In this document: one piece after another, positions 1-64,000 of the stretch
Position numbering within the stretch: the first letter of the stretch is position 1
Layout: each line of letters begins with the position of its first letter
Assembly: GCF_036507355.1 (NCBI RefSeq)
Contig: NZ_AP027877.1
Source of the DNA: Escherichia coli
GTDB taxonomy: Bacteria; Pseudomonadota; Gammaproteobacteria; Enterobacterales; Enterobacteriaceae
Length of the DNA stretch: 64,000 bases
Reading direction: 5' to 3' (one strand)
Program-made: the position numbers and the translations under genes
The notes under the pieces: generated by a model
Told to the model about the DNA's origin: nothing
The model's database searches: none
What the model saw: only the letters and a program-made list of their open reading frames with translations

Positions 1-4
1 CAGT

Positions 5-745
5 ATGCGTAAAATCGCATTAATTCTTGCGATGTTGTTGATCCCGTGCGTTTCGTTTGCCGGTTTGCTGGGCAGCAGTAGCTCGACCACGCCAGTGAGC
101 AAAGAGTATAAGCAGCAGTTGATGGGATCCCCTGTCTACATCCAGATCTTCAAGGAAGAACGTACGCTCGATCTCTACGTCAAAATGGGCGAGCAATATC
201 AACTGCTCGACAGCTATAAAATCTGTAAATATTCCGGCGGCTTAGGGCCAAAACAGCGTCAGGGCGATTTCAAAAGCCCGGAAGGGTTTTATAGCGTCCA
301 GCGTAATCAATTAAAACCAGACAGCCGTTACTACAAAGCGATTAATATTGGTTTCCCCAATGCCTATGACCGTGCGCATGGTTATGAAGGGAAATACCTG
401 ATGATCCACGGCGATTGTGTTTCCATCGGCTGCTACGCGATGACCAATCAGGGCATTGACGAGATTTTCCAGTTCGTTACTGGCGCACTGGTATTTGGTC
501 AGCCGAGCGTGCAAGTGAGCATTTACCCGTTCCGCATGACCGACGCTAATATGAAGCGCCATAAATATTCCAACTTTAAGGACTTCTGGGAGCAGCTGAA
601 GCCAGGCTACGACTACTTTGAGCAAACCCGTAAGCCACCGACCGTTTCTGTGGTCAATGGTCGTTACGTGGTCAGCAAGCCGTTAAGCCACGAAGTTGTG
701 CAACCACAGCTGGCATCAAACTACACGCTCCCCGAGGCAAAATAA
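5..745 (+). CDS. yafK: L,D-transpeptidase-family periplasmic protein YafK
   Basis: 246-aa ORF with N-terminal signal peptide ([19 protein letters not shown]); sequence and synteny match K-12 yafK next to yafJ/gmhA. Confidence 0.85.
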
Positions 746-1483
746 GCGCCATTCGCCTGGCATAATCTTTTGCCAGGTTTCATTGCCCGTCAGCGGCTGT
801 GTTGCAATCACCGTGACCACATCATTCGGTGTGGTCTGCGAGCTGAAGTCGATTTCCACATCCTGATCCAGCAACGTTGCCACGCCAAACGGCGCGCGGC
901 GGGTGATCCAGTGTAAATTAGTCGAGCAATACGCCATTACATAGCGCCCGTCAGAAAGCAGCATGTTGAAAACGCCCTTCTGCCGCAGTTCATCCGCCAG
1001 TGAGGCGATATATTTAAATACCGCCGCCATGTTGCCCGGTGTGCGCGGGTAACGCTGCGTTAATTTATGCAGGAGCCAGCAGAAGGCTTTTTCGCTGTCG
1101 GTTTCGCCTACCGGGCGGAAGTTGCCGGTTTCCAGTGATTTGTAGCCCGTCAGTTGTCCGTTATGGGCATAAGTCCAGTTACGCCCCCATAACTCGCGGG
1201 TAAATGGGTGAGTATTTTCCAGCGCCACCTCGCCCCGATTAGCCTGGCGAATATGAGCCACCACCGAACAGGATTTTATCGGGTAGTCCTGGACAAGTTT
1301 GGCGATGGGGGAATTAAAGCTGGGTTGTGGATCTTTAAATGTGCGACAGCCTTTACCTTCGTAAAAGGTAATGCCCCAGCCATCTTTATGTGGCCCGGTT
1401 CCACCACCACGCTGTACAAGCCCGGTGAAACTAAAGCAGATATCGGTAGGGACGTTGGCGCTCATCCCGAGCAATTCGCACAT
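716..1483 (-). CDS. yafJ: class II glutamine amidotransferase-like protein YafJ
   Basis: ORF 716..1498; likely start at the internal Met-Cys ([11 protein letters not shown]), typical Ntn-hydrolase N-terminus; synteny. Confidence 0.8.
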
Positions 1484-1544
1484 GGGTAACCTCCACAACA
1501 GCGGGAGCGCATGGCCCCCGGCGAAGATTGATTTAAGAATTTTC

Positions 1545-1583
1545 AGGTCGGATGCGGCGTGAACGTCTTATCCGGCCTACGCC
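1545..1583. repeat. REP (repetitive extragenic palindromic) element
   Basis: ggtcggatgcggcgtgaacgtcttatccggcctacgcc, classic REP consensus in the yafJ-gmhA intergenic region. Confidence 0.6.
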
Positions 1584-1587
1584 AGAC

Positions 1588-2166
1588 TTACTTAACCATC
1601 TCTTTTTCAATTAACTGGATCAGGATATGGATCACTTTAATATGGATCTCCTGAATGCGGTCGGCATAACCAAAGTGCGGAACGCGAATTTCGATATCCG
1701 CCGTGCCAGCCATTTTGCCGCCGTCTTTACCGGTCAGGGTGATCACTTTCATCCCCTTCTCATGCGCCGCCGCGATCGCTTTGATCACGTTTGCAGAGTT
1801 ACCGGAGGTGGAGATCCCAAGCAGTACATCCCCTTCGCGACCTACCGCTTCAACGTAACGGGAGAAAATATCATTGAAACCGAAATCGTTACCGACGCAT
1901 GAAATATGACTAACGTCAGAAATAGCAATCGCCGGGTAGCCCGGACGGTTTTCACGGTAGCGACCGGTCAACTCTTCGGCAAAGTGCATGGCGTCGCAAT
2001 GGGAGCCGCCGTTGCCGCAGGAAAGCACTTTGCCACCGGCTTTAAAGCTATCTGCTAACAGGACCGCCGCGCGCTGAATGGCGTGAATATTGGCGTCATC
2101 TTTTAAAAAGTTAGCCAGCGTTTCCGCCGCTTCGTTCAGTTCGTTACGAATAAGATCCTGGTACAT
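1588..2166 (-). CDS. gmhA: D-sedoheptulose 7-phosphate isomerase
   Basis: ORF 1588..2328 contains the 192-aa GmhA sequence starting at internal [18 protein letters not shown] domain; the upstream extension is probably not translated. Confidence 0.85.
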
Positions 2167-2367
2167 GAGGATATCCTTCAGCATAAATGTAATAGACAAA
2201 ATGCAGTGTACCGGATACCGCCAAAAGCGAGAAGTACGGGCAGGTGCTATGACCAGGACTTTTTGACCTGAAGTGCGGATAAAAACAGCAACAATGTGAG
2301 CTTTGTTGTAATTATATTGTAAACACATTGCTAAATGTTTTTACATCCACTACAACCATATCATCAC

Positions 2368-2384
2368 AAGTGGTCAGACCTCCT
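2368..2384 (+). promoter_or_regulatory. FadR operator-like site upstream of fadE
   Basis: aagtggtcagacctcct resembles the FadR box consensus (AnCTGGTCnGACCTGTT), about 20 bp before the fadE start. Confidence 0.5.
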
Positions 2385-2405
2385 ATAAGTAAGGGGCTTT
2401 TCGTT

Positions 2406-4850
2406 ATGATGATTTTGAGTATTCTCGCTACGGTTGTCCTGCTCGGCGCGTTGTTCTATCACCGCGTGAGCTTATTTATCAGCAGTCTGATTTTGCTCGC
2501 CTGGACAGCCGCCCTCGGCGTTGCTGGTCTGTGGTCGGCGTGGGTACTGGTGCCTCTGGCCATTATCCTCGTGCCATTTAACTTTGCGCCTATGCGTAAG
2601 TCGATGATTTCCGCGCCGGTATTTCGCGGTTTCCGTAAGGTGATGCCGCCGATGTCACGCACTGAGAAAGAAGCGATTGATGCGGGCACCACCTGGTGGG
2701 AGGGCGACTTGTTCCAGGGCAAGCCGGACTGGAAAAAGCTGCATAACTATCCGCAGCCGCGCCTGACCGCAGAAGAGCAAGCGTTTCTCGACGGCCCGGT
2801 AGAAGAAGCCTGCCGGATGGCGAATGATTTCCAGATTACTCATGAGCTGGCTGATTTGCCGCCGGAGTTGTGGGCGTACCTTAAAGAGCATCGCTTCTTC
2901 GCGATGATTATCAAAAAAGAGTACGGCGGACTGGAGTTCTCAGCTTATGCCCAGTCTCGCGTGCTGCAAAAACTCTCCGGCGTGAGCGGGATCCTGGCGA
3001 TTACCGTCGGCGTGCCGAACTCATTAGGCCCGGGCGAGCTGCTGCAACATTACGGCACTGACGAGCAGAAAGATCACTATCTGCCGCGTCTGGCGCGTGG
3101 TCAGGAGATCCCTTGCTTTGCACTGACCAGCCCGGAAGCGGGTTCCGATGCGGGCGCGATTCCGGACACCGGGATTGTCTGCATGGGCGAATGGCAGGGC
3201 CAGCAGGTGCTGGGGATGCGTCTGACCTGGAACAAACGCTACATTACGCTGGCACCGATTGCGACCGTGCTTGGGCTGGCGTTTAAACTCTCCGACCCGG
3301 AAAAATTACTCGGCGGTGCAGAAGATTTAGGCATTACCTGTGCGCTGATCCCAACCACCACGCCGGGCGTGGAAATTGGTCGTCGCCACTTCCCGCTGAA
3401 CGTACCGTTCCAGAACGGACCGACGCGCGGTAAAGATGTCTTCGTGCCGATCGATTACATCATCGGCGGGCCGAAAATGGCCGGGCAAGGCTGGCGGATG
3501 CTGGTGGAGTGCCTCTCGGTAGGCCGCGGCATCACACTGCCTTCCAACTCAACCGGCGGCGTGAAATCGGTAGCGCTGGCAACCGGCGCGTATGCTCACA
3601 TTCGCCGTCAGTTCAAAATCTCTATCGGTAAGATGGAAGGGATTGAAGAGCCGCTGGCGCGTATTGCCGGGAACGCTTATGTAATGGATGCTGCGGCATC
3701 GCTGATTACCTACGGCATTATGCTCGGCGAAAAACCTGCCGTGCTGTCGGCTATCGTTAAGTATCACTGTACTCACCGCGGGCAGCAGTCGATTATTGAT
3801 GCGATGGATATCACTGGTGGCAAAGGCATTATGCTCGGGCAAAGCAACTTCCTGGCGCGTGCTTACCAGGGCGCACCGATTGCCATCACCGTTGAAGGGG
3901 CTAACATTCTGACCCGCAGCATGATGATCTTCGGACAAGGAGCGATTCGTTGCCATCCGTACGTGCTGGAAGAGATGGAAGCGGCGAAGAACAATGACGT
4001 TAACGCGTTCGATAAACTGCTGTTCAAACATATCGGTCACGTCGGTAGCAACAAAGTTCGCAGCTTCTGGCTGGGCCTGACGCGCGGTTTAACCAGCAGT
4101 ACGCCAACCGGCGATGCCACTAAACGCTACTATCAGCATCTTAACCGCCTGAGCGCCAACCTCGCCCTGCTTTCTGATGTCTCGATGGCGGTGCTGGGTG
4201 GCAGCCTGAAACGTCGTGAGCGTATCTCGGCACGTCTGGGTGATATTTTAAGCCAGCTTTACCTCGCCTCTGCCGTTCTGAAGCGTTATGACGACGAAGG
4301 CCGTAATGAAGCCGACCTGCCGCTGGTGCACTGGGGTGTACAGGATGCGCTGTATCAGGCAGAACAGGCGATGGACGATTTACTGCAAAACTTCCCGAAC
4401 CGCATGGTTGCCGGGCTGCTGAATGTGGTGATCTTCCCGACCGGACGTCATTATCTGGCACCTTCTGACAAGCTGGATCATAAGGTGGCGAAGATTTTAC
4501 AAGTGCCGAACGCCACCCGTTCACGTATTGGTCGCGGTCAGTACCTGACGCCGAGCGAGCATAATCCGGTTGGTTTACTGGAAGAGGCGTTGGTGGATGT
4601 GATTGCCGCCGACCCGATTCATCAGCGGATCTGTAAAGAGCTGGGTAAAAATCTGCCATTTACCCGTCTGGATGAACTGGCGCACAACGCGCTGGCGAAG
4701 GGGCTGATTGATAAAGATGAAGCCGCTATTCTGGTGAAAGCTGAAGAAAGCCGTCTGCGCAGTATTAACGTTGATGACTTTGATCCGAAAGAGCTGGCGA
4801 CGAAGCCGGTAAAGTTGCCGGAGAAAGTGCGGAAAGTTGAAGCCGCGTAA
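2406..4850 (+). CDS. fadE: acyl-CoA dehydrogenase FadE
   Basis: ORF 2328..4850; real start at [14 protein letters not shown] (814 aa); N-terminal TM segments and acyl-CoA dehydrogenase sequence. Confidence 0.9.
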
Positions 4851-4856
4851 TTGAAT

Positions 4857-4883
4857 AACGGAGCCGAAAGGCTCCGTTTCTTT
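4857..4883. terminator. bidirectional rho-independent terminator between convergent fadE and ivy
   Basis: hairpin aacggagccgaaaggctccgtt followed by tct-rich tract. Confidence 0.55.
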
Positions 4884-4892
4884 ATCCGCTAA

Positions 4893-5366
4893 TTATTTAA
4901 AATTAAAGCCATCCGGATGGTTTTCCAGGCTGCCGGTCAACGCCGCGAACAGCACCGTTTTACCATCAATCGAAAGCGCATCGTTCACATTCAGCCAGGT
5001 GAGTTTCTCTTGCGACGTTTTCTCATCAATAGTCGAGAACAGCCCCGTCATCTGATTAGATTTCTCGGACCACATCACAGCGATACGTTGCGAGCCACAG
5101 TCATGCGGTTTGCACGCGCTCATCACCTGATACGTCTCATCTCCCAACGTTACGGTTTGTGCGGGAGTATAAGTACCGCCTTTCATCACCCATGCAGGTA
5201 GCTTATGCCCTTGCACCATCTGATTAAACGCAGCTTTGGTGGTTTCGCCCTTTGCCAGGCTGCTAATGGTTAAATCATCCTGCGCCATTGCACTGGTGGC
5301 GATGACCAGAGCGGCGACTGTCGTTATTGCCTTAAACATCATTCCTCCCGAGCTTATCCTGCCCAT
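4893..5366 (-). CDS. ivy: inhibitor of vertebrate lysozyme Ivy
   Basis: 157-aa ORF with signal peptide (MGRISSGGMMFKAITTVAALVIATSAMA) and CKPHDC motif. Confidence 0.9.
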   Translation of the reverse strand: MGRISSGGMMFKAITTVAALVIATSAMAQDDLTISSLAKGETTKAAFNQMVQGHKLPAWVMKGGTYTPAQTVTLGDETYQVMSACKPHDCGSQRIAVMWSEKSNQMTGLFSTIDEKTSQEKLTWLNVNDALSIDGKTVLFAALTGSLENHPDGFNFK

Positions 5367-5516
5367 GTTATTAACCTCCTAAAGCCTGGCGATAACACGA
5401 TAATTTGCAAATCAGATATTTCCAATATCAGCATTTGTTATCAATTTATTCTGCGCTAAGGCAACTGCCTGATAAGGTGTTAAAGTTATAAAACCCTTCG
5501 CATAAAGGAGTTGTAC

Positions 5517-6287
5517 ACCGTGCCTGGTTTGAAGATTACGCTTTTGCAGCAACCACTGGTGTGGATGGATGGCCCTGCCAACCTGCGTCATTTTGATCGT
5601 CAACTGGAAGGTATTACCGGGCGCGATGTGATCGTTCTACCGGAGATGTTTACCAGCGGCTTTGCCATGGAAGCGGCTGCTTCGTCGCTAGCACAAGATG
5701 ACGTAGTGAACTGGATGACAGCCAAAGCGCAGCAGTGCAATGCGCTGATTGCAGGCAGTGTTGCATTACAAACGGAGTCTGGTTCGGTTAACCGCTTTTT
5801 GCTGGTTGAGCCGGGCGGCACGGTACATTTTTATGATAAGCGTCATCTGTTCCGCATGGCAGATGAGCATCTGCATTATAAAGCGGGCAATGCGCGAGTG
5901 ATTGTGGAATGGCGCGGCTGGCGTATTTTGCCGTTGGTGTGCTACGACTTACGTTTTCCGGTGTGGTCGCGCAATCTCAACGATTATGACCTCGCCATCT
6001 ACGTTGCCAACTGGCCTGCTCCGCGCTCTCTGCACTGGCAGGCATTGCTGACGGCCCGCGCGATTGAGAATCAGGCGTATGTGGCGGGATGCAATCGCGT
6101 CGGCAGCGATGGCAACGGCTGCCATTATCGCGGTGACAGCCGGGTGATTAATCCACAGGGCGAGATTATCGCTACTGCCGACGCGCATCAGGCAACGCGC
6201 ATTGATGCGGAGCTGTCGATGGCGGTGTTAAGGGGATATCGCGATAAGTTTCCGGCATGGCGGGATGCGGATGAGTTTAGGTTGTAG
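5517..6287 (+). CDS. yafV: carbon-nitrogen hydrolase family protein (omega-amidase) YafV
   Basis: ORF 5511..6287; probable GTG start ([11 protein letters not shown]); nitrilase/CN-hydrolase-like sequence; synteny. Confidence 0.85.
6245..6277 (+). repeat. direct repeat copy 1 (native yafV 3' end), repeated at 8794..8826
   Basis: 28 of 28 identical bases (aagtttccggcatggcgggatgcggatg) plus 4 of 5 following bases are shared with 8794..8826. Confidence 0.8.
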
Positions 6288-6299
6288 TGAGTGGGTGTT

Positions 6300-6530
6300 G
6301 TGTTTAGGGCTGGGGAGAGTCGGGGAAGACTACGAAAGCCCGCTCTCCTGCGACCACTTTTATCATAGGAGTGTGGAAGTGCTTTTCCATCAATCGCGAT
6401 GACGTCTTTGTCATTTGATGAATGGCAGTCACGCATCCAGTTAATAAAGCATTCGTGAAATTATACTGAACGGATACAAGACATAACTCTAATTATGGTG
6501 CCGTGAACAGGATTACCATTTTCAAAATTA
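6300..6530 (-). mobile_element. H-repeat-associated (ISAs1-family) transposase remnant with large internal deletion
   Basis: minus-strand translation gives FENGNPVHGT and [27 protein letters not shown], matching the N-terminal third of YhhI-type H-rpt proteins, joined directly to 3'-end sequence; compare K-12 yafF pseudogene at the same position. Confidence 0.55.
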
Positions 6531-6560
6531 CGATATTATTTGCAGTAATTATGTTATTAA

Positions 6561-7073
6561 TCATTGTGATATTTCCATCTCTGTGATTAATACCGGATAA
6601 GCATTTAATTGCAGAGTTTGCACGAAATTATCGCAGATAACTGGCAATAACAATAACCCATCAGCCCGCTGCTGTAATACCTCCATTCGTTCTACTGATT
6701 CAACATTAACAACCAAACCAAGGGCATTTAGCGATTTAAGGATCTCCAGATGTTCACTCATCCAGCGCAGAGAAAAAGGATCATCACCAATTATAAAAAC
6801 AGGCCCCCAGCCGGTTAATAACTGGCGTTTCATTACGGAGCCAGGATGAAGTCGAGTACATATTACAGGAAATACCCCCTGTTGCGATGGTTCCGATGAT
6901 GTGGATAATTCAGAAATATTTTGCATTGTTAGTGAAGAATTAACATCCATTAATAATGGTGAAACAACCTCACTTTCCTTGCTAGTAATGGCTGCACTAA
7001 TCTGAAAGGAAAATAACAATATTATTACGTATAAACTCATTTTTAACATAACACATTCAATCCGTTTATTCAT
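6561..7073 (-). CDS. hypothetical secreted/membrane-anchored protein (orphan, low GC)
   Basis: 170-aa ORF; hydrophobic N-terminus MLKMSLYVIILLFSFQISA; AT-rich codon usage typical of horizontally acquired cargo; no family recognised. Confidence 0.4.
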   Translation of the reverse strand: MNKRIECVMLKMSLYVIILLFSFQISAAITSKESEVVSPLLMDVNSSLTMQNISELSTSSEPSQQGVFPVICTRLHPGSVMKRQLLTGWGPVFIIGDDPFSLRWMSEHLEILKSLNALGLVVNVESVERMEVLQQRADGLLLLPVICDNFVQTLQLNAYPVLITEMEISQ

Positions 7074-7139
7074 GTTATAGAATAATGATGCTATAAATCA
7101 TCATTAATGTTCAATTATTTAATCACACAATTTAAAAAA

Positions 7140-7571
7140 TCATTGACCAATGTGAATTGGCAATGTACCACTCAAGTTAAAATCACTGAATATTTTATCA
7201 ATTTCTCTTGCAGTTTCTATATATTTAACCTCTTTCGTACTTGCATTATAAATAGCCCAAGCCTCGGAATGGGATGTTTCACCAAACCTTACAAAAAAAC
7301 TTGATTTCATATTATTATATAAATTAACATCAGGAAAAGGATCTTCTCCAAAATTAGTAGTATTGAATAATGAAAGTTCGTATCGCTTAGAAAATTCTAT
7401 TGGTAGGATAGCTTCACTGCCATCAATAGCATTCATCCAGAGTTTGTTACCATTATATTCCAACAATAATCTCTGTTTTGCATGTGTCTTATCTCGTTCT
7501 TTAACGACAGCGAATACCTTTTTAACAACTTGCTGTGCGGATGGTCCTATTGTATTACCAAAAGCTGGCAA
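7140..7571 (-). CDS. hypothetical protein (orphan, low GC)
   Basis: 143-aa ORF between two H-rpt remnants; no family recognised. Confidence 0.35.
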   Translation of the reverse strand: MPAFGNTIGPSAQQVVKKVFAVVKERDKTHAKQRLLLEYNGNKLWMNAIDGSEAILPIEFSKRYELSLFNTTNFGEDPFPDVNLYNNMKSSFFVRFGETSHSEAWAIYNASTKEVKYIETAREIDKIFSDFNLSGTLPIHIGQ

Positions 7572-7871
7572 CCCGATTTTGCCATAAACACTCTCCTAAA
7601 TGAAATAAATATCCGTTTTATCGGCCTCGACAATATCTACCATTTATCCCTCCAAACAAGACCTGACTCCAGGACAAGAGCATAGTGTGTAGTAAACACT
7701 TCATGCTCTTGCCCTGACCATTGAAATAACAACTTTCGTTTGTTTACTGTACGCTGTCTAAATAGCTGCGTGGAATAAAGTTGCACTTTTTATCATCCCT
7801 TGCAGAGCAAGATTACGAAAGCCCGCCCCCGCAAGGACTGACGCGAGGTAGTCTCTGTCCGCAGCTGCTTT

Positions 7872-8635
7872 TCACATCTTACATCTTGCCCCTGCCATGA
7901 GTATCTTATCTTTCGTTAAAATATTAATAGCGATCTTCCGTATCCCTGAAAATAATTCTGCTGCATTTCCTCTTCTTATTTTGAAGTCATCTTTATTCAT
8001 TACCACGTCCAGATGCCAGTGCAATTTATTCTCCACTTGCCAGTGATTTCGGTTCGCTGTGGCGAACTTCTCTGCGGTTAAATCAGCAGAAATGCTATAA
8101 TATCTGACCGTCATTTCGGGATTTTTCTTTTGTTCTGCTATTATTGAGCGAAATGAGACTGCCATGCATAATTTCTTCAGCCCTTTCCATTCAAACGTAA
8201 AATCAATAAATTCATCAGAGACATGCAAACAATATGAAGACGGATTTTAATGACATAAATTGCTCCCTTGTGACGACTCTTGTCATAAGAGTGCCGGAGC
8301 GTTTTTCCATCAATTGCGATGATGTCTTTATCATCTGAAGAATGACAGTCACGCATCCAGTTAATAAAGCACTCGTAAAATTTTGCAGGACTGATACAGG
8401 ATACAACTCTGGCAATGATATCGTGAACAGGAATACCATTTTCAAAATCACCATATCACTTCAAAAAATCGAGATGTGTTTCCCCAAATCCTCTATATCT
8501 TCCCAGCCTTATGCACCAGAAATAACGGCGCAAATAGTTAACAGATAGAATATCTGGCAATTTATGTTCCACTTTCCAGGCTTGCCTGTAATCGGGGATA
8601 ATAGAAATATGTTCCATCAATTTTTTAAGTTCCAT
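7872..8635 (-). mobile_element. H-repeat-associated (ISAs1-family) transposase pseudogene (frameshifted, internally deleted)
   Basis: minus strand encodes [26 protein letters not shown] (H-rpt N-terminus, 8632 downward) and C-terminal [43 protein letters not shown] (ORF 7872..8228); about 760 bp versus about 1.1 kb for an intact copy. Confidence 0.65.
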
Positions 8636-8793
8636 TTTACCCCCCTTAATTATGCAATGAGTATTTGATCATGTATAAGCAATGAAAAACAGCTTTAGGT
8701 AATAAGGAACACCTCAATTATTGAACATAAAATGCGAATTATTTAGTACAAAAAAAGCAGTATTACGTGATTTTTCCCTGGGAGTACAGTGTG

Positions 8794-8826
8794 AAGTTTC
8801 CGGCATGGCGGGATGCGGATGGGTTT
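8794..8826 (+). repeat. direct repeat copy 2 (duplicate of yafV 3' end)
   Basis: aagtttccggcatggcgggatgcggatgggttt matches 6245..6277 with 1 mismatch; would encode ...[10 protein letters not shown], a yafV C-terminal fragment. Confidence 0.8.
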
Positions 8827-8892
8827 GAACTGGGGTGATTAGGCACTACATGTCTACATTTTCCCGGTCACCACCCCCTCAATCTTATGAAC

Positions 8893-10953
8893 TTAACCTC
8901 GGCTCACCGTTTTCGATTCCATCCAATAAATGACCCGGTTGGATGTGGGCTGATCGCCAACAACTTTGCCATCTGCAGAGATTAGCTTCAGCTCTTTATT
9001 AGCCTCATCACCGAAGTAAATCATACGGTAGCGAAAATAACCGCCCCAGGGTTCACGTCCACCCAGCGGACTTTGCATAAACCAGGCGCGGGAGTCGTGA
9101 ACCTGGTCATCATAGAGGGCCAGTAATTCAGCGCATGGCTGAGTACGCGTTCCCGTTCCCAGTGAATCAATAAAAAATTGTGGATAGAGTCCGTCTCCCA
9201 TAGCCTTAATTTGCTGATATTCTTTTGCTTCATCATCGCCATTAATCAGATACACCGGATATTTAGGAATGACATCCACAAGAATCTGAATGGCTTTCTC
9301 CATGACGCTGCCGTTAATATCGCGCGTCCATCCTTTATAATCGCTCTGAAATTCTCGGGCTGCCTCTCGCAACTGATACTGAGCATTGGTTGGGTCAAGG
9401 ATAGGAATGCCCTGATTACTTTCATCAAGTGTGCCATTCCCTTTCTGCTTGTTCGCCCGCTCTTTTTCAATATTTTCCATTTGTTCTTTACGCGCTTTAG
9501 CCTCTTTATCAAGTCCATCTTTATCCAGCTGTGGCGCCTTAATATAAAAAGGTTGCACAAGAAGGCTGTTATTCGCATAGCGACCGATACGCCAGGCGGT
9601 GATCCAGCCGATCTGATCGCTAATTGCGCTTTCAAGAACCTGGGCAAGTTGATAGGAGTGATAACCTTCCCTCGTATCAATCATTTCTTCTGTACCCTGC
9701 AAGGTGGTGTTCAGCAGCGTTTGTCGCCAGATGTTGAAGCGTTTTGTTAATGAATTAGCAATCGTAAATTCCTTTACACTAGAAGGACTCATAATTCGCA
9801 GAGGCGACACACCTTTTATTAATGGAGTAACAAATTTAGAATAAACAGCAAGTGGTGCTCCTGAATCAAATGCAGCAAGATACATATCATGCAGTGCTAT
9901 CTGAGAAAGAATTTCGCCTGAGTCACCACAGGACTTCCCCTGATCGCGAACGGGATAGCCACCACCGACATCAGAGTGCATCCCCGGATAGATAATTTCC
10001 TCTGCATTTAAAGGATAATTTCCGTCTGGACGACGGATTGAATCCAGCGGAAAGCACAGCCGCTGCTCATGCGCGGCAACGAAGTGGCGGCAGCATTTAA
10101 TCAGGCCGGGAAACTGCCTCTCATCAGGGAGTTGCTGAGTACTATCGGCCCATCCCATATGACCGGCAGCGCCCGGTAAAACATGCGCCGCCCCCACAGA
10201 AGCTACGGTATCCAGCAGCCCCAAAAACTCAATACTGACAGCTAACCCGGCCAGCATCACCTGTTGCTCCTGCGGGCAAGCTAACTGAGTCAACCAGTTA
10301 ACAAAAGTTCGTGCTTCCGCTGCGCCACGGGAAAATCCGTAGATAAACAGCTTTACGTTTAGCAGGCGCGGACTGGCTTGCTCTAACAGTCCCTGTAATT
10401 TTTCCAGGTAGGGGTTAATCACATTGCGACGATTCACTTCACCAGTCATAGGCCAGGGAGCGCGCATAAGAGGAATGTGCTCTTTTGCCACATTATCATC
10501 CAGTCGCTTATGGGAAGGGTCAATGGAATAGCTCAGGGCATCCACGAGGCGTAATAATGCCCAATTAATTCGATCTTCACCACCAGTAGCGAACTCCAGC
10601 CCGCTGTTGCTGTAATCCATTTCACCTATCTTGGGAAATGGTGTGCCTACACCCGGTATATAGTAGTTAAAATATCCCTGTTCTTCTGCGTTCTGATAGG
10701 TCGTATGAAACAGTTTGGCAATATTGGTTGGGTGTCCAGGAGTGTCATTATATTCATTATTATTTGTACCATCAAAAAACAGACTAATATGCAGACTTTG
10801 ATTACACGTAAAGCCAATTCTAAATCCAGCCTGTTTACTACAGTTGGTTTTGTGCTCTTCTGTTTTATTGATTTGTTTTAGGTAGTTCGCGTTTACCTGC
10901 GCTTCAGATAATATTAATCGCCCATCTTCAGGGAACACCGGGGGGCATAACAC
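8893..10953 (-). CDS. T6SS phospholipase effector, Tle-type (DUF2235-like alpha/beta hydrolase)
   Basis: 686-aa ORF; N-terminal LHISLFFDGTNNN motif and GxSxG lipase motif (IYGFSRGAAEA) characteristic of DUF2235/Tle1-like effectors; sits after a vgrG remnant and adaptor-like gene. Confidence 0.7.
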   Translation of the reverse strand: MLCPPVFPEDGRLILSEAQVNANYLKQINKTEEHKTNCSKQAGFRIGFTCNQSLHISLFFDGTNNNEYNDTPGHPTNIAKLFHTTYQNAEEQGYFNYYIPGVGTPFPKIGEMDYSNSGLEFATGGEDRINWALLRLVDALSYSIDPSHKRLDDNVAKEHIPLMRAPWPMTGEVNRRNVINPYLEKLQGLLEQASPRLLNVKLFIYGFSRGAAEARTFVNWLTQLACPQEQQVMLAGLAVSIEFLGLLDTVASVGAAHVLPGAAGHMGWADSTQQLPDERQFPGLIKCCRHFVAAHEQRLCFPLDSIRRPDGNYPLNAEEIIYPGMHSDVGGGYPVRDQGKSCGDSGEILSQIALHDMYLAAFDSGAPLAVYSKFVTPLIKGVSPLRIMSPSSVKEFTIANSLTKRFNIWRQTLLNTTLQGTEEMIDTREGYHSYQLAQVLESAISDQIGWITAWRIGRYANNSLLVQPFYIKAPQLDKDGLDKEAKARKEQMENIEKERANKQKGNGTLDESNQGIPILDPTNAQYQLREAAREFQSDYKGWTRDINGSVMEKAIQILVDVIPKYPVYLINGDDEAKEYQQIKAMGDGLYPQFFIDSLGTGTRTQPCAELLALYDDQVHDSRAWFMQSPLGGREPWGGYFRYRMIYFGDEANKELKLISADGKVVGDQPTSNRVIYWMESKTVSRG

Positions 10954-11298
10954 GGAAAAGCCAGACCACTTATTTTGCTGGACATGTTGCTGGTTCTTTT
11001 ACTTTGAGAGATTTTAATTGATGGGTATTGTTTCTACGACAATAAAGTTTTGACAAAGAAGCAAATAAAATGCATATCTTTCGATTGTCACACATTGGAA
11101 TATCGACAGAGCATTGATGATATTACGCAAAATATATTGCAGCCAAGTGAACTGACATTACGATCGAACACAAATGCAACATGATGGATACTACCATTAC
11201 ATGTCGAGCTTGATTTTCCGTTTATTTCACGATTATCTCTTGATATTAACAGCTACGGACTTTTAAACAGATAAATCTCCCCGTACATCACCACAATA

Positions 11299-12069
11299 TT
11301 ATCCTTCGAAGTCCCGCAAAGCTCCGAAATATTTCGCGTCATTGGCTCTGAAAGCAATATCAAGACAGTGGGCAAAATAGCTTTCCTGACTGAGTTCACT
11401 GACTGCTTTCTCCTTCATCAGGACTTCAGCGTCGCAGATACAGCCCATCAATCCCACCTGTACATCATCCACCCGATTCATCTCCGGGTTGTCAGTAAGC
11501 CTGCGTTCTGGTGAAAAACTTCCTGATTTCCAGTTAATCTCACCATCACGGTCTAACCAGCTCCAGAACAACGCAATATCAGTAAATGTCGCCTGCTGCT
11601 CGTTAGTCAAAACATGTGTGAACAGTAAAGGGAACACCCGATTATCATAGTAACGCAGCAATCCGGTCTGTTCTTCCCACTGAACCTGTGACAATACCTG
11701 AAGATGCCGCCCCAGCAGGTCGAATGTAAGAGGGGATATCAACAAAGTAAGACGCGGCGTATCAGCAAATGACGCCATCAGTTGTGCCAGAAATTTGCGA
11801 TGGCTACTGAGCGCAAAGTACAGGCGTAACACTACAGGGGAATACTCCATCGTCTCAGCTTCAGGCGTTCCTTCAAACAGGGCATACCAGTGAATGGCTG
11901 GCGACAGATGAAGCATATCATTTTGCAAAGGTTGGTCGGTTCCAGCCTGGTCAACAAGCACATCTATGTAATCCAAACCAGCGGCAGAACAGAATGATTC
12001 AGCTTGCTTCAGCCAGATAATATATTTGTCTTGATCGGTAGCGTGTGGCGATACTGTTATCATTGTCAT
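11299..12069 (-). CDS. putative T6SS effector adaptor/chaperone (DUF4123-like, assigned by position)
   Basis: 256-aa ORF starting 6 nt after the vgrG-remnant stop (GGGAGA spacer acts as RBS) and preceding the Tle gene; the vgrG-DUF4123-lipase order is the canonical arrangement; domain not verified. Confidence 0.45.
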   Translation of the reverse strand: MTMITVSPHATDQDKYIIWLKQAESFCSAAGLDYIDVLVDQAGTDQPLQNDMLHLSPAIHWYALFEGTPEAETMEYSPVVLRLYFALSSHRKFLAQLMASFADTPRLTLLISPLTFDLLGRHLQVLSQVQWEEQTGLLRYYDNRVFPLLFTHVLTNEQQATFTDIALFWSWLDRDGEINWKSGSFSPERRLTDNPEMNRVDDVQVGLMGCICDAEVLMKEKAVSELSQESYFAHCLDIAFRANDAKYFGALRDFEG

Positions 12070-12075
12070 TCTCCC

Positions 12076-12470
12076 TTATCCACGAGGCGCAAAAACGGCG
12101 GCGGCTTCTTGCGCCCTTTTCAGGCACTCCTTACACACCGATTTTTCTGGCGCTTCCTCACCCTCATCGTTGTTATCATTCTGATCGGACGATGCATTAC
12201 TATCATTTTGCTCAGCCGCTAAACTTTTATCATCTGCCAGCGCTTTCAGAACCGCCGGTTGCAGCGTCGGCACCGGCGTTCCCGGACTACCGCCGCTATT
12301 GAGATTGATTTTCGGCCCGACGATGTCCACGCTCCCTGAATGGATGACCACAAACGAGCCGCCCACCTTCAGGCTTATCCGGCTGCTGCTCTCCAGCACC
12401 ACATCGCCCTCCACCTTTAACCACGCCACCGCAGTCAATGGCATCACCGGTTCTGGCGGTAGGTTTATCG
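12076..12470 (-). pseudogene. vgrG 3' remnant (second copy, DUF2345-like C-terminal region only)
   Basis: translation VEGDVVLESSSRISLKVGGSFVVIHSGSVDIVGPKINLNSGGSPGTPV is near-identical to the C-terminal region of the vgrG at 15531..17237; no upstream gp27/gp5 part. Confidence 0.75.
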
Positions 12471-12652
12471 TCGATAAAGGCGAAAGAGGTGTTTCCGGCT
12501 CTTAAGAAATATTTACGCACATGCACCAGCATTACAGAAAATAAAACCTGCGATACATTTTAATCAATAAGGTTGCTTTACCAAGCTTCCATCGATATTG
12601 ATGGAAAATTCATTAGACCTAATATGAACAGAATGTTGCTCATCATCTTTAT

Positions 12653-13339
12653 CTAATATTTGATTAACAAAAAAAACGTATTTTTATCAAATTCATAATT
12701 ATCACATCCCTCTCCACTAAATGATATAGCTCTAAAATCATATTCATTACATGAGTATCTTTTCATCAAAATAGAGAGGAATGTTTCATTAATTGATTTT
12801 AATACAAACCATTTTCTCCTAACAAGTTTGTAGTTTAATGTTTTTATATGATAATTATTTAAACTGGGGAGAAATGAATGCATATCATTCAATTTTACAT
12901 CAAAATATATTTTTTTACCTGCCGTAATTTCCACCCATCGGCTCAAATTCAAATCAAGCTCAAAGGGACAAAAGCCTCCTAGATAGTCTAAGCTAATATT
13001 TCCTGATGTAATCAAGAATTCGTCATCACACAAAGCATCAAATACATCTCCATTTCCTTTTTGGAAGTTCTTTGGATAATATATTCTGGGGAGAAAATAC
13101 GATTTAGTACTACTGTTATAAAAAGTTATAGTGGCTAAAATATTTTCAGCATGTGGCTTAACCACCAATTTAACAACAACATCATTTGTTAATTCATTAC
13201 TTATATTTTCCTCTGGCGCTAAATTATGGCTAAGATAAATAATTGGTTTCCCATTGTCACTTCTTCGTTCAAAACCGAATCTGTATTTTTTTACAAAAAG
13301 ATTCTCATTATCTATTGCAATTGCAATAGATAATGGCAA
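12653..13339 (-). CDS. hypothetical protein, candidate immunity protein for the upstream HExxH protein
   Basis: 228-aa low-GC ORF immediately downstream of the vgrG-coupled gene; start uncertain (the ORF-track start corresponds to a TTG codon); no family recognised. Confidence 0.35.
   Translation of the reverse strand: MPLSIAIAIDNENLFVKKYRFGFERRSDNGKPIIYLSHNLAPEENISNELTNDVVVKLVVKPHAENILATITFYNSSTKSYFLPRIYYPKNFQKGNGDVFDALCDDEFLITSGNISLDYLGGFCPFELDLNLSRWVEITAGKKIYFDVKLNDMHSFLPSLNNYHIKTLNYKLVRRKWFVLKSINETFLSILMKRYSCNEYDFRAISFSGEGCDNYEFDKNTFFLLIKY
13305..13336. repeat. 32-bp perfect palindrome
   Basis: ccattatctattgcaattgcaatagataatgg is its own reverse complement; overlaps the first codons of the 12653..13339 ORF. 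Confidence 0.85.
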
Positions 13340-13512
13340 AAAACAAAGAAAAAAACCATCAGTACAACATAATTTAGATTATAGAAAGCCAACCTCTTCA
13401 TCTTATTTCCCCGTCAACTCATCAAAACATTTTTCTATCTCTTTTATTTTATCCTCTACTTTTTTTGCTAACATATTCTCATCTTGAGCTTCAATATCTT
13501 CATTATTTAATT

Positions 13513-14205
13513 TTATATAAAATATCTTTCAACATTATATGCATTCTCAAATAACTGATCTTTACGCAATGTAACCAGATCATTAGCCACTGAAACATGT
13601 TTCTCATAGCTAACTTCATCCTTATTACTTGTTGCGAACTTATTAATACCCGTATAATCCTGAGTCCACATACCACCTTTTTGATTGTCACCCCAATACC
13701 AAAATATATGGGACATTTCATGGCAAAGTGTACTTACATGAGAGTCTCTACCTGTAACCGACTGTTTTATACCATGTCTGTATTCAAAATGCGCTCCGAT
13801 ATTTACAATGTAAGGAGGATCAAGATGTGGACTAATAAAAGCAGCAAATTCATTGCAGTTCGTATAATCTTTATAGCTTTCGATCGTCAAACCATTTGCA
13901 ATCGTCATTATTCGTCTGATGCCATCCATTATGAATAGTCTCGCTTGCATTCGTTTCCCAGTATCTTCCCCAACCTTTCTGATTTTTATAATGTCCTCGC
14001 CTTTAAGGCCAAAAACTTTAATAAAATCTCGTTGTTGCTCCCCCTCCCATGACATAATATCATCTGCTCTTTTCAATAAAACCATTTTCTGTGCTTTACA
14101 AGCCTTACTCATCATTATTTTAAATTTATTTGTAATTTTTTGCGGTACTACACATACTTGCGACTCGGGTTGTGAAGTCCCACTAGTATTATTATTCCCT
14201 GCCAT
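13513..14205 (-). CDS. putative T6SS cargo effector with HExxH motif (Zn-metallopeptidase-like candidate)
   Basis: 231 aa from MAGNNNTSGT (ORF-track start further upstream is IS-derived read-through); RBS GGAGGGG; start codon overlaps the reconstructed vgrG stop (ATGGCAGGGAATAA); HEMSH motif near the C-terminus; low GC. Confidence 0.45.
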   Translation of the reverse strand: MAGNNNTSGTSQPESQVCVVPQKITNKFKIMMSKACKAQKMVLLKRADDIMSWEGEQQRDFIKVFGLKGEDIIKIRKVGEDTGKRMQARLFIMDGIRRIMTIANGLTIESYKDYTNCNEFAAFISPHLDPPYIVNIGAHFEYRHGIKQSVTGRDSHVSTLCHEMSHIFWYWGDNQKGGMWTQDYTGINKFATSNKDEVSYEKHVSVANDLVTLRKDQLFENAYNVERYFI

Positions 14206-14349
14206 AATGCCCCTCCGGCTCAATATAAAAAGCATCCGAAAATAACAATTGGACTTTAATTTCCTGTGCTGTATCTGTATAAAAGTGAGGTAGCCTGAGT
14301 TTAACGGACACTCCTTCCTGAAATAGAATGGCATCAGAAGGAGCTAATA

Positions 14350-14652
14350 ATGAGCAGAAAAACCCAACGTTACTCTAAAGAGTTCAAAGCCGAAGCTGTC
14401 AGAACGGTTCTTGAAAATCAACTTTCGATCAGTGAAGGCGCTTCCCGATTATCTCTTCCTGAAGGCACTTTAGGACAATGGGTTACCGCCGCCAGAAAAG
14501 GGCTCGGTACTCCTGGTTCCCGCACGGTGGCTGAACTGGAATCTGAAATTCTGCAACTGCGTAAGGCGTTAAATGAAGCTCGCCTTGAGCGAGATATATT
14601 AAAAAAAGCAACAGCGTATTTTGCACAGGAGTCGCTGAAAAATACGCGTTAA
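14350..14652 (+). CDS. IS3-family transposase OrfA (HTH)
   Basis: 100-aa ORF MSRKTQRYSKEFKAEAVRTV... with leucine-zipper-like C-terminus. Confidence 0.85.
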   Translation: MSRKTQRYSKEFKAEAVRTVLENQLSISEGASRLSLPEGTLGQWVTAARKGLGTPGSRTVAELESEILQLRKALNEARLERDILKKATAYFAQESLKNTR

Positions 14653-14687
14653 TCGAACAATGGCGACAACAATTTCCCATTGAAGCG

Positions 14688-15506
14688 ATGTGTCAGGTAT
14701 TTGGTGTATCCAGGAGCGGTTATTACAACTGGGTACAGCATGAACCCTCAGACAGAAAACAAAGTGATGAGCGGCTAAAACTGGAGATTAAGGTGGCACA
14801 TATCCGCACTCGCGAAACATATGGAACCCGGCGGCTCCAGACGGAGCTGGCAGAGAATGGCATCATCGTTGGTCGTGACCGACTGGCACGTCTTCGTAAG
14901 GAGCTAAGGCTACGCTGTAAGCAGAAACGCAAGTTCAGAGCGACTACGAACTCGAACCACAATCTGCCAGTTGCGCCAAATCTGCTGAACCAGACGTTCG
15001 CTCCTACAGCACCAAATCAGGTCTGGGTGGCGGACCTGACGTATGTTGCCACACAGGAGGGATGGTTGTACCTCGCTGGCATCAAAGATGTTTATACGTG
15101 CGAAATTGTCGGCTACGCCATGGGAGAGCGCATGACAAAAGAGCTGACAGGTAAAGCCCTGTTTATGGCGCTCAGGAGCCAGCGCCCACCTGCCGGGCTA
15201 ATCCACCACTCTGATCGAGGTTCACAGTACTGCGCATACGATTACCGGGTCATACAGGAGCAGTTTGGTCTGAAAACATCAATGTCGCGTAAAGGTAACT
15301 GTTACGACAACGCTCCGATGGAAAGCTTCTGGGGAACGCTGAAAAATGAGAGCCTGAGCCACTATCGTTTTAATAACCGGGATGAAGCCATCTCAGTAAT
15401 ACGGGAATACATTGAGATTTTCTACAATCGTCAGCGTCGTCACTCTCGTCTGGGGAATATCTCCCCGGCAGCCTTCAGGGAAAAATATCATCAGATGGCT
15501 GCTTAA
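14688..15506 (+). CDS. IS3-family transposase OrfB (DDE integrase core; probably made as an OrfAB frameshift fusion)
   Basis: 272-aa ORF with DLTYV...HHSDRGSQY...SRKGNCYDNAPMESFW DDE signature. Confidence 0.85.
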   Translation: MCQVFGVSRSGYYNWVQHEPSDRKQSDERLKLEIKVAHIRTRETYGTRRLQTELAENGIIVGRDRLARLRKELRLRCKQKRKFRATTNSNHNLPVAPNLLNQTFAPTAPNQVWVADLTYVATQEGWLYLAGIKDVYTCEIVGYAMGERMTKELTGKALFMALRSQRPPAGLIHHSDRGSQYCAYDYRVIQEQFGLKTSMSRKGNCYDNAPMESFWGTLKNESLSHYRFNNRDEAISVIREYIEIFYNRQRRHSRLGNISPAAFREKYHQMAA

Positions 15507-15530
15507 AAAAAGAATAAATGGTAGTGTCCG

Positions 15531-17237
15531 CTATTGCCAGTACACCTCAAATATTTCTGTATATCCCTCTCTGTCTGTTTCACCACGCGTCTGTGTGCCA
15601 TCCTCAAAAAAGGCAATATACTGCGTCTCTGAATACGGTATCCCGTCATCGTCCGTAAAATGGAACTGGAGGGTATATTTTTCAGGATCATCTTCATCGT
15701 CACCGCCATCACCTCCTCCGTCACTCCCTGCGGGATTGCCACTATCCTCTCCGGAGTCATCACTGCCATCATCACTGCTCTCATCCTCCGGAGCCTCCAG
15801 CACCGCCGGCTGCATCGTCCCCACCGGTGTCCCCGCACTGCCCCCACCGTTCAGGTTTATCTTCGGCCCGGCAATATCCACTCCGCCCGGCTGAATGACG
15901 ATAAACGAGCCACCCACCTTCAGGCTTATCCGGCTGCTGCTCTCCAGCACGATATCCCCGTCCACTTTTATCCCCAGCGCGCCACTCACCTTCTCCGCCA
16001 GGTCCCCCTTCACCACCAGGCTGTGTTTCCCCTCCACCAGACTGATATGGTTCCCCGTCGTCTTATGCTCCTGCTTCCCTTCCACCGTCACTTTACGGTC
16101 GTTTCTGACGTACAGACCGTCATCGTGACTCACGCTCACCGTCCGGTCATTCGTCACCTTCAGAGTCTGGTCATTACGTACCGTGATACGCCGGTCGTTC
16201 GCCACCGTGATACTCTGGTCGTGGCCCCCCTCTTTTTTTGTACCGACCTGAACCGTCTGACCCTTCACCACCGTTATCTTCTGGTCGTTACCGATGGTTT
16301 CCGTATGGTCATGTTTTACATCCGTTGTCCGGTCGTTGAGCACCTCCGTATCCATGTTCTTCTGCGCATGGATATACACCTGCTCATTACTGGTGGCGTC
16401 TTCAAACCGCAGCTCGTTAAATCCGCTTCCTTTATAGGTTTTTGACCGTATCGTCATCTGCGTCTTCGTTCCCGGCAGGTCGCCCGGGGAGCGGTTGTCC
16501 TCATGGTACGTCCGCCCCATGATTATCGGCTGGTCCGGGTCTCCGTTCAGAAAATCAACAATCACCTCCTGGCCCACCCGCGGTATCGCCAGATTACCGA
16601 ACCCCGGCCCCGCCCACGCCTGCGATACCCGCACCCAGCATGAACTCGCCTCCGTCATCCCGTGATAACGGTCCCAGTGGAACTTCACCCGTACCCGGCC
16701 ATGTTCATCGCAGAAGATTTCCTCTCCCGCAGGCCCGGTGACAATGGCACTCTGCGGCCCGTCCACCTTCGGTTTGCTTTGCAGCCGTGGACGCCACGTC
16801 CGGTCCGCCGGTATCACCTCTAACTGATTTCCCAGCGTGGTTCCTCTCCCTTGGCTGCCGTGCAGCGCCTGCGGCTGGCTTCCTGACAGTATGCTCTGTA
16901 CCACCTGCCATTCACGGTTCAGCATCTTCTGCGGATGCCCCGTCAGCGTAAACCGCGTTCCCGGCCACAGCCTCGGCGAATTACTCTGCCCTGTGGCCTT
17001 TTCCGCATCACTGCGCAGGCTCTCCATCTGGTACAGCGTGAAATCCTTGCCGTGCTGCTCATCCTTGAACCTTCCCGGATAATCAAATATTTCATACTGC
17101 GCCAGCTGTCCGTTCAGGTTCTCACCCTGCTGCTCATACATCCCCGGCCAGTCCGGCACCTTAAACGTGTAATCCTGGCTCTGCACCGACGACGGGCGGA
17201 CATGCGCCTCATACGCTACCGCCCGGGTTTCCGGCAT
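15531..17237 (-). pseudogene. vgrG: vgrG (T6SS spike) lacking the N-terminal ~220 aa and interrupted 33 codons before its stop by IS600-like copy 1
   Basis: 568-aa ORF with gp5-like OB-fold motif (GPAGEEIFCDEHGRVRVKFHWDRY) only ~165 aa from its start, repeated VxxNDR beta-helix segments, DUF2345-like region, acidic Gly/Asp linker and a short C-terminal domain; the last residues EVYWQ are encoded by the IS terminus. Confidence 0.8.
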
Positions 17238-17294
17238 CCGCCATCTCCCTCATGAAAGCGTAACTCCTTACTGACACTCATTTTTTACACGTAC

Positions 17295-17328
17295 AAAAAC
17301 AACATCCTGCACGAAGGCAGGATGTTGT
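17295..17328 (-). terminator. rho-independent terminator downstream of hcp
   Basis: hairpin caacatcctgc-acgaag-gcaggatgttg followed on the minus strand by a T-rich tract. Confidence 0.55.
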
Positions 17329-17338
17329 TGACTCAGAT

Positions 17339-17857
17339 TTATGCTTCCAGCGGTGCACGCCAGTCATCGGCACCAGAAGTACCGGATTTGATGTGCTCCC
17401 ACTCAACCTTACGGTATGCCAGTGATACTGCGAGCAATTGCGTAAACTCACGCTGTGCAGGGTCCTGGCAGTGCGGCATGTGCAGGTTCATGTCCACAAT
17501 CGTCGCGTCAGTAAGACGTGTGGTGAAGTAGTGCTCCTGCTTGCCTTCAACTGAAGTACGCCACCAGTGCAGCTCCACTTTCGGCAGCATTTCACCGGAG
17601 GCCAGCGCGTTGTACAGCAGCGGAACGGCTTTGTTCAGCGCCACGGTGAAAATGAACGGTTTGTGCGCGCGCTGCCCGGAAGGTTGACCAGACTGTGGAT
17701 CGGTTGGAACAGTAACGTTATGCAGAAACTCCTGCACCAGCATTTCATCTTCGTGTCCCTGCACGTAGATATTGCCGACAGAATCTGCGGTGAAAGCACC
17801 GGCAGTGATGTTCCCCTGGGTCTGACCTGTAATTGAAATGTAACATGGGGTTGGCAT
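17339..17857 (-). CDS. hcp: Hcp (T6SS inner tube protein, TssD)
   Basis: 172-aa ORF MPTPCYISITGQTQGNITAGAFTADSVGNIYVQGHEDE..., typical Hcp1-family sequence and size. Confidence 0.9.
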   Translation of the reverse strand: MPTPCYISITGQTQGNITAGAFTADSVGNIYVQGHEDEMLVQEFLHNVTVPTDPQSGQPSGQRAHKPFIFTVALNKAVPLLYNALASGEMLPKVELHWWRTSVEGKQEHYFTTRLTDATIVDMNLHMPHCQDPAQREFTQLLAVSLAYRKVEWEHIKSGTSGADDWRAPLEA

Positions 17858-18559
17858 TTATGAACTCCTTGTGAAATTATCAACTGCTGTTTTACGAACA
17901 ACCCGTCGTTAATCCCCGACGGGTTAGAGTGTGATGCGGCTCACATCAGGAACCACACCCTTTTCTTTATTCGAGTTACAGGCACACGTAATTAGCACCT
18001 ACTGAAAAACTCTTTTATGGTGTTTAAATATATTTTTAGTCAATTTCAGAACACGGTCACATAAGCTAAAAATATATCAACTTCAACAGCAGAATTATCC
18101 ATAACGTATCTTCCCCCCCATAAAAATCCACAGCCGCGTCAAAAACAAATTATTACGACACTTACTCCGCCATCGTTCCAGCACGCAATTAAGATATTCC
18201 TTAAAGGAATTCCTTATGATGTATTGCCAGCAATTAATTAATTGATAAAACCATACATAAAACTTATTAATCAATTTAATAAATGCATATAAATCAATAT
18301 ATTATTGTATTTGATTGACCGTAAAATCATATTCATCAAGTCTATAAATACCAAAATCTATTTCACTATAATATATTAGCAAGGAAGAATGCATCTCTTT
18401 CTAAAATATAAATAGTTCTTTTAATATTTTATTTCATGAGTAGAATACTGATCACAACAGAAGGAAGGTTACATTATCTAACTGCCACTGAAACGGTATC
18501 TTCGGTATTTTTATGCAGTACGAAAATGCTGTGCTCATGGTCTGAACGGGAACATTTTT
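17858..18559. promoter_or_regulatory. AT-rich divergent intergenic region between hcp and the tssB stub (probable T6SS promoter region)
   Basis: about 700 bp of very AT-rich non-coding sequence between divergently oriented hcp and tssB starts. Confidence 0.35.
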
Positions 18560-18718
18560 ATGAGCAAAATGAACAACAATGGCGGCAGTGTCGCGCCGAA
18601 AGAAAGAATCAGCGTTCGGTATACACCAAAAGTTGATGGGGTGGCTGCTGATATCGAATTGCCGCTGAATTTATTGATCACCGGCAATCTGAAAGGGAAA
18701 CCAGATAACACGCCGTGA
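18560..18718 (+). pseudogene. tssB: tssB (T6SS sheath small subunit) 5' stub, 52 codons, truncated by an IS3-family element
   Basis: MSKMNNNGGSVAPKERISVRYTPKVDGVAADIELPLNLLITGNLKGKPDNTP matches the conserved TssB/VipA N-terminus; the stop codon TGA is the first three bases of the IS inverted repeat. Confidence 0.65.
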
Positions 18719-18772
18719 ATCGCCACGGGTTTAACAGACACCTCAGAGTCATTTAAGATGGCTTAAAGAGAG

Positions 18773-19057
18773 GTGCCCATGAGCGGTAAGCGTTATCCCG
18801 AAGAGTTTAAAATTGAAGCAGTCAAACAGGTTGTTGATCGCGGTTATTCTGTTGCCAGCGTTGCAACACGTCTCGATATCACCACCCACAGCCTTTACGC
18901 CTGGATAAAGAAGTACGGTCCGGATTCTTCCGCTAATAAAGAACAGTCAGATGCTCAGGCCGAGATCCGCCGTCTCCAGAAAGAGCTGAAGCGGGTTACC
19001 GACGAACGGGACATATTAAAAAAAGCCGCGGCGTACTTCGCAAAGCTGTCCGACTGA
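18773..19057 (+). CDS. IS3-family transposase OrfA
   Basis: 94-aa ORF MPMSGKRYPEEFKIEAVKQVVDRGYSVASVATRL... (HTH plus leucine zipper). Confidence 0.85.
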   Translation: MPMSGKRYPEEFKIEAVKQVVDRGYSVASVATRLDITTHSLYAWIKKYGPDSSANKEQSDAQAEIRRLQKELKRVTDERDILKKAAAYFAKLSD

Positions 19058-19113
19058 GGTACGCCTTTATCCGTGACAACACCTGTTGCTGGCCTGTTCG
19101 CCTGCTCTGTCGG

Positions 19114-19926
19114 GTGCTGGATGTTCATCCCAGTGGTTTTTACGCCTGGCTTCAGCAGCCGCATTCACAACGCCATCAGGCAGACCTGAGGCTGACAGGG
19201 CAGATTAAACAGTTCTGGCTGGAATCGGGATGCGTCTATGGTTATCGCAAAATCCATCTGGATCTGCGGGACAGCGGGCAACAGTGCGGAGTGAACAGAG
19301 TCTGGCGACTGATGAAACGTGTCGGGATAAAGGCTCAGGTCGGATACCGGAGCCCGCGGGCACGTAAAGGCGAGGCCAGTATCGTGTCGCCCAACAGGCT
19401 CCAGCGACAGTTCAATCCGGATGCTCCGGATAAGCGTTGGGTAACGGACATAACCTACATCAGGACCCACGAAGGCTGGCTGTATCTTGCCGTGGTTGTT
19501 GATCTGTTCTCACGCAAAATTATCGGCTGGTCCATGCAATCCCGGATGACAAAGGACATTGTCCTGAACGCACTGCTGATGGCTGTATGGCGCCGTAATC
19601 CCCAAAAACAGGTGCTGGTTCATTCGGATCAGGGCAGTCAGTACACAAGCCATGAGTGGCAGTCGTTCCTGAAATCACACGGCCTGGATGGCAGCATGAG
19701 CCGTCGCGGTAACTGCCATGATAATGCGGTTGCAGAAAGCTTTTTCCAGTTGTTGAAACGCGAACGGATAAAGAAAAAGATCTACGGAACGCGGGAAGAA
19801 GCCCGCAGCGATATTTTTGATTACATCGAAATGTTTTATAACAGTAAGCGTCGGCATGGTTCCAGCGATCAGATGTCACCGACAGAATATGAAAACCAGT
19901 ATTATCAACGGCTCGGAAGTGTCTAG
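19114..19926 (+). CDS. IS3-family transposase OrfB (DDE)
   Basis: 270-aa ORF with DITYIRTHEGWLYLAVVVDLFSRK...HSDQGSQYTS...SRRGNCHDNAVAESFF DDE signature. Confidence 0.85.
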   Translation: MLDVHPSGFYAWLQQPHSQRHQADLRLTGQIKQFWLESGCVYGYRKIHLDLRDSGQQCGVNRVWRLMKRVGIKAQVGYRSPRARKGEASIVSPNRLQRQFNPDAPDKRWVTDITYIRTHEGWLYLAVVVDLFSRKIIGWSMQSRMTKDIVLNALLMAVWRRNPQKQVLVHSDQGSQYTSHEWQSFLKSHGLDGSMSRRGNCHDNAVAESFFQLLKRERIKKKIYGTREEARSDIFDYIEMFYNSKRRHGSSDQMSPTEYENQYYQRLGSV

Positions 19927-20198
19927 ATTATCCGTGGCGATTCAGTTGTCAAGCAGATAGAAGCCATCTAGGTCAGGGGGAATGACTAGGAATTACTCCC
20001 CAAGGGTAGCGTACGTCTACACACATCAAATTACCTCCCGGACAGGGACATAGTAGAAATATTGTGTATTGCAATTATGGATACTGTCATCGTCTAGGTA
20101 GTTCGCCAGCTTTATAGTGTTTTACTGAATTTGGCCACCTGAGCAGAGGTGATATGGGAGAGTGATTTTCATACGCTCTCGTATGGTTTCCGGCCTGA

Positions 20199-20426
20199 AT
20201 GCAGTGTTCATCACGCGATCCGCACGGTGAAATTACAGCTCACAGACTGTGGGGAAACCCGGGGCGCTGGGTGATTGAAGACGACCTGTCCAGTTACTTC
20301 GACACCGTACACCATCGACTGCTGATGAAAGCCGTACGCCGCAGGATCAGTGACGCACGTTTTATGGCCCTCCTGTGGAAAACCATCAAGGCGGGCACAT
20401 CGAGGTCGGTCTCTTTCGGGCGGTAA
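20199..20426 (+). pseudogene. reverse transcriptase fragment (group II intron/retron-type RT, as in K-12 CP4-6 ykfC)
   Basis: translation contains IEDDLSSYFDTVHHRLLMKAVRRRISDARFMALLWKTIKAG, the RT fingers/palm motif context; only about 75 codons. Confidence 0.55.
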
Positions 20427-20439
20427 GTGACGCCGCGCC

Positions 20440-20684
20440 AGCTGACGTTGCCACGAATATTCGCCAATACGCTGCCAGACTTCGGTATGAAAGCGCAGAA
20501 TCAATGACCGGTAATCGGCCATGCTTTCGCGGTACGGCAGCGTCAACGTAAAGCAGAACACCACGAGTCGTGGGTAATGGTCAACGGCCTGTTGCAGAAA
20601 GGCTCGTGTATTTGTCGTGTCAGTCGAATTGCCGGAGACGATGGAGGGAGAATAAGGATTCATAACGGCGCTCTCAATGAACAC
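20440..20684 (-). pseudogene. prophage-remnant protein fragment (possibly inovirus Gp2-like)
   Basis: N-terminal part of minus-strand ORF 20211..20684 (MNPYSPSIVSGNSTDTTNTRAFLQQAVDHYPRL...); the rest of that ORF overlaps the RT fragment on the other strand and is probably read-through. Confidence 0.3.
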
Positions 20685-20888
20685 TGGTGTGATGGACAGG
20701 AGTGTGATGTTGCAGGTGTGCTGCTCATCATCGATCCCATATCATTACGTTCGCTCACTAAGACGGAGTGCCTTTCGTCATTTAACCTGTCACAATCCAA
20801 ATAATTTCAGACAGATATTATCTCCGTGAATCCCCCGCCTCCTTAACCGGAGCGCGGGGATTTTTCTTTTTCACGTTGAGAACTCTGT

Positions 20889-21773
20889 ATGACTAAACCT
20901 CACGGCCTTCAGGCCCTTGAACAACCGCTGGCGTCGCTTCCCGATGCGCTTCGCCAGCTTATTCTTGAACGTATTCAGAATCTCACCCACTATGAGCCGG
21001 TGATTGGTATCATGGGCAAAAGCGGTGCCGGTAAGTCTTCGCTCTGTAACGAACTCTTCCGGGGTGAGGTCTCCCCCGTCAGTGATGTGAACGCCTGTAC
21101 CCGTGAAGTGCTGCGCTTCCGGCTGCGCAGCGGGCGTCACAGTCTGGTGATTGTTGATTTACCGGGTGTGGGAGAAAACGGGCAACGGGACCATGAATAC
21201 CGTGCCCTGTACCGGCGTATGCTGCCGGAACTGGACCTGGTTCTGTGGGTCATTAAGTCCGATGACCGGGCGCTGTCGGTGGACGAGCAGTTCTGGCGCG
21301 GTGTGATGCAGCCTTACCAGCAGCAGGTGGTGTTCGTGATTAACCAGGCCGACAAAATAGAACCCAGCCATGAATGGGATACCCGTTCTGGTACTCCCTC
21401 AGCACAGCAACAGAAAAATCTTCAGGAAAAGCAGGTTGCCATTACCACGATGTTTAAGCCACATCACCCGGTCTGCGTGGTATCCGCATGTACCGGATGG
21501 GGCGTGGAGGATATGGTAGCAACCATGATGCGCTGTCTGCCGGACCGCGCCACCAGCCCAGTAGCGACACAGTTGCACGGGAGGCTCTGCACGGAGCCGG
21601 TAAAGTCGCAGGCCCGTGACGGCTTCGGTGAGGCGGTGGGGCGGTGGGGCGGGTGTTCGATACGGCAGAATCATCGTTATTCCTGCCTGCGCCGCTGAAG
21701 ACGGTGATACGTACCGTGCGTGATGCTGTGGTGTCTGTAGCCCGCGCGGTCTGGGACTGGATCTTCTTCTGAA
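20889..21773 (+). pseudogene. YeeP/YkfA/YfjP-like prophage GTPase with a probable 3' frameshift
   Basis: Walker A GKSGAGKSS, G3 DLPG and NQADK G4 motifs; the ORF ends at 21698 but a plausible conserved C-terminus (...TVIRTVRDAVVSVARAVWDWIFF) continues in another frame to about 21773. Confidence 0.65.
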
Positions 21774-22032
21774 TGAGTAAAAGGTCATCAGGACTGTAGT
21801 GAATGACTCTGTTTATTCACCGCCTGGTAGATGATTATTTCCAGGCAGACATAACCTGTCCTGACCAGCAAAAGATACCACCAGTCATAAGCGCGTCACC
21901 ACTGCCGACGTTGCATCCACACAGTCTTCTTGCACCAGGCGTTTCGCTACGTATGACGGACACAACCTGTCAGTCCCATCCTTTACAGTAATACCTTCTT
22001 TATTAATCAATTACCCAACACGGAGATAATAC

Positions 22033-22736
22033 ATGTCTCAGGCTGAGCGTCGTTATGACCGCCTGTCTGTCCGGCTTTCTCTAATTATCAGCCGTCTGCT
22101 CGCGGGTGAAACGCTGAATATGCGCAAACTGGCCGCTGAGTTTGGCATCTCGGAGCGTACCCTACATCGTGATTTCCGCGAGCGTCTGATTTATCTCGAC
22201 CTCGAATATCAGGATGGCTGCTGCCGTCTGCTGACCGGAGGCCGTCAGGAGATTCGGGAGGAGGCCGCAATGCAGTTTGCCCGTCAGTCAGGCACTGGCG
22301 CGTTGTTTCCTGATATGGACCACCATCTGGTCAATTCATTGCTGAGCAGCAAGGACTCCTCGCCATGTCTTATCTGGCATCCGTAACGTCTTCCCGCCCA
22401 GGCATCTTCACACGACTGGTCAGGGCGGTATCAGAAAACAGGAAGGTAACCCTGCTGGCTGACGGATGCCGTTGCGACAACCTTGCCCCCTACCGACTGA
22501 TTTTCAGCACCGGTGGGTGGTTTCTGGTGGGGGAACACCTTGCCCGGATAACCGTTTTTGCACTGCACACAGTTCACTCCGTGACGTTTCACGCGGAAAC
22601 CTTCACACCAGACGGACATTTCACCCGCATTCTGTCACACCCGGATTTTTTACAGGCGTTACCTCATTTTCATGTTTTTCATTCACTACTCGCTGACGGC
22701 AGTTACGGGCAGCTTACCCATAAGGAACAGGCATGA
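22033..22736 (+). pseudogene. YfjR-like HTH/WYL transcriptional regulator, split into two overlapping ORFs (22033..22386 and 22365..22736)
   Basis: N-terminal HTH ([21 protein letters not shown]) in ORF 1; ORF 2 in a different frame carries a WYL-like segment (GGWFLVGEH); combined length about 235 aa fits a single regulator. Confidence 0.45.
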
Positions 22737-23368
22737 AATTACTCACCTCGGCGGCGCTGGCCGCCAGCCTCTGCATTACCTCTGTGACCCCGGCCATCGC
22801 AGAAAATATCGTGGGTTCAGTTAAGGCCTGGCAGTACATGCAGGCTGATGGCTGGAAATCCGCTGATGGATACGATGATAACCGCATGCATAACGAGTTA
22901 TACCAGGCGGTCGTTCTTGATAATTATCCCTGGACGAATCACTTTCTGCTTCGTAGCAGAGGCGGTAGTTCGCTTTATCTGGCAGACAAGAAAGCTAAAA
23001 CTGTCAAATACATCGATATAAAACCTCGCGACGAGTATCCGTTACATCTTCAGGTTGTTTATCGGGGAATTGATGACGGGAGTGGCTGTTATTTCGCCAT
23101 TGTAGATGACCGAATGGCAAACTACTGGACGATTGTTGAAGATCGTCTTCTCTATCAGGACCCACCTGTTGAAGACGTCGATGCGAAAGCAGCTGAGCTT
23201 AGAAAACAACTCACGCCGGAAGTCGTGATGATGGTGAAGGATAATTGTATTGACAAACAGCAGCAGGCTGCACTGGCAGCTAAGCGTTCTGAAAAAGATC
23301 GAGAGTTGCAACAGTGGGTGGCGAAACAGAGCCTGGCGGAATTATGTCGTCGTACCGGCAACTGCTGA
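22733..23368 (+). CDS. hypothetical secreted protein (CP4-like remnant)
   Basis: 211-aa ORF with signal peptide MKLLTSAALAASLCITSVTPAIA; start overlaps the preceding stop. Confidence 0.5.
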   Translation: MKLLTSAALAASLCITSVTPAIAENIVGSVKAWQYMQADGWKSADGYDDNRMHNELYQAVVLDNYPWTNHFLLRSRGGSSLYLADKKAKTVKYIDIKPRDEYPLHLQVVYRGIDDGSGCYFAIVDDRMANYWTIVEDRLLYQDPPVEDVDAKAAELRKQLTPEVVMMVKDNCIDKQQQAALAAKRSEKDRELQQWVAKQSLAELCRRTGNC

Positions 23369-23403
23369 CCCGCTGAAAACAACCATAACAGGGAGTTTTT
23401 AAC

Positions 23404-23856
23404 ATGAATATATTTACTACGCGTCTGACGACCTCTCTGGTGGTCATCGGCACTCTGCTGCTCTCCGGCTGCGACAGCAAGGAAGATGCAGGCGTGAAGA
23501 CGATTGCCCGATTTAAGGACCTGACTCCGCCGCCCTTCAGCGACGTGGTGGCGCATAAATCCGATATCGAGCAGGAATGGGTAAAAAAGGATGCCTTCGG
23601 CACACCGCTATACACGGTAATGAAAACTCGCCAGTCGCCGGAAGGCTGTGAGTCCGGCAGTTATTACTACATTGCTGATATGCAGCAGAAAACGGTGCAG
23701 CCGCTGATAGCCGCCCTGTGTCTCGCGGACAATATTACTCTGAGCTTCCGGATCGAGACCGACAGCTACACGGGTGAGAAATCGGTGGTGTATTCGCACG
23801 ATGGCAAGGAAATGGGGAAACTCTTGCTGCCGGATAACCAGGAGAACCATCCATGA
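23404..23856 (+). CDS. hypothetical lipoprotein (YfjS-like position)
   Basis: 150-aa ORF with lipobox LLLSGC. Confidence 0.5.
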   Translation: MNIFTTRLTTSLVVIGTLLLSGCDSKEDAGVKTIARFKDLTPPPFSDVVAHKSDIEQEWVKKDAFGTPLYTVMKTRQSPEGCESGSYYYIADMQQKTVQPLIAALCLADNITLSFRIETDSYTGEKSVVYSHDGKEMGKLLLPDNQENHP

Positions 23857-24305
23857 AGAAGCTGAAAGGTGTTATCTCTGCTGCAGTCCTGAGTCTGTAT
23901 TTGCTGACACCGGCCCATGCTGATGGCGGTTTTCAGGGTGCCATCAAAGGCGGCATTCCGGCCTACACCCGCGATGTAAAACACAACAACCCCTTCTGGT
24001 GTAACCAGTACAAACTGGTGAGAAAGATGTGTGAAGTGGTTTCGCAATCGGAAAATGGGCGCGTTGCCATTGTCAGAATGGTCCCCACCGACTGGAAATG
24101 CCCCAACGGTATCTGGGGTGTGGTTGACCGTTCTAATGGTGACGCCATGGAGTTGGTCCCGACGGCGAAAATGTCCCTGGAGCAGTACTGCAGCAAGGCA
24201 TTCAGTGCAGGTTTTGTCAAACCACAGAACAGGAAATCACTGGCCGACGTCGTGATGTACTACAACGGCAAGCCAGTCGGTTCTTTCGAATACATTGAAG
24301 AGTGA
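23853..24305 (+). CDS. hypothetical secreted protein (YfjT-like position)
   Basis: 150-aa ORF with signal peptide MKKLKGVISAAVLSLYLLTPAHA; overlaps the previous stop (operon-like). Confidence 0.5.
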   Translation: MKKLKGVISAAVLSLYLLTPAHADGGFQGAIKGGIPAYTRDVKHNNPFWCNQYKLVRKMCEVVSQSENGRVAIVRMVPTDWKCPNGIWGVVDRSNGDAMELVPTAKMSLEQYCSKAFSAGFVKPQNRKSLADVVMYYNGKPVGSFEYIEE

Positions 24306-24367
24306 ACTCCCCGCCTCAGGGAGAAGCTTCCCGTATTCATTTAACACATTAAAAATAAAGGAAAAGA

Positions 24368-24910
24368 ATGAACTGGCATTATGAGAAAAATGGCGTGCGT
24401 CACGACAATGTGACCGAAGCCGACATAACCGAACGTATTCAGCGCGGGGAGCTGAATGCCTCAACGCTGGTATGGCAACAGGGCATGACGGAATGGCAGC
24501 CGCTGTCAGCCACGCCGCTGGCAGATGTCCTGAAACAATGTGCGGTTCCCCCCGCGCTGCCCGGCAATCGTATCCCCGGAAGCATGGTCTGGACGCTGGC
24601 CTTTGCGCCCCTGATTGGGTATGCCCTGGAGATGTGGACGGCCGGGCTGAGCGGAATGGAATTTGAAGAGGCGTATGCCGCCGTGACGGAGGGGCAATAC
24701 TGGTTTATCACACTGATACTGAATATTGCGCTGGGGTATCTGGATGAACGACGGCTCCGTAAATCCGGCGTTGATACCGCCGCCTTTGGCTGGCTGGCCT
24801 GGCTGGTTCCGTTTTATCTGTGGCGTCGGGCAAAAGCCCTCGGACAGAAACCGGCTTACTTCTGGGTCTGGCTGGTCACGCTGACAGTGACAGTCCTGGG
24901 CGCAGGATAA
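24368..24910 (+). CDS. hypothetical membrane protein with N-terminal GYF-like/DUF4339-like segment
   Basis: 180-aa ORF; NGVRHDNVTEADITERIQRGELNASTLVWQQGMTEWQPL followed by hydrophobic helices. Confidence 0.45.
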   Translation: MNWHYEKNGVRHDNVTEADITERIQRGELNASTLVWQQGMTEWQPLSATPLADVLKQCAVPPALPGNRIPGSMVWTLAFAPLIGYALEMWTAGLSGMEFEEAYAAVTEGQYWFITLILNIALGYLDERRLRKSGVDTAAFGWLAWLVPFYLWRRAKALGQKPAYFWVWLVTLTVTVLGAG

Positions 24911-24969
24911 CCGGCATCAGCGCTGTCCGGCCCGGATGAGCAGGCAAGTTAAATCAAGGAACAATATCA

Positions 24970-25800
24970 ATGAACAACATGCTGAAAAGTGTTATTTCCG
25001 CTGCGACCCTGAGTCTGTGTCTGCTGACACCCGCTCATGCAGAAGAGCAACGTTATATCAGTATTCCCAGCGTCTTCGGGGAAGGTAAGCACGTGTCCCG
25101 TTCAGACCATTACAGCTACATACCGACCATTACCCTGCTGGAGAACCTGCAGCGTGAAGGATTCCAGCCGTTCTTTGCCTGCCAGACCCGCGTCAGGGAC
25201 CAGAGCCGCCGTGAGCATACGAAACATATGCTGCGCCTGCGTCGCTCCGGGCAGATAACCGGTCAGCAGGTGCCGGAAATTATCCTGCTCAATTCGCATG
25301 ACGGTTCGTCCAGTTACCAGATGTTGCCGGGGTATTTCCGTGCCATCTGTACCAACGGTCTCGTCTGCGGGCAGTCATTTGGCGAGGTGCGAGTGCCACA
25401 CCGGGGAAATGTCGTGGAGAAAGTGATTGAAGGCGCTTACGAAGTCCTCGGTGTGTTCGACCGGGTGGAAGAGAAGCGTGATGCGATGCAGTCGCTTTTA
25501 CTCCCGCCACCGGCACAACAGGCTTTTGCCAGAGCCGCGCTGACGTACCGCTTCGGGGAAGAGCACCAGCCGGTGACGGAAGCGCAGATACTGACACCCC
25601 GCCGCTATGAAGACCGTCAGGATGACCTGTGGTCAGTTTTTAATCGGTGCCAGGAGAACCTGCTCAAAGGGGGGCTGCCAGGACGTACTGCCAAAGGCAA
25701 ACGCAGCCATACCCGCGCGGTGAAAGGCATCGACGGCGACGTTAAGCTCAACCGGGCACTCTGGGTGATGGCGGAAAAACTGCAGCAGGCGCTGAGCTGA
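24970..25800 (+). CDS. DUF932-like prophage protein carrying an N-terminal signal peptide
   Basis: 276-aa ORF; signal peptide MNNMLKSVISAATLSLCLLTPAHA homologous to that of ORF 23853; body contains YIPTITLLENLQREGFQPFFACQTR; family assignment from memory. Confidence 0.45.
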   Translation: MNNMLKSVISAATLSLCLLTPAHAEEQRYISIPSVFGEGKHVSRSDHYSYIPTITLLENLQREGFQPFFACQTRVRDQSRREHTKHMLRLRRSGQITGQQVPEIILLNSHDGSSSYQMLPGYFRAICTNGLVCGQSFGEVRVPHRGNVVEKVIEGAYEVLGVFDRVEEKRDAMQSLLLPPPAQQAFARAALTYRFGEEHQPVTEAQILTPRRYEDRQDDLWSVFNRCQENLLKGGLPGRTAKGKRSHTRAVKGIDGDVKLNRALWVMAEKLQQALS

Positions 25801-26067
25801 TGCCACCACTGCCTGATAACGCCCACCCGGCCGCCATTAATCCTGCCCCCTGGAGAACAACCCCGGCAGCCGCCCCATCTCCGATGACGACCTGTGCGCC
25901 TGTGCTCACACCTTCTTTATCGTCCCGGTGAACTCAGTTTCTGCCGGTTAAGTCTCGCTGACGGCCACTGGCCCTCACACTGTGATGAAGACGGCTATGC
26001 GCAGTCCTGTCCGTCACTCCGATTGAACCGGTATCCCCAACACAATGAATGAAAGAGGAAAAACAAC

Positions 26068-26538
26068 ATGACCGATAACACTCTGCCACTGTTCACACCC
26101 GCAGCAGATGCTCCTGCTGCGGCTCAGCATCAGATTATCGCTATACCGGTAACCGATGAGAACCGCATCAGCTTCTGGCCGCAGCACTTTGGCAGCATTC
26201 CGCAGTGGATAATCCTTGAGCCGACCATCTTCGCGTGGATGGACCGCTTCTGCACGGACTACAGCGGCGGCATCTGGAATTTTTACACGCTGAGCAACGG
26301 CGGCGCGTTTATGGCCCCGGAAGTGGAGAACGATGAACTCTGGTCGCTGTTTAACACGATGAACGGCAACGGCGGTGACATGAGTGCCGAAGCTGCAGGG
26401 ATTGCGGTCTGTCTGATGGCTTTCAGCCACCATGCCTGCCGTACCGAATGCGACGCCATGACGGAGCACTACTACCGCCTGCGGGACTACGCGCTCAACC
26501 ACGCGGAATGCAACGCCATCATGCACATCATCGACTGA
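26068..26538 (+). CDS. antirestriction protein, KlcA/ArdB family (YafX/YfjX-like)
   Basis: 156-aa ORF; sequence and gene order typical of CP4-type remnants. Confidence 0.75.
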
Positions 26539-26549
26539 GGTCAGCCGCT

Positions 26550-27029
26550 ATGGAGCAACAGTTACCGTTGTTTGCCCGTGAATTAGCCCCTGCCGACCAG
26601 CAGACAGTCAGGAAAGCCTTATCTCTGCTGGAGTGCCAGCTACGTGAAACCGGCGCGTCATTTACTTCCAGCCATGCTGTCCGCGACTGGCTGCGCCTGC
26701 AGCTCGCGTCACTGGAGCGGGAAGAGTTTACCGCGCTCTTTCTCGATAACCAGCATCGCCTGATAGCCCACGAAACGCTATTTACCGGCACCATCAACCA
26801 TACGCAGGTCCATCCCCGCGAAGTGGTGAAGGCCGGTCTGAAGCATAACTGCGCCGCTGTCATTGTCGCCCATAGCCATCCCTCCGGGGAGGCTGAACCC
26901 AGCAAGGCAGACCGTCAGGTCACTACGCGTATTCAGCAGGCGCTGGACCTGGTTGATATCCGCTTGCTGGACCACCTGGTGGTCGGCGGCATGGAGATCA
27001 CCTCGTTTGCAGATCGTGGCTGGCTGTAG
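26550..27029 (+). CDS. RadC-like JAB-domain protein (YkfG/YeeS/YfjY-like)
   Basis: start at internal MEQQLPLF of ORF 26448..27029; JAMM motif [14 protein letters not shown]. Confidence 0.8.
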
Positions 27030-27049
27030 CACAACAGGAGAATAACCGA

Positions 27050-27271
27050 ATGAAAATTATCAGTAAACGTCAGGCTATGGCGATATACCGCCAGCATCCG
27101 CAGTCCCGGTTGTTTCCCTTCTGCACGGGTAAATACAAATGGTCTGGCAGCATCTGCCACTACGCTGGGCAGGAGGTTCAGGATATCAGCGGTGTGCTCG
27201 CGGTCTTCGCTGAACGCCGTCAGAACCGCAACGGCCCCTATGTCGTATTACGCAGCGTCACGCTGAATTAA
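27050..27271 (+). CDS. DUF987-family small protein (YkfH/YeeT-like)
   Basis: 73-aa ORF immediately upstream of the antitoxin gene, conserved position. Confidence 0.65.
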   Translation: MKIISKRQAMAIYRQHPQSRLFPFCTGKYKWSGSICHYAGQEVQDISGVLAVFAERRQNRNGPYVVLRSVTLN

Positions 27272-27294
27272 CACACGTTTAAGGAAGGCTAAAA

Positions 27295-27654
27295 TTGTCG
27301 AATAAAATACCGACAGTAAACCACGATATCACTGAACCCTGGTGGGGGCTTAAACGCAGTATCACGCCCTGTTTTGGCGCACGGCTGGTGCAGTCGGGCA
27401 ACTGTCTGCATTATCTCGCTGACCGGGCCAGCATCACCGGACAGTTCAGCGACGGGGATTTACGGCATCTCGACCAGGCATTTCCACTGCTGCTCAAACA
27501 GCTTGAACTGATGCTCACCAGCGGTGAACTCACTCCCCGCCATCAGCACTGTGTCACGCTCTATGCAAAAGGGCTGACCTGCGAGGCCGACTCCCTCGGC
27601 TCGCATGGTTACGTATACCTGGCGATTTATCCGACACCAGCGGCAACCGCGTAA
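27295..27654 (+). CDS. type IV antitoxin, CbeA/YeeU/YafW family
   Basis: 119-aa [24 protein letters not shown]...; canonical neighbour of the CbtA toxin gene. Confidence 0.8.
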
Positions 27655-27704
27655 AGCTTCTTACTACTTACCCTCGTTTTACCCATCAACAAAGAGATCC
27701 CACT

Positions 27705-28082
27705 ATGCAAACCCAACCACTATCCTCAACGCAGGAGGCTACATCACGCCCGTCACCGGTGGAGATCTGGCAACGGCTTCTGAGCCACCTGTTGGATCGT
27801 CACTACGGTCTGACGCTTAACGACACGCCGTTTGGCAACGACGGTGTGATTCAGGAGCATATCGACGCCGGTATATCACTGTGCGACGCCGTGAATTTTA
27901 TTGTGGAGAAGTACGATCTGGTGCGCATCGATCGTCACGGTTTCAGTACAGAAACACAGTTGCCGCGTCACACCAGTATCGATATTCTCCGCGCCCGCAA
28001 AGCCACCGGGTTGATGACTCGCAACGATTACAGAACGGTGACCGACATCACCACCGGTAAATACCGTGGGGGGCATCGATGA
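27705..28082 (+). CDS. type IV toxin, CbtA/YeeV/YkfI family (cytoskeleton-targeting)
   Basis: 125-aa ORF following the antitoxin gene; sequence typical of the CbtA family. Confidence 0.8.
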
Positions 28083-28570
28083 AGTTATCCCTGACGGTAG
28101 AAGCCGACGCCATCAACGTTCTGGCCCTGAATGCGGGCCGGATCGCTGTGGATATTGACGGCATTGAACTGGCTGCGCTGATCGATGTGGTCTGTGATAA
28201 CGGTTATTCCCTTCGCGTTGCTGACTCCCCCGGAAAGCTGGTCGTTGAAGATCCGCTTCCACCCGTCGCCCGCGTTAATGGCATCCAGTGCAGTACCGCG
28301 CATATTACGGAGAAAGACAACGCTCTGCTGTTTACTCTTTCACACCAGAATGAAGACTTTGGTGAGTCGGAATGGATTAGTTACACCGGGTCGGGTTATC
28401 TGCTCCACCTGGGTGCCTGGTCATTTCCGGTCTTACGCCTCAAACGTCTCGGTCTGTCGAAAGCCTGCCGTCGGTTAGTAGTGACGCTTATCCGTCGCTA
28501 CGCCGTTGGCATTGTTCATCTGGATGCCTTTGGCGAAGTGCTGCCGGGCTTTGACATTTTCGACTGGTAA
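28079..28570 (+). CDS. hypothetical protein (YeeW-like position)
   Basis: 163-aa ORF overlapping the toxin stop; family not verified. Confidence 0.4.
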
Positions 28571-28601
28571 ATCTTCTCACCAATAAGCACAGGATATTCT
28601 C

Positions 28602-28805
28602 ATGGAGAAATTAACCACCGAAGTGGCTCTCAACGTTCTGATTGACTGGCTGCAGGACAACATCGATTGTGGGAACATGATTATTTTCGACAACGACGAA
28701 GACAACACCGATTCAGCAGTGCTGTTGCCCTGGATTGAACGTGCGCGTCAGGACGTTCGCGATCTCCGTCATCTTCAACTTCTGCGACAGACCAGTACAG
28801 ATTAA
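28602..28805 (+). CDS. small hypothetical protein
   Basis: 67-aa ORF in the CP4-like remnant. Confidence 0.3.
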   Translation: MEKLTTEVALNVLIDWLQDNIDCGNMIIFDNDEDNTDSAVLLPWIERARQDVRDLRHLQLLRQTSTD

Positions 28806-28861
28806 CCACCGAACAGTACTCATCACTTACTCATAATCGCCAGCCCTCACCGGCTGGCGCT

Positions 28862-29730
28862 TTGCTTTATATAAGGAACGAAATAATGTCAGAGCTTACT
28901 CTCACCAAACCCGAAGTATTAACCGGCCACACCGACGTGATTTGCTCCACCAGCATTGAGCGTATTGTCACGGGACGTAATGCCGCGCTGGCGCAGATTG
29001 AAGTGCTCATGCAACAACTGGACGATGTTTCGATGCTGACCCGCAGTCTCGGGGGAAAAACCGCGCTGGACTGGGCTATGAAGCAGGATTTCCGTTGCGG
29101 CTGCTGGTTGATGGAGAAACCAGAAACGGCGATGAAAGCTATTACCCGTAATCTCGATCGCAGCATATGGCGAGACCTGATGAAGAAGTCGGGCATGATT
29201 TCGCTCATGGATGCTCAGGCTCGTGACCAGTGGTACAACAGTCTGGAAAAGGATGACATTCCTGCCGTCAGCGAAGAGAATATTCTCAGCACGTTTGAGC
29301 AACTGCATCTGAACAAGGGCGAGGTGTTTGAGCGCGGAGTGATAAATGTGTTCAAAGGTTTAAGCTGGAATTTTAAGACAAATTCCCCTGCAAGTTTGGG
29401 GCGAAAATTATCGTTACCGGACTAGTCAAGTTCGATCGGTGGGGATTTGGGCTTAACTGGGGCTGGCAGCGTGACCGGTTAGCTGACCTTGAGCGTATGC
29501 TGATGCTTCTTGATGGCAAACCGGTTCCCTACAACCGCGCTGACGTTACCCGTCGTCTCAGCGATCATATCCATGAGAACAGGCACAGTAACCGTTACGA
29601 GGATGAGATGTTTGTGATTAAGTATTTTCAGAAGGGAACTGCACACATCGTATTCAAGCGACCTGAGTTGATTGATAAGCTGAACAACATCATCGCCCGA
29701 CACTATCCGGGAGCACTGCCAGCGAGATGA
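28862..29730 (+). pseudogene. DUF4942-like prophage protein, probably frameshifted (ORFs 28862..29425 and 29497..29730)
   Basis: two consecutive ORFs of 187 and 77 aa in different frames at the island end next to aspV; combined size fits the single ~270-aa genes found at this position in CP4-type elements; family assignment tentative. Confidence 0.4.
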
Positions 29731-29822
29731 GAGGTGAGTGAGTTGTCCGAAGCTATCTCAGGTGAGCCAGTGCAAGCCGGACGGCAATGGCATACTGGAT
29801 GGCATACCGAAAAAAACAAGCA

Positions 29823-29854
29823 TAAAAAAGGCCATGCTAATCAATAGCATGGCC
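29823..29854 (-). terminator. rho-independent terminator downstream of aspV
   Basis: hairpin ggccatgcta-atcaat-agcatggcc with T-tract on the minus strand. Confidence 0.55.
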
Positions 29855-29862
29855 TCGAATAG

Positions 29863-29939
29863 TGGCGGAACGGACGGGACTCGAACCCGCGACCCCCTGC
29901 GTGACAGGCAGGTATTCTAACCGACTGAACTACCGCTCC
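29863..29939 (-). tRNA. aspV: tRNA-Asp (GUC)
   Basis: reverse complement GGAGCGGTAGTTCAGTCGGTTAGAATACCTGCCTGTCACGCAGGGGGTCGCGGGTTCGAGTCCCGTCCGTTCCGCCA; identical to the copy at 38087..38163. Confidence 0.95.
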
Positions 29940-30071
29940 GCGTTGTGTTCCGTTGGGAACGAGGCGAATATTACGGATTGCCTCACCCTTCGTCAATGGT
30001 TTTTCTCATCTTTTGAATCGTTTGCTGCAAAAATCGCCCAAGTCGCTATTTTTAGCGCCTTTTACAGGTAT

Positions 30072-30803
30072 TTATGCCCGCCAGAGGCAGCTTCCGCCTT
30101 TCTTCTGCACCAGATCGAGACGGGCTTCATGTGCTGCAAGCTCTTCATCTGTCGCAAAAACAACGCGTAACTTACTTGCCTGACGTACAATGCGCTGAAT
30201 TGTTGCTTCACCTTGTTGCTGCTGTGTCTCTCCTTCCATCGCAAAAGCCATCGACGTTTGACCACCGGTCATCGCCAGATAAACTTCCGCAAGGATCTGG
30301 GCATCGAGTAATGCCCCGTGCAGCGTTCGTTTACTGTTATCTATTTCGTAGCGGGCACATAACGCATCGAGGCTGTTGCGTTTACCGGGAAACATTTTCC
30401 TCGCCACCGCAAGGCTATCGGTGACCTTACAGAAGGTGTTGGTCTTCGGAATATCACGCTTAAGCAACGAGAACTCGTAGTCCATAAAGCCGATATCGAA
30501 CGCTGCGTTATGGATCACCAACTCCGCGCCGCGGATATAGTCCATGAACTCATCGGCTACTTCGGCAAACGTGGGCTTATCGAGCAAAAACTCATCGGCA
30601 ATACCGTGTACGCCAAAGGCTTCCGGATCCACCAGCCGATCGGGTTTGAGATAAACATGGAAGTTATTGCCCGTCAGGCGACGGTTCACCACTTCAACGG
30701 CACCAATCTCAATGATCTTGTGGCCTTCATAGTGCGCACCAATCTGGTTCATACCGGTGGTTTCGGTATCGAGAACGATCTGGCGTGTAATTGCAGTGCT
30801 CAT
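30072..30803 (-). CDS. dnaQ: DNA polymerase III epsilon subunit (3'-5' proofreading exonuclease)
   Basis: 243 aa from [19 protein letters not shown]; DEDDh exonuclease motifs. Confidence 0.9.
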
Positions 30804-30867
30804 AGCGGTCATTTATGTCAGACTTGTCGTTTTACAGTTCGATTCAATTACAGGAAGTCTACCAGAG

Positions 30868-31335
30868 ATGCTTAAACAGGTAGAAATTTTCACCGATGGT
30901 TCGTGTCTGGGTAATCCTGGACCTGGGGGCTACGGCGCTATTTTACGCTATCGCGGACGCGAGAAAACTTTTAGCGCTGGCTACACCCGCACCACCAACA
31001 ACCGCATGGAGTTGATGGCCGCTATTGTCGCGCTGGAGGCGTTAAAAGAACATTGCGAAGTCATTTTGAGTACCGACAGCCAGTATGTCCGCCAGGGTAT
31101 CACCCAGTGGATCCATAACTGGAAAAAACGTGGCTGGAAAACAGCAGACAAAAAACCAGTAAAAAATGTCGATCTCTGGCAACGTCTTGATGCTGCGCTG
31201 GGGCAGCATCAAATCAAATGGGAATGGGTTAAAGGCCATGCCGGACACCCGGAAAACGAACGCTGTGATGAACTGGCTCGTGCCGCGGCGATGAATCCCA
31301 CACTGGAAGATACGGGCTACCAAGTCGAAGTTTAA
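30868..31335 (+). CDS. rnhA: ribonuclease HI
   Basis: 155 aa from [23 protein letters not shown]; divergent from dnaQ as in K-12. Confidence 0.9.
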
Positions 31336-32054
31336 GCCTGTGGTTTACGACATTGCCGGGTGGCTCCAACCGCCTGGCGAATTCGTGGCTTGTTTTTACT
31401 CTGTTTCATCGGATTTAGCGTTAAAGGAATAGTCCGTTTCCGGGCAACAATAAGTTGTAAGCAACCAAGCGCAGGAATATGCGCATTCAAAAGTTTTCCT
31501 CCGTGTTTGTTCCATGGGAGAACGTGGAAACGGCTGGCGTGTAGCACTTCAAAATTCAACAAAGAGAGCCAGTCCAGTTGCCGCATCAGAGTAAACATCC
31601 GGCTGTTATAGGGCGAGGTTTTGCGCAATACCGGCACAAGTTTGCGTAATCCCATTAAACTAATGGGATTGAAGCCACTAATGACCAGCCAGCCATCATC
31701 AATCAATACCCGATCGGCTTCACGCAATAAACGATGCGGATCGGTGCACCACGGCAATGTATGTGCCAGTAGACAAACATCAACGGATTTATCGGCAAAA
31801 GGAAGATGAAGTGGATCCGCCTGCACCTGGACGGGCATTCCTTGCGCAGAAACATTCACTTGATGAGAAACCGCGCACGCTTCGCAATTGATTTCTGCGC
31901 TTAAATTGCCAATCTTAAGCAGATGAAAACCATACATTTTAGTGAACCACGGGTTGAGCTGGCGCTCCAGCGCCTTGCGATAAAGCTCTCCCCAGGGCAA
32001 ATCGCCCCAGCAATCAGGAGCCACGACAGTTTGAGGGACTCTTGCCGGTTTCAT
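31332..32054 (-). CDS. yafS: SAM-dependent methyltransferase-like protein YafS
   Basis: about 240 aa from [13 protein letters not shown]; synteny. Confidence 0.75.
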
Positions 32055-32084
32055 CACAACCTTCCGTTTCACACTGAGAGGTAA

Positions 32085-32843
<759 letters not shown>

Positions 32844-32914
32844 TAAAACTTTCTTGTCATCGGCTCCGTTCGCCGTTATGATCGGTCGTCTTTTAAGCAA
32901 CTATTGACACACAC

Positions 32915-34273
32915 ATGAAGGCAAAAGCGATATTACTCGCCTCTGTCCTGCTCGTGGGTTGCCAGAGTACCGGCAACGTTCAACAGCACGCACAGAGCCT
33001 TTCTGCAGCTGGTCAAGGGGAAGCAGCAAAGTTTACAAGTCAGGCACGATGGATGGACGATGGGACGTCTATCGCGCCAGATGGTGACTTGTGGGCTTTC
33101 ATTGGCGACGAGCTAAAGATGGGAATTCCGGAAAATGACCGGATTCGCGAACAGAAACAGAAATATTTACGCAATAAGAGCTATCTCCACGATGTAACTT
33201 TACGGGCAGAGCCGTATATGTACTGGATAGCCGGGCAAGTTAAAAAACGTAACATGCCTATGGAACTGGTACTACTACCCATAGTGGAGAGCGCTTTTGA
33301 TCCTCACGCAACGTCTGGCGCCAATGCCGCAGGCATCTGGCAGATCATTCCGAGCACGGGGCGCAATTATGGTTTGAAACAGACCCGCAATTATGACGCG
33401 CGTCGCGATGTTGTTGCTTCAACAACTGCCGCGCTGAACATGATGCAGCGTCTGAACAAAATGTTTGACGGCGACTGGCTTCTGACCGTAGCGGCTTATA
33501 ACAGCGGCGAAGGTCGGGTCATGAAGGCAATTAAAACGAACAAAGCGCGTGGGAAATCCACGGACTTCTGGTCGTTACCGTTGCCGCAGGAAACGAAGCA
33601 GTACGTGCCTAAAATGCTGGCATTGAGTGATATTCTCAAAAACAGCAAGCGTTATGGCGTACGTCTGCCAACGACCGATGAAAGCCGTGCTCTGGCGCGT
33701 GTGCACCTGAGCAGCCCGGTTGAAATGGCGAAGGTTGCAGATATGGCGGGGATTTCCGTCAGCAAGCTGAAGACATTCAACGCTGGCGTGAAAGGCTCCA
33801 CGCTGGGCGCAAGTGGTCCGCAATACGTGATGGTGCCAAAGAAGCATGCAGATCAACTGCGTGAATCTCTGGCTTCAGGCGAAATTGCTGCTGTACAGTC
33901 GACGCTGGTTGCCGACAATACGCCGCTTAACAGCCGTGTTTACACCGTACGCTCTGGCGACACGCTTTCAAGTATCGCTTCACGTCTCGGCGTAAGCACC
34001 AAAGATTTGCAGCAGTGGAACAAACTGCGCGGATCTAAGCTGAAGCCAGGCCAAAGTTTGACGATTGGTGCAGGCAGTAGCGCACAGCGACTGGCAAACA
34101 ACAGCGATAGCATTACGTATCGTGTGCGCAAAGGCGATTCGCTTTCAAGCATTGCTAAACGCCACGGCGTGAACATCAAAGATGTGATGCGCTGGAACAG
34201 CGACACTGCGAATCTGCAACCAGGCGATAAGCTGACGTTGTTTGTGAAAAACAACAACATGCCAGATTCCTGA
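32915..34273 (+). CDS. mltD: membrane-bound lytic murein transglycosylase D
   Basis: 452 aa; lipobox LLVGC; transglycosylase domain plus C-terminal LysM repeats. Confidence 0.9.
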   Translation: MKAKAILLASVLLVGCQSTGNVQQHAQSLSAAGQGEAAKFTSQARWMDDGTSIAPDGDLWAFIGDELKMGIPENDRIREQKQKYLRNKSYLHDVTLRAEPYMYWIAGQVKKRNMPMELVLLPIVESAFDPHATSGANAAGIWQIIPSTGRNYGLKQTRNYDARRDVVASTTAALNMMQRLNKMFDGDWLLTVAAYNSGEGRVMKAIKTNKARGKSTDFWSLPLPQETKQYVPKMLALSDILKNSKRYGVRLPTTDESRALARVHLSSPVEMAKVADMAGISVSKLKTFNAGVKGSTLGASGPQYVMVPKKHADQLRESLASGEIAAVQSTLVADNTPLNSRVYTVRSGDTLSSIASRLGVSTKDLQQWNKLRGSKLKPGQSLTIGAGSSAQRLANNSDSITYRVRKGDSLSSIAKRHGVNIKDVMRWNSDTANLQPGDKLTLFVKNNNMPDS

Positions 34274-34287
34274 CAAACCAGATAATA

Positions 34288-34318
34288 AAAAGGCACCGAT
34301 TCCCCCGGTGCCTTTTTT
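34288..34318. terminator. bidirectional rho-independent terminator between mltD and yafE
   Basis: aaaaaggcaccgattcccccggtgcctttttt. Confidence 0.6.
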
Positions 34319-34320
34319 AT

Positions 34321-35091
34321 TTATGCCGCTTTATGTGCATCTACCATGATGATATCACTGGTGAAAGAGCCATCATTCTGCAAGGCAAAATACGTTCTCA
34401 CCTCTGTCGATGCGCTCTGTTGGTAAATGCGAATAGCGTCTACTAACGCTTCTGGCGTACGCATTCTCGCGCCCCATGAAGAAAATTCCAGCGGTAACTT
34501 ATCTGTAATTAAATTATCAACTATCAGATTGGCTTCATTGATTAACCTCAACCACTCACCGCTGGCGTAGTTTCGTACGTGAGAGGTATCGCGTAATGCT
34601 TCTACCGTCTGTAACCAGATGTCGCGCACTGGGTGGCCCGGAGACATTACGTCCATCACAATCAGCCTACCGCCAGGTTTCAATATCCGGTTCACTTCAC
34701 GCAGTGCTGCACCAACATCATGCCAGTGATGGGCAGAATAACGGCTGATAACAATATCAAATGCGTTATCGGCAAATGGCAGACTTTCGGCATAACCCTG
34801 GCGGGTGGTGATATTTTTCAGTTGCCGGACTTCGGCAGCTTGTGCCACGACATCCAGCATTTGGGCAGATAAGTCATACGCCACCACCGTGCTCACGTTT
34901 TGCGCAGCGACAAAGCTGGCATGCCCTGCTCCGCAGCCCATATCAAGTACACTTGCATCAGGATAATCAGCCAGACACACCGCCAGGCGCTGTAAATCTC
35001 GTCCGGATGCATGTACGGTACTGGTCAGATATTCGCTGGCTTGAGAGCTAAACTGCTTTTCTACATGGTCATGGTGGGATTGTATTGTCAT
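34321..35091 (-). CDS. yafE: class I SAM-dependent methyltransferase YafE
   Basis: 256-aa ORF with SAM-binding motif LDMGCGAGH. Confidence 0.8.
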   Translation of the reverse strand: MTIQSHHDHVEKQFSSQASEYLTSTVHASGRDLQRLAVCLADYPDASVLDMGCGAGHASFVAAQNVSTVVAYDLSAQMLDVVAQAAEVRQLKNITTRQGYAESLPFADNAFDIVISRYSAHHWHDVGAALREVNRILKPGGRLIVMDVMSPGHPVRDIWLQTVEALRDTSHVRNYASGEWLRLINEANLIVDNLITDKLPLEFSSWGARMRTPEALVDAIRIYQQSASTEVRTYFALQNDGSFTSDIIMVDAHKAA

Positions 35092-35168
35092 TGCGCTGTC
35101 CTTTTGTTATTTGAGTATAAAAGGGCAGCGCCAAACGTTGGTCTGCCCTGTGGCAGACCTGACATACC

Positions 35169-36020
<852 letters not shown>

Positions 36021-36209
36021 CTACTGTTATAGGGATTTTAGCTCACTCTTTCAACGAGCAATTGTATATTGTTATGTAAGCAAGTGCTTACACCGGTCAG
36101 AATTTTGCTCATTATTGAGAACATTAAATCGGATGACATATCACGCATCCTGATGGTTTAATGACAAATAAATTCAAAATATCTCTTCTATTTTGCAACA
36201 GGAGCAAAA

Positions 36210-37124
36210 ATGAAAGCCACTTCGGAAGAACTCGCCATTTTTGTTTCGGTCGTAGAAAGCGGCAGCTTTAGCCGGGCAGCGGAACAATTAGGGCAAGCAA
36301 ACTCAGCGGTAAGCCGGGCGGTGAAAAAGCTGGAGATGAAACTTGGCGTTAGCCTGCTTAATCGGACCACGCGACAACTTAGCCTGACGGAAGAAGGCGA
36401 GCGTTATTTCCGTCGCGTACAGTCAATTTTGCAGGAGATGGCAGCGGCAGAATCAGAAATTATGGAGACGCGTAATACACCGCGTGGACTGTTACGGATC
36501 GATGCCGCAACTCCAGTGGTGCTGCACTTTCTGATGCCGTTAATTAAGCCTTTCCGTGAACGCTATCCGGAAGTCACTTTGTCGCTAGTCTCCTCCGAAA
36601 CGATTATTAATTTGATCGAAAGAAAAGTGGATGTCGCGATACGCGCTGGTACGTTAACGGATTCCAGCTTACGTGCCAGGCCGTTATTTAACAGTTATCG
36701 AAAAATTATCGCCTCCCCCGATTATATTTCCCGCTACGGGAAGCCAGAAACGATCGACGATTTAAAGCAACATGTTTGCCTGGGATTCACTGAACCCGCT
36801 TCCCTCAATACCTGGCCGATAGCCTGTAGCGATGGACAATTACATGAGGTGAAGTACGGTTTGTCATCCAATAGTGGGGAAACACTGAAACAGCTTTGCC
36901 TGAGTGGCAACGGGATTGCGTGTTTGTCCGACTATATGATCGACAGAGAAATCGCTCGCGGAGAATTGGTGGAGTTAATGGCAGATAAAGTGTTGCCAGT
37001 GGAAATGCCATTCAGTGCAGTCTATTACAGCGACCGTGCGGTAAGTACGCGCATCCGGGCTTTTATCGATTTCCTTAGCGAGCATGTAAAAACAGCTCCC
37101 GGAGGAGCTGTCAGAGAGGCTTAA
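36210..37124 (+). CDS. yafC: LysR-family transcriptional regulator YafC
   Basis: 304 aa; N-terminal HTH ([23 protein letters not shown]). Confidence 0.8.
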
Positions 37125-37924
37125 TCCCATTCAGGAGCCAGACCTTCCGGGCTAACCAGGCGGTCGTTGCAATCCAGTGCGGCGATCGCTTTTTTATCTT
37201 CGGCATCAAGCTGTAAATTTTGTGCCTTAAGATTACTTTCCAGGTTTTTACGTTTAGTAGAAGAAGGAATTACTGAGTAACCTTCCCCCATAGCCCACGC
37301 CAGAATCACTTGTGCCGGAGTCGCATTGTGTTTAGCTGCGATACGAGCAATAACCTCATCTTTCAGGGCCTTACCATACGCCAGCGTCATATAGGAAGTA
37401 ATATGGATGCCGTGCTGTTTAGCCAAGGCAACCACTTTACGGTTTTGCAGATAAGGAGAGAGTTCAATCTGGTTAGTAGCGATGTTTTCAGCGCCAACAG
37501 CAGCAATCGCCTTTTCCATCAATGGGATCGTGAAGTTGGAAATACCGATCTCACGCGTCAGCCCTTGTTTTTTGGCTTCCAGCAGCGCCTGCATAAACTC
37601 TTCAACAGCGACTTCATCGTTTGGTGACGGCCAGTGGATTAGCGTCAGATCAACATAATCGGTACGCAATTTTTGCAGGCTCTCTTTCAGACTTGGGATC
37701 AATTTGTCTTTGCTGAGATTTTCAATCCAGATTTTAGTGGTGATGTAGAGTTCATGACGTGGCACGCCACTTTCTGCAATCGCCTGACCTACTGCGGCTT
37801 CGTTATCATAGATTTGTGCGGTATCAATTGCGCGATAACCAAGTTCAAGCGCCGTTTTCACAGATGAAATAACAACGTCGTCTTTCAGACGGAAAGTACC
37901 TAAACCAAATGCAGGGATAGCCAT
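37121..37924 (-). CDS. dkgB: 2,5-diketo-D-gluconate reductase B (aldo-keto reductase)
   Basis: 267 aa; AKR-family sequence; divergent from yafC. Confidence 0.85.
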
Positions 37925-38046
37925 AATATGCCTCTTTTAATGCTATTTTCGTTAACTGAGGTGATTATGGGCTTCAGACTGTTGAGGAAAAAGAGCGTAA
38001 AACGCAGAGGATTTTTGCGATTTTAGCAATAATAGAAATGTAGACG

Positions 38047-38075
38047 AAAAAAAACCTCGAGCGATAACTCGAGGC
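38047..38075 (-). terminator. rho-independent terminator at the end of the rrnH operon
   Basis: hairpin cctcgagcgataactcgagg with T-tract on the minus strand. Confidence 0.5.
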
Positions 38076-38086
38076 TTCTTAATAAG

Positions 38087-38163
38087 TGGCGGAACGGACG
38101 GGACTCGAACCCGCGACCCCCTGCGTGACAGGCAGGTATTCTAACCGACTGAACTACCGCTCC
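38087..38163 (-). tRNA. aspU: tRNA-Asp (GUC), distal gene of the rrnH operon
   Basis: identical to aspV; follows the 5S rRNA. Confidence 0.95.
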
Positions 38164-38215
38164 ACCGAATTCTTTTACAACCACCGGTTTTATGACCGGC
38201 TTACTGCTTAATTTG

Positions 38216-38335
38216 ATGCCTGGCAGTTCCCTACTCTCGCATGGGGAGACCCCACACTACCATCGGCGCTACGGCGTTTCACTTCTGAGTTCGGCATGGG
38301 GTCAGGTGGGACCACCGCGCTACGGCCGCCAGGCA
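38216..38335 (-). rRNA. rrfH: 5S ribosomal RNA
   Basis: reverse complement TGCCTGGCGGCCGTAGCGCGGTGG...GGGAACTGCCAGGCAT, 120 nt. Confidence 0.95.
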
Positions 38336-38427
38336 AATTCTGTTTTATCAGACCGCTTCTGCGTTCTGATTTAATCTGTATCAGGCTGAAAATCTTCTCT
38401 CATCCGCCAAAACAGCTTCGGCGTTGT

Positions 38428-41330
<2,903 letters not shown>

Positions 41331-41513
41331 TCACAACCCGAAGATGTTTCTTTCGATTCATCATCGTGTTGCGAAAATTTGAGAGACTCACGAACAACTC
41401 TCGTTGTTCAGTGTTTCAATTTTCAGCTTGATCCAGATTTTTAAAGAGCAAAACTTCGCAGTGAACCTTTGCAGGTACACTCTGAAGTATTTTTTATTTA
41501 ATCACTACAGAGA

Positions 41514-41589
41514 TGGTGGAGCTATGCGGGATCGAACCGCAGACCTCCTGCGTGCAAAGCAGGCGCTCTCCCAGCTGAGCTATAGCCCC
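41514..41589 (-). tRNA. alaV: tRNA-Ala (UGC), spacer tRNA
   Basis: reverse complement GGGGCTATAGCTCAGCTGGGAGAGCGCCTGCTTTGCACGCAGGAGGTCTGCGGTTCGATCCCGCATAGCTCCACCA. Confidence 0.95.
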
Positions 41590-41631
41590 ATAACATGTAG
41601 TTAAAACCTCTTCAAATTTGCGGTGCAAATT

Positions 41632-41708
<77 letters not shown>

Positions 41709-41776
41709 GTAGAGGTTTTACTGCTCATTTTCATCAGACAATCTGTGTGAGCACTACAAAGAACGCTTCTTTAAGG

Positions 41777-43318
<1,542 letters not shown>

Positions 43319-43612
43319 AAAAGTTTGATGCTCAAAGAATTAAACTTCGTAATGAATTACGTGTTCACTCTTGAGACTTGGTATTCATTTTTCGTCTTGC
43401 GACGTTAAGAATCCGTATCTTCGAGTGCCCACACAGATTGTCTGATAAATTGTTAAAGAGCAGTTGCGACGCGGCTTTCAGCTCACTGTCGCGAGGTGGC
43501 GTATATTACGCTTTCCTCTTTCAGAGTCAACCCTGAATTTCAGGATTTTTCTCTTCAACCGAACCGGCTGTTTGTGTGAAGTGATTCACATCCGCCGTGT
43601 CGATGGAGGCGC

Positions 43613-43665
43613 ATTATAGGGAGTCATTTCAGGAAGACAAGCGGAAAAATGCATTTTTATTTCAA
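43613..43665 (-). promoter_or_regulatory. rrnH P1 promoter with upstream AT-rich UP element
   Basis: minus strand reads CTTGTCTTCCTGAAATGACTCCCTATAATGCGCCTCC: -35 TTGTCT, 16-bp spacer, -10 TATAAT, GC-rich discriminator; AT-rich tract just upstream. Confidence 0.6.
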
Positions 43666-43683
43666 CCGCTCATCTTTTAATCA

Positions 43684-44256
43684 TTACGCCGGTTTTTGCT
43701 GCTTTTTTATCGCTTGCGGCAGGTCTGCCAGGCTATTTAACACCCAATCTGCCGCGTTTTCTGCTTCAGGTGTAATAGGTTTACCCGTACGCACCAGCAC
43801 TTTTGTTCCCACGTTCGCCGCAACCGCTGCCTGCATATCTTCTAATTTATCGCCCACCATATAAGAAGCGGCCATATCAATATGCAAATAATCGCGTGCT
43901 GACAAAAGCATCCCCGGATGTGGTTTGCGGCAATCGCAGACCTGGCGAAACTCTTCAACACTACCCTGCGGATGATGCGGGCAATAATAGATACCATCCA
44001 GATCGACATCTCGGTCCGCCAGCGACCAGTCCATCCACTCGGTCAGCGTTTCAAACTGTGCTTCGGTAAATTTACCGCGAGCAATGCCAGACTGGTTGGT
44101 TACTACCACCAGCGCAAAGCCCATTTTTTTTAGCTCGCGCATGGCGTCAATAACACCGTCGATAAATTCAAAGTTGTCGATCTCATGGACATAGCCGTGA
44201 TCGACATTAATGGTGCCATCACGGTCAAGAAAAATTGCGGGTACGCTCTTCGCCAC
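43684..44256 (-). CDS. gmhB: D,D-heptose 1,7-bisphosphate phosphatase
   Basis: 190 aa; HAD motif FLDRDGTIN. Confidence 0.9.
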
Positions 44257-44345
44257 CTTTTATAGCTCCTTAATAAGGCATGTGACGCTAGTATCGCATG
44301 TTTCGACCTGCAAGAAAGTGCTCTTCGCATAAACCTGATTGATTT

Positions 44346-44361
44346 AGACGTCTGGATGCCT
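44346..44361 (+). promoter_or_regulatory. MetJ operator (tandem met boxes) upstream of metN
   Basis: agacgtct followed by ggatgcct; the first octamer is a perfect met-box consensus AGACGTCT. Confidence 0.5.
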
Positions 44362-44443
44362 TAACATCCATTTCATTGACGGCGTTGCCCGTTTCAGGCA
44401 TTCGAGATGCCACGACTAACTTAATGACGATAATAAATAATCA

Positions 44444-45475
44444 ATGATAAAACTTTCGAATATCACCAAAGTGTTCCACCAGGGCACCCGCACCATCCAG
44501 GCGTTGAACAACGTCAGCCTGCATGTGCCAGCTGGACAAATTTATGGCGTTATCGGTGCCTCAGGCGCGGGTAAGAGTACGCTTATACGTTGTGTAAACC
44601 TGCTGGAGCGCCCAACCGAGGGTAGCGTGCTGGTCGATGGACAGGAACTGACCACGCTGTCAGAATCCGAGTTGACCAAAGCTCGCCGCCAGATTGGTAT
44701 GATTTTCCAGCATTTTAACCTGCTCTCTTCGCGTACTGTTTTTGGCAACGTGGCTCTGCCGCTGGAGCTGGACAATACACCGAAAGACGAGATCAAACGT
44801 CGCGTGACGGAATTGCTGTCATTGGTTGGTCTTGGCGATAAGCATGATAGCTACCCGTCGAATCTTTCCGGTGGGCAGAAACAACGTGTGGCGATTGCCC
44901 GTGCATTAGCCAGCAATCCCAAAGTATTGCTGTGTGATGAAGCCACCAGCGCGCTGGACCCGGCAACGACACGTTCTATTCTCGAACTGCTGAAAGACAT
45001 CAACCGCCGTCTGGGTTTGACGATTCTGTTGATCACCCACGAAATGGACGTTGTGAAGCGTATTTGTGATTGCGTTGCGGTCATCAGCAATGGCGAACTG
45101 ATCGAGCAGGACACGGTAAGTGAAGTGTTCTCACATCCGAAAACGCCGCTGGCGCAGAAGTTTATTCAGTCAACCCTGCATCTGGATATCCCGGAAGATT
45201 ACCAGGAACGTCTGCAAGCGGAGCCATTCACTGACTGCGTGCCGATGCTGCGTCTGGAGTTTACCGGTCAATCGGTCGATGCCCCACTGCTTTCTGAAAC
45301 CGCGCGTCGTTTCAACGTCAACAACAACATTATTAGCGCGCAGATGGACTACGCCGGTGGCGTTAAGTTCGGCATCATGCTGACTGAAATGCACGGCACA
45401 CAACAAGATACGCAAGCCGCCATTGCCTGGCTGCAGGAACACCATGTAAAAGTAGAGGTACTGGGTTATGTCTGA
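44444..45475 (+). CDS. metN: methionine ABC transporter ATP-binding protein
   Basis: 343 aa; Walker [13 protein letters not shown] signature LSGGQKQR. Confidence 0.9.
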
Positions 45476-46121
45476 GCCGATGATGTGGCTGCTGGTTCGT
45501 GGCGTATGGGAAACGCTGGCAATGACCTTCGTATCCGGATTTTTTGGGTTTGTGATTGGTCTGCCGGTTGGCGTCCTGCTTTATGTCACGCGTCCGGGGC
45601 AAATTATTGCTAACGCGAAGCTGTATCGTACCGTTTCTGCGATTGTGAATATTTTCCGTTCCATCCCGTTCATTATCTTGCTGGTATGGATGATTCCGTT
45701 TACCCGCGTTATTGTCGGTACATCGATTGGTTTGCAGGCAGCAATTGTTCCGTTAACCGTTGGTGCAGCACCGTTTATTGCCCGTATGGTCGAGAACGCT
45801 CTGCTGGAGATCCCAACCGGGTTAATTGAAGCTTCCCGCGCAATGGGTGCCACGCCAATGCAGATCGTCCGTAAAGTGCTGTTACCGGAAGCGTTGCCGG
45901 GTCTGGTGAATGCGGCAACTATCACCCTGATTACCCTGGTCGGTTATTCCGCGATGGGTGGTGCAGTCGGTGCCGGTGGTTTAGGTCAGATTGGCTATCA
46001 GTATGGCTACATCGGCTACAACGCGACGGTGATGAATACGGTACTGGTATTGCTGGTCATTCTGGTTTATTTAATTCAGTTCGCAGGCGACCGCATCGTC
46101 CGGGCTGTCACTCGCAAGTAA
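45468..46121 (+). CDS. metI: methionine ABC transporter permease
   Basis: 217 aa, multi-TM; start overlaps metN stop. Confidence 0.9.
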
Positions 46122-46160
46122 CGTTCAACACAACATAAATAATTGAAGAAGGAATAAGGT

Positions 46161-46976
46161 ATGGCGTTCAAATTCAAAACCTTTGCGGCAGTGGGAGCCC
46201 TGATTGGATCACTGGCACTGGTAGGCTGCGGTCAGGATGAAAAAGATCCAAACCACATTAAAGTCGGCGTGATTGTTGGTGCCGAACAGCAGGTTGCAGA
46301 AGTCGCGCAGAAAGTTGCGAAAGACAAATATGGCCTGGACGTTGAGCTGGTAACCTTCAACGACTATGTTCTGCCAAACGAAGCATTGAGCAAAGGCGAT
46401 ATCGACGCCAACGCCTTCCAGCATAAACCGTACCTTGATCAGCAACTGAAAGATCGTGGCTACAAACTGGTCGCAGTAGGCAACACTTTTGTTTATCCGA
46501 TTGCAGGTTACTCCAAGAAAATCAAATCACTGGATGAACTGCAGGATGGTTCGCAGGTTGCCGTGCCAAACGACCCAACTAACCTTGGTCGTTCACTGCT
46601 GCTGCTGCAAAAAGTGGGCTTGATCAAACTGAAAGATGGCGTTGGCCTGCTGCCGACCGTTCTTGATGTTGTTGAGAACCCCAAAAATCTGAAAATTGTT
46701 GAGCTGGAAGCACCGCAGCTGCCGCGTTCTCTGGACGACGCGCAAATCGCTCTGGCAGTTATCAATACCACCTATGCCAGCCAGATTGGCCTGACTCCAG
46801 CGAAAGACGGTATCTTTGTCGAAGATAAAGACTCCCCGTACGTAAACCTGATCGTAACGCGTGAAGATAACAAAGACGCCGAGAACGTGAAGAAATTCGT
46901 CCAGGCTTATCAGTCTGACGAAGTTTACGAAGCAGCAAACAAAGTGTTTAACGGCGGCGCTGTTAAAGGCTGGTAA
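46161..46976 (+). CDS. metQ: methionine ABC transporter substrate-binding lipoprotein
   Basis: 271 aa; lipobox LALVGC. Confidence 0.9.
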   Translation: MAFKFKTFAAVGALIGSLALVGCGQDEKDPNHIKVGVIVGAEQQVAEVAQKVAKDKYGLDVELVTFNDYVLPNEALSKGDIDANAFQHKPYLDQQLKDRGYKLVAVGNTFVYPIAGYSKKIKSLDELQDGSQVAVPNDPTNLGRSLLLLQKVGLIKLKDGVGLLPTVLDVVENPKNLKIVELEAPQLPRSLDDAQIALAVINTTYASQIGLTPAKDGIFVEDKDSPYVNLIVTREDNKDAENVKKFVQAYQSDEVYEAANKVFNGGAVKGW

Positions 46977-47011
46977 TTTTTAGGCTGTTTCCACAATTTG
47001 TAATATCATTC

Positions 47012-47042
47012 AGGACGGGCGCTTGCCCGTCTTGTCATTTTT
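47012..47042 (+). terminator. rho-independent terminator after metQ
   Basis: hairpin gacgggcgcttgcccgtc followed by ttgtcattttt. Confidence 0.5.
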
Positions 47043-47093
47043 ACAAGCTCCTGATTCAATATTGACGTTTTGATCATACATTGAGGAAATACT

Positions 47094-47498
47094 ATGCGTG
47101 CTTTACCGATCTGTTTAGTAGCACTCATGCTAAGCGGCTGTTCCATGTTAAGCAGATCCCCTGTCGAACCCGTTCAAAGCACTGCACCCCAGCCGAAAGC
47201 GGAGCCTGCAAAACCGAAAGCGCCGCGCGCCACGCCGGTCCGAATTTATACCAATGCAGAAGAATTAGTCGGCAAACCGTTCCGCGATCTCGGTGAAGTC
47301 AGTGGCGACTCTTGCCAGGCCTCTAATCAGGACTCTCCGCCGAGCATTCCAACCGCACGTAAGCGGATGCAAATCAACGCCTCGAAAATGAAAGCCAATG
47401 CGGTATTACTGCACAGCTGCGAAGTCACCAGCGGTACGCCAGGCTGCTATCGTCAGGCTGTATGTATCGGTTCTGCGCTTAACATTACGGCGAAATGA
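47094..47498 (+). CDS. rcsF: outer-membrane lipoprotein RcsF (Rcs phosphorelay sensor)
   Basis: 134 aa; lipobox LMLSGC; Pro/Lys-rich linker. Confidence 0.9.
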   Translation: MRALPICLVALMLSGCSMLSRSPVEPVQSTAPQPKAEPAKPKAPRATPVRIYTNAEELVGKPFRDLGEVSGDSCQASNQDSPPSIPTARKRMQINASKMKANAVLLHSCEVTSGTPGCYRQAVCIGSALNITAK

Positions 47499-48202
47499 GC
47501 AGTTTCCAGTTCGAGCAAATAGGTGTTATTCGCTCGCCCTATAAAGAAAAATTCGCCGTTCCGCGCCAGCCAGGTCTGGTAAAAAGCGCCAACGGCGAAC
47601 TGCATCTCATTGCTCCCTACAACCAGGCCGACGCCGTTCGCGGCCTGGAAGCGTTCAGCCATTTATGGATCCTTTTCGTCTTTCATCAAACGATGGAAGG
47701 CGGCTGGCGTCCGACTGTGCGTCCACCGCGCCTCGGCGGTAACGCCAGAATGGGGGTTTTCGCAACACGCTCTACTTTCCGCCCTAACCCAATTGGCATG
47801 TCGCTGGTAGAGCTGAAAGAGGTTGTTTGCCATAAAGACAGCGTGATTCTGAAGCTCGGCAGTCTGGATCTGGTCGATGGTACGCCGGTAGTGGATATCA
47901 AACCGTATCTCCCCTTTGCCGAATCGCTTCCCGATGCCAGTGCCAGCTATGCGCAAAGTGCGCCAGCTGCAGAGATGGCGGTGAGTTTTACCGCAGAGGT
48001 CGAAAAGCAGCTTTTGACGCTGGAGAAGCGTTATCCGCAGTTAACGCTGTTTATCCGCGAAGTACTGGCGCAGGACCCGCGCCCAGCCTATCGTAAAGGT
48101 GAGGAAACGGGCAAAACCTATGCCGTCTGGCTGCATGATTTTAACGTTCGCTGGCGCGTCACCGACGCAGGTTTTGAAGTCTTTGCGCTGGAACCGCGTT
48201 AA
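47495..48202 (+). CDS. tsaA: tRNA (adenine37-N6)-methyltransferase TsaA (YaeB)
   Basis: 235 aa; start overlaps rcsF stop. Confidence 0.85.
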   Translation: MSSFQFEQIGVIRSPYKEKFAVPRQPGLVKSANGELHLIAPYNQADAVRGLEAFSHLWILFVFHQTMEGGWRPTVRPPRLGGNARMGVFATRSTFRPNPIGMSLVELKEVVCHKDSVILKLGSLDLVDGTPVVDIKPYLPFAESLPDASASYAQSAPAAEMAVSFTAEVEKQLLTLEKRYPQLTLFIREVLAQDPRPAYRKGEETGKTYAVWLHDFNVRWRVTDAGFEVFALEPR

Positions 48203-48312
48203 ATTCACGCCCTTCTCTTTTGACATTTCTTTTGCACTGGTAAACTAAATCACTTTTTTTGTCCCAGGCTCGCCTTGAGCCTGTTCTACCTTCCAACTGG
48301 AACCGTAACAAC

Positions 48313-50031
48313 ATGCGTACTAGCCAATACCTGCTCTCCACTCTCAAGGAGACACCTGCCGACGCCGAGGTGATCAGCCATCAGCTGATGCTGCGCGCCG
48401 GGATGATCCGCAAGCTGGCCTCCGGGTTATATACCTGGCTGCCGACCGGCGTGCGCGTTCTGAAAAAAGTCGAAAACATCGTGCGTGAAGAGATGAACAA
48501 CGCCGGTGCAATCGAGGTGTCGATGCCGGTGGTTCAGCCAGCCGATTTGTGGCAAGAGAGTGGTCGTTGGGAACAGTACGGTCCGGAACTGCTGCGTTTT
48601 GTTGACCGTGGCGAGCGTCCGTTCGTACTCGGCCCAACTCATGAAGAAGTTATCACTGACCTGATTCGTAACGAGCTTAGCTCTTACAAACAGCTGCCGC
48701 TGAACTTCTATCAGATCCAGACCAAGTTCCGCGACGAAGTACGTCCGCGTTTCGGCGTCATGCGTTCCCGCGAATTCCTGATGAAAGATGCTTACTCTTT
48801 TCATACTTCTCAGGAATCCCTGCAGGAAACCTACGATGCAATGTATGCGGCCTACAGCAAAATCTTCAGCCGCATGGGGCTGGATTTCCGCGCCGTACAG
48901 GCCGACACCGGTTCTATCGGCGGCAGCGCCTCTCACGAATTCCAGGTGCTGGCGCAGAGCGGTGAAGACGATGTGGTCTTCTCCGACACCTCTGACTATG
49001 CAGCGAACATTGAACTGGCAGAAGCTATCGCGCCGAAAGAACCGCGCGCTGCTGCTACCCAGGAAATGACGCTGGTTGATACGCCGAACGCGAAAACCAT
49101 CGCGGAACTGGTTGAACAGTTCAATCTGCCGATTGAGAAAACGGTTAAGACTCTGCTGGTTAAAGCGGTTGAAGGCAGTAGCTTCCCGCTGGTTGCGCTG
49201 CTGGTGCGCGGTGACCACGAACTGAACGAAGTTAAAGCAGAAAAACTGCCGCAGGTTGCAAGCCCGCTGACTTTCGCGACCGAAGAAGAAATTCGTGCCG
49301 TGGTTAACGCCGGTCCGGGTTCACTGGGTCCGGTAAACATGCCGATTCCGGTGGTGATTGACCGTACCGTTGCGGCGATGAGTGATTTCGCTGCTGGTGC
49401 TAACATCGATGGTAAACACTACTTCGGCATCAACTGGGATCGCGATGTCGCTACCCCGGAAGTTGCGGATATCCGTAACGTGGTGGCTGGCGATCCAAGC
49501 CCGGATGGCCAGGGTACGCTGCTGATCAAACGTGGTATCGAAGTTGGTCACATCTTCCAGCTGGGTACCAAGTACTCCGAAGCACTGAAAGCCTCCGTAC
49601 AGGGTGAAGATGGCCGTAACCAAATCCTGACTATGGGTTGCTACGGTATCGGGGTAACGCGCGTAGTGGCTGCGGCGATTGAGCAGAACTACGACGAGCG
49701 CGGCATCGTATGGCCTGACGCGATCGCGCCGTTCCAGGTAGCGATTCTGCCGATGAACATGCACAAATCCTTCCGCGTACAAGAGCTTGCTGAGAAACTG
49801 TACAGCGAACTGCGTGCACAAGGTATCGAAGTGCTGCTGGATGACCGCAAAGAGCGTCCGGGCGTGATGTTTGCTGATATGGAACTGATCGGTATTCCGC
49901 ACACTATTGTGCTGGGCGACCGTAACCTCGACAACGACGATATCGAATATAAATATCGTCGTAACGGCGAGAAACAGTTAATTAAGACCGGTGACATCGT
50001 CGATTATCTGGTAAAACAGATTAAAGGCTGA
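48313..50031 (+). CDS. proS: prolyl-tRNA synthetase
   Basis: 572 aa from [20 protein letters not shown] (ORF 48259..50031 has an N-terminal extension); class II aaRS motifs. Confidence 0.9.
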
Positions 50032-50038
50032 TGCCAGA

Positions 50039-50066
50039 AAGGGTCCTGATTTCAGGGCCCTTTTTT
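50039..50066 (+). terminator. rho-independent terminator after proS
   Basis: aaagggtcctgatttcagggccctttttt. Confidence 0.55.
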
Positions 50067-50390
50067 ACAGGGATTGTATAAAATGGATAAACCAAAGGCG
50101 CACTACCGCCTGTTTCTCCCCTGCTTTCTTTTGCTTTCGGCCTGCACCGTTGATATCAGACAACCAGACTCATCAGCCACAGCGGTAGATGCTGAGGCGA
50201 AAACATGGGCAGTCAAATTCCAGCATCAAAGCTCTTTCACCGAACAATCAATAAAAGAAATAACTGAAACCGATCTCAAACCCGGCGATTTGCTGTTCTC
50301 CTCAAGCCTGGGGGTAACCTCATTTGGTATCCGGGTATTCAGCACTTTGAGGTGTACTGGCAATAGCGGACACTACCATTTGTTCTTTTT

Positions 50391-51209
50391 TTAAGCAGCC
50401 ATCTGATGATATTTTTCCCTGAAGGCTGCCGGGGAGATATTCCCCAGACGAGAGTGACGACGCTGACGATTGTAGAAAATCTCAATGTATTCCCGTATTA
50501 CTGAGATGGCTTCATCCCGGTTATTAAAACGATAGTGGCTCAGGCTCTCATTTTTCAGCGTTCCCCAGAAGCTTTCCATCGGAGCGTTGTCGTAACAGTT
50601 ACCTTTACGCGACATTGATGTTTTCAGACCAAACTGCTCCTGTATGACCCGGTAATCGTATGCGCAGTACTGTGAACCTCGATCAGAGTGGTGGATTAGC
50701 CCGACAGGTGGGCGCTGGCTCCTGAGCGCCATAAACAGGGCTTTACCTGTCAGCTCTTTTGTCATGCGCTCTCCCATGGCGTAGCCGACAATTTCGCACG
50801 TATAAACATCTTTGATGCCAGCGAGGTACAACCATCCCTCCTGTGTGGCAACATACGTCAGGTCCGCCACCCAGACCTGATTTGGTGCTGTAGGAGCGAA
50901 CGTCTGGTTCAGCAGATTTGGCGCAACTGGCAGATTGTGGTTCGAGTTCGTAGTCGCTCTGAACTTGCGTTTCTGCTTACAGCGTAGCCTTAGCTCCTTA
51001 CGAAGACGTGCCAGTCGGTCACGACCAACGATGATGCCATTCTCTGCCAGCTCCGTCTGGAGCCGCCGGGTTCCATATGTTTCGCGAGTGCGGATATGTG
51101 CCACCTTAATCTCCAGTTTTAGCCGCTCATCACTTTGTTTTCTGTCTGAGGGTTCATGCTGTACCCAGTTGTAATAACCGCTCCTGGATACACCAAATAC
51201 CTGACACAT
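50391..51209 (-). CDS. IS3-family transposase OrfB (DDE)
   Basis: 272-aa ORF, identical to 14688..15506 except one residue. Confidence 0.85.
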   Translation of the reverse strand: MCQVFGVSRSGYYNWVQHEPSDRKQSDERLKLEIKVAHIRTRETYGTRRLQTELAENGIIVGRDRLARLRKELRLRCKQKRKFRATTNSNHNLPVAPNLLNQTFAPTAPNQVWVADLTYVATQEGWLYLAGIKDVYTCEIVGYAMGERMTKELTGKALFMALRSQRPPVGLIHHSDRGSQYCAYDYRVIQEQFGLKTSMSRKGNCYDNAPMESFWGTLKNESLSHYRFNNRDEAISVIREYIEIFYNRQRRHSRLGNISPAAFREKYHQMAA

Positions 51210-51244
51210 CGCTTCAATGGGAAATTGTTGTCGCCATTGTTCGA

Positions 51245-51547
51245 TTAACGCGTATTTTTCAGCGACTCCTGTGCAAAATACGCTGTTGCTTTTTTTAATA
51301 TATCTCGCTCAAGGCGAGCTTCATTTAACGCCTTACGCAGTTGCAGAATTTCAGATTCCAGTTCAGCCACCGTGCGGGAACCAGGAGTACCGAGCCCTTT
51401 TCTGGCGGCGGTAACCCATTGTCCTAAAGTGCCTTCAGGAAGAGATAATCGGGAAGCGCCTTCACTGATCGAAAGTTGATTTTCAAGAACCGTTCTGACA
51501 GCTTCGGCTTTGAACTCTTTAGAGTAACGTTGGGTTTTTCTGCTCAT
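51245..51547 (-). CDS. IS3-family transposase OrfA
   Basis: 100-aa ORF identical to 14350..14652. Confidence 0.85.
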   Translation of the reverse strand: MSRKTQRYSKEFKAEAVRTVLENQLSISEGASRLSLPEGTLGQWVTAARKGLGTPGSRTVAELESEILQLRKALNEARLERDILKKATAYFAQESLKNTR

Positions 51548-52179
51548 TATTAGCTCCTTCTGATGCCATTCTATTTCAGGAAGGAGTGTCCGTTAAACTC
51601 AGGCTACCTCACTTCTTCCGTCAGTCATGTGGCTATCTATCTGGGTGATAATAACGTTGCAGAAGCGACGGGCGCTGGCGTCCAGATTGTTTCCCTTAAA
51701 AAAGCCATGAAGCACAGTGATAAGCTTTTCGTCTTACGAGTCCCGGACCTTACCCCGCAACAAGCCTCAGATATCGCCGCATTCGCCAATAAAATCAAAG
51801 ATAGCGGTTATAACTATCGCGGCATTGTCGAGTTCATTCCCTTTATGGTGACCCGCCAGATGTGCTCACTAAATCCGTTCTCCGAGGATTTTCGCCAACA
51901 GTGCGTCAGCGGCCTGGCGAAAGCGCAGTTAAGCAGTGTGGGCGAAGGAGACAAAAAGTCGTGGTTTTGTTCGGAATTTGTCACTGATGCATTTGCCAAA
52001 GCCGGGCATCCGCTTACGCTGGCGCAATCGGGCTGGATTAGCCCTGCCGATCTGATGCATATGCGTACTGGCGATGTCTCTGCGTTTAAGCCCGAAACGC
52101 AGTTACAGTATGTTGGGCACCTGAAGCCAGGGATTTATATCAAGGCGGGTCGCTTTGTTGGTTTGACCCGGTGATAAAG

Positions 52180-52300
<121 letters not shown>

Positions 52301-52373
52301 AAAACGTGCAAATTCAAAATGTTGAAATATATCCTTCTGGCCTGTTTTGCGTTTGTTTCTGTCTCAAGACGGG

Positions 52374-53084
52374 TTACTGCCCCAAACTACTGCAATCCTT
52401 GTTTGGGTAAAATTTACCTGCCGTATCGGGCGCTAATACTTTGGTTGGCGCACCGGTATCCGGATTAGCCTCAAGCGTAAAGTGACCTTCTACTGACAGT
52501 AACACCGGTTTTTCACTGTGACCGCGCGCAGCCAGGTAGCCACGCTCCAGCTCTGCGTTATTCGCTACCATGAAACGTTTTCCGGTCGCGCAATCAGTGA
52601 AGGTCGCCGCATCAGCCATATAAAAATACATGCCCCGCAGGGTCATCGGCGTCATGGGTAAACTGGATTGTGCCGGTTCCAGCGTATAGTTGAATTGCGA
52701 TTCAATCGGATTGCCTTCACGATCGAGCATCTCCAGCGCATCGCCTTTCGCCCGATAATATGACTTTTCACCTTTGCTGTCGGTTAATACCAGCTTGTCA
52801 GCGGTTCGCGCCCATGTACCGTAGGAAGCGAAGGAGGAAGGTTCTTCACGAGCACCGAGATAACGCTCATTCATCACCCATGTTCCGTCTTTTTCGAGGA
52901 ACAGAGAGGTTTCGATTCCTTCGCAATCGGCACACGGCAGCACGCCGCGCCAACTTTGCGGCATCGGTTTCAGTTCGGCAGCCTGCGCCGGAGAAAGCGT
53001 ATCGACTTCGGCCCGATTATTACAACCCATCAGAGTAAAGAGGCTGATTACAGCCATCGCTGTCACTATCGCTTTTTTCACCAT
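52374..53084 (-). CDS. nlpE: outer-membrane lipoprotein NlpE (Cpx pathway activator)
   Basis: 236 aa; lipobox LMGC and CxxC motif. Confidence 0.9.
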   Translation of the reverse strand: MVKKAIVTAMAVISLFTLMGCNNRAEVDTLSPAQAAELKPMPQSWRGVLPCADCEGIETSLFLEKDGTWVMNERYLGAREEPSSFASYGTWARTADKLVLTDSKGEKSYYRAKGDALEMLDREGNPIESQFNYTLEPAQSSLPMTPMTLRGMYFYMADAATFTDCATGKRFMVANNAELERGYLAARGHSEKPVLLSVEGHFTLEANPDTGAPTKVLAPDTAGKFYPNKDCSSLGQ

Positions 53085-53097
53085 CCATTCCTTCTTT

Positions 53098-53520
53098 TTA
53101 TTCCTGACCGCTGCGTACTTTGCCGCGCATCGCCTTCACGCTTGATTTTTGTGCTTTCGATGCCAGCCTGCGCTCTTTCGATGCACGGGTGGGCCGCGTG
53201 GGTCGTCGGGCTTTTTGTTCTGTTGTTAAATCTTTAATCACTGCCACCAGCCGGGCCAGCGCCGCTTCGCGGTTCAGTTCCTGATTGCGGTATTCCTGTG
53301 CCTTAATGACAATTACGCCATCACTGCTGATCAAATGATGGCTGGCGGCGAGCAGACTCTCTTTGTAATACTCTGGCAGGCTGGATGCCCGAATGTCAAA
53401 ACGCAGATGAATGGCCGTTGAGGTCTTATTAACATGCTGCCCGCCCGCGCCCTGCGCACGAATGGCGGTGATCTCAAGCTCACCATCGGGAATAGCAACA
53501 TGTCGGGAAATCACAATCAT
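53098..53520 (-). CDS. arfB: peptidyl-tRNA hydrolase ArfB (YaeJ), ribosome rescue factor
   Basis: 140 aa; GGQ motif (AGGQHVNKT) and basic C-terminal tail. Confidence 0.9.
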
Positions 53521-54062
53521 GAAGGTTGTTGCCAGGCGGTTAAGTTCACTTCCAGATTATTCTTATCATCCGATAACCAGATCACGCCATCCTGAATCGT
53601 TGCCTGCAGCGTCATGGTACGATCGGCAAAGGCGCTTACTTTCGCCAGTTGTTCATCGTCCAGATACCAGACGGAAAGATTGGCAAACTGCACACATTTG
53701 CTCTGATTTTGCTGCCACCAGATTTGCGCCGCCCGACTATTATAGGTAAACAGCGCCACTTCTGCGGCCTGGGTGCAGGCTTTCTTAATCCGCCGCTCAT
53801 CCGGCAGCCCCAGCTCAATCCACAAATCAATGCCCAGGTGATCGTTACGCAGCCACGCTTCCGGCTCATCATCGGCACACAAACCACGGGTAAATTGCAG
53901 ACGTTCATCAGCATATTTCAGCCACGCCAGCAAGCGCAGCATCATACGCTCCTGGGTTTCTGAAGGGTGGCGCGCCAGCGTCAGAGAGGCATCGAGAAAC
54001 TGGTTGCGGTCGAGATCGGCCACATTAACCGTCGCTTTATAAATTGTCGCTTTAAGCGCCAT
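53517..54062 (-). CDS. yaeQ: YaeQ-family protein
   Basis: 181 aa; stop overlaps arfB start. Confidence 0.8.
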
Positions 54063-54227
54063 AAGAAAACTCCTTTCGAATCAGGAGGCCATTGTAACGG
54101 AATACGTGCAGTTGCGGCGCTGATATTGCAGAAATGAGTGTGGTATAGTCACCTTGCGAAACAGAGTTTATCTTCGTAGGCTTAGACTTGCATCCACGGT
54201 TAAGTCAGAGTGCTGACAGGAGGGCAT

Positions 54228-54428
54228 GTGGAAAAATATTGTGAGTTAATACGCAAGCGGTACGCGGAAATCGCCAGCGGAGACTTAGGATACGTTCCGG
54301 ACGCGCTGGGCTGCGTTTTGAAAGTGCTGAATGAAATGGCTGCCGACGACGCCCTTTCTGAGGCTGTCAGGGAAAAAGCAGCATACGCTGCGGCAAACTT
54401 ACTGGTGAGCGATTATGTCAATGAATGA
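54228..54428 (+). CDS. yaeP: small UPF0253-family protein YaeP
   Basis: 66 aa from probable GTG start ([15 protein letters not shown]); ORF-track start 54210 likely too long. Confidence 0.65.
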
Positions 54429-54675
54429 TACGTATCAACCAATCAATTGTGATGATTACGATAATCTTGAGCTCGCCTGCCAGCATCATTTAATGCTGAC
54501 ACTTGAGCTGAAAGATGGCGAAAAATTGCAGGCAAAAGCCAGCGATTTAGTCTCCCGCAAAAATGTGGAGTATCTGGTCGTCGAGGCCGCTGGCGAAACC
54601 CGTGAGCTACGTCTGGATAAAATTACCAGCTTTAGCCACCCGGAAATCGGTACGGTGGTGGTGAGCGAGTCCTGA
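54415..54675 (+). CDS. rof: Rho-binding antiterminator Rof (YaeO)
   Basis: 86 aa [25 protein letters not shown]... Confidence 0.8.
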
Positions 54676-54683
54676 TTGACTTT

Positions 54684-54718
54684 CGCCGGATGCGACGCTT
54701 AATGCGTCATATCCGGCC
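54684..54718. repeat. REP-like palindromic element between convergent rof and tilS
   Basis: cgccggatgcgacgcttaatgcgtcatatccggcc. Confidence 0.45.
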
Positions 54719-54727
54719 TTCACTTAA

Positions 54728-56023
54728 CTAAGCGTTTCGCTGCCAGACAAAACTTATGCCATTCTCACCTTCAGCCACACCTTCTTGCGTCACAAATACC
54801 CCTGCCGCCGCAATCAGCGTTTCGCCATAAAACAGCAGTGGCGTGGTGTCACGTAGCCACGGCGGCACGCCCAGCTCTTGCCAGATTTTCTTTAGCTTAC
54901 GTCCGCCGTTACGCCCGACAATATGCAGCAATCCTGGCGCTTTGAAACGCACGCTGACCGCTTCGTCTGCACGCGGAGGGCGAATAGCACCTCCCGCATT
55001 AAGCTGTACACTTCCCAGCCCCGCCGGTAATTCCAGCGGTTGAAGCCACGTCTGCCACGGCACAATGTTTTCGCTTTGCCCGGTGACGGATTTAATCCAC
55101 CACAGTTGCGACTGATAGCGTCGGATTTCAAACGCGCCCAAACGTAAACAGGGGGAGGCATCTTCCCGCGCCAGCGCCACTTCCTGCCAGATCCTCACCA
55201 ACGCGTCGCGGGAAGGCATCGGTGCATTCTGCCCTGCCAGCCAGCGGCGGATAATCGCCGCGCGGCGGGCATCACTCATCGCCAGCATTGGCACAATCTG
55301 CAGCGTCCCCTGCGGCGATTGACAGTGTGCTAAATCATCCGCCAGCAGTTCATCCAACAGGCTCTCTTGTTCAGCACAAAGTGCGGCGCTGCGGGCCGTT
55401 GCTTCGGCAAAATGCGGCCAACGCTGCTGCAATAACGGCACTATGCGCAGGCGCAGAAAGTTACGATCATATGAGTCGTCCTGATTACTTTCGTCTTCAA
55501 TCCAGCGTAAACCATGCGCCAATGCCCACTGCTCCAGTTCCCCCCGCGTGCGGGCGAGCAACGGGCGGATAAGCCGTGTTCCGGCAAACTCCGAAACTTC
55601 CCCCATAGCCGAAAGCCCGGCAGGACCGCTACCGCGTTTTAGCGCCAGCAGAAAAGTTTCACATTGATCGTCGAGATGTTGCGCAGTGACCAGCACTTCA
55701 CCGGGTAACAGGGTACGAGCAAATGCCTGATAACGCGCCTGCCGCGCCTGGGCCTCAATGCCCAGTCCTTCTTGCGCAAGTTGCACGCGCTCGACCAACA
55801 GCGGCACCAGCCACTGTTGGCAGATGTTCTCGCAATGCATAACCCAGGCGTCGGCATTGGCACTTAAACCGTGATGCACATGAATAGCGCGCAGAGTGAC
55901 GCCCGGATTTTCCGCCCGCCACTGCACCAACTGATGCAGCAGAACGGTGGAGTCAAGCCCGCCGCTAAAGGCCACCAGAATCTGGCGTGAGGTGAGAAGT
56001 TGTCTTTTGAGCGTGAGTGTCAT
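54728..56023 (-). CDS. tilS: tRNA(Ile)-lysidine synthetase
   Basis: 431 aa; PP-loop SGGLDS motif. Confidence 0.9.
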
Positions 56024-56087
56024 GATGGTGCAATTTTACAGTAGCAATGCCCGGCACGTTACCGGGCAAATGCGGCGATGACAAGCC

Positions 56088-56477
56088 TTACTGCTCATAC
56101 AGTTCCAACGGCAGCCCGTCCGGATCGTTAAAGAAGGTGAAGCGTTTTTGCGTGTATGGATCGACACGGATGGCTTCACACTTCACGTTATGGCTTTCAA
56201 GGTGCGCCACTGCCGCATCGATGTCATCAACGCTAAAAGCCAGATGACGCAGGCCGCAAGCTTCCGGTCGGCTGGGGCGCTCCGGCGGGAACGGAAATGA
56301 GAAAAGCTCAATCACATATTGCCCATTAAGCGCCAAATCCCCTTTCCACGAGTCGCGCGCTTCGCGATAGACTTCGCTTTGCAGCGTGAAACCAAGAATA
56401 TCGCAGTAGAAAGCTTTGCTCACCGCATAATCCGTCGCAATAATCGCAATATGGTGAACCTGTTTTAAACCCAGCAT
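56088..56477 (-). CDS. yaeR: glyoxalase/VOC-family protein YaeR
   Basis: 129 aa from MLGLKQVHHIAIIATDY (ORF 56088..56504 has a short N-terminal extension). Confidence 0.8.
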   Translation of the reverse strand: MLGLKQVHHIAIIATDYAVSKAFYCDILGFTLQSEVYREARDSWKGDLALNGQYVIELFSFPFPPERPSRPEACGLRHLAFSVDDIDAAVAHLESHNVKCEAIRVDPYTQKRFTFFNDPDGLPLELYEQ

Positions 56478-56533
56478 AACGTCTCCTTTATTTGTTAACA
56501 GCACGTTACTCGCCCGGAAGCCGCTCTGGCAAG

Positions 56534-58675
56534 TTATCCCGCCATTTTTAGGACTCGTACGCGGTAAACGCCGTCTTCGTCCTGTTTCGCGCCGTGAATA
56601 TCCGTTTCAAAACCGGGGTAATGTTGCCCTACGGAACAAAGCATCAGTAGAAAATCGAGTACCGTGCGGCTCTCTTTGGTCAGCATTTCTCCAGGCATCA
56701 ACAGCGGTACGCCAGGAGGATAAGGCAGGATCATATTTGCCGATACTCTACCGACCAGTTGTTCCAGCGCAATGGTTTCTACTTCACCTTTAATCTGTCT
56801 CTGCCATGCCTGATGTGGCGTCATGATCATCTCCGGCAAAGTATCGAATGCCCGCAACATCAAACCGGGAAGATCGTGTTTACGAATTAGCTTATGGATC
56901 CCTTGCGCCAGATCCTGAATACGCATATTGCGGTAGAAATCGGGATCTTCTGCGTACAGATCCGGAAGCATATTTTTGATTCGCAGATTGAGATCGTAAG
57001 AGCGTTTAAATTCCGTCAACCCACGCAATAATCCCATTGCTTTGGTTTTATCGATGCCAATACTAAAGAGAAACAGCAGGTTATATGGGCCGGTTTTCTC
57101 TACCACGATCCCACGCTCATCGAGGAACTTCGCCACCAGCGCCGCCGGGATCCCCTCCTCGCTCATATTGCCCTGCTCGTCCATCCCCGGCGTCAGAATA
57201 GTGACTTTAACCGGATCGAGGAACATATGATCGGCATCCGCATCGTTAAAGCCGTGCCATTGTTCGCCAGGCGCAACGGGCCAGCATTCGGCCTCATCCA
57301 CCTGCGGCGGTTGCCAGATATCGAAAAACCAACCGTCAGACTCTTCCCGCAGCCGCTGGACCTCTTTGCGAAAATGCAGCGCCCGCTCCACCGAACGGTT
57401 AATCAGCCGTTTGCCCGGATTACCACGCAGCATCGCTGCTGCCGTCTCAACCGAAGCAACAATGGGATAACTGGGCGAGGTGGTGGTATGCATCATAAAG
57501 GCTTCGTTAAACGCCTCTTCGTCATACTCACCTTTAATGTGGATCAGCGAAGCCTGCGATAACGCCGCCAGCATTTTGTGGGTCGATTGCGTTTCGAAGA
57601 TCACTTTTCCCGCAACACGCTCACCGCTCATACCACTTTTACCCTGGTAGATCGGATGAAAATGGGTGTACGGCACCCAGGCAGAATCGAAGTGGATCGA
57701 GGGGACATCCAGCGTCTGTTTGATCCAGTCGGTGTTGTAGAGCAAGCCATCATAGGTGGAGTTGGTGATCACCGCATGAACCGGCCATTGTGCCTGCGTG
57801 GTGGCAGCGACTTTCTCTTCGATGCTGTCACGAGTAAATTCACGGCGCGGGATCCCACCCAGAATCCCCAACGCATTACGCGTCGGTTTCAGCCAGACTG
57901 GCACTACATCGTTCATCATCAACAGATGCGCCAGTGATTTATGGCAGTTGCGGTCGATCAACAGCGTACTGCCGGATGGCGCGGCGTACATACCCACAAT
58001 TTTGTTCGACGTCGATGTTCCGTTGGTAACGATATAACTCTGTTCCGCGCCAAAAGTCCGCGCGATGTACTCTTCCGCTTCCAGGTGTGGCCCGGTGTGG
58101 TCGAGCAACGAACCAAGCTCGGTGACCGAAATAGAGACATCAGCCTTAAGAGTATTCCCGCCGAAAAAATCATAAAACAGACAGCCAACCGGGCTTTTTT
58201 GATATGCGGTGCCGCCCATATGCCCCGGCGTACAAAAGGTGTACTTCCGCTCTTTGACGTAGGTAAACAAGGCTTTCGTGAACGGCGGTGTAATGTTATC
58301 AAGATATTCGTCGGTGTACTGACGCATACGAATGGCGATATCTTCCGCCTGCCCCAGCGCATATTCAAAAAACCAGAGCGCCATCCGCATATCCTGCACG
58401 CTGACATCCATCGTCGAGTGGGTGTTGATGAAGGCATAAAGCGGGAGATATTCATTAAGCTGATTGATATCGCTACATAAATCGAGGCTGTACTCATCCC
58501 AGTCAAAAATCACGCCGCAAATTCGAGGGTTATGTTCGATAAATTTCAGCAAATCAACGCTGTTTTGTGGCCAGATAATCTGAAAGCCTTGCGCCACCAG
58601 CGCCGACTCCAGTTCTTTGATGGGCTCATCTTTATAAAAGACGCCATGCGGTCCCATAATGGCAATGATGTTCAT
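56534..58675 (-). CDS. ldcC: constitutive lysine decarboxylase
   Basis: 713 aa; sequence and position next to accA identify ldcC. Confidence 0.9.
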   Translation of the reverse strand: MNIIAIMGPHGVFYKDEPIKELESALVAQGFQIIWPQNSVDLLKFIEHNPRICGVIFDWDEYSLDLCSDINQLNEYLPLYAFINTHSTMDVSVQDMRMALWFFEYALGQAEDIAIRMRQYTDEYLDNITPPFTKALFTYVKERKYTFCTPGHMGGTAYQKSPVGCLFYDFFGGNTLKADVSISVTELGSLLDHTGPHLEAEEYIARTFGAEQSYIVTNGTSTSNKIVGMYAAPSGSTLLIDRNCHKSLAHLLMMNDVVPVWLKPTRNALGILGGIPRREFTRDSIEEKVAATTQAQWPVHAVITNSTYDGLLYNTDWIKQTLDVPSIHFDSAWVPYTHFHPIYQGKSGMSGERVAGKVIFETQSTHKMLAALSQASLIHIKGEYDEEAFNEAFMMHTTTSPSYPIVASVETAAAMLRGNPGKRLINRSVERALHFRKEVQRLREESDGWFFDIWQPPQVDEAECWPVAPGEQWHGFNDADADHMFLDPVKVTILTPGMDEQGNMSEEGIPAALVAKFLDERGIVVEKTGPYNLLFLFSIGIDKTKAMGLLRGLTEFKRSYDLNLRIKNMLPDLYAEDPDFYRNMRIQDLAQGIHKLIRKHDLPGLMLRAFDTLPEMIMTPHQAWQRQIKGEVETIALEQLVGRVSANMILPYPPGVPLLMPGEMLTKESRTVLDFLLMLCSVGQHYPGFETDIHGAKQDEDGVYRVRVLKMAG

Positions 58676-58773
58676 GTGTTCCTCCTGGAAAATCCTTCCT
58701 TAATCATAGCCTGCTCAAACCGTGGCGATAAAAAAGGGCCACCGAAGTGACCCTTTTTCAGAACTTTTGCGAA

Positions 58774-59733
58774 TTACGCGTAACCGTAGCTCATCAGGCG
58801 CTGATAACGACGATTTTTTAAATCTTCAGTGCTTAACACGTCGAGATCGGCCAGATCCGCCAGCAGTTGCGCTTTCAACGATGCCGCCATCGCTTCCGGG
58901 TTACGGTGAGCGCCGCCCAGCGGTTCCGGGATGATGGAGTCGATCAGTTTCAGCTCTTTCAGACGCGGAGCGATGATACCCATCGCTTCAGCCGCCAGCG
59001 GCGCTTTGTCGGCGCTCTTCCACAGAATGGACGCACAACCTTCCGGCGAGATAACGGAATAGGTGCTGTATTGCAGCATATTCACTTTATCGCCCACGCC
59101 AATCGCCAGCGCACCGCCAGAACCACCTTCACCGATAACCGTACAAACTACCGGTACACCGAGGCGAGACATTTCACGCAGGTTGCGTGCAATAGCTTCA
59201 GACTGACCGCGTTCTTCTGCGCCCACGCCCGGATAAGCCCCCGGGGTGTCGATAAAGGTGATGATTGGCATCTTAAAGCGTTCAGCCATTTGCATCAGGC
59301 GCAGAGCTTTGCGGTAACCTTCTGGTGCTGGCATACCAAAGTTACGGCGAATTTTTTCTTTGGTTTCACGACCTTTTTGATGACCAATGATCATCACCGG
59401 ACGACCATCGAGACGGGCGATACCACCGACGATAGCTTTATCGTCTGCATACGCGCGGTCGCCAGCCAGTTCGTCAAATTCATCAAATGCCAGGCGAACG
59501 TAATCCAGGGTATAAGGACGCTGTGGATGGCGTGCCAGTTGCGCAATCTGCCATGCACCGAGATCGGCGAAGATTTTACGCGTCAGTTCTACGCTTTTTT
59601 CACGCAGACGATGCACTTCTTCATCGATGTTAATATCCAGTTTCTCATCCTGACGGCTAACCGCAGTCAGAGAATCGATTTTCGCTTCCAGCTCTGCAAT
59701 CGGCTGTTCAAAATCAAGGAAATTCAGACTCAT
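58774..59733 (-). CDS. accA: acetyl-CoA carboxylase carboxyltransferase alpha subunit
   Basis: 319 aa [23 protein letters not shown]... Confidence 0.95.
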
Positions 59734-59745
59734 AGTATTCCTGTA

Positions 59746-62700
59746 TTAGTCAAACTCCAGTTCCACCTGCTCCGAACCAATGAGGCCACGGAGATCGTTT
59801 AATAAACGATCGCTCGGAGAGACACGCCACGTCGCGCCAAAACGCAACCGCGCGCGTGCATCCGCCCTCTGATAGTAGAGATGTACTGGAATTGTCCCAG
59901 AGCGGTGGGGTTCCAGAGACTGACGGAGTCGGTTTAAAAGCTGGTCATCAATTTGCCTGTCCGTCAGCGAGATAGCAAGCCCGCGAGCATATTTTTCCCG
60001 GGCTTCGTCAATATCCATCACTTCGCGAGCGGTCATTTTAAGCCCACCGCTGAAGTCATCAAAGCTGACCTGTCCGCTGACGATAAGTATGCGGTCTTTT
60101 TCCAGCAATTGCTGGTATTTATCCAGGGCGTCAGTAAACAACATCACTTCCAGCCGCCCGGAACGGTCATCCAGCGTGCAGATACCGATACGATTGCCGC
60201 GCTTGGTGACCATAACCCGCGCGGCAACAACGAGCCCCGCAGCCGTGATGACTTTACCACGTTCTGTCGGGTGCATGTCTTTCAGCCTTACGCCTCCGAC
60301 ATAACGCTCAATCTCTTTTAAATACTGGTTGATAGGGTGTCCGGTCAGGTACAGGCCTAACGTTTCACGTTCCCCATCTAATACCACCTGCTCCGGCCAC
60401 GGTTGGCAGCTGGCGTAGGATTGTTCAATTTGTTCCGGTTCTTCGGCCAGCACGCCGAACATATCGGCCTGACCGATAGCTTCCGCTTTCGCGTGTTGAT
60501 CTGCCGCTTTTAACGCATCACCCAGCGAGTTCATCAGCGCCGCGCGGTGTGGCCCAAGACGGTCAAACGCCCCGGACATGATCAGTTTTTCCAGCACCCG
60601 CCGGTTTAACTTTTTGGTGTCGGTTCGGGCGCAGAGATCAAACAGTTCGCGGAAGTAGCCGCCTTTATTACGGGCTTCGATGATCGCCTCAATCGGACCT
60701 TCACCGACCCCTTTGATCGCGCCAATACCATACACGATTTCGCCGTCGTCGTTGACGTGGAAATGGTAAAGACCGGAGTTTATATCTGGTGGCAGGATTT
60801 TCAGCCCCATCCGCCAGCACTCATCCACCAGGCCCACCACCTTCTCGGTGTTGTCCATATCGGCGGTCATTACCGCCGCCATAAACTCTGCCGGATAGTG
60901 CGCTTTCAGCCATAATGTTTGATATGACACCAAAGCATAGGCCGCAGAGTGCGATTTGTTAAATCCGTAACCAGCGAATTTCTCCACCAGGTCGAAGATT
61001 TTCATCGCCAGTTCGGCGTTGATTCCGTTCTTTTCTGCACCTTCAGCAAATACAGAACGTTGCTTAGCCATCTCTTCCGGCTTTTTCTTACCCATCGCAC
61101 GACGCAGCATATCCGCGCCACCGAGGGTATAACCAGAAAGCACCTGGGCAATCTGCATGACCTGTTCCTGATACAGGATGATGCCGTAGGTTGGCTCCAG
61201 TACCGGTTTCAGGCTTTCATGCTGCCACTGTACGTCCGGATAGGAGATCTCTTCGCGACCATGTTTACGGTCGATAAAGTTATCCACCATCCCTGACTGC
61301 AACGGACCAGGGCGGAACAGTGCCACCAGTGCGATCATATCTTCGAAGCAGTCAGGTTGCAGACGCTTGATCAGGTCCTTCATGCCGCGCGATTCAAGCT
61401 GGAATACCGCCGTGGTTTCCGAGCGTTGCAGCATGTCGAAGCTTTTCTTGTCATCCAGCGGGATCGCGGCGATATCCAGCGGCGGCTCGCCATTCTTCGC
61501 CCGCCGCTTGTTGATCATCTCCAGCGCCCAGTTGATGATGGTGAGCGTACGCAAACCAAGGAAGTCGAACTTCACCAGTCCGGCGTATTCAACGTCGCTT
61601 TTATCAAACTGGGTGACCGGATGTTTGCCCTCTTCATCGCAATAAAGCGGCGCAAAATCGGTAATTTTGGTCGGAGCGATAACCACCCCACCGGCGTGCT
61701 TACCGGCGTTACGGGTGACCCCTTCCAGTTTGCGCGCCATGTCGATCAGCGCCTTAACTTCTTCATCCGCTTCGTAGATTTCCGGCAGCTGCGGCTCGGC
61801 TTCAAACGCTTTCGCCAGCGTCATCCCCGGATCGGGCGGGATCAGTTTCGAGATACGATCGACAAAGCCGTACGGATGCCCCAGCACGCGGCCTACGTCG
61901 CGGATCACCGCTTTCGCCGCCATCGTACCGAAGGTGATAATCTGCGATACCGCATCACGACCGTACATGTCCGCTACGTGTTCGATAACCTGATCGCGTT
62001 TCTCCATACAGAAGTCAACGTCGAAGTCAGGCATGGAGACACGTTCCGGGTTAAGGAAACGTTCGAACAGCAGGTCAAATTCCAGCGGATCGAGGTCGGT
62101 GATTTTCAGCGCGTAGGCCACCAGTGAACCCGCACCGGAGCCACGGCCTGGCCCTACCGGTACGCCGTTATCTTTCGACCACTGGATAAATTCCATAACG
62201 ATAAGGAAGTAGCCCGGGAAGCCCATCTGGTTGATAACCTGAAGTTCAGTCTCCAGACGTTCGTCATATTCCGGGCGGCGCTTAACACGTTCTTCCTCAT
62301 CAGGGAATAAAAAGGCCAGACGCTCTTCCAGGCCCTCTTTTGCACGCTTGACCAGATAATCTTCGGTGCTCATGTCCCCGGTCGGGAACTGCGGCAGGAA
62401 GTATTCACCAAGACGCACAGTTACGTTACAGCGTTTGGCGATCTCAACGGTGTTGGCAAGGGCTTCTGGGATGTCGGCAAACAGCTCGCACATCTCCTCT
62501 TCGCTACGCATATATTGCTGCGGCGAATAGTTACGCGGGCGTTTAGGATCGTCGAGGGTAAAGCCGTCGTGGATCGCGACACGGATTTCGTGTGCATCAA
62601 AGTCGCTACTGTCGATAAAGCGCACATCATTGGTCGCCACGACGGGCAAACCGCGCGCTTCCGCCAGTTCCACCGCCGCGTGCAGATAGCTTTCTTCGTC

Positions 62701-63228
62701 CGGCCTGCCGGTGCGGATCAGCTCGAGAAAATAGCGATCCGGGAAGTGTTCTTCATAAAACGCGACACACTCATCTACCAGCGCGCTGTTACCACGCAAA
62801 AGACTGCGTCCGACGTCGCCCATGCGCCCGCCGGAAAGAAGGATCAACCCTTCGTTTAATTCGATAAGCCAGTCGCGATCGATGATCGGCCCGGCGGCAC
62901 CGTACCCGCGCTGATACGCTTTTGAGATCAGCAACGTCAGATTCTGATAGCCGGTATTGTTCGCCGCCAGTACCGTCAGGTGGGTTAACTCATCACCCAG
63001 CAGGTCGCACTGGACGTTAAAATCTGCCCCGACGATAGGCTTAATCCCTGCGCCATGTCCCGCTCCGTAGAACTTCACCAGACCGCAAAGGTTGGTGAAA
63101 TCGGTGATCGCCAGTGCTGGCATACCCAACGCCGCCGCCTTTTTTACCAGCGGTGCGGTTTTGGCCAGGCCATCGATCATCGAGTAGTCGCTGTGCACCC
63201 GCAGGTGTACGAAACGTGGTTCAGACAT
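59746..63228 (-). CDS. dnaE: DNA polymerase III alpha subunit
   Basis: 1160 aa; N-terminal PHP domain; [20 protein letters not shown]. Confidence 0.95.
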
Positions 63229-63264
63229 CTTCAGATTCCGGTTTACTTAATCTCGACACAAGAA

Positions 63265-63861
63265 TCAGGACGCAAGTCCCAGTGCGCGTTTGACAGGCCC
63301 AAAGCTGCGCCGATGATGTTCGGTCGCGCCGTGTTCAGCCAGTTTTTCCAGATGAAAAGCGGTTGGATACCCTTTGTGTTGGGCAAAACCATATTGCGGG
63401 AAAACAATATCCAGCGCCGCCATTTCGGCGTCGCGCGTCACTTTCGCCAGGATAGACGCGGCACTGATTTCCGGTACGCGGCTATCGCCTTTCACCACTG
63501 CCATCGAAGGCATCGGTAATTTCGGGCAGCGGTTACCATCAATCAACACATATTCCGGCGCAATATGCAGCCCAGCGACGGCACGCTGCATCGCCAGCAT
63601 GGTCGCATGAAGAATGTTCAGCTCGTCGATTTCGTGGGGTTCCGCGCGGCCCAGACTCCAGCTCAACGCTTTCTCTTTGATCTCTTCGCAGAGCGCCAGA
63701 CGGCGTTTTTCGCTCAGCTTTTTGGAATCATTCAGCCCGGCAATCGGGCGCGCCGGGTCGAGGATCACCGCAGCGGTGACGACCGCGCCAACTAACGGCC
63801 CGCGTCCGACTTCATCCACACCCGCAACCAGCTGCGTGTGCGGATAAACAAATTCGATCAT
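63265..63861 (-). CDS. rnhB: ribonuclease HII
   Basis: 198 aa [28 protein letters not shown]... Confidence 0.9.
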
Positions 63862-64000
63862 TGTGCTAACTCCAGAACGGCTTGTGCCGCCTGCTCATCG
63901 GCATTGCAGCGGATCTGCTGATGCAGTTCACGGAAGGTATCGTGCATCGCGTGGCTGGTTTTCCCGTTCGCCAACAGCGGTAACAGCGCCGCAGCCAGTT
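63858..64000 (-). CDS. lpxB: lipid-A-disaccharide synthase, 3' end (partial, runs off the window)
   Basis: open minus-strand frame ending with a stop that overlaps the rnhB start; conserved lpxB-rnhB-dnaE order. Confidence 0.55.

Follow-up and report, generated by a model that had tools for sequence, protein, structure and literature searches.

The 3' end of yafV occurs twice in a 64,000-nucleotide stretch of an Escherichia coli genome (contig NZ_AP027877.1, assembly GCF_036507355.1; hereafter the window), which raises the question of where the second copy came from. An earlier note on this DNA had reported that a 33-bp stretch at the end of yafV recurs at 8794..8826 with one mismatch, and had read the pair either as the footprint of an insertion or recombination that duplicated its target or as the old edge of an island, with later cargo added beside yafV. 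The repeat itself was reproduced. The 33-mer AAGTTTCCGGCATGGCGGGATGCGGATGAGTTT lies at 6246-6278 and, with one mismatch, at 8794-8826; no further 33-mer match at three or fewer mismatches was found within the window, and none of 100 shuffled sequences gave any 33-mer match, a chance expectation of none. A repeat search extended the copy pair to 50 nt at 82% identity, and in-frame homology between 6233-6290 and 8781-8838 covers 44 of 58 identical positions (76%) with a stop codon at the equivalent position in both. The 33 bp are the conserved core of this longer yafV homology. By BLAST, 8781-8826 aligns with yafV in thousands of E. coli genomes, and each of 5,426 E. coli genomes carried the repeat once (in yafV) or twice (in yafV and beside tle1) and never more than twice, a distribution unlike that of the common dispersed element that had been raised as the counter-explanation.

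Table 1. Features of the region between yafV and aspV in the window.
Feature	Position	Strand	Basis
Resident yafV (2-oxoglutaramate amidase), 255 codons	5520..6287	+	Translation, alignment, RefSeq annotation of near-identical strain 23CRST027
Copy 1, genuine E. coli yafV 3' end (33-bp core 6246-6278)	6233..6290	+	Repeat search, alignment
ISAs1/H-repeat remnant 1, IRR tip and ~200 bp of internal sequence, yafF-like	6321..6541	-	Repeats, alignments, RefSeq 'ISAs1 family transposase, partial'
170-aa ORF, DUF2859	6561..7073	-	Pfam PF11072, E = 1.9e-28; RefSeq 'integrating conjugative element protein'
Hypothetical ORF, 167 aa in other strains	7140..7643	-	Translation, Pfam, annotation
ISAs1/H-repeat element 2, both terminal inverted repeats	7803..8780	-	Alignment with K-12 ybfL and other H-repeats
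Copy 2, 58-bp relic, last 18 codons and stop of a Pseudocitrobacter-type yafV (core 8794-8826)	8781..8838	+	Alignment, translation
tle1, predicted T6SS phospholipase effector	8893..10953	-	Pfam PF09994 and PF22137
tla1-like DUF4123 chaperone gene, same effector module as tle1	11299..12069	-	Pfam PF13503, annotation
tRNA-Asp (aspV), far end of the variable region starting after yafV	29863..29939	-	ARAGORN, K-12 synteny

The two copies differ in their surroundings. Copy 1 is identical in sequence to the same segment in K-12, NC101 and other E. coli genomes, and the resident gene stops at TAG where K-12 has TGG-TGA (K-12 protein end ...EFRLW*). It does not abut an IS terminus, as the tip of H-repeat 1 (6321) lies 30 bp further on, and this junction is common to K-12 and the other E. 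coli loci inspected. The 2.5 kb between the copies consist of two ISAs1/H-repeat remnants and two small ORFs and nothing else, in agreement with the description of the block as mobile-element remnants and orphan ORFs only. The second of these ORFs is broken in the window by an in-frame stop at codon 16 and had no Pfam match. H-repeat 2 carries terminal inverted repeats of the CAGGGAAAGAT type and a homologous transposase ORF, annotated in RefSeq as 'ISAs1 family transposase', which places it in the ISAs1 family (H-repeat); it has an internal deletion of about 312 bp and its transposase is frameshifted. Its IRR tip lies near 7803 and its IRL ends in ...TTTCCCTG, with the last base at 8780. This position was set by the point at which the tle1-type and PAAR-type arrangements diverge, by alignment to K-12 and other H-repeats, and by the NC101 subtype, where the IS end differs and is nested but the junction is identical. 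Matches to H-repeats only stop at window 8780-8788. A target-site duplication was looked for at the ends of H-repeat 2 and none was found, and the sequences adjoining the two outer IS tips (ctggggagagt versus ggagtacagtg) are unrelated. Copy 2 begins at the first base past the IRL tip, its 5' side being truncated by the IS, and runs in frame and colinear with the yafV end through the homologous stop codon, convergent with tle1.

Copy 2 is xenologous. It matches Pseudocitrobacter yafV at 54 of 58 positions in the window (55 of 58 in NC101) and four E. coli yafV alleles at 44-48 of 58, the foreign orthologue being closer than any resident allele compared. Among 100,044 species representatives, the peptide W-R-D-A-D-G-F-E-L at the end of yafV was present only in Pseudocitrobacter faecalis. 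In this species yafV and tRNA-Asp are 70 bp apart without an island between them, and the terminus GFELG* is therefore native to Pseudocitrobacter. The first 13 bp of copy 2 contain 2-3 private substitutions that match neither E. coli nor Pseudocitrobacter. As judged from these alignments, copy 2 is very probably a pseudogene fragment, the end of another genus's yafV left behind as a scar of horizontal transfer. The near-identity over 33 bp would then be one conserved patch of two yafV orthologues that are 80% identical overall. The alignment of E. coli and Pseudocitrobacter yafV contains three identical runs of 28-32 bp, and a special DNA-level constraint on the 33-bp core, such as an att site or a terminator, was rejected for this reason. 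A query of a large protein database with the C-terminal peptide returned only short fragments and no full-length protein ending GFELG*. Elsewhere the C-terminus of yafV reads DADPFTIG in Klebsiella, DADRFSIENK in Enterobacter and GFELESLS in one metagenome; the ENA contig with GFELESLS was rejected as donor, since it is 50/58 identical and represents another relative with an island at aspV.

The DNA adjoining copy 2 is also foreign in affinity, and an intact donor-like arrangement was found. Metagenome contig AGFS01075944.1, of Pseudocitrobacter type, carries an intact yafV (…GFELG*), the same spacer and then tle1, and lacks the 2.5-kb block between them. Its homology to the window starts at window 8780, and over 8780-10999 the two are 91.9% identical. 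The fadE-ivy-yafV segment of the contig shares 95% identity with P. faecalis and 81% with E. coli, and its tle1 is 8% divergent from that of E. coli and split into two ORFs. As yafV and tle1 are intact and adjacent in this contig, copy 2 would therefore be a hitch-hiked donor flank at the original yafV/tle1 boundary. In the window the immunity gene of the tle1 module is deleted (related strains have DUF3304 immunity genes) and T6SS core genes are absent.

The distribution of the block and of the relic among the 5,426 E. coli genomes was then compared. The 2.5-kb block is present in about 541 of them. About 66-70 of these block carriers have block, relic and tle1 together, and about 470 genomes have the block without copy 2; in two of the latter that were examined the right flank of the block is a PAAR-like module. 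Wherever this tle1 3' end occurs (66-70 genomes), the relic is present alongside it. The relic junction is common to two subtypes that are about 9% apart over 8700-8960, and it is old because these diverged subtypes share it.

These data bear directly on how the pair arose. Duplication of the target, the first of the two earlier readings, would require an H-repeat, or a composite transposon made of H-repeat, ORFs and H-repeat, to have inserted into the end of yafV. Direct repeats do bracket a block bounded by two ISAs1 remnants in the same orientation, but the copies are different alleles whose differences match E. coli in one and Pseudocitrobacter in the other, and their spacing is uneven, with copy 1 ending short of the left tip and copy 2 abutting the right one. 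Target duplications of ISAs1-family elements are about 8-14 bp long (ISfinder descriptions), the flanks of the outer tips do not match, and the block stands without copy 2 in the many genomes counted above. We regard this origin as refuted in practice, with only the slightest chance of being correct. Equally little credit can be given to the copies being attL and attR of an island that integrated site-specifically at the 3' end of yafV. Many islands duplicate a gene 3' end when they integrate and the RefSeq name of one ORF in the block is 'integrating conjugative element protein', but the block encodes no integrase or recombinase by Pfam (DUF2859 was the sole match, the second ORF having none) and is not always flanked by both repeats. 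In addition, copy 2 runs in frame through the stop as a divergent allele, not as an identical core, and in a foreign genome without the block it adjoins tle1.

It is improbable, though somewhat less so, that copy 2 represents an old yafV allele of E. coli itself, kept as an ancient polymorphism, with the yafV'-tle1 junction ancestral to E. coli. The age of the junction would fit this, as would the wide occurrence of aspV T6SS islands in E. coli (PMC2941450). Against it, the 5,426 E. coli genomes contain no donor-type yafV extending beyond the relic and no yafV that exceeds 86% identity with the donor type; identity with the Pseudocitrobacter-type contig is 92% in the tle1 flank as against 81% in the core genes; and GFELG* is the native yafV terminus of the island-free P. 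faecalis.

We consider it highly likely that a foreign yafV end entered with the tle1 module and was later cut by an IS. A Pseudocitrobacter-type yafV end would have entered an E. coli ancestor together with a tle1-tli-tla-vgrG effector module, probably by homologous recombination at yafV-aspV, a locus with type VI secretion DNA in both genera. If copy 2 entered in this way with the module, the yafV'/tle1 junction would therefore be the donor's native boundary between core and island. The IRL tip of an ISAs1/H-repeat would later have come to lie exactly against the fragment, with removal of the remainder of the donor yafV allele. The most likely path is insertion of the IS into a chimeric yafV, after which homologous recombination would have exchanged the left side for a segment of the ordinary E. 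coli type, made up of yafV, an H-repeat remnant, the two ORFs and an H-repeat, the right-hand crossover falling inside the H-repeat. Copy 1 would be the end of the intact E. coli yafV brought in by the replacing segment. For this insertion-then-repair path we found no intermediate genome ('yafV 5' part - full H-repeat - GGAGTACAG...') and no target-site duplication, and the anatomy would be identical if incoming DNA had joined the IS tip in one step or if the IS had caused an adjacent deletion. We infer the direction of transfer, from the Pseudocitrobacter type to E. coli, from a single island-free Pseudocitrobacter genome. The second earlier reading, an old island boundary with cargo beside yafV, survives in part: copy 2 and tle1 would mark the native boundary of a foreign locus, and what now stands to its left is an intact E. 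coli yafV with the H-repeat block. That reading did not include that copy 2 is xenologous, that it is cut exactly by the IS terminus, or that the 33-bp identity is merely one conserved patch of a gene.

One of the approximately 70 carriers, ChlosBP-23-1, has yafV directly convergent with tle1 and lacks the 2.5-kb block. Alignment with NC101 gives 98.5% identity for the left side and 99.5% for the right, with both alignments covering the repeat where they overlap, giving an exact repeat-to-repeat junction between near-identical flanks in a natural genome. Its yafV is chimeric but intact and ends GFELG*, with five C-terminal residues altered. The junction is like that expected of a deletion between short direct repeats, with a crossover in the 28-33-bp identical core and loss of the 2.5-kb block; it differs from the general case in that the product is a chimeric intact gene found in a single carrier. 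The block was probably lost by recombination between the two copies within this core, which would document one natural deletion through the 28-33-bp repeat and suggests that the two copies can still recombine. The opposite polarity, in which ChlosBP-23-1 is the ancestral uninterrupted state and the IS block inserted into such a locus, is unlikely. This genome has the simplest-looking arrangement and mirrors the Pseudocitrobacter-type contig, but its yafV resembles that of E. coli B2 as far as the conserved core, and in the IS-bearing genomes the part of copy 2 upstream of this core has bases of the donor type (4 differences in 13 bp versus 0-1 in the next 45 bp). Its tle1 side is also closer to NC101 than the window subtype is (98.3%), and it therefore falls among the genomes with the single shared IS junction. 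Alternatively, the ancestor of ChlosBP-23-1 could have been a primary recombinant that was never interrupted, with conversion of its upstream yafV at a later time.

The yafV relic is a scar of horizontal transfer that is well resolved but of an ordinary kind, and it reveals no new mechanism or class of element. It would serve as a dated, directional marker of the transfer of a T6SS phospholipase module between genera into E. coli, with the end of the donor's core gene still attached, and it suggests that yafV-aspV exchanges effector cassettes by recombination in flanking core DNA and not by a site-specific integrase. It also warns annotators that the 'duplicated gene ends' seen at the borders of islands can turn out to be relics of xenologous genes instead of target duplications. 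A search of the literature on yafV, aspV and T6SS yielded general descriptions of aspV T6SS islands and nothing on the yafV relic. Like other donor core-gene remnants at island edges, this one is a short in-frame non-functional piece of the neighbouring gene, closer to a foreign orthologue and contiguous with DNA of like affinity. It differs in that the donor-type arrangement was recovered from a metagenome contig and in that the remnant coexists with an intact resident yafV 2.5 kb away, presumably because the IS and a second recombination separated them. The effector genes resemble the Tle1-Tli1-Tla1 module of the EAEC Sci-1 type in the Tle1 catalytic and C-terminal domains and the DUF4123 chaperone, known here from sequence, and differ in the deleted immunity gene and the lack of T6SS core genes in this window.

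The H-repeats resemble the ISAs1 H-repeats at the distal end of Rhs/T6SS effector arrays (K-12 yafF, ybfL, ydcC), with a terminal repeat CAGGGAAAGAT... and about 90% identity to the K-12 copies. Their position between yafV and the last effector/immunity genes is also that of the K-12-type elements in other E. coli loci inspected, and the difference is that one terminus here abuts a foreign yafV fragment. The right flank of H-repeat 2 varies by strain, being either tle1 or a PAAR-like module, and the presence of different effector modules to the right of the same H-repeat suggests that the element serves as a recombination anchor. A broader reading, which we think doubtful, is that the yafV 3' patch, the H-repeats and vgrG/hcp together form a recurrent anchor by which T6SS cassettes move between Enterobacteriaceae genera at yafV-aspV, the relic acting as a reversible switch of the YafV C-terminus through deletion of the H-repeat block. 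If this were true, the relic would exemplify a general exchange of cassettes across genera and would not be a one-off scar.

The duplication of the yafV end described in the earlier note was confirmed and proved more extensive than reported. The 33-mer at 6246-6278 recurred at 8794-8826 with one mismatch; no further matches with up to three mismatches were present in the 64-kb window, and none in 100 dinucleotide-preserving shuffles. A repeat search of the window lengthened the pair to 50 nt (82% identity). In the yafV frame 6233-6290 (copy 1, the true yafV end) and 8781-8838 (copy 2) were identical at 44/58 positions, their stop codons falling at equivalent points, and an independent BLAST search aligned 8781-8826 to yafV of thousands of E. 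coli genomes. The yafV genes of E. coli and Pseudocitrobacter were 80.5% identical and shared three runs of 28-32 bp without a single difference. The repeat core is one of these runs, which is why the duplication seemed to span just 33 bp. With comparable runs in the same alignment, nothing suggested a special DNA-level function for the core.

Features of the yafV-aspV region (window coordinates)
Feature	Position	Strand	Remarks
Resident yafV	5520-6287		
H-repeat 1 (ISAs1/H-repeat remnant)	6321-6541		IRR tip 30 bases past copy 1
DUF2859 ORF	6561-7073	minus	Pfam E = 1.9e-28
Family-less ORF	7140-7643	minus	in-frame stop in window
H-repeat 2	7803-8780		both terminal repeats; ~312-bp internal deletion; broken transposase
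Copy 2	8781-8838		first base directly after IRL tip; stop codon 8836-8838
tle1	8893-10953		convergent with copy 2; Pfam Tle1 catalytic and C-terminal domains
IS3-family transposase genes	14688-15506 and 19114-19926		
vgrG without N-terminal part	15531-17237		adjoins IS3-family transposase genes
hcp	17339-17857		

The junction of copy 1 with H-repeat 1 was common to K-12 (yafF), B2 strains, O111 and the other loci inspected. The IRL tip of H-repeat 2 (…TTTCCCTG, last base 8780) was supported by aligning the element with ybfL of K-12 and further H-repeats, and was the exact point at which strains with different right-hand neighbours diverged. H-repeat-only matches elsewhere in E. coli ended at window 8780-8788. 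The stop codons of copy 2 and tle1 were 54 bp apart. The family-less ORF was interrupted at codon 16 (7596-7598) and was intact (167 aa) in strains 23CRST027, A30 and NC101.

To identify the source of copy 2, one genome per species (100,044 species) was searched with a codon-degenerate W-R-D-A-D-G-F-E-L pattern, which matched only Pseudocitrobacter faecalis DSM 27453. In that genome 70 bp and no island separate yafV from tRNA-Asp, and the same terminus in this island-free genome argues that the fragment is native to Pseudocitrobacter and foreign to E. coli. Over 58 bp copy 2 matched Pseudocitrobacter at 54 (window) or 55 (NC101) positions, as compared to 44-48 for four E. coli yafV alleles, and no yafV in the E. 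coli genomes searched was >86% identical to the donor type. A metagenome scan for the uninterrupted allele recovered contig AGFS01075944.1, whose fadE-ivy-yafV genes shared 95% identity with P. faecalis and 81% with E. coli. It carried an intact yafV, then the spacer seen in the window (TTAGGCACTACATGTCTACATTTTCCCG…) and tle1. This part was 91.9% identical to window 8780-10999, with homology beginning exactly at the IS tip. Core genes diverged by 19% and the tle1 region by 8%, which together with the foreign-type yafV end indicates that the tle1 module was transferred between genera along with the end of the donor yafV.

A survey of 5,426 complete E. coli genomes found the block of yafV, H-repeat remnant, two ORFs and H-repeat 2 in ~541, with copy 2 and tle1 to its right in ~66-70 of these. 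In two further carriers that were inspected, a PAAR-like/DUF2169/VgrG module lay against the H-repeat tip and nothing there resembled yafV. The tle1-type carriers formed a window-like (98-99.6% identical) and an NC101-like (~91%) subtype. The latter had a second IS end nested at 19 bp from the earlier tip and an unchanged IS-tip/relic junction, so that the junction represents a single old event. In NC101 itself (locus positions 5060-5115) the nested H-repeat had an O111-like IRL; the older tip (ATTACTTGACCTTTCCCTG) still adjoined the relic and was identical to that of the PAAR-type strains. The repeat occurred at most twice per genome, always in yafV or beside tle1, which speaks against a common dispersed element, the finding that would have refuted the earlier note.

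Copy 2 is well explained as the IS-truncated remains of the end of a foreign yafV, and it marks where the boundary of the imported tle1 module first lay. A junction exactly at the IS tip, together with the lack of any target duplication, indicates that the foreign gene was cut short by the end of an H-repeat and that no duplication was involved. A target-site duplication was rejected: the copies are different alleles, do not both lie at IS tips and are far longer than the duplications made by ISAs1 elements. An attL/attR pair was also rejected, as there was no integrase and the block was common without copy 2. The simplest path would begin with import of the tle1 module by a crossover within yafV, after which an H-repeat would have inserted into the yafV chimera so formed. 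The left part would then have been swapped for a segment of the usual E. coli type (an intact yafV with its H-repeat block), the right-hand crossover falling inside the H-repeat. The same H-repeat bears different effector modules on its right side depending on the strain, which fits a role of H-repeats as recombination anchors. The same anatomy would result if incoming DNA had been joined to the IS tip in one step, or if an IS-mediated adjacent deletion had placed the tip at the relic.

A query built to represent the recombined junction (yafV as far as the core, then the copy 2 tail and tle1) was fully matched in one genome only, ChlosBP-23-1. Its intact 256-codon yafV ends GFELG* and is directly convergent with tle1, an arrangement that could also represent the uninterrupted ancestral state, which we consider unlikely. 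This yafV was E. coli B2-like as far as the core, without the donor-type bases found upstream of the core in copy 2. Compared with NC101, the left flank was 98.5% and the right flank 99.5% identical, the alignments overlapping on the repeat, and the tle1 side was nearer NC101 than the window subtype is. Most parsimoniously, ChlosBP-23-1 lost the 2.5-kb block by deletion through the repeat, and the two repeats thus appear to be still recombinogenic.

Good descriptions exist of the E. coli T6SS island at aspV, e.g. LF82 PAI I (PMC2941450). We found no description of the yafV relic in the literature. Copy 2 has all the marks of a xenologous gene remnant from recombination-mediated island transfer. 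The relic is a fresh instance of an already known kind of genomic scar and not surprising; it helps reconstruct effector-cassette exchange.

Resident yafV ends TAG-TGA (6285-6290) instead of the TGG-TGA of K-12 (EFRLW*) and NC101, and its protein therefore lacks the final Trp. This allele was also present in 23CRST027 and one O111:H8 strain. Codon 247 (6261-6263), inside the core, was polymorphic: CAG (Q) in K-12 and NC101, CGG (R) in the window and 19AR1321. CGG is also the state of copy 2 and Pseudocitrobacter, and the relic could conceivably have acted as a donor in gene conversion. Seven yafV matches in E. coli genome searches were on plasmid-labelled records.

The window tle1 is an intact 686-codon ORF; in the metagenome contig (419-2513) it is two overlapping ORFs, reflecting a frameshift or assembly error. 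At 10969-10996 the window lacks 511 bp present in near-identical 23CRST027, a deletion between 28-bp direct repeats that removed nearly all of the tli1a (DUF3304) immunity gene beside tle1; a tblastn search of the first 16 kb gave no tli1a match. The DNA between yafV and aspV (12600-29860) does not amount to a complete T6SS island, containing no large core T6SS ORFs, and CP4-like prophage-remnant genes (GTPase, DUF932, DUF5983) reach to aspV.

Follow-up and report, generated by a model that had tools for sequence, protein, structure and literature searches.

Small orphan T6SS cargo effectors encoded together with membrane immunity proteins have been described in Serratia (Ssp6/Sip6 and Ssp4/Sip4). 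In the MPF_G ICEs (ICEHin1056, PAPI-1, and ICEclc-type elements), the gene of the PFL_4695/DUF2859 protein is found immediately upstream of traD/virD4, and the F-plasmid TraF type comprises non-redox periplasmic thioredoxin-fold proteins of conjugation. The H-repeats of the Escherichia coli Rhs loci are ISAs1-family elements. We analyzed a stretch of 64,000 nucleotides from E. coli (hereafter the window), in which two genes, ORF1 and ORF2, are located between two ISAs1/H-repeat remnants and adjoin yafV where the aspV-yafV T6SS-1 island ends, and we compared this locus with each of the systems above.

A Low-GC Cassette between Two ISAs1 Remnants

The initial annotation had described two low-GC ORFs bracketed by decayed H-repeat (ISAs1-family) transposase remnants, and both parts of this description were borne out. 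The GC content was 0.376 for ORF1, 0.339 for ORF2, and 0.353 for the cassette (6542-7802), compared with 0.506 for the window and 0.551 for yafV. The features of the region, in window coordinates, are as follows.

6246..6295, plus strand: 3' end of yafV (functional gene), forming copy 1 of a 50-nt direct repeat (repeat search and yafV annotation)
6326..6541, minus strand: H-rpt A, an ISAs1 remnant of ~216 bp, made up of 18 nt from the element's 3' end (6326-6343) and, fused to them, 200 nt from its interior (6342-6541)
6561..7073, minus strand: ORF1, an intact gene for a DUF2859/TIGR03765 (PFL_4695-family) protein of 170 aa with signal peptide, disordered linker, and thioredoxin-like domain lacking CXXC
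7140..7643, minus strand: ORF2, a gene of 167 codons from an uncharacterised, T6SS-linked family; pseudogene in the window (Q16*, TAG at 7596-7598; G122E; P126S)
7670..7716, minus strand: inverted repeat with arms of 21 nt and a loop of 5 nt, which separates H-rpt B from the ribosome-binding site of ORF2 (repeat search and sequence)
7803..8754, minus strand: H-rpt B, an ISAs1 copy that retains its two ends but has lost 312 bp internally and carries frameshifts and stop codons
8794..8843, plus strand: diverged duplicate of the yafV 3' end, 82% identical (repeat family; blastn to the yafV ends of locus L003 and K-12)

Both remnants share one orientation and show homology to ISAs1/H-repeat elements. 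By blastn, the 200-nt piece of H-rpt A was 80% identical to H-rpt B and 81% identical to the intact ISAs1 of L003, and H-rpt A matched the transposase model NF033564 weakly (E = 0.0013); H-rpt B was 89-91% identical to the intact L003 element in two blocks and matched NF033564 at 9.3e-28 and 4.4e-07. In near-identical genomes, PGAP annotated both as ISAs1 pseudogenes, A as partial and B as frameshifted with an internal stop, and neither remnant contained an intact transposase or a complete element. Although they belong to the same family as the H-repeats of Rhs loci, the two remnants differ from those in bracketing a two-gene cassette at the end of a VgrG/T6SS island. Thus, the Rhs/VgrG-type setting proposed for the pair holds as far as the IS-littered tail of a VgrG/T6SS island is concerned; however, neither an Rhs core nor an Rhs tip was present, and an ISAs1 remnant is situated upstream of ORF2.

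The yafV 3'-end duplicate at 8794..8843 marks an older island/yafV junction, so that the cassette is enclosed by two yafV 3' ends. In K-12, the yafV-adjacent remnant yafF gives an 89% match to the 3' part of H-rpt B and has the same yafV junction as H-rpt A of the window, and the unrelated genes yafT, ykfM, and yafU occupy the place of the cassette. Kinship to these three genes had been named beforehand as an argument against a special role for the pair; in tblastn searches of ORF1 and ORF2 against K-12 235000-248000, no homology to them was detected (no E value below 0.25, the best match, at 0.25, covering 9 residues), so this objection does not arise. The E. coli T6SS-1 (aspV-yafV) island ends in this region with a tail cassette, in which ORF2 is followed by ORF1, with ISAs1 downstream. 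The same cassette was present in the PGAP-annotated loci of JX21CE8 and S88, and it is independent of the neighboring effector, which is Tle1 in the window and Cpe1/Cpi1 in S88. The intact ORF2 of S88 is ECS88_RS02130 (WP_000227712), and the ORF1 protein has the accession WP_001298174. Searches with PADLOC and PHROGs returned no matches, and an anti-phage defence role or a phage origin was dropped from consideration. Promoter and terminator scans of the locus gave counts equal to the shuffled expectation, a point against reading the pair as a toxin and its partner; the inverted repeat at 7670..7716 could be a terminator or an operator.

ORF1 Belongs to the DUF2859 Family of ICE Proteins

According to the initial annotation, neither protein resembled anything recognizable, which proved wrong for ORF1. 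The protein scored 120.7 bits against TIGR03765 (cutoff 59.75), covering the entire 105-position model, and matched Pfam PF11072 (DUF2859) at 2.2e-28. The signal-peptide-like N-terminus noted earlier is present, reading MLKMSLYVIILLFSFQISA|A, and the true start is likely the ATG at 7049 (M9). ORF1 is identical to the JX21CE8 protein and aligns over its full length with ICE homologues; in alignment A3, the residues P69, G78, G88, F93, G96, D98, S101, W104, A117, G119, L120, P144, Y159, P160, and Q170 were invariant across 38 sequences including ORF1. Judged by these matches, ORF1 is a PFL_4695-family ICE protein rather than an orphan, and PGAP already names it so.

The closest relatives of ORF1 outside E. 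coli (46-57% identity; Citrobacter, Erwinia, and metagenome ICEs) are all encoded in MPF_G conjugation modules, where an SLT-like gene precedes and traD follows them, and the ICE or plasmid relatives with a full module were directly upstream of traD in four of four cases. Like these proteins, ORF1 combines a signal peptide and a linker with all residues that are invariant in the family; unlike them, it stands alone in the chromosome, fixed beside ORF2 and ISAs1 where a T6SS island ends. No SLT, TIGR03759, or TraD gene was found in its neighborhood, and no T4SS genes were found in the window, JX21CE8, S88, or L003. The suggestion that the thioredoxin gene of L003 is the TIGR03759 gene of ICEs was rejected. 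ORF1 and the TraF type both represent periplasmic thioredoxin-like, conjugation-linked families, a likeness at the level of fold and context only: ORF1 has no CXXC motif and its family is encoded in the conjugation module, which is of type MPF_G, whereas TraF belongs to MPF_F.

It might be argued that ORF1 retains an ICE-related job and hinders or aids the periplasmic assembly of incoming MPF_G machines, as an exclusion-like factor or a helper, with ORF2 as a bystander. Its full-length, motif-complete sequence with a signal peptide and the purifying selection acting on it are in keeping with this idea, as is the fact that its ICE homologues are fixed components beside traD. We consider the idea very unlikely, however, since ORF1 is always co-inherited with ORF2 in both alleles described below, no ICE genes are located nearby, and DUF2859 has no known function even in ICEs, where our literature searches with TIGR03765, PFL_4695, DUF2859, and the protein accessions found nothing functional.

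ORF2 Represents an Uncharacterised Family with Links to T6SS Genes

The second ORF had been listed at 7140..7571. This frame exists, but it is only the tail of the 167-codon ORF2 gene, which starts with the ATG at 7643 behind a strong GGAGGG Shine-Dalgarno sequence and is interrupted in the window by an amber stop at codon 16. The lesions were recognized by translation and by comparison with the intact allele, and G122E affects a nearly invariant glycine of the family. The amber stop was shared by none of 546 complete E. coli gene carriers, and none of these was identical to the window over the 85 nt around it. ORF2 has no hydrophobic N-terminus or signal peptide, and its AF2 model (mean pLDDT 83) is mostly beta. 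The profile and structure searches that had been recommended for the pair thus identified ORF1, whereas ORF2 had no match in Pfam, NCBIfam, PADLOC, or the PDB. Neither protein matched an Rhs or other toxin domain, and no recognised toxin domain or T6SS marker (MIX, FIX, PAAR, or a DUF4123/DUF2169-dependent architecture) was found in either. ORF2 is, moreover, a whole gene and not a fragment, and the two ORFs are not Rhs tip fragments.

We identified 29 relatives of ORF2 among 1.84 billion representatives. The family members are soluble, beta-rich proteins of ~190 aa with no signal peptide, no Pfam match, and no known fold, and the E. coli ORF2 is a shortened member that lacks ~30 residues conserved in its relatives, a shortness that counts against reading ORF2 and ORF1 as a toxin and its partner. 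Gene neighborhoods of the family were assessed from individually fetched non-E. coli loci and from two E. coli alleles. One relative is encoded directly after an orphan hcp, and another directly after tssBC within a T6SS cluster, where small ORFs follow one another, several of them with signal-peptide-like N-termini; thus, in two of the eight non-E. coli contexts the ORF2-like gene immediately follows hcp or tssC. The position after tssC (locus L011) had suggested that ORF2 might itself be an Hcp, which was rejected because no Hcp appeared among the fold matches. ORF2 is therefore linked to T6SS genes both by its location at the island end and by these hcp- and tssBC-adjacent relatives. In seven non-E. 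coli loci, the ORF2-like gene has a neighbor, located downstream in six cases and convergent in one, that encodes a multi-TM protein of 141-155 aa with about four TM helices, and these partners are only weakly similar to one another. That the canonical partner is such a 4-TM protein and not a DUF2859 protein is likewise evidence against the toxin/partner reading. An effector-like protein lacking a Sec signal is thus found beside an envelope-targeted one, both in ORF2/ORF1 and in the relatives with their multi-TM partners, as read from the sequences only.

The family resembles Ssp6 and Ssp4 in that its members are small, have no signal peptide, are encoded outside T6SS clusters or at their margins, in some cases beside an orphan hcp, and have an overlapping downstream gene for a small multi-TM protein. 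By contrast, the ORF2 model is mostly beta, whereas the descriptions of Ssp6 and Ssp4 are of pore formers that are largely alpha-helical; Ssp4 is described as longer than 300 aa, compared with ~190 aa for the ORF2 family; Sip6 has 67 aa and two TM helices, compared with 141-155 aa and about four in the ORF2-family partners; and the partner of the E. coli ORF2 is a soluble periplasmic protein, unlike the membrane proteins Sip6 and Sip4. We judged it unlikely that ORF2 is Ssp6 or Ssp4, a distinction drawn from published descriptions only. An identity of ORF2 with the SLT-like gene preceding DUF2859 in ICEs was also rejected (BLASTP E = 5.5; hhalign probability 0.05%).

At most of the loci examined for the ORF2 family, in Serratia, Morganella, and Pantoea and on a metagenome contig, no T6SS gene was adjacent, and in Serratia and Pantoea the module contains a third gene, encoding a DUF805 protein; a non-toxin, membrane-associated function is therefore possible. 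On such an account, the family would comprise cytoplasmic or peripheral partners of small membrane proteins (4-TM, DUF805) and have a role in stress or one akin to housekeeping, its proximity to T6SS genes would be coincidental, and ORF1 would be functionally unrelated. The three-gene operon of ORF2-like, 4-TM, and DUF805 genes at a fixed chromosomal site in Pantoea and Serratia argues for this account, as does the lack of any detected toxin domain or known fold in the family. However, two of eight contexts next to hcp or tssC are far above the expectation for random genes, the distribution of the family is patchy and island-like with frequent truncated copies in Salmonella, Pantoea, and Morganella, and the partners diverge fast; such patchiness and divergence are typical of toxin-immunity modules. 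We therefore regard a non-toxin role as unlikely.

Decay of the Island and Loss of tli1

The features upstream of the cassette are as follows.

8893..10953, minus strand: intact gene for a Tle1-type phospholipase effector (PGAP annotation of a 98.8%-identical locus)
10969..10996, minus strand: 28-bp junction left by the 511-bp deletion of tli1, the DUF3304 immunity gene (overlapping blocks in a megablast of locus L001 against the window)
11299-12069: gene for the Tla1 chaperone (NF053803 match, 221.5 bits)

It had been suggested that one of the two ORFs might be the missing lipase immunity gene. The window indeed lacks an immunity gene beside tle1, and ORF1 is periplasmic. However, Tli1 is a DUF3304 lipoprotein, and in JX21CE8 the true tli1 is found beside tle1 together with the same cassette; neither ORF1 nor ORF2 matched DUF3304; and in S88 the cassette follows Cpe1/Cpi1, with no Tle1 there. 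In the window, tli1 was lost through a simple 511-bp deletion between 28-bp repeats, and a tblastn search with Tli1 recovered only a C-terminal remnant (10973-11119, E = 0.1). Because the loss is explained by this deletion, neither ORF is the missing Tle1 immunity gene, and the idea is effectively refuted. In addition, vgrG is interrupted by an IS3 element and no T6SS core genes were found in the window. Thus, we concluded that the island in the window is a decaying relic, in which ORF2 has become a pseudogene and the lack of lipase immunity is due to a deletion and not to a hidden gene.

Distribution and Selection of the Gene Pair

The pair was carried by 558 of 5426 complete E. coli genomes, as allele 1 in 546 and as allele 2 in 12, always in single copy, in the chromosome, and adjoining yafV. 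The two alleles differ at 32% of amino acids in ORF2 and 25% in ORF1 while the architecture is unchanged, and the dN/dS between them was 0.31 for ORF2 and 0.34 for ORF1 (dS 0.4-0.6). Both genes are under purifying selection, and a dN/dS of 0.3 represents only moderate constraint. With homologues, intact copies in hundreds of genomes, and this selection, ORF1 and ORF2 are genuine genes and not chance ORFs. The allele-2 locus had no T6SS gene within 10 kb upstream, which is a further point against the toxin/partner reading.

These data bear on the possibility that the cassette is genomic debris, that is, an ICE fragment (ORF1) and the remnant of a stranded effector module (ORF2, its 4-TM partner lost), trapped by ISAs1 activity near yafV and kept by island linkage with no joint function. 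In favor of this possibility, IS remnants flank the cassette on both sides, the duplicated yafV 3' end indicates rearrangement, every close relative of ORF1 is in a conjugation module, and ORF2 lacks the usual membrane partner as well as the ~30 conserved residues and is a pseudogene in a visibly decaying island. Against this, both frames were annotated intact wherever the 546 allele-1 genomes were sampled, as well as in the full-length allele-2 genome that was listed, the two alleles have kept both genes and their order under selection, ORF1 retains all family-invariant residues, and the amber codon of ORF2 is private to the window. We regard the debris explanation as doubtful.

A Putative T6SS Toxin with a Co-opted Periplasmic Partner

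Of the readings considered, the most likely, though short of probable, is in our view that ORF2 is an orphan toxin of the T6SS, that ORF1 is a periplasmic protein co-opted as its partner, and that this module is decaying in the window. The ORF2 family, as we infer, would comprise toxins carried as T6SS cargo (Hcp-type) whose site of action is the cell envelope or inner membrane; its usual partner is the 141-155-aa four-helix membrane protein. ORF1, a redox-inactive periplasmic thioredoxin-fold protein, was captured from an MPF_G ICE conjugation module and takes the place of the membrane partner in E. coli, where it may neutralise ORF2 in the periplasm or at least work with it. In the window, with the T6SS core gone, vgrG cut, tli1 deleted, and ORF2 stopped, ORF1 has remained intact, as an orphan immunity gene would be expected to. 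Whether the ORF2 family is, beyond this, a hitherto unrecognized type of small cargo toxin for the T6SS, with an unseen fold, normally neutralised by a 4-TM protein and with its E. coli immunity replaced by the ICE-derived DUF2859 protein, appears to us possible but rather doubtful. No other pairing of DUF2859 with an ORF2-like gene was found outside E. coli, which counts against the proposed partnership of ORF1 and ORF2.

The toxin/immunity-like layout suggested by the initial annotation is thus consistent with the T6SS links and the toxin-plus-membrane-partner arrangement of the ORF2 family, although the proposed lipase-immunity and Rhs-tip identities fell away; overall, its observation was partly confirmed and its interpretation partly supported. 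We view the pair as a modest lead rather than a surprise. No study of either gene was apparent in the literature. Should ORF2 prove to be a toxin, it would add an effector family whose members also occur in Serratia, Morganella, Pantoea, Citrobacter, Yersinia, Pseudomonas, and Burkholderia; if ORF1 is a T6SS immunity protein, a gene of the conjugation machinery has been repurposed, which would provide the first functional handle on DUF2859. Such a pairing with an ICE-derived DUF2859 protein would show that immunity can be recruited from unrelated mobile elements. About 1 in 10 complete E. coli genomes, including ExPEC/APEC strains such as S88, has the pair at the end of the T6SS-1 island.

Structure of the ORF1/ORF2 Cassette

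The initial annotation placed two low-GC ORFs between decayed H-repeat remnants. Both ORFs are real and AT-rich (GC 0.376 for ORF1 and 0.339 for ORF2 vs. 0.506 for the whole window), and two ISAs1/H-repeat remnants in direct orientation bracket them. The second ORF (7140-7571) exists, but it is the tail of a longer, 167-codon gene. The features of the region are as follows.

6326-6541 (approximate), H-rpt A: 200-nt internal ISAs1 piece joined to an 18-nt element end
6561-7073, minus strand, ORF1
7140-7643, minus strand, ORF2
7803-8754, H-rpt B: both ISAs1 element ends, 312-bp internal deletion, frameshifts
8893-10953, intact tle1 phospholipase gene
14285-15548 and 19114-19926, IS3-family insertions
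29863-29939, tRNA-Asp (aspV)

In near-identical genomes, PGAP annotates H-rpt A and H-rpt B as ISAs1 pseudogenes. The 3' end of yafV is duplicated (8794-8843 vs. 6246-6295; 50 nt, 82% identical), and the copy at 8794-8843 lies beyond H-rpt B. The cassette is therefore enclosed by two yafV ends, which suggests that it was acquired by recombination together with its own, foreign yafV terminus. A near-perfect hairpin (7670-7716; 21-nt arms, 5-nt loop) between H-rpt B and the ORF2 ribosome-binding site could be a terminator against IS read-through or a regulatory site.

ORF2 Represents a Small-Protein Family with T6SS Links

The ORF2 start codon, ATG, is preceded by a GGAGGG ribosome-binding site. 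The intact protein had no match in Pfam, NCBIfam, PADLOC, or PHROGs, and a word-indexed search returned E. coli proteins only. When 1.84 billion representatives were searched exhaustively with phmmer, 29 relatives were recovered, mostly of about 190 aa and 30-40% identical. By name or fold match, their hosts were Serratia, Morganella, Pantoea, Rahnella, Citrobacter, Cedecea, Yersinia, Enterobacter, Pseudomonas, and Burkholderia, and every relative was annotated as hypothetical. In the family alignment, E17, G99, D101, P102, L108, and Y109 were invariant, and the E. coli proteins lacked about 30 residues found in the relatives. An N-terminally truncated ORF2-like gene (114-119 aa) lies between sseK1 and rpoC in Salmonella Senftenberg (locus L015, 5959-6630); annotated as "cytoplasmic protein" and conserved in hundreds of genomes, it is probably a degenerate copy from this family.

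In compact operons of Serratia, Morganella, Pantoea, and other contigs, the ORF2-like gene overlapped the next gene downstream, which encodes a protein of 141-155 aa with about four transmembrane helices; these membrane partners showed weak but detectable relatedness among themselves. In Serratia and Pantoea, a DUF805 membrane protein gene followed, giving three-gene operons with overlapping stops and starts (loci L005, 10001-11380; L010, 5443-6796; L020-L024, 10001-11330), which in Pantoea occupied a fixed chromosomal site. The family was patchily distributed, with frequent truncated copies. A soluble protein without a signal peptide followed by a fast-evolving small membrane protein, together with this distribution, is by our analysis the pattern of a toxin-immunity module.

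Two of the eight non-E. coli contexts were directly adjacent to T6SS genes: one member directly followed an orphan hcp (L004), and another directly followed tssB-tssC within a T6SS cluster (L011). By guilt by association, this adjacency points to delivery by the T6SS. Several other loci had no T6SS gene nearby, and a non-toxin role for the family is an unlikely but real alternative. In L011, the ORF2-like gene is the first in a series of small ORFs that looks like an effector-immunity region; several of these ORFs have signal-peptide-like N-termini. That cluster (6001-11100) was judged Pseudomonas-like. Its tssC-tagJ interval is long and variable, opens with the ORF2-like gene followed by the gene for the 4-TM partner, and encodes several signal-peptide proteins; one 126-aa protein with a Cys-containing motif (GHCAKYV) appeared amidase-effector-like by eye.

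ORF1 Belongs to a Conjugative-Element Family

ORF1 had been taken for an orphan, which was not borne out: it is a TIGR03765 protein (PFL_4695-family integrating conjugative element protein; 120.7 bits, cutoff 59.75) that also matches Pfam DUF2859 (2.2e-28), and RefSeq already carries the family name. It aligned over its full length with homologues from ICEs and plasmids, retaining all invariant residues. The start is likely M9, which yields a classical signal peptide (MLKMSLYVIILLFSFQISA|A). In the AlphaFold model, a linker is disordered and the C-terminal alpha/beta domain is predicted with confidence (pLDDT above 90). Because the CXXC position is D98-x-x-S101 throughout the family, this thioredoxin-like fold is, judged from sequence, probably not redox-active.

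Homologues in ICEHin1056, Citrobacter, Erwinia, and metagenome ICEs, including the closest non-E. coli relatives (46-57% identity), always lay between an SLT-like gene and traD, the coupling-protein gene. No T4SS genes were found near ORF1 at the E. coli loci, including the window, strain S88, and the allele-2 locus, and we assigned ICE-related roles only the small remainder of probability. Literature searches returned no published function for the family.

The Pair Is Inherited Together and Kept by Selection

Allele 1 of the cassette (H-rpt B, ORF2, ORF1, H-rpt A) occurred in 546 of the 5426 complete E. coli genomes, and allele 2 in 12 further genomes. Every carrier had a single copy of the cassette, on the chromosome and next to yafV. 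The proteins of the two alleles are 68% (ORF2) and 75% (ORF1) identical. At the allele-2 locus (ORF2', ORF1', ISAs1, yafV), the ISAs1 copy lacks the H-rpt A and H-rpt B deletions, yet its transposase call is split into two ORFs (92 and 285 aa). Between alleles, dS was 0.41-0.58 and dN/dS was 0.34 for ORF1 and 0.31 for ORF2; therefore, both genes were kept by selection while diverging together. That the pair is functionless debris is doubtful; the broken ORF2 of the window speaks for that reading.

The cassette is independent of the adjoining effector, following Tle1 and Tli1 in strain JX21CE8 and Cpe1/Cpi1 in S88. Upstream of allele 2 (L003, 6931-9576) is a different trio, encoding a 327-aa protein with possible beta-strand repeats, a protein of 411 aa that resembles TIGR02270 (87 bits, short of the cutoff), and a cytoplasmic thioredoxin (WCNNC active site), with a katN-type Mn-catalase cluster nearby.

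We tentatively proposed that ORF2 is a toxin and ORF1 a co-opted periplasmic partner, a possibility we rate somewhat short of even. Its main weakness is that co-inheritance alone ties the two genes, and the usual partner of the ORF2 family is a membrane protein, not DUF2859. Orphan effector-immunity-like cassettes at IS-rich ends of T6SS islands are well known. Two things are new, if modestly so: a small-protein family, fairly widespread and so far unstudied, that has T6SS links and no known fold, and the conserved, unusual pairing of ORF2, in roughly 10% of E. coli genomes, with a thioredoxin-fold protein derived from an ICE.

Decay of ORF2 and of the Island in the Window

The window begins with the E. 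coli dpaA (yafK)-yafJ-gmhA-fadE-ivy-yafV block, and the yafV-aspV interval holds the T6SS-1 island in many strains. In S88 the island is complete (tssB through tssH, hcp, vgrG, and Cpe1/Cpi1). In the window, the same interval has no T6SS core gene (tssB through tssM); thus, the island is a relic. It retains tle1, its chaperone gene tla1 (NF053803, 221.5 bits), a vgrG fragment, and a second vgrG (15531-17237), truncated by one IS3-family insertion and followed by hcp; beyond are further IS3 copies and a CP4-like integrative element.

ORF1 or ORF2 had been considered as the missing lipase immunity. We rejected this, as the two show no similarity to DUF3304 and occur alongside tli1 elsewhere. In JX21CE8, the DUF3304 gene tli1 lies between tle1 and tla1; exactly 511 bp are missing there in the window, with a 28-bp junction overlap at 10969-10996. 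A deletion between 28-bp direct repeats removed tli1 from this interval (10954-11298 in the window) except for a C-terminal remnant, and the strain would be sensitive to Tle1 if a T6SS still delivered it.

The ORF1 protein is identical to that of JX21CE8. Relative to the intact allele, ORF2 has three changes, Q16* (TAG at 7596-7598), G122E, at a nearly invariant family position, and P126S, and no synonymous ones. The 85 nt surrounding the stop had no identical match in any of the 546 genomes; the nonsense allele is therefore either private to this strain or a sequencing error. Translation from a TTG would give a 143-aa product missing the first beta strand and the invariant E17. Combined with the loss of the T6SS core, the vgrG interrupted by IS3, and the tli1 deletion, these changes look like relaxed selection on weapon genes, with the periplasmic partner ORF1 surviving. 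ORF2, the key gene, is dead in the window.

From 12000 to 30000, no complete genome in the collection matched more than 59% in one place. Downstream of the vgrG fragment are two very AT-rich genes (12653-14334; GC 0.28-0.33), encoding a 273-aa predicted M35 peptidase (by annotation of a near-identical genome) and a 228-aa hypothetical protein, which may be another effector-immunity pair. The CP4-like remnant (19900-29860) adjoins aspV and, from matches in other genomes, carries GTPase-family, DUF4942, DUF932, and WYL-domain genes.

Follow-up and report, generated by a model that had tools for sequence, protein, structure and literature searches.

A probable decaying remnant of the Tle1 cargo operon in an Escherichia coli T6SS-1 locus without tli1a immunity genes

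Results

The region described here lies within a window of 64 kb, which is the whole stretch of E. coli DNA that was analyzed. Its minus strand carries the body of a tle1 gene (8893..10953), a 686-aa ORF that can be read only from the GTG at 10953 and corresponds to a Tle1-family phospholipase effector of the T6SS. Pfam searches matched the 686-aa sequence to PF09994 (1.4e-13 and 1.7e-08) and PF22137 (5.8e-56), and its homology with Tle1 of Pseudomonas aeruginosa (PDB 4O5P, E = 1e-116) extends over nearly the full length, so that both a Tle1-like catalytic domain and a Tle1-like C-terminal (membrane-anchoring) domain were found. The catalytic triad is complete: Ser208 lies in GFSRG, Asp248 in LLDTVA, and His326 in HSDVGGGY, in the alignment columns of S197, D245, and H310 of the enteroaggregative E. 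coli (EAEC) Tle1 (6SJL), and these residues also align with P. aeruginosa Tle1. On the basis of its domains and triad, the protein is predicted to be a Tle1 phospholipase. This agrees with the initial annotation, which described a DUF2235/GxSxG lipase and proposed that inactivating substitutions of the catalytic Ser, Asp, or His be looked for; the alignment revealed none.

The gene tla1 (11299..12069, minus strand) encodes a 256-aa DUF4123 adaptor/chaperone for Tle1. The profile search that had been recommended for this DUF4123-like ORF supported the assignment, with a score of 221.5 bits for the NCBIfam equivalog NF053803 (cutoff 200) and a match to Pfam DUF4123 (PF13503, 3.5e-15); judged from its sequence, tla1 is apparently intact. 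The ATG of tla1 (12069) is preceded, as previously noted, by 6 nt and the stop codon (TAA, 12078-12076) of a vgrG tail. This tail is an ORF at 12076..12447 (minus strand) in which the vgrG homology runs from 12420 to 12079. The remnant (12076..12420, minus strand) thus covers the 3′-terminal 114 codons of vgrG, which correspond to residues 630-743 in a VgrG of 743 aa, and lacks the N-terminus. It shares 95% identity with the same residues of the VgrG encoded at locus L002, the type whose gene lies ahead of tla1 in other E. coli; in relatives it is annotated as a partial VgrG pseudogene. It represents the last β-helix turns and the cargo-specific C-terminal tail; the gp27-like hub, OB fold, and gp5 β-helix set was not found in it, and in the full-length homologue all Pfam VgrG domains end before residue 622. 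The initial annotation was therefore correct in recognizing a vgrG remnant at this position, but the homology spans 114 codons and not the 130 proposed. Nor is the tail nearly identical to the other vgrG of the window, as had been stated: the two agree at 78% of positions across 60 aa (80% across 173 nt), and the final 54 aa have no counterpart there. A DUF2345 region was likewise not supported: PF10106 fell on residues 633-665 of the full-length homologue only with E = 2.

On the other side of tle1, between 8636 and 8892, we found no ORF longer than 35 aa, and none with a signal peptide or a lipobox, which agrees with the earlier statement that no immunity gene adjoins the lipase. A 50-bp duplicate of the 3′ end of yafV (repeat D2, 8794..8843, 82% identical to 6246-6295) marks an old island boundary just downstream of tle1, and ISAs1 (H-repeat) remnants are also present downstream; both had been noticed in the initial annotation.

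The spacer between tla1 and tle1 (10954..11298, minus strand) measures 345 bp with 35% GC, matching the AT-rich gap previously described, and occupies the slot in which relatives carry one to three tli1a (DUF3304) immunity genes. In each of the 12 related E. coli loci inspected, tli1a is located between tla1 and tle1, that is, upstream of tle1, with three copies in L008 and L015, two plus a pseudogene in L002 and L009, two in L007 and L013, and one in L001, L006, L010, L011, and L012. The same arrangement was reported for the P. aeruginosa cluster PA3294-PA3290, where the immunity genes also lie upstream of tle1, between tla1 and tle1, and where Tli1a, encoded upstream of tle1, is an outer-membrane lipoprotein that protects sister cells (PMC13133936). 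The comparison with intact Tle loci suggested by the initial annotation thus identified the expected family as Tli1a, with DUF3304, in the tla1-tle1 slot, contrary to its expectation of an immunity gene directly downstream of the phospholipase.

In the window, a DUF3304 lipoprotein gene upstream of tle1 is missing, and nothing is left of it but a tail of 11 codons and a degenerate relic. When four Tli1a/DUF3304 proteins were compared by tblastn with the whole 64-kb window, no significant match was obtained; the only signals were the stub of the C-terminal tail (10973-11005) and sub-threshold noise. The relic is a decayed tli1a 3′ end (approximately 10970-11119) that contains stop codons, lacks a signal peptide, and matches Tli1a across 58 aa at 31% (E = 0.07), with KEPATCPAK and a stop at its end. 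The sequence GAACCAGCAACATGTCCAGCAAAATAAG (10969..10996, minus strand) is a 28-bp deletion junction that specifies the conserved C-terminal tail of Tli1a (EPATCPAK and a stop) and includes the tle1 ATG. In relatives, one copy of this 28-bp repeat is found on either side of the tli1a gene or genes, the two being identical at 27 of 28 positions in L001. Positions 8001-10996 and 10969-13000 of the window map to 8378-11373 and 11885-13916 of L001, respectively, and the 539 bp by which the window is shorter are a whole tli1a gene (the L001 copy of Tli1a scores 211 bits on NF053804) lying exactly between the direct repeats. The loss of the immunity gene, one of the two options in the initial annotation, was in this way corroborated. 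From these alignments, we read the 345-bp AT-rich spacer as the scar left where the immunity array was lost.

Among 5,426 complete E. coli genomes, we found no contiguous instance of the tli1a-less junction; it is present in two other assemblies from different sources, GCA_905398585.1 (NCBI) and ERR3330519 (Logan). L003 is identical to the window over 11,360 bp, L004 shows one mismatch, and the junction is common to both.

The native start of tle1 (10914..10985, minus strand) is also altered. Its ATG at 10985 now opens an ORF of only 23 codons (MSSKISGLAFPCYAPRCSLKMGD followed by a stop), because the C tract at 10940-10945 contains six residues (C6) instead of the seven (C7) of the in-frame alleles, a loss of 1 nt. 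From the native ATG, the C7 allele encodes a 697-aa Tle1, a form present on at least 1000 contigs; the window has no intact frame from this codon. The initial annotation missed this uncoupling of tle1 from its ATG, which is revealed by comparing the frame with the C7 alleles. Beyond the 5′ frameshift the 686-aa ORF is open throughout, and PGAP calls this form a gene in one relative; the GTG at 10953 that the long ORF needs has no obvious Shine-Dalgarno sequence. We infer that tle1 is not expressed in the window; the toxin is probably barely translated, and some Tle1 may be expressed from the GTG. A promoter and terminator scan of 8600-12700 gave 11 predictions, with 7.5 ± 2.9 expected from shuffling, and hence no excess.

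An 85-nt query covering the tle1 start region gave a single match in each of the 69 complete E. coli genomes bearing tle1, and a DUF3304 gene lies beneath it in the 12 matches listed. The exact C7 haplotype occurs in 55 of these genomes and the exact C6 haplotype in 4. The sampled C6 lineages are the window, L001, L012, and L015, all four with a broken cognate vgrG, and C6 arose independently at least twice, once in L001 (whose sister haplotype L011 is C7) and once in the GGTG haplotype shared by L012, L015, and the window. When metagenomes were scanned for the start region, a single contig was returned, which was C7 and carried a tli1a tail upstream.

The neighboring genes are also damaged. 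A newer cargo module (12653..14334, minus strand) is located between the vgrG in the active position and the vgrG remnant. It includes an M35-like metallopeptidase (13513..14334, minus strand), so named by PGAP in relatives and matching Aspzincin_M35 only at E = 0.0023, and, downstream of it, a signal-peptide protein (12653..13339 plus upstream sequence, minus strand) whose 5′ end is frameshifted in the window. The active-position vgrG and its insertion span 14286..17237 (minus strand): an IS600 (14286-15549, plus strand) occupies the 3′ end of vgrG (15550..17237), which has also lost its first ~206 codons (residues 1-206) through a 739-bp deletion. Of tssB, only codons 1-52 remain (18560..18715, plus strand), cut by an IS3-family element (approximately 18716-19945), and neither tssC nor tssE gave a match within the 64-kb window. 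Window genes near tle1 carry a nonsense mutation or a frameshift as well. The window therefore has no functional T6SS core, and the suspicion in the initial annotation that this T6SS is dead was well founded.

Discussion

The region belongs to a system that is already known and is in late decay: its genes have decayed in an ordinary way within a secretion system that is dead, and no new system is involved. Very probably, the region is what remains, displaced and in decay, of vgrG-tla1-tli1a(n)-tle1, the standard cargo operon of the E. coli T6SS-1. The hcp-vgrG-tla1-tli1a(x1-3)-tle1 operon next to yafV in ECO20, NGF1, and NC101 has the same chromosomal site and genes as the window, with Tle1 about 98% and VgrG residues 630-743 95% identical, and the same ISAs1, ICE-protein, and hypothetical genes downstream; in comparison, the window has no tli1a, only 114 vgrG codons, C6 in place of C7, and no T6SS core. 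The gene order also resembles that of vgrG4a-tla1-tli1b-tli1a-tle1 in P. aeruginosa, with immunity genes upstream of tle1 (PMC13133936). The window Tla1 scores above the cutoff of the NCBIfam equivalog that was built on that system, whereas E. coli Tle1 has 697 residues versus 884 in the 4O5P chain, and the window is without the immunity genes and a functional VgrG. The EAEC Sci-1 Tle1-Tli1 pair (PDB 6SJL/6SKI) shares the DUF2235 core, and the GFSRG Ser, DTVA Asp, and HSDxGGGY His align, but its Tle1 is distant from that of the window (E about 6e-07 over about 135 residues). In the Sci-1 system, Tle1 attaches directly to VgrG, no DUF4123 adaptor being involved, and the immunity protein is of a different family. 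As in the displaced effector-immunity modules found behind vgrG, rhs, or cdiA (for example, the immunity arrays of Vibrio cholerae), a vgrG-M35 module has taken the active position, and the older module persists with nothing of its carrier gene but the 3′ tip. Classically, it is the immunity gene that survives as an orphan; in contrast, the window keeps the toxin ORF and has lost the immunity gene.

Reconstructed by comparison with relatives, the history that links the genes, deletion junction, frameshift, and IS truncations observed in the window would be as follows. A second vgrG-M35 peptidase module would have taken up a place upstream, and the Tle1-type vgrG would have been cut to its last 114 codons. 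The tandem tli1a array would then have shrunk: every tli1a ends in the same ~28-bp tail, which holds the ATG of the next gene, and a relic copy of the tail precedes the array, so that recombination or slippage between tails could remove tli1a copies in register. The last such event would have taken 539 bp and left no immunity gene, a C7 to C6 slip would have shifted the tle1 body into a frame other than that of its ATG, and IS600, IS3-family elements, and deletions would have wrecked the neighboring vgrG and the T6SS core. The order rests on a dozen sampled loci, possibly recombinant mosaics, and sets array shrinkage, the last deletion, the C6 slip, and the IS damage in no sequence among themselves. 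P. aeruginosa Tle1 is toxic only in the periplasm and harmless in the cytoplasm (PMC13133936). The loss of immunity would be tolerated because no sister cell can fire Tle1, because cytoplasmic Tle1 does no harm, and because the toxin is probably barely translated; that a toxin outlives its immunity gene is plausible only because the T6SS machine is dead.

Other explanations were weighed against this decay of a known operon. Many E. coli have more than one T6SS, and the triad, the long tle1 ORF, and tla1 are intact; Tle1 might then still be in use: translation would begin at GTG 10953, or C7 would be restored, and Tla1 would load the protein onto another VgrG or T6SS encoded outside the window, with protection from a tli1a copy elsewhere in the genome. 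We consider this unlikely, given that the GTG lacks an obvious Shine-Dalgarno sequence, that the local T6SS is destroyed, and that the tle1-bearing complete genomes show a single start-region match, with DUF3304 beneath it where listed. Moreover, P. aeruginosa Tla1 loads the lipase on the spike by binding Tle1 as well as the extension at the C-terminus of the cognate VgrG (PMC13133936), and in the window this recruiting tail exists only on the 114-codon fragment. The repeated origin of C6 could instead indicate that the C tract in codons 13-15 of tle1 serves as a phase-variable contingency switch and that immunity was lost in an OFF clone, but seven nucleotides are few for slippage to be efficient, C6 is rare, and it was sampled only where the cognate vgrG was already broken, which fits relaxed selection better and makes such a switch very improbable. 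Equally doubtful is a broader version, in which OFF is reversible and OFF clones shed the tli1a array free of cost ('disarmed but re-armable'), or Tle1 is deployed through a T6SS with immunity supplied in trans from elsewhere.

The initial annotation had placed a possible immunity gene among the orphan ORFs downstream of tle1, at 6561..7073 and 7140..7571. The former is on the same strand as tle1 and has an N-terminal signal-like hydrophobic segment, but TIGR03765 (2e-35) places it in the PFL_4695 integrating-conjugative-element family; the latter is a hypothetical gene without a signal peptide, properly a 167-codon gene at 7143..7643 interrupted by an internal stop in the window. Both are part of a low-GC insert of 2.5 kb that is flanked by remnants of ISAs1 and by yafV-end repeats, and both co-occur unchanged with tli1a in all relatives, so we rejected them as immunity genes and regard that role as extremely improbable. 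Collapse of a tandem repeat during assembly, conceivable given the tli1a arrays of relatives, is hardly credible as the origin of the gap, because the two independent assemblies carry the identical junction; in addition, the two Tli1a types are only ~54% identical at the protein level, and zero copies remain instead of one.

The decay of the T6SS-1 cargo operon thus remains the favored reading, and it bears on how such loci are interpreted. At Tle1/Tla1 loci, the place to look for immunity genes is upstream of the toxin and not downstream, and a toxin gene whose ORF is open and whose catalytic residues are intact can nevertheless be a pseudogene if a homopolymer at its start has slipped by 1 nt. 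The repeated tail/start junction of the tli1a array is a ready substrate for the in-register loss of all immunity copies, and the lineage of the window is predicted to be sensitive to Tle1-armed E. coli. The locus offers a small, clean example of a toxin-immunity module eroding once its delivery machine is gone.

Organization of the locus and identity of its products

The window comes from an E. coli/Shigella-type chromosome, and along it dpaA, yafJ, lpcA, fadE, ivy, yafV and a 2.5-kb low-GC insert are followed by tle1, tla1, a vgrG 3′ remnant, an M35-peptidase module, IS600, a truncated vgrG, hcp, a tssB stub, an IS3-family element and a CP4-like island. As described in the initial annotation, the vgrG tail ends 6 nt before a 256-aa ORF (11299..12069, minus strand), and a 345-bp AT-rich gap, with a measured GC content of 35%, separates this ORF from one of 686 aa (8893..10953, minus strand). 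The proposal that the latter encodes a Tle-type lipase was borne out, since the protein matched both Pfam Tle1 domains (PF09994 and PF22137) and aligned over nearly its full length with P. aeruginosa Tle1 (PDB 4O5P, E = 1e-116). The catalytic residues, for which substitutions had been considered, are present: counting along the alignment, S208 (GFSRG), D248 (LLDTVA) and H326 (HSDVGGGY) occupy the columns of the triad S197, D245 and H310 of EAEC Tle1 (6SJL), and these columns also hold the equivalent P. aeruginosa residues.

A profile search identified the 256-aa protein as the adaptor Tla1 (NCBIfam NF053803, 221.5 bits, cutoff 200; DUF4123, 3.5e-15), as anticipated. The supposed 130-codon vgrG tail is indeed a vgrG remnant, but it is homologous (95% identity) only to residues 630-743 of a 743-aa VgrG whose gene stands before tla1 in other E. 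coli. It is not nearly identical to the other vgrG of the window, with which it shares 78% identity over 60 residues only, the last 54 being unmatched, and the DUF2345 label was not upheld, reaching only E = 2 on the full-length homologue. Because all significant VgrG Pfam domains of this homologue stop before residue 622, the remnant comprises the last beta-helix turns and the cargo-specific tail. In P. aeruginosa, this tail region recruits Tla1 and Tle1 (PMC13133936).

Position and copy number of tli1a in related loci

The immunity gene had been expected downstream of the lipase gene; however, in 12/12 related E. coli loci the genes encoding Tli1a, a DUF3304 lipoprotein, lie upstream, between tla1 and tle1. 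The same placement is found in the P. aeruginosa cluster vgrG4a-tla1-tli1b-tli1a-tle1, where Tli1a binds Tle1 and is located in the outer membrane (PMC13133936). Three copies are present in N96 and MFDS1022581, two plus a frameshifted one in ECO20 and NGF1, two in FDAARGOS_943 (one split by IS1) and FDAARGOS_944, and one in 23CRST031, A30, EC2641, PapRG-04-4 and 32F4. A tli1a tail relic precedes the array in every relative. Within arrays, each tli1a stop overlaps the start of the next gene by 16 nt (ATGTCCAGCAAAATAA), and for this reason Tle1, like every Tli1a, begins with the codons MSSKI or MSIKI.

Two Tli1a types (~54% identical) were distinguished, both occurring in the arrays of loci L002 (10590-12149), L008 (N96, 6366-7974) and L007 (6366-7417). 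Since single-copy relatives keep one type or the other, array contraction seems to have occurred more than once and by different routes, with the window at the zero-copy end point. In N96 (1-5245), a full-length Tle1-type vgrG interrupted by an internal stop comes immediately after a vgrG-M35-transposase-PAAR module, and tla1, three tli1a copies and tle1 come next; this arrangement is presumably an intermediate state.

Loss of tli1a from the window

The loss was mapped by comparison with 23CRST031 (L001), the complete genome closest to the window. Positions 8001-10996 of the window correspond to L001 8378-11373, and 10969-13000 to 11885-13916, so that 539 bp with the entire tli1a gene are missing, and a 28-bp sequence (10969..10996, minus strand) is common to both flanks. 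The C-terminus conserved in Tli1a (EPATCPAK*) is encoded by this 28-mer, which also contains the ATG of the next gene; the two copies of the 28-mer in L001 are 27/28 identical. The immunity array would have been excised via its own junction repeats. The 345-bp spacer is a tli1a relic alone, a degenerate 3′ end that is interrupted by stops, terminates in KEPATCPAK* and shows 31% identity over 58 aa. When four Tli1a proteins were used as tblastn queries, no further copy was detected in the 64-kb window, in agreement with the earlier suggestion that the immunity gene was lost.

An assembly artefact was rejected as the origin of the junction, since it is carried by the NCBI draft contig GCA_905398585.1 (100% identical to the window over 11,360 bp) and by the Logan assembly of ERR3330519 (one mismatch in 3,663 bp). 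The junction was found in 0/5,426 complete E. coli genomes, and the two halves of a probe spanning it were never contiguous in the 69 that matched the probe.

Other places proposed for an immunity gene did not yield one. Nothing is encoded in 8636-8892; the ORF at 6561..7073 encodes a PFL_4695 ICE-family protein, and the second candidate (7140..7571 as proposed; 7143..7643 here), a 167-codon hypothetical gene, is a pseudogene in the window with a premature internal stop. Both coexist with tli1a in relatives. These two genes lie in the insert (6296-8793; 29-41% GC), which lies between two direct copies of a 50-bp stretch from the yafV 3′ end (6246-6295 and 8794-8843), holds two ISAs1 remnants that share a 200-nt repeat at 80% identity and is found in all related tle1 loci.

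Start of tle1 and decay of the neighboring genes

In most relatives, tle1 begins at an ATG inside the tli1a tail and its product has 697 aa (MSSKISGLAFPCYAPPVFPEDGRL...). In the window, the C tract at 10940-10945 is C6 instead of C7, and consequently the ATG ORF stops at 23 codons; the long ORF can be entered solely at GTG 10953, upstream of which there is no purine-rich Shine-Dalgarno sequence. The 697-aa form occurs on at least 1000 contigs and the 686-aa form on one. Among 69 complete genomes with tle1, the exact C7 haplotype was present in 55 and the exact C6 haplotype in four. C6 arose at least two separate times; 23CRST031 has C6 and A30 C7 within an identical flanking haplotype. In each of the four inspected lineages with C6, the cognate vgrG is already a remnant or IS-split, a state that fits relaxed selection better than a switch.

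The T6SS machinery has likewise been lost. The IS3-family element (about 18716-19945) cuts tssB (from 18560) after codon 52, and tssC and tssE had no match within the window. Relative to 23CRST031, a 739-bp deletion (17212-17213) removed the first ~206 codons of the other vgrG together with some of the hcp-vgrG spacer; IS600 (14286-15549), inserted ~90 bp before the stop of this vgrG, parts its 3′ end from the M35 gene. Among the T6SS genes examined, hcp alone is intact (100% conserved relative to 23CRST031).

At 12653-14334 (minus strand), the M35-like metallopeptidase gene (Aspzincin_M35, weak, E = 0.0023) overlaps the upstream vgrG end in relatives and is followed there by a gene for a signal-peptide protein of ~250-280 aa; the two resemble an effector and its immunity partner. 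The latter protein has lost its N-terminus and signal peptide in the window through a T-run frameshift near 13380. Past the IS3-family element that cuts tssB lies a CP4-like island beside tRNA-Asp, with GTPase and YeeU/CbtA-type genes in relatives; this layout points to IS-mediated deletion of the ~25-kb T6SS core. A second IS3-family orfB (50391..51209) equals that of the IS600 copy in length. With IS3 and the ISAs1 remnants added, the window has a high IS load that recalls Shigella or EIEC-like genomes.

Tolerance of the immunity loss

Tle1 is toxic when targeted to the periplasm and harmless in the cytoplasm, and immunity deletion in an active background was reported to need tle1 co-deletion (PMC13133936). 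Immunity is required solely when sister cells inject Tle1. Less probably, there is residual expression from GTG 10953, or a trans-acting immunity gene or another T6SS beyond the 64-kb window. We consider that tli1a loss costs nothing here, because the T6SS and the cognate spike are gone and tle1 is frameshifted at its start codon. The initial annotation correctly singled out this feature, though an ordinary one: the locus is a known Tle1/Tla1 module in late decay.

Follow-up and report, generated by a model that had tools for sequence, protein, structure and literature searches.

The stretch of Escherichia coli DNA analysed here, a window of 64,000 nucleotides (contig NZ_AP027877.1), carries the remains of a T6SS island whose flanks correspond to the fadE-yafV and rrnH-mltD regions of E. 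coli. On the minus strand of this window an ORF of 228 codons with a TTG start is found at 12653..13339. With a GC content of 29.0%, compared with 50.6% for the 64-kb window, it is indeed the low-GC ORF of 228 aa that the initial annotation had described. This annotation had also placed the ORF immediately after a putative effector gene with a HExxH motif on the same strand and had proposed it as the cognate immunity gene. The strand and the order are as described, both genes being located on the minus strand with the HExxH ORF (13513..14334) upstream. The two ORFs are 173 nt apart in the window, however, and the direct neighbourhood is only seen in intact alleles, where a single nucleotide separates the two genes (TAA-G-ATG). 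In detail, the following features were identified, listed in the direction of the minus strand:

17339..17857, minus strand: hcp, apparently intact, the last T6SS gene before the lost core cluster
15549..17212, minus strand: vgrG remnant, 5' 737 nt deleted and 3' end cut by IS600 (compared with locus L001)
14285..15548, plus strand: IS600 (IS3 family), inserted between the vgrG 3' end and the M35 gene
13403..14205, minus strand: gene of an M35 (aspzincin)-like T6SS effector with the motif HEMSH, 267 aa if intact (from the NCBI annotation of relatives and a profile)
13519..13522, minus strand: frameshift in the M35 gene, T4 in the window versus T5 in relatives
12564..13401, minus strand: full immunity gene, 279 codons if intact; the window copy is a pseudogene with two 1-nt deletions
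13316..13401, minus strand: region coding for the putative signal peptide, MKRLAFYNLNYVVLMVFFLCFLPLSIAIA and then IDNEN, split off by frameshift 1
13349..13355, minus strand: frameshift 1 at the 5' end of the immunity gene, T7 in the window versus T8 in intact alleles
13306..13335, minus strand: terminator-like palindrome inside the codons of the signal-peptide cleavage site (LSIAIAIDN)
12653..13339, minus strand: the ORF as reported, 228 aa with a TTG start, a central fragment of the immunity gene
12669..12676, minus strand: frameshift 2 at the 3' end of the immunity gene, T8 in the window versus T9 in strain A30 (279-aa form)
12076..12447, minus strand: C-terminal vgrG fragment which heads the next cargo module
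11299..12069: tla1, next cargo module
8893..10953: tle1, next cargo module

The segment 12500..14400 matches over most of its length in only 12 of 5,426 complete E. coli genomes, at 99.4–99.7% identity, and the gene order in those genomes is hcp, vgrG, "M35 family metalloendopeptidase", "hypothetical protein", vgrG fragment, tla1, tli1a and tle1. A base-by-base alignment of the window against E. coli 23CRST027 and A30 revealed three 1-nt differences between the window and its relatives, each of them located in a T-run, and two of these are deletions which interrupt the reading frame of the immunity gene relative to a 279-aa form. Restoration of the tract at frameshift 1 joins the ATG at 13401 and 29 codons (MKRLAFYNLNYVVLMVFFLCFLPLSIAIA) to IDNENLF..., and restoration of the tract at frameshift 2 lengthens the protein to 279 aa with the end ...FFFVNQILDKDDEQHSVHIRSNEFSINIDGSLVKQPY, the gene with both bases restored running from the ATG at 13401 to the TGA at 12564. 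The segment which is lost by frameshift 2, ...FVNQILDKDDEQHSVHIRSNEFSINIDGSLVKQPY, holds a conserved IRSN motif. The reported ORF is consequently a fragment without the signal peptide and without the conserved C-terminal 38 aa. Judging from the alignments, the 279-aa form is the ancestral one, since all more distant homologs, which are 48–55% identical and originate from Salmonella and metagenomes, align with it from end to end.

In the protein collection, a 249-aa (T8) form is present on 110 contigs, the 279-aa (T9) form on 93, an N-terminally shifted 258-aa form on 11 and the 228-aa form of the window on one, E. coli VEE46_34590. On account of this deposit and of the E. coli flanks of the island, a Shigella origin, which IS600 had brought into consideration, was rejected. 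As all three changes are found in homopolymers, a sequencing or assembly error is possible for this one genome, and if the tracts are assembly errors, the gene could be intact here except for the truncation that is common to about half of the carriers. Against such an error speaks that the exact 228-aa product has been deposited once and that tract-length variants are common in other genomes. The poly-T tracts at 12669..12676 and 13349..13355 are polymorphic in natural E. coli, and about half of the carriers encode a protein without the conserved C-terminal hairpin; this polymorphism could represent slipped-strand switching or widespread decay.

A word-indexed search with the single sequence returned four clusters only. 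Using a family profile built from five sequences, one of which was a 29%-identical paralog from locus L005, a search of a library of 1.84 billion proteins returned 100 representatives at E ≤ 1e-3 and 73 at E ≤ 1e-10, which points to an uncatalogued immunity family of roughly 70–100 sequence clusters whose members are labelled 'hypothetical' by annotation pipelines. The relatives in AFDB, which come from Escherichia, Salmonella, Citrobacter, Buttiauxella, Superficieibacter, Enterobacter, Phytobacter, Trabulsiella and Cronobacter, are all termed "uncharacterized protein". None of 65 members matches any Pfam family, a search of NCBIfam returned nothing, and the profile of the 65 members finds no PDB chain at E ≤ 10, AsaP1 being included in this null result. 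The initial description as a protein of unknown family therefore holds with respect to these collections, yet the family is real and sizeable. With the single protein as query, Pfam, NCBIfam and the PDB likewise gave no usable match; a phmmer match to an iota-carbonic anhydrase (42 residues, E 2e-4) was judged spurious, as it was not repeated with the profile.

A hydrophobic N-terminal segment was detected in 45 of the 55 full-length members with a simple heuristic for hydrophobicity and an AxA motif. In the members read, this segment ends in an AxA-type cleavage motif, and a canonical lipobox was not seen in the family sequences read. Four cysteines are conserved in 85–92% of the members, which fits two putative periplasmic disulfides. 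The only alignment column with at least 70% K/R (85%) is that of R262, which is part of the conserved I-R-S-N motif and lies within the 38 residues lost via frameshift 2.

By the same heuristic the export signal is present in the intact alleles, whereas the window codes for it in a different frame from that of the ORF at 12653..13339. The apparent lack of a signal peptide is thus an artefact of frameshift 1, the upstream frame encoding MKRLAFYNLNYVVLMVFFLCFLPLSIAIA with an AxA cleavage site, and the initial expectation of a cytoplasmic immunity protein, which was tied to the condition that the peptidase acts in the cytoplasm, probably has to be given up in favour of the periplasm. Judged by its sequence, the immunity protein is probably periplasmic, and its export would imply a peptidase that acts in the periplasm as well, in agreement with what has been reported for related M35-like T6SS toxins (PMC7904677). 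This correction of the expected site of toxin action narrows the search for substrates of the widespread, uncharacterised enterobacterial T6SS M35 peptidases.

The first in-frame start of the reported ORF is, as had been noticed, a TTG inside a palindrome, but this uncertain start is not a real feature and results from the frameshift. The palindrome at 13306..13335 is a perfect one, with a 13-bp stem and a 4-nt loop followed by a T-run. It is identical in close E. coli relatives and absent from the protein sequence of distant homologs, and with one terminator-like site found versus 0.9 expected by chance its significance is unproven. The hairpin could have arisen by chance or could serve as an internal attenuator located between the two genes of the effector-immunity pair. 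Taking the ORF at face value, as an intact and functional cytoplasmic immunity protein of 228 aa translated from the TTG, would agree with one E. coli genome in which exactly this product is annotated as hypothetical protein. Such a protein would lack, however, the signal peptide present in 45 of 55 full-length relatives as well as the C-terminal 38 residues, in which the IRSN...G motif and the best-conserved basic residue are located, its TTG is buried in a strong hairpin and the surrounding T6SS is dismantled, which makes this reading highly improbable.

The effector gene of the window is itself frameshifted. The loss of 1 nt at 13519..13522 leads to a stop at 13513, by which a C-terminal tail of 37 aa is removed; the catalytic core is retained, and the lost tail is specific to the subfamily, the paralogs ending at the same stop point. 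HEMSH is followed by GGMWTQD in the effector and HELSH by GGMGTxD in paralogs, with an invariant aligned Asp, as in the aspzincin signature. The Pfam family Aspzincin_M35 (PF14521) matches the first sequence with an i-Evalue of 0.0022 and three of six members at E ≤ 0.1, and the NCBI annotation pipeline names the effector M35 family metalloendopeptidase. When a profile of six effectors was compared with the PDB (E ≤ 10), only AsaP1 (residues 265–310 around HExxH, E 1e-4) and the peptidyl-Lys metalloendopeptidase GfMEP (E 2e-4) were found, both matches covering only an active-site segment of about 45 residues. The effectors have neither a signal peptide nor a prodomain of their own, and their start typically overlaps the end of a vgrG with a C-terminal extension.

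To assess synteny, 14 diverse full-length members of the immunity family were sampled by exact-protein look-ups, comprising the window allele, a Salmonella Moero contig, Superficieibacter electus, two E. coli PAR modules and several metagenome contigs. In thirteen of them the gene directly upstream is matched by the profile of the M35-like effectors (E 1e-9 to 1e-118) or has been reduced to a 3' stub that can still be recognised (the second pair of L005, and L008), which agrees with the co-occurrence that the initial annotation had proposed as a check; no M35-like gene was found beside the remaining member, which lies on a contig of 1.8 kb (L016). In addition, the pairwise identities of effector and partner in nine pairs are correlated (Pearson 0.93, Spearman 0.75, from 36 comparisons that are not independent of each other), suggesting that the two genes diverge as a unit. 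The related islands at L005 3406..6084, L017 1119..2822, L014 (E. coli PAR) 13274..19430 and L008 2638..3595 hold repeated or tandem M35/immunity modules as well as immunity genes behind mere M35 stubs of 25–100 aa, which is the pattern of orphan immunity genes that accumulate through effector replacement.

A homologous pair has already been investigated experimentally. Expression of M35PAR (AKO63_2955) of E. coli PAR from pET22b is reported to be lethal to E. coli, and the toxicity is relieved if AKO63_2956 is co-expressed (PMC10673891, Fig. 3e,f). Within the family, neutralisation and binding of a cognate effector have been published for this paralog only. We found this locus in NZ_CP012379.1, within the metV T6SS-2 island (L014). 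The start of a 262-aa HELTH protein is an exact match to the published forward primer, which identifies this protein as AKO63_2955. Translation of the published reverse primer for 2956 gives LYSSMQ*, with which the 308-aa protein downstream ends, so that the latter is AKO63_2956. AKO63_2955 is 27.5% identical to the window effector (E 4e-28), and AKO63_2956 is 31% identical to the window immunity protein over 213 aa (blastp E 1e-29, phmmer E 1.5e-30). The order vgrG, M35 gene, immunity gene and the hydrophobic N-terminal leader on the downstream protein are common to this pair and the family of the window. AKO63_2956 is, however, a paralog from the metV and not the aspV T6SS locus and has 308 instead of 279 aa, whereas the window copy is frameshifted twice. 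The family, fold and mechanism of AKO63_2956 are not described in PMC10673891.

In view of the near-invariant synteny (13 of 14), the co-divergence (r = 0.93) and the rescue by the 31%-identical AKO63_2956 (PMC10673891), the immunity role is well supported at the level of the family. The designation as cognate immunity gene can thus be kept for the family but not for the frameshifted window copy, for which protection is unlikely. The pair belongs to a known kind, that of T6SS periplasmic effector-immunity pairs with a metallopeptidase toxin, and is homologous to a tested, though unnamed, immunity protein, AKO63_2956. Targeting to the periplasm is reported to be required for the toxicity of an M35-like T6SS peptidase from a bovine isolate of E. 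coli (PMC7904677). The same toxin-immunity logic as we propose here is known from VgrG2b C-ter/PA0261 and Tpe1/Tpi1, in which a periplasm-toxic T6SS HExxH peptidase is followed by a downstream immunity protein; PA0261 immunity needs the signal peptide and DsbA-dependent disulfides and neutralises the toxin by binding (PMC6899460). Proteins of the PA0261 type are encoded by small ORFs and are lipoproteins in Enterobacteriaceae according to their published description (PMC6899460), which sets them apart from the window family, most members of which have 270–310 aa and in which no canonical lipobox was seen. No VgrG2b chain was found when the effector profile was compared with the PDB (E ≤ 10). 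The window family is therefore not demonstrably a member of the Tpi1/PA0261 family.

A confident structural model of the mature immunity protein was obtained with AlphaFold2 using an alignment of 65 sequences (pLDDT 86.3, pTM 0.82), whereas an alignment of five sequences resulted in an unusable model (pLDDT 44). The predicted model consists of a beta-sandwich (residues ~10–165), a helical module (167–227) and a terminal beta-hairpin. When it was submitted to Foldseek, four AsaP1 chains were ranked at the top (E 2e-6 to 3e-5), and BsuPI, the intracellular proteinase inhibitor of B. subtilis, was also among the fold matches, with mature-only M35 structures (e.g. 1g12) absent from the lists. In the predicted model the beta-sandwich appears to be superposable on the AsaP1 propeptide. 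From the secondary structure of the beta-sandwich, the absence of mature-only M35 structures from the lists and the match to BsuPI we infer that the match to AsaP1 probably concerns the propeptide half of the zymogen.

There are differences as well. The AsaP1 propeptide (Aeromonas salmonicida, PDB 2x3a/b/c) is an N-terminal prodomain, whereas the immunity protein is a separate polypeptide with its own signal peptide, and compared with this propeptide and with B. subtilis BsuPI (3isy) it has in addition a helical module, a C-terminal hairpin and two putative disulfides. No sequence similarity of the immunity protein to AsaP1 and its propeptide, to BsuPI (Pfam PF12690) or to any PDB chain was detected, and a search with a 46-aa query for full-length AsaP1-like sequences yielded no more than a fragment of 72 aa. 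The proposed relation to the propeptide is based on a predicted structure and fold comparison, and beta-sandwiches can converge. It might thus be that the fold is convergent or generic, i.e. an Ig-like or BsuPI-like sandwich, and that immunity is conferred via a different surface with no evolutionary link to prodomains, an explanation which we consider rather unlikely but by no means negligible.

Distant homologs of about 180 aa that consist of the beta-sandwich only (e.g. P0088) were not counted for synteny, and P0088 does not lie beside an M35 gene. The 181-aa P0088 (L010 2..1852) is preceded by a lipoprotein gene and by an Rhs-type toxin whose C-terminal domain is lytic-transglycosylase-like, and the BsuPI/propeptide-like sandwich may be in use as an immunity or inhibitor module beyond M35 toxins. 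P0067 (338 aa) and the AFDB entry A0A447XXP0 (348 aa) are chimeric ORFs in which a fragment of VgrG or of the peptidase runs into the beta-sandwich of the immunity family, and they are probably products of recombination or frameshifts within the islands and not true fusions.

The resemblance to a propeptide raises the question whether the protein might be a trans-acting folding chaperone or activator of the M35 effector instead of an immunity factor. The AsaP1 zymogen is the best structural match, its propeptide reportedly has a chaperone function, genuine M35 propeptides serve as intramolecular chaperones as well, and the effector has no prodomain of its own, all of which would be in line with such a role. 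On the other hand, nearly every family member carries an export signal while the effectors in the VgrG cargo position carry none, so that effector and partner would reside in different compartments of the producing cell. In addition, copies beside mere M35 stubs are kept (L005, L008), which is typical of immunity genes, and the paralog AKO63_2956 relieves toxicity and is not required for it. A chaperone or activator function is therefore improbable.

We instead consider it very likely that the gene is the decayed version of one for a Sec-exported, disulfide-containing periplasmic immunity protein of the adjacent VgrG-delivered M35 zinc peptidase toxin and that the system in the window is dead; for the intact protein we propose prodomain-like capping as the mechanism. 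The structure of the gene, the family, its synteny and the predicted fold with its best matches have been shown directly, and from these we infer the periplasmic location, binding, capping of the cleft and common descent with prodomains. In intact strains the toxin, which has no signal peptide, would be mounted on the VgrG spike and delivered into the periplasm of adjacent cells upon firing. The immunity protein in the periplasm of kin cells would neutralise the incoming toxin by tight binding, as the experiment with the paralog suggests, and its N-terminal beta-sandwich may cap the active-site cleft in the manner of a prodomain supplied in trans. In AsaP1, a Lys of the propeptide reportedly occupies the S1' pocket and thereby blocks the cleft. 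A basic side chain of the immunity protein might likewise enter this pocket, R262 of the IRSN motif being, rather speculatively, a candidate counterpart of the inhibitory Lys.

The immunity family may even have descended from the prodomain of an M35 zymogen, the two genes then representing a 'split zymogen' pair, which we regard as a tentative proposal with a probability somewhat short of even. In this scenario, a pro-M35 ancestor would have been divided into a VgrG-borne toxin without prodomain and a free, Sec-exported prodomain, and the latter would have gained the helical module and the disulfides to become the present antidote. Stand-alone propeptide-like inhibitors are known, for example streptococcal Spi for SpeB and the MEROPS I9 and I29 inhibitors. 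These follow the same concept, a free prodomain-related protein which inhibits a mature protease in trans, but their targets are cysteine or serine proteases and they are found outside toxin-immunity modules. We know of no equivalent stand-alone propeptide inhibitor for M35 metallopeptidases or in T6SS immunity, and a full-text search of the literature for propeptide-type T6SS immunity proteins returned nothing relevant. The predicted prodomain-like fold and its interpretation as a split zymogen thus appear to be new. If this interpretation is true, T6SS would have its first immunity protein derived from a propeptide, and M35 metallopeptidases their first inhibitor of the stand-alone, propeptide-like kind. 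A prodomain acting in trans is a concrete proposal for the inhibition and, if correct, would illustrate one route by which toxin-immunity pairs arise and offer a natural protein inhibitor scaffold for Lys-specific aspzincins.

In the window itself, a T6SS cargo island has been caught mid-decay, as judged by comparison with E. coli 23CRST027. The homology to the T6SS-1 island ends at 18716, a position slightly upstream of hcp that falls within tssB or close to it, beside an IS3-family transposase gene that starts at about 18773. The tssB-tssM core cluster is absent (17974..18773 and beyond), and the chromosomal region with rrnH, mltD and yafC follows. With the core deleted, vgrG truncated and disrupted by an IS element, the toxin frameshifted and the immunity gene deprived of its export signal and C-terminus, the system is dead in the window, and the immunity gene copy is unlikely to protect against anything here. 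Its decay fits this situation, as there is no selection for immunity where the firing apparatus is missing.

The next cargo module is affected as well. A 511-nt deletion relative to 23CRST027 removes most of tli1a, the Tle1 immunity gene, with its junction at 10969..10996, and the 28-nt overlap at this junction suggests that the loss was repeat-mediated. The 686-aa ORF of the Tle1 phospholipase and the chaperone gene tla1 are still open, and with the T6SS core gone the strain retains an effector that has no antidote. The distal edge of the island (7872..8635 and 6561..7571), with 35–40% GC and adjoining yafV and fadE, contains fragmented ISAs1-family transposase ORFs, a 170-aa homolog of an 'integrating conjugative element protein' and a hypothetical ORF of 143 aa.

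What the first reader, a model, noticed from the sequence alone, without database searches (positions are those of the whole stretch)
13513..17237. vgrG with an acidic linker and C-terminal extension is translationally coupled to an uncharacterised HExxH-motif gene; an IS600-like element splits them
Removing the IS600-like element (14285..15549) and reading the vgrG frame across the junction gives a continuous ORF: ...GETDREGYTEIF then YTDTAQEIKVQLLFSDAFYIEPEGHYGRE and a stop. That stop (TAA) lies inside ATGGCAGGGAATAA, overlapping the start codon of the next gene (start 14205, RBS GGAGGGG). Such stop/start overlap is characteristic of spike-cargo pairs, so the 231-aa product is a candidate VgrG-dependent effector. 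It is low-GC, has HEMSH near the C-terminus, and I do not recognise its family. The VgrG tail after the DUF2345-like region (acidic Gly/Asp/Ser linker, then about 75 aa) may be the effector-recruitment domain.
Basis: partly seen in the sequence, partly recalled or inferred. Interest (0 to 1): 0.7.

Follow-up and report, generated by a model that had tools for sequence, protein, structure and literature searches.

The report
Decayed VgrG–M35 toxin–immunity cassette
This is a broken copy of a known bacterial weapon module (a type VI secretion spike gene, a zinc-protease toxin it carries, and the antidote gene), so it is ordinary rather than new.

Summary
Removing the IS600 copy (14286-15549) plus one 3-bp target duplication restores a vgrG 3' end whose protein is identical to the intact E. 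coli allele. Its TAA stop lies inside ATGGCAGGGAATAA, the start of the next gene.

The "unrecognised" HExxH protein is not uncharacterised:
- RefSeq names its intact 267-aa form "peptidase M35".
- Its predicted fold and its family profile match only aspzincin (M35) zinc endopeptidases.
- A 28%-identical homologue, M35-PAR of E. coli PAR, has been shown to be a periplasm-acting toxin. Its downstream immunity protein neutralises it, and it binds VgrG through VgrG's C-terminal fragment (PMC10673891).
- The window's downstream ORF is homologous to that immunity protein.

The VgrG tail is a TTR-like β-domain. Its best solved match is the EAEC VgrG1 chain of the Tle1-bound spike structure (6sjl). 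The same tail precedes the M35-like gene in 8 of 8 loci examined.

In this window the module is a relic:
- vgrG has also lost its first ~213 codons.
- The M35 gene and the immunity gene each carry a 1-nt frameshift.
- The T6SS core genes are gone.

Interest is low.

The parts
17339..17857 (-). hcp (172 aa), apparently intact
   Evidence: ORF. The stretch is 99.7% identical to the hcp region of L001, where it is annotated as Hcp family T6SS effector WP_001142963.1.
15550..17213 (-). vgrG body, 5'-truncated: it matches residues ~216-768 of the intact 799-aa protein. The deletion junction is at 17212/17213. The ATG at 17237 is spurious.
   Evidence: a ~738-bp deletion relative to L001 9548-10286. 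Pfam on the intact protein gives Phage_GPD, Phage_base_V and Gp5_trimer_C.
15684..15800 (-). acidic Gly/Asp/Ser-rich linker of VgrG (LEAPEDESSDDGSDD...DDEDDP)
   Evidence: Coordinates. The same linker is present in L002, L008, L012 and L014, but absent from the T6SS-2-type VgrGs of E. coli PAR.
15550..15683 (-). first part of the TTR-like C-terminal domain of VgrG (EKYTLQFHFTDDDGIPYSETQYIAFFEDGTQTRGETDREGYTEI-)
   Evidence: AF2 model has pLDDT ~90 for residues 6-61. The best PDB match is 6sjl_A, the EAEC VgrG chain of the Tle1-bound spike structure: rmsd 1.0 A over 54 columns, probability 1.0.
14286..15549 (+). IS600-like IS3-family element (orfA 14350-14652, orfB 14688-15506)
   Evidence: 97.4% identical to annotated IS600 copies. 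Flanking imperfect 3-bp duplication at 14283-14285 and 15550-15552.
14192..14285 (-). 3' end of vgrG cut off by the IS: the last 31 codons plus the stop
   Evidence: The reconstructed C-terminus is identical to WP_104773291.1.
14192..14216 (-). ribosome-binding site GGAGGGG (14216-14210) and the 14-nt stop/start overlap ATGGCAGGGAATAA (14205-14192)
   Evidence: All four E. coli loci compared base by base (L004, L002, PAR1, PAR2) have a Shine-Dalgarno-like sequence inside the last vgrG codons.
13513..14205 (-). M35-like (aspzincin) metallopeptidase effector gene, frameshifted: 230 aa instead of 267. HEMSH is at 13722-13708, the Asp motif TQDYTG at 13665-13648, and ENAYNVERYF at 13548-13519.
13403..13512 (-). 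out-of-frame remainder of the M35 gene, encoding the C-terminal helix ...IKLNNEDIEAQDENMLAKKVEDKIKEIEKCFDELTGK*. The 1-nt loss lies in the A-run at 13517-13520.
12653..13401 (-). cognate immunity gene (249 aa when intact, with an N-terminal signal/anchor segment), frameshifted at 13349-13355
   Evidence: It is 35% identical (E 2e-28) to AKO63_2956, the tested immunity protein of M35-PAR. It is 40% and 30% identical to the other two downstream ORFs.
12076..12447 (-). vgrG C-terminal remnant with a different tail, heading the next cargo module
11299..12069 (-). tla1 (DUF4123 chaperone of Tle1)
   Evidence: NCBIfam NF053803 Tla1, E 1.2e-65.
8893..10953 (-). tle1-like phospholipase effector gene (686 aa)
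   Evidence: Annotation of the 99% identical L001 gene.

Best explanation
The region is a decayed copy of a type VI secretion 'spike-cargo-immunity' cassette.

How the intact form works (E. coli JX21CE8 and 11 other complete genomes):
- A 799-aa VgrG ends in a flexible acidic linker and a small TTR-like beta-domain.
- That domain, or the C-terminal VgrG fragment containing it, holds a 267-aa zinc endopeptidase of the aspzincin/M35 type. The predicted ligands are H162, H166 and D183, with catalytic E163.
- The peptidase gene starts inside the last codons of vgrG, so the two are made together.
- When the T6SS fires, the peptidase is carried on the spike into the periplasm of a neighbouring Gram-negative cell and is toxic there. 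The substrate is unknown.
- The producer is protected by the product of the next gene, a 249-aa protein with a signal or anchor segment.

State in this window: the cassette cannot work as a T6SS weapon. vgrG has lost its first ~213 codons and is split by IS600. The peptidase and immunity genes are each frameshifted. The T6SS core genes next to tssB are replaced by an IS and an unrelated island.

Shown here: the sequence anatomy, the homologies, the predicted folds and the linkage. Shown by others for a 28%-identical homologue: periplasmic toxicity, neutralisation by the downstream protein, and binding to the VgrG C-terminal fragment. Inferred: that this subfamily behaves the same way, that the TTR-like tail rather than the beta-helix is the contact, and the metal ligands.
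For: Reconstruction and identity to the intact allele.

Intact loci and RefSeq names (peptidase M35 / M35 family metalloendopeptidase).

Aspzincin assignment:
- AF2 model pLDDT 89.8.
- Foldseek against PDB: the top five hits are all M35 enzymes (1ge6, 1g12, 2x3a, 2x3b, 1eb6; probability 1.0; TM 0.75 normalised to 1ge6).
- Family profile against PDB sequences: AsaP1 E 6.6e-7, GfMEP E 1.6e-5.
- Pfam Aspzincin_M35 hits 14 of 23 members at E<=0.1, best 3.5e-9.
- Invariant H162, E163, H166, D183 and the AYNxERYF motif.

Experimental homologue:
- E. coli PAR L007:42630-43418 is 28% identical over the full length, E 7e-29.
- Its immunity protein is 35% identical to the window's downstream ORF, E 2e-28.
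- Toxicity, immunity and VgrG-fragment binding are reported in PMC10673891.

VgrG tail:
- TTR-like, best PDB hit 6sjl_A.
- The same tail precedes the M35-like gene in 8 of 8 loci.
- Tails are ~45% identical where the VgrG bodies are 24.5% identical.

Decay.
Against: - No experiment exists for this subfamily; identity to the tested member is only 28%.
- Pfam Aspzincin_M35 on this protein alone is weak (E 0.002), and NCBIfam has no model.
- The aspzincin GTxDxxYG motif is only partly kept (GGMWTQDYTG), and the His-to-Asp spacing is longer than in solved M35 enzymes, so the third ligand is an inference.
- Stop/start overlap is not universal: two distant loci have gaps of 90 and 186 nt.
- The co-IP in PMC10673891 used a fragment with both the DUF2345-like helix and the tail, so the tail's role is not isolated.
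- Many natural homologues end right after ERYFEI. The truncated 230-aa product could therefore still fold and be active, so 'dead gene' is not proven for the peptidase itself.
Confidence: 0.85

Rival explanations
1. The protein belongs to the Tpe1 / VgrG2b C-terminal metallopeptidase family (DUF4157). This is implied by PMC10673891, which equates M35-PAR with the toxin domain of P. aeruginosa VgrG2b. On this reading it would act as that family is proposed to, for example by releasing lipoproteins from membranes.
For: - The context is the same: vgrG, then an HExxH peptidase, then an envelope-targeted immunity gene.
- Both are periplasm-acting.
- VgrG2b also has a TTR-like segment before its peptidase domain.
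Against: - None of 23 family members hits DUF4157 in Pfam, while 14 hit Aspzincin_M35.
- Foldseek and the profile search against PDB return only aspzincins and no VgrG2b structure.
- phmmer over 1.84 billion representatives found only short stand-alone proteins and no VgrG fusions.
Confidence: 0.07
2. The cassette in this window is still functional. On this reading the truncated M35 protein is made and delivered by another VgrG/T6SS elsewhere in the genome, or the remnant serves as an orphan immunity locus.
For: - The 230-aa ORF keeps every invariant residue, and many homologues naturally end at the same point.
- The RBS and start codon are intact.
- hcp is intact.
Against: - The promoter-proximal vgrG is 5'-deleted and IS-split, so coupled translation is lost.
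- The immunity gene stops after 29 codons, so an active periplasmic toxin would not be countered, and orphan immunity is not available either.
- The adjacent T6SS core is deleted.
- Delivery needs the matching TTR-like tail, which is disrupted here.
Confidence: 0.06
3. vgrG and the M35 gene are expressed as one fused 'evolved VgrG' through programmed ribosomal frameshifting at the overlap.
For: In the intact allele the M35 reading frame is open for 126 codons upstream of its ATG. A 1-nt shift at the IS junction gives a single 819-aa ORF.
Against: - The upstream open stretch is not conserved: 15, 0 and 5 codons in three other loci.
- All four E. coli loci checked have their own Shine-Dalgarno-like sequence and ATG.
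- Two distant loci have intergenic gaps.
- No slippery motif was seen.
Confidence: 0.02

Closest known systems
M35-PAR / AKO63_2955-2956 module of E. coli PAR (PMC10673891, Commun Biol 2023)
   Same: - Same protein family: 28% identity over the full length, E 7e-29, with identical motifs DSxVSxLCHExSH, GGMxxxD and ENAYNIERYFEI.
- The immunity proteins are homologous (35% identity, E 2e-28).
- The gene sits directly after a vgrG with the same TTR-like tail and a stop/start overlap.
   Different: - It is a different subfamily, riding on a T6SS-1-type VgrG with an acidic linker. The VgrG bodies are only 24.5% identical.
- This subfamily has an extra C-terminal helix of ~37 aa.
- The window copy is decayed.
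- The assignment of AKO63_2955 to L007:42630-43418 rests on gene order and RefSeq tag numbering, not on a sequence printed in the paper.
EAEC VgrG1-Tle1 spike-cargo complex (PDB 6sjl/6sk0; Flaugnatti et al., cited in PMC6899460 and PMC10673891)
   Same: The VgrG carries a C-terminal TTR-like domain after the beta-helix. The cargo is encoded next to vgrG. The predicted tail superposes on the 6sjl_A VgrG chain with rmsd 1.0 A over 54 columns at 26% identity.
   Different: The cargo is a small metallopeptidase, not a Tle1 phospholipase. An acidic linker is present here. Direct binding by the tail was not tested.
Aspzincin / MEROPS M35 peptidases (GfMEP 1ge6, AsaP1 2x3a, deuterolysin 1eb6)
   Same: The catalytic-domain fold matches, as does the TGxDSxxxTLxHExSHF active-site helix.
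   Different: - About 16% sequence identity.
- An extra N-terminal helical region (helices at residues 27-65).
- Longer His-to-Asp spacing, and the YG of GTxDxxYG is not kept.
- No propeptide or signal peptide.
- Delivered by T6SS rather than secreted.
Tpe1-Tpi1 / VgrG2b C-terminal domain-PA0261 (DUF4157; PMC6899460)
   Same: Works alike: a T6SS HExxH metallopeptidase acting in the periplasm, either VgrG-fused or a VgrG-adjacent cargo, with an envelope-targeted immunity protein.
   Different: It is a different Pfam family and the fold match was not found. The immunity proteins here are larger (203-319 aa).

Membership tests
Aspzincin / peptidase M35 | HExxH zinc-binding helix | tested here: met
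   HEMSH at residues 162-166. H162, E163 and H166 are invariant in 26 and in 23 aligned homologues.
Aspzincin / peptidase M35 | Third zinc ligand Asp within a GTxDxxYG-type motif downstream of HExxH | tested here: inconclusive
   D183 is invariant, in GGM(G/W)TxD. The GTxD part is kept in most members. The YG part is not kept, and the spacing is longer than I recall for GfMEP. The ligand role was not verified on coordinates.
Aspzincin / peptidase M35 | Aspzincin catalytic-domain fold | tested here: met
   Model pLDDT 89.8. The top five Foldseek PDB hits are all M35 enzymes at probability 1.0, with TM 0.75 normalised to 1ge6. The next hits have E above 2.
Aspzincin / peptidase M35 | Significant match to the family profile (Pfam PF14521) or to member sequences | tested here: met
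   This protein alone gives i-E 0.0016-0.0022, which is weak. At family level, 4 of 23 members score at E<=0.001, best 3.5e-9. The family profile against PDB gives AsaP1 E 6.6e-7 and GfMEP E 1.6e-5.
Aspzincin / peptidase M35 | Zinc-dependent endopeptidase activity | not testable with these tools
   Needs biochemistry.
VgrG-dependent T6SS cargo effector with cognate immunity (M35-PAR type) | Encoded immediately downstream of vgrG | tested here: met
   True in 8 of 8 loci examined: the window/L004 allele, L002, PAR1, PAR2, L008, L010, L012 and L014.
VgrG-dependent T6SS cargo effector with cognate immunity (M35-PAR type) | Cognate VgrG carries a cargo-specific C-terminal adaptor domain | tested here: met
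   The same TTR-like tail is present in all 8 upstream VgrGs. The best PDB match is 6sjl_A. The downstream vgrG remnant in front of tla1/tle1 has a different tail.
VgrG-dependent T6SS cargo effector with cognate immunity (M35-PAR type) | Homologous immunity gene directly downstream | tested here: met
   E 2e-28 to AKO63_2956, and E 2e-50 and 1e-17 to the other two. The intact form has an N-terminal hydrophobic signal or anchor segment.
VgrG-dependent T6SS cargo effector with cognate immunity (M35-PAR type) | T6SS-dependent secretion, toxicity and neutralisation | not testable with these tools
   Toxicity and neutralisation were shown only for the 28%-identical M35-PAR, in a periplasmic pET22b assay with co-IP (PMC10673891). 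The passages read report no T6SS-dependent secretion test for M35-PAR.
Tpe1 / VgrG2b C-terminal metallopeptidase (DUF4157) | Match to DUF4157 or to the VgrG2b C-terminal domain fold | tested here: not met
   No DUF4157 hit in 23 members. No VgrG2b structure appears among the Foldseek or profile hits to PDB.
IS600 (IS3 family) | About 1.26 kb, TG...CA ends, orfA/orfB, 3-bp target duplication, high identity to IS600 | tested here: met
   1264 bp; orfA is 100 aa and orfB 272 aa; 97.4% identity to annotated IS600 copies. The duplication is imperfect (AAG/AAT).

The most novel reading that the evidence does not exclude
Aspzincin-type (M35-like) peptidases may form their own class of T6SS antibacterial effectors, separate from the DUF4157/Tpe1 class with which the one experimental paper lumped them. 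The unit that moves between spikes would be 'TTR-like VgrG tail + peptidase + immunity'. This cassette is found grafted onto VgrG bodies of both T6SS-1 and T6SS-2 types. If so, the small tail alone would specify cargo choice, and the substrate of an aspzincin in the periplasm would be a new T6SS target.
Probability: 0.55. Interest if true: 0.35.

Novelty: new member of a known kind. Interest (0 to 1): 0.18.

Why it matters
It matters little for this window, where the locus is a pseudogenised relic.

More generally, the analysis tidies up one point. The E. coli "peptidase M35" proteins that follow vgrG are genuine aspzincin-fold enzymes, present in roughly 10% of complete E. coli genomes as the 57%-identical paralogue. 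They always follow a VgrG with one particular TTR-like tail. That gives a clean, small system (a ~60-residue folded tail domain and a ~230-residue cargo) for studying how a spike picks its cargo. It also flags that the periplasmic substrate of this effector class is still unknown.

Tried and rejected
- NCBIfam and PADLOC scans of the peptidase and immunity proteins found nothing.
- Pfam on the immunity protein found nothing, even at E<=10.
- phmmer of the single peptidase sequence and of the 77-aa VgrG tail against PDB sequences gave only chance-level hits.
- The word-indexed homologue search with the 77-aa tail returned only short fragments, some of them frameshifted. They were used only as alignment depth.
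- Programmed frameshift fusion of VgrG and M35 is rejected, because the upstream open frame is not conserved.
- Membership in DUF4157/Tpe1 is rejected.
- I tried to identify the source genome. The IS600 junction is absent from 5426 complete E. coli genomes and from the GTDB species representatives, so the origin stays unknown. An IS-rich, Shigella-like lineage is only a guess.
- Literature searches for 'aspzincin' + T6SS and 'peptidase M35' + 'type VI secretion' returned no papers.
Full report
**1. The observation.** Everything in 13513-17237 is on the minus strand except the IS.

- The IS runs from 14286 (TGAGG...) to 15549 (...CCTCA) and is 1264 bp. It has orfA at 14350-14652 and orfB at 14688-15506.
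- It is 97.4% identical to elements annotated as IS600 in E. coli.
- It is flanked by AAG (14283-14285) and AAT (15550-15552), an imperfect 3-bp target duplication.
- Removing the IS and one duplication copy (1267 nt) joins ...GETDREGYTEIF to YTDTAQEIKVQLLFSDAFYIEPEGHYGRE*.
- This is not just a plausible reading. The intact 799-aa VgrG of E. coli JX21CE8 (WP_104773291.1) has exactly this C-terminus.
- The TAA stop (14194-14192) lies in ATGGCAGGGAATAA (14205-14192), and GGAGGGG lies at 14216-14210.

I compared the window with intact loci (L001 and L004, 99.5% identical outside vgrG). These belong to 12 of 5426 complete E. coli genomes. The comparison shows four more lesions.

- A ~738-bp deletion, with its junction at 17212/17213, removes vgrG codons 1 to about 213 and part of the hcp-vgrG spacer. 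The ATG at 17237 is an accident of the junction.
- A 1-nt loss in an A-run (13517-13520) truncates the next gene from 267 to 230 codons, just after NVERYF.
- A 1-nt loss at 13349-13355 stops the gene after that one after 29 codons. This removes its hydrophobic N-terminal segment (MKRLAFYNLNYVVLMVFFLCFLPLSIAIA).
- tssB is cut after ~52 codons at 18716 by another IS3-family element. What follows, up to tRNA-Asp at 29863, is an unrelated CP4-like island.

The T6SS core is therefore gone from this site, and the module is a relic.

**3. The HExxH protein.**

- RefSeq already calls the intact protein "peptidase M35" or "M35 family metalloendopeptidase".
- On its own the sequence gives only a weak Pfam Aspzincin_M35 hit (i-E 0.0016), and NCBIfam has no model.
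- A full HMMER scan of 1.84 billion representatives found a small family: 44 clusters, all short stand-alone proteins.
- In alignments of 26 and 23 members, H162, E163, H166, D183 (in GGMxTxD), Y223, N224, E226, Y228 and F229 are invariant.
- An AlphaFold2 model built on that alignment is confident (pLDDT 89.8, pTM 0.86).
- Foldseek against PDB returns five aspzincins at the top: Grifola peptidyl-Lys metalloendopeptidase (1ge6, 1g12), AsaP1 (2x3a, 2x3b) and deuterolysin (1eb6). Nothing else credible follows.
- The family profile also hits AsaP1 (E 6.6e-7) and GfMEP (E 1.6e-5) by sequence, over TGxDSxxxTLxHExSHF.
- Aspzincin_M35 is the only Pfam family matched by many members: 14 of 23 at E<=0.1, best 3.5e-9. 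DUF4157 is never matched.

The protein is therefore a divergent aspzincin. Its HExxH is a conserved catalytic motif, not a chance pentapeptide.

**4. Is it a VgrG cargo?** In every locus I could inspect, the gene sits directly after a vgrG.

| Locus | Source | Junction with vgrG |
|---|---|---|
| Window allele / L004 | E. coli | 14-nt overlap |
| L002 (57% paralogue) | E. coli, including EAEC 042 | 11-nt overlap |
| PAR1 | E. coli PAR, T6SS-2 cluster | 8-nt overlap |
| PAR2 | E. coli PAR, T6SS-2 cluster | 8-nt overlap |
| L008 | Buttiauxella | 11-nt overlap |
| L010 | unidentified assembly | 1-nt gap |
| L012 | short contig | 186-nt gap |
| L014 | short contig | 90-nt gap |

- The L002 paralogue occurs in 508-653 of 5426 genomes, in a PAAR-vgrG-M35-immunity island.
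- Tight coupling is therefore common but not universal.
- All four E. coli loci I compared base by base (L004, L002, PAR1, PAR2) carry a Shine-Dalgarno-like sequence inside the last vgrG codons.

**5. Experimental precedent.** PMC10673891 (Commun Biol 2023) studied the E. coli PAR locus. It names AKO63_2953 as the VgrG domain, 2954 as 'DUF2345', 2955 as 'M35-PAR' and 2956 as the immunity protein.

- M35-PAR sent to the periplasm from pET22b killed E. coli.
- Co-expressing 2956 rescued the cells.
- M35-PAR bound VgrG only in the presence of the C-terminal VgrG fragment.

In RefSeq the PAR vgrG is a frameshifted pseudogene, followed by L007:42630-43418 and L007:43503-44429. Gene order and the gap in RS locus-tag numbering identify these two as 2955 and 2956. 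They are 28% identical (E 7e-29) and 35% identical (E 2e-28) to the window's peptidase and downstream ORF. The family-level function (toxin plus cognate immunity, loaded through the VgrG C-terminus) is therefore already published.

**6. The VgrG tail.**

- Pfam sees nothing after residue ~672 of the intact VgrG.
- The last 77 residues, modelled with 13 homologues, form a small all-beta domain. pLDDT is ~90 for residues 6-61 and the last 14 residues are disordered.
- The best PDB match is chain A of 6sjl, the EAEC VgrG of the Tle1-bound spike structure: rmsd 1.0 A over 54 columns, 26% identity, probability 1.0.
- The same tail (Y-x-[LIM]-x-F-x-F-T-D-D-x-G-x-P-Y...Y-I-A...D-G...G-x-T-D...) ends all eight VgrGs that precede an M35-like gene.
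- It is ~45% identical between VgrGs whose bodies are only 24.5% identical.
- The vgrG remnant at 12076-12447, which precedes tla1/tle1, has a different tail.

**7. Mechanism.** When intact, the VgrG trimer presents TTR-like domains on acidic flexible linkers. These hold the aspzincin cargo, and firing delivers it to the prey periplasm, where it is toxic. The immunity protein, exported or anchored by its N-terminal segment, blocks it in the producer. Low G+C (35.8% for the peptidase and 28.9% for the immunity gene, against 57.3% for vgrG) fits a horizontally moving cassette. The substrate is unknown. Here the cassette is non-functional as a weapon. The 230-aa product keeps the whole conserved core, since many homologues end at ERYFEI, so the peptidase itself may still fold.

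**8. Rivals.**

- DUF4157/Tpe1 membership, which the 2023 paper implies, fails the Pfam, fold and profile tests.
- A frameshift-fused VgrG-M35 is not supported, because the upstream open frame is not conserved.
- Residual function in trans is unlikely, given the broken immunity gene and the missing core.

**9. Verdict.** This is a decayed new member of a known kind, and interest is low.

Noticed in passing
window 10954-11298 (junction repeat at 10969-10996): The Tle1 immunity gene tli1a (525 bp in the intact locus L001 4032-4556) is missing between tla1 and tle1. The tle1 ORF stays full length at 686 aa. A 28-bp sequence shared by both alignment blocks marks the deletion or insertion point.
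   Followed up: partly
window 18560-29939: tssB is cut after ~52 codons at 18716 by an IS3-family element (orfA 18773-19057, orfB 19114-19926). The rest of the T6SS-1 core is replaced by a CP4-like island (GTPase, DUF4942, DUF932 genes) that reaches tRNA-Asp at 29863-29939.
   Followed up: partly
window 12076-12447: A vgrG C-terminal remnant has a tail (…EAPEKSVCKECLKRAQEAAAVFAPRG) unlike the TTR-like tail of the upstream vgrG. It heads the tla1-tle1 module, which illustrates one tail per cargo type.
   Followed up: partly
L007 (E. coli PAR NZ_CP012379.1) 35770-44429: Two tandem vgrG / M35-like / immunity modules sit inside a T6SS-2 cluster at metV. The second vgrG is a frameshifted pseudogene in RefSeq. 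The 'stand-alone DUF2345 gene' studied in PMC10673891 may therefore be the 3' piece of a broken vgrG.
   Followed up: partly
L002 / NC_017626.1 (EAEC 042) 1655491-1657226: A 57%-identical paralogue of the peptidase lies in a PAAR-vgrG-M35-immunity island near yncE. It is present in about 10% (508-653 of 5426) of complete E. coli genomes, against 12 genomes for the window's variant.
   Followed up: partly
window 15549-17213 versus L001 7885-9548: The vgrG body is only 96.7% identical to the intact reference, while the flanking hcp and cargo genes are 99.5-99.7% identical. This suggests allelic exchange within vgrG.
   Followed up: no
window 38087-41708: A second tRNA-Asp (38087-38163) and a tRNA-Ala/tRNA-Ile pair (41514-41708), typical of an rRNA operon spacer, lie downstream.
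   Followed up: no

What the first reader, a model, noticed from the sequence alone, without database searches (positions are those of the whole stretch)
17339..18718. T6SS core reduced to hcp plus a 52-codon tssB stub, with an IS3-family element at a deletion junction
hcp and a tssB N-terminus are divergently arranged around a 700-bp AT-rich promoter region. tssB stops after 52 codons with a TGA supplied by the IS inverted repeat. The IS (18716..19943) has no target-site duplication (flanks ccg versus gtt), which argues it sits at an IS-mediated deletion that removed the remaining T6SS core genes and fused the stub to the CP4-like remnant. Unless a full T6SS exists elsewhere in the genome, hcp and the effectors are orphaned.
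Basis: partly seen in the sequence, partly recalled or inferred. Interest (0 to 1): 0.55.

Follow-up and report, generated by a model that had tools for sequence, protein, structure and literature searches.

The report
IS-truncated remnant of aspV T6SS island
This is the decayed leftover of a well-known E. coli type VI secretion gene cluster, whose machinery genes are missing at a junction occupied by an insertion sequence; it is ordinary genome decay, not a new system.

Summary
tssB (18560-18718) keeps only codons 1-52 of 167.

This IS makes 3-bp target duplications at simple insertions elsewhere. Here its flanks are ccg and gtt. The left flank is tssB nt 156. The right flank lies inside the CP4-like island beside aspV, at a site that is uninterrupted in other E. 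coli.

No other T6SS core gene is in the 64-kb window. At least about 19.4 kb (rest of tssB to hcp2) plus the integrase-proximal part of the island is missing. An IS-associated deletion is well supported.

- vgrG lacks its first 215 codons (738-bp deletion) and carries IS600 near its 3' end.
- The M35 effector and its downstream gene are frameshifted.
- A DUF3304 gene is missing.

Whether another T6SS exists elsewhere in the genome cannot be tested from the window.

One oddity: 18 E. coli genomes carry the same IS at the same nucleotide in the opposite orientation.

The parts
8896..10953 (-). tle1, a T6SS phospholipase effector; intact 686-aa ORF
   Evidence: 99.4% identical over 686/686 aa to the L016 protein that RefSeq annotates as a Tle1-like effector.
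10969..10996 (.). 28-bp repeat marking the absence of a DUF3304 gene that L016 has between tla1 and tle1
   Evidence: L016 17098-17608 has no counterpart in the window. The same 28-bp sequence flanks that segment in L016. tblastn with DUF3304 finds nothing in the window.
11302..12063 (-). tla1 (DUF4123), the Tle1 chaperone; intact
   Evidence: NF053803 at 221.5 bits against a cutoff of 200. 98.4% identical over 254/254 aa to L016.
12656..13402 (-). gene downstream of M35 (249 aa in L016), frameshifted near codon 16
   Evidence: T8 in L016 is T7 in the window, at about 13349-13355. tblastn aligns only residues 17-249.
13513..14205 (-). M35 metallopeptidase effector gene, frameshifted at about codon 229 of 267
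   Evidence: T5 in L016 is T4 in the window, at about 13519-13523. tblastn splits into two frames.
14195..14284 (-). last 30 codons of vgrG, cut off from the rest of the gene by IS600
   Evidence: tblastn places VgrG residues 770-799 here at 100% identity.
14286..15549 (+). IS600 (1,264 bp), a simple insertion in the 3' end of vgrG
   Evidence: The flanks are contiguous in L016. The duplicated target is AA(T/G), with one base differing between the copies. It is 99.8% identical to the second IS600 at 50348-51611.
15550..17212 (-). vgrG body, codons about 207-770 of 799; the N-terminal part is missing
   Evidence: tblastn aligns VgrG residues 207-770. TIGR03361 is matched only at profile positions 206-513.
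17212..17213 (.). scar of a 738-bp deletion that removed vgrG codons 1-215 and 93 bp upstream
   Evidence: Window 17213 aligns to L016 22588 and window 17212 to L016 23327. The same gap appears against L001. Only 2-4 bp of microhomology lies at the ends.
17339..17857 (-). hcp (tssD), intact
   Evidence: TIGR03344 at 209 bits. 519/519 nt identical to L001 and L016.
17858..18559 (.). 702-bp AT-rich divergent intergenic region
   Evidence: GC 23-38%. 8 of 702 positions differ from L001.
18560..18718 (+). tssB stub: codons 1-52 of 167, with a TGA stop supplied by the IS inverted repeat
   Evidence: 100% identical to TssB residues 1-52. TIGR03358 scores only 39.6 bits and covers profile positions 3-44 of 160.
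18716..19944 (+). 1,229-bp IS3-family insertion sequence, apparently intact, at the deletion junction with no target-site duplication
   Evidence: Inverted repeats. OrfB matches NF033516 at 338 bits against a cutoff of 160. It differs at one base from copies that RefSeq annotates as 'IS3 family transposase, programmed frameshift'. Flanks are ccg and gtt.
19945..29740 (+). aspV-proximal remainder of a CP4-like island: group II intron RT fragment at about 20149-20440, GTPase, YfjS/YafY, DUF932, antirestriction, RadC, YeeU/CbtA and others; no integrase
   Evidence: Collinear with L013 at 99.3-99.6% and with L002 at 98.2-99.0%. Gene names are taken from the RefSeq annotation of those loci. No integrase hit in the window.
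29863..29939 (-). tRNA-Asp (aspV), the anchor of the island
   Evidence: ARAGORN. Synteny with dnaQ-rnhA and the rrnH/aspU region.

Best explanation
This is a non-functional remnant of the aspV-linked E. coli type VI secretion island, the 'third T6SS' of EAEC 042.

The inferred ancestor carried, in order: yafV, effector modules, vgrG and hcp on one strand; tssB-C-E-F-G-tagH-J-K-L-H-vasI-A-M-vasL-hcp2 on the other; then a CP4-like island; then aspV.

A 1,229-bp IS3-family element now joins tssB nt 156 directly to a site inside the CP4-like island. Everything between is gone: at least about 19.4 kb of T6SS core genes, plus the integrase-proximal part of the island. The total could be about 40 kb if the island resembled that of strain 2017.09.02CC.

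The most likely route has two steps. One copy of the IS sat at the island GTT site and a second copy, in the same orientation, sat in tssB. Recombination between them deleted the interval and left one IS with mismatched flanks (ccg and gtt). A one-step transposase-mediated adjacent deletion gives the same product and cannot be told apart here.

Without sheath, baseplate, membrane complex and ClpV, this locus cannot build a T6SS. Later or parallel decay hit vgrG, the M35 effector, the gene downstream of M35, and a DUF3304 gene.

Shown: the junction anatomy, the mapping of both flanks, and the absence of the core genes from the window. Inferred: the ancestral gene order, the two-step mechanism, and the loss of function.
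For: - Left flank: identical to tssB nt 1-156 of intact clusters. The intact cluster runs tssB to hcp2 and then reaches aspV.
- Right flank: 100% identical to the island next to aspV in 33 E. coli genomes. The empty site is seen in L002 and in diverged homologues that span the junction without a break.
- Orientation: both flanks are in native orientation.
- Core genes: none of the 13 other cluster genes is in the window.
- IS behaviour: it makes 3-bp target duplications at simple insertions (AAG, TAC) but has ccg and gtt here.
- Further decay: vgrG 5' deletion, IS600, frameshifts and DUF3304 loss.
- Source record: the 52-aa stub and the 269-aa GTPase match neighbouring GenBank proteins BED23697.1 and BED23701.1 (locus tags VEE46_34650 and VEE46_34690) on one 4.64-Mb E. 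coli replicon.
- Literature: the aspV T6SS is described in PMC2808357. T6SS decay through IS insertions and frameshifts in Shigella sonnei, and 'only remnants' in S. flexneri, are in PMC10924462.
Against: - No genome with the presumed precursor was found. None of 5,426 complete E. coli genomes has this IS in tssB or has the junction IRR|gtt. The two-step route is therefore inferred.
- The 18 E. coli genomes that do carry this IS at the island site have it in the opposite orientation. Homologous recombination cannot turn that arrangement into the window's junction.
- hcp and the stub show no sequence decay at all. This fits a recent event but says nothing about selection.
- The rest of the genome was not available, so relocation of the core genes or a second T6SS is not excluded.
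Confidence: 0.88

Rival explanations
1. Assembly collapse or misjoin across a repeated IS. In this reading the real chromosome has two direct copies of the IS, one in tssB and one in the island, with the T6SS core between them. The assembler merged the two copies.
For: The IS is repetitive: E. coli genomes hold up to 21 places matching it. Several 1-bp homopolymer frameshifts in the window (M35, the gene downstream of it, the GTPase) could be long-read sequencing errors, which would hint at imperfect consensus quality.
Against: The stub and the GTPase sit four locus tags apart on a single 4.64-Mb replicon in GenBank. A 20-40 kb segment is much harder to drop than a 1.2-kb repeat in a closed assembly. 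Both flanks are exactly where a deletion would leave them.
Confidence: 0.04
2. Rearrangement without loss. The IS mediated a translocation, for example excision of the interval as a circle and re-integration at another IS copy. The T6SS core would then survive elsewhere, lacking only an intact tssB.
For: Mismatched IS flanks are also the signature of IS-IS rearrangements in general. The rest of the genome was not examined.
Against: An inversion between two IS copies would leave the inverted interval next to the IS. Instead the island continues in native orientation to aspV. Re-integration of an excised circle is rare. Multiple further lesions in the same locus fit relaxed selection after loss.
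Confidence: 0.04
3. The locus is broken, but hcp, tle1 and tla1 remain in use by a second complete T6SS encoded elsewhere in the genome. They would then not be truly orphaned.
For: E. coli strains can carry up to three T6SS clusters (PMC2808357). hcp, tle1 and tla1 are intact ORFs, and the hcp-side intergenic region is retained.
Against: The cognate vgrG is truncated at both ends. From general knowledge of Tle1 delivery in EAEC, Tle1 is loaded onto its VgrG through Tla1; this was not tested here. A DUF3304 gene is missing and the M35 module is frameshifted. Zero substitutions in hcp gives no evidence of selection.
Confidence: 0.1

Closest known systems
The aspV-linked T6SS island of E. coli: EAEC 042 Ec042-0210-0226, and the intact clusters in strains PS10-3 and ECNB21-M121
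   Same: It sits at the same chromosomal site, between yafV and aspV. hcp and the first 156 nt of tssB are identical, and the hcp-tssB segment is 99.1-99.5% identical. The effector modules (tle1/tla1, M35) are the same.
   Different: All genes from tssB codon 53 to hcp2 are absent. vgrG is truncated at both ends. A CP4-like island remnant lies between the scar and aspV.
T6SS decay in Shigella: IS insertion in tssM and frameshifts in S. sonnei, and 'only remnants' in S. flexneri (PMC10924462)
   Same: A T6SS with the same divergent hcp/tssB layout is inactivated by IS elements and frameshifts in an IS-rich E. coli or Shigella background. IS600 occurs twice in this window.
   Different: The source is labelled E. 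coli, and its T6SS allele differs from the S. sonnei/EHEC one, judged by comparing the published primer sequences with the window. Here the core is deleted outright rather than hit by point lesions.
Deletions adjacent to an IS3-family element, produced by transposition followed by IS-IS recombination; for example the IS150-mediated rbs deletions in E. coli B (Cooper et al. 2001, cited from memory and not checked here)
   Same: A single IS3-family copy is left at the junction with intact ends and no target-site duplication. The neighbouring genes are lost.
   Different: The precursor with two copies was not observed. The only relatives with the IS at the island site have it in the opposite orientation.

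Membership tests
Functional type VI secretion system gene cluster | Complete set of 13 core components, TssA to TssM | tested here: not met
   tblastn with the 17 proteins of the intact cluster in L001 finds only Hcp (172/172), TssB residues 1-52 and VgrG from residue 207 onward. TssC, E, F, G, J, K, L, H, A and M give no hit in the 64 kb.
Hcp / TssD | Full-length match to the TIGR03344 profile above its cutoff | tested here: met
   209.3 bits against a cutoff of 58.9, covering profile positions 1-166 of 167. 100% identical to Hcp of intact clusters.
TssB / VipA sheath small subunit | Full-length protein of about 160 aa that reaches the TIGR03358 cutoff | tested here: not met
   39.6 bits against a cutoff of 97.25, and only profile positions 3-44 of 160 are covered. 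It is a true N-terminal fragment: 52/52 identical to TssB residues 1-52.
VgrG / TssI | Complete N-terminal gp27-like and gp5-like core | tested here: not met
   TIGR03361 is matched only at profile positions 206-513. The first 215 codons are deleted and the last 30 are separated by IS600.
IS3 family insertion sequence | DDE transposase that matches the IS3-family model | tested here: met
   OrfB matches NF033516 at 337.8 bits against a cutoff of 160. OrfA matches the N-terminal part of the same model.
IS3 family insertion sequence | orfA and orfB joined by a programmed -1 frameshift | tested here: met
   An A7G run (ttaaaaaaag) lies at about 19016-19025, at the end of orfA. Copies that differ at one base are annotated 'programmed frameshift' in RefSeq. 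Frameshifting itself was not tested.
IS3 family insertion sequence | Terminal inverted repeats ending 5'-TG...CA-3', and a 3-bp target duplication on insertion | tested here: met
   The inverted repeats are TGAATCGCCACGG...CCGTGGCGATTCA. 3-bp duplications AAG and TAC flank two simple insertions elsewhere. This copy has none.
IS-associated deletion junction | Intact IS ends, no target duplication, flanks that map to separated collinear positions in relatives, and the intervening genes absent | tested here: met
CP4-type integrative island | Characteristic gene set (YfjP-like GTPase, DUF932, antirestriction, RadC, YeeU/CbtA) together with an integrase | tested here: inconclusive
   The gene set is present, by collinearity with the annotated loci L002 and L013. 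The integrase that lies at the far end in L015 has no hit in the window. This is a remnant.

The most novel reading that the evidence does not exclude
The island site (caccc|GTT|gtcaagc) holds the same IS in the window and in 18 E. coli genomes, at exactly the same phosphodiester bond but in opposite orientations. This could reflect a real mechanistic feature of this IS3-family element. It might insert next to the end of a resident copy, or it might flip in place through its 13-bp perfect terminal repeats. Either would make the site a recurrent breakpoint for erosion of the aspV island.
Probability: 0.1. Interest if true: 0.3.

Novelty: already known. Interest (0 to 1): 0.1.

Why it matters
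It matters little beyond correct annotation.

- hcp, tle1 and tla1 at this locus should not be read as evidence of a working T6SS in this strain.
- The tssB stub and both vgrG pieces should be annotated as pseudogene fragments.
- The locus is a clear, fully mapped example of how IS elements erode the aspV island in IS-rich E. coli and Shigella-like lineages.
- The shared insertion site with opposite IS orientation is a small puzzle for people who study IS3-family target choice.

Tried and rejected
1. Stub look-up artefact. I first took the 17 metagenome and SRA contigs that 'encode' the exact 52-aa stub as independent sightings of the junction. I also used one of them (L003, with a full vgrG N-terminus) to order the lesions in time. 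This was wrong. Their tails read ...acgccgtt, which is intact tssB, and the contigs simply end there. An exact-sequence look-up picks out partial genes that happen to stop after codon 52. The only real record of the stub is BED23697.1.

2. Exact look-ups. Look-ups of the 568-aa vgrG fragment and the 269-aa GTPase in the contig index found nothing.

3. Target resemblance to the IS ends. I tested whether the two target sites resemble the IS inverted repeats, which would suggest IR-like targeting. The best local alignment scores 7, against a shuffle mean of 8.0. There is no resemblance.

4. Realignment of IS ends. The ends are fixed by five other copies. Shifting them by one base gives no duplication either.

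5. Inversion model. Recombination between inverted copies keeps each flank attached to the same IS end, so it cannot turn the L013-type junction (IRL|gtt) into the window's (IRR|gtt). This model is rejected for the orientation puzzle.

6. Source strain. A literature search for the locus-tag prefix VEE46 found nothing relevant.

7. Promoter scan. The scan of the intergenic region was not above the shuffle expectation.

Full report
**What is in the sequence**

- The ORF at 17339-17857 (minus strand) encodes a 172-aa Hcp. It matches TIGR03344 at 209 bits against a cutoff of 58.9.
- After a 702-bp intergenic region, an ORF of 52 codons starts on the plus strand at 18560 and ends with TGA at 18716-18718. 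The intergenic GC content falls to 23-38%, against about 55% in the flanking genes.
- That TGA is the first three bases of a 1,229-bp element at 18716-19944. The element has 38-nt imperfect terminal inverted repeats whose outer 13 bp are perfect: TGAATCGCCACGG...CCGTGGCGATTCA.
- OrfB of the element matches the IS3-family transposase model NF033516 at 338 bits against a cutoff of 160. OrfA matches the N-terminal part of the same model.
- An A7G run lies at the end of orfA.
- Full-length copies at 98.6-99.9% identity occur in many unrelated E. coli chromosomes and plasmids. RefSeq annotates them 'IS3 family transposase, programmed frameshift'.

**The target-site duplication**

I read the flanks of five other copies of this IS. 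Two interrupt a single gene each, an AraC-type regulator and an RHS gene. Those two have perfect 3-bp duplications, AAG and TAC. The other three have mismatched flanks. So the element makes 3-bp duplications when it simply inserts. In the window the flanks are ccg and gtt. Because the other copies fix the ends, realignment cannot rescue a duplication.

**Where the two flanks belong**

*Left flank*
- The segment 17240-18715 matches 581 of 5,426 complete E. coli genomes. In 551 of them the match covers at least 80% of the segment. It is annotated there as Hcp and tssB.
- Strain PS10-3 (L001) has this order: vgrG and hcp on one strand; then tssB, tssC, tssE, tssF, tssG, tagH, tssJ, tssK, icmH/tssL, tssH, vasI, tssA, tssM, vasL and a second hcp on the other; then one small gene; then tRNA-Asp and dnaQ.
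- This is the aspV-linked T6SS described as the third T6SS of EAEC 042 (PMC2808357). Strain 042 itself matches at 99.1%.
- The stub is 156/156 nt identical to the start of the 504-nt tssB. hcp is 519/519 identical. All eight differences from L001 fall in the intergenic region.
- The intact gene continues ccg|ttggacg. The window continues ccg|TGAATCGCC.

*Right flank*
- The sequence from 19945 onward is 100% identical over 946 bp to 18 of the 33 E. coli genomes that cover most of it, and at least 99.9% identical in the other listed genomes. There it lies in an island of CP4 type directly beside aspV. The island carries a group II intron RT fragment, a GTPase, YfjS/YafY, DUF932, an antirestriction gene, RadC, YeeU/CbtA and DUF4942.
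- In strain 2017.09.02CC the site is uninterrupted...attatcaccc|gttgtcaagc....
- Homologues at 93% and 85% identity run across this point without a break, so this is the empty site.

*Relation of the two flanks*
- Both flanks keep their native orientation relative to fadE/yafV on one side and aspV/dnaQ/rrnH on the other.
- tblastn with all 17 proteins of the intact cluster finds only Hcp, TssB residues 1-52 and VgrG from residue 207 onward in the whole 64 kb.

**Size of the loss**

From tssB nt 157 to the end of the second hcp is about 19.4 kb in PS10-3. The island's integrase-proximal part is missing too. In strain 2017.09.02CC about 19.7 kb separates the integrase from the GTT site. No integrase is in the window. 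The loss is therefore at least about 19.4 kb, and could be about 40 kb. I found no comparator that has both this T6SS allele and this island, so the ancestral interval is inferred.

I compared the window with the closest comparator, strain ECNB21-M121 (L016).
- A 738-bp deletion at window 17212/17213 removes vgrG codons 1-215 and 93 bp upstream. The 568-codon ORF at 15531-17237 begins at a fortuitous ATG.
- IS600 (14286-15549) is a simple insertion about 30 codons from the end of vgrG, and so upstream of the M35 gene.
- The M35 peptidase gene has a 1-bp deletion in a T5 run. The gene downstream of it has a 1-bp deletion in a T8 run.
- A DUF3304 gene that L016 has between tla1 and tle1 is missing. 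A 28-bp direct repeat flanks it in L016.
- tle1 (686 aa), tla1 (NF053803 above cutoff) and hcp remain intact ORFs.
- The homopolymer frameshifts, and a similar one in the island GTPase, could be sequencing errors.

**Source**

- No complete E. coli genome in the collection has either junction.
- The 52-aa stub and the 269-aa GTPase are GenBank proteins BED23697.1 (VEE46_34650) and BED23701.1 (VEE46_34690). Both lie on one 4,643,937-bp replicon labelled E. coli.
- Two IS600 copies plus the IS3-family element in 64 kb point to an IS-rich lineage.
- The rest of the genome was not available. Whether another T6SS exists cannot be answered here. E. coli strains can carry up to three.

**Mechanism**

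The product is one intact IS with mismatched flanks and a lost interval between collinear flanks. Two routes give this product.
- Two steps: a copy at the island GTT site and a copy in tssB, in the same orientation, recombine.
- One step: a transposase-mediated adjacent deletion.

The right flank begins with gtt, the triplet a simple insertion at the empty site would duplicate. This fits both routes. I favour the two-step route by analogy with IS150-mediated rbs deletions (from memory, not checked here). No precursor genome was found.

**An unexplained detail**

- Eighteen E. coli genomes, for example FDAARGOS_1277 (L013), carry the first 314 bp of this same IS, 100% identical in L013. It abuts the same nucleotide (|gttgtcaagc) but in the opposite orientation: there IRL touches gtt, whereas in the window IRR does.
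- All eighteen copies are truncated at the same point. From reading the sequence, the truncating elements look like IS30 and IS1 fragments.
- The window's island is closer to these genomes (99.55%) than to genomes with the empty site (99.0%).
- Recombination between IS copies never changes which IS end touches a flank. So the two junctions need either two transposition events at one bond, or a flip of the IS within its 13-bp perfect terminal repeats.
- Neither target site resembles the IS ends.

I leave this open.

**A false lead**

Contigs that seemed to carry the stub end in intact tssB sequence. They are an artefact of exact-sequence look-up, and I draw no conclusion from them.

**Comparison with what is known, and verdict**

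All the parts belong to known families: Hcp, TssB, VgrG, Tle1/Tla1, IS3, IS600 and a CP4-like island. The aspV T6SS island is well described. T6SS inactivation by IS elements and frameshifts is documented in Shigella sonnei, with 'only remnants' in S. flexneri (PMC10924462).

It is ordinary reductive decay at a known island. Interest is low.

Noticed in passing
window 19932-19950; L013 14700-15013: Eighteen complete E. coli genomes carry the first 314 bp of the same IS, abutting exactly the same nucleotide (|gttgtcaagc) but in the opposite orientation. All are truncated at the same point, apparently by IS30 and IS1 fragments. IS-IS recombination cannot interconvert the two junctions.
   Followed up: partly
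window 17212/17213: A 738-bp deletion relative to L001 and L016 removes vgrG codons 1-215 and 93 bp of upstream sequence. Only 2-4 bp of microhomology lies at the ends. The 568-aa ORF at 15531-17237 starts at a fortuitous ATG.
   Followed up: yes
window 14286-15549 and 50348-51611: There are two IS600 copies, 99.8% identical. One is in the 3' end of vgrG; its duplicated target AA(T/G) differs at one base. The other is inside yaeF, with a CTT duplication.
   Followed up: partly
window about 13349-13355, about 13519-13523 and about 21660: 1-bp indels frameshift three genes. The M35 peptidase gene (T5 to T4) and the gene downstream of it (T8 to T7) are homopolymer deletions. The island GTPase is 269 aa instead of 291; its indel was not located. 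These may be real decay or long-read sequencing errors.
   Followed up: partly
window 10969-10996: A DUF3304 gene lies between tla1 and tle1 in L016 and is absent here. The missing 511 bp is flanked by a 28-bp direct repeat in L016. DUF3304 proteins are, from memory, Tle1 immunity proteins; this was not checked.
   Followed up: partly
window 20149-20440: A frameshifted fragment of a group II intron reverse transcriptase/maturase lies about 200 bp right of the IS. The same fragment is present in the E. coli islands that lack the IS.
   Followed up: no
window 19945-29740: The CP4-like island next to aspV has no integrase in the window. In strain 2017.09.02CC the integrase sits at the end far from the tRNA, next to a different T6SS type.
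   Followed up: partly
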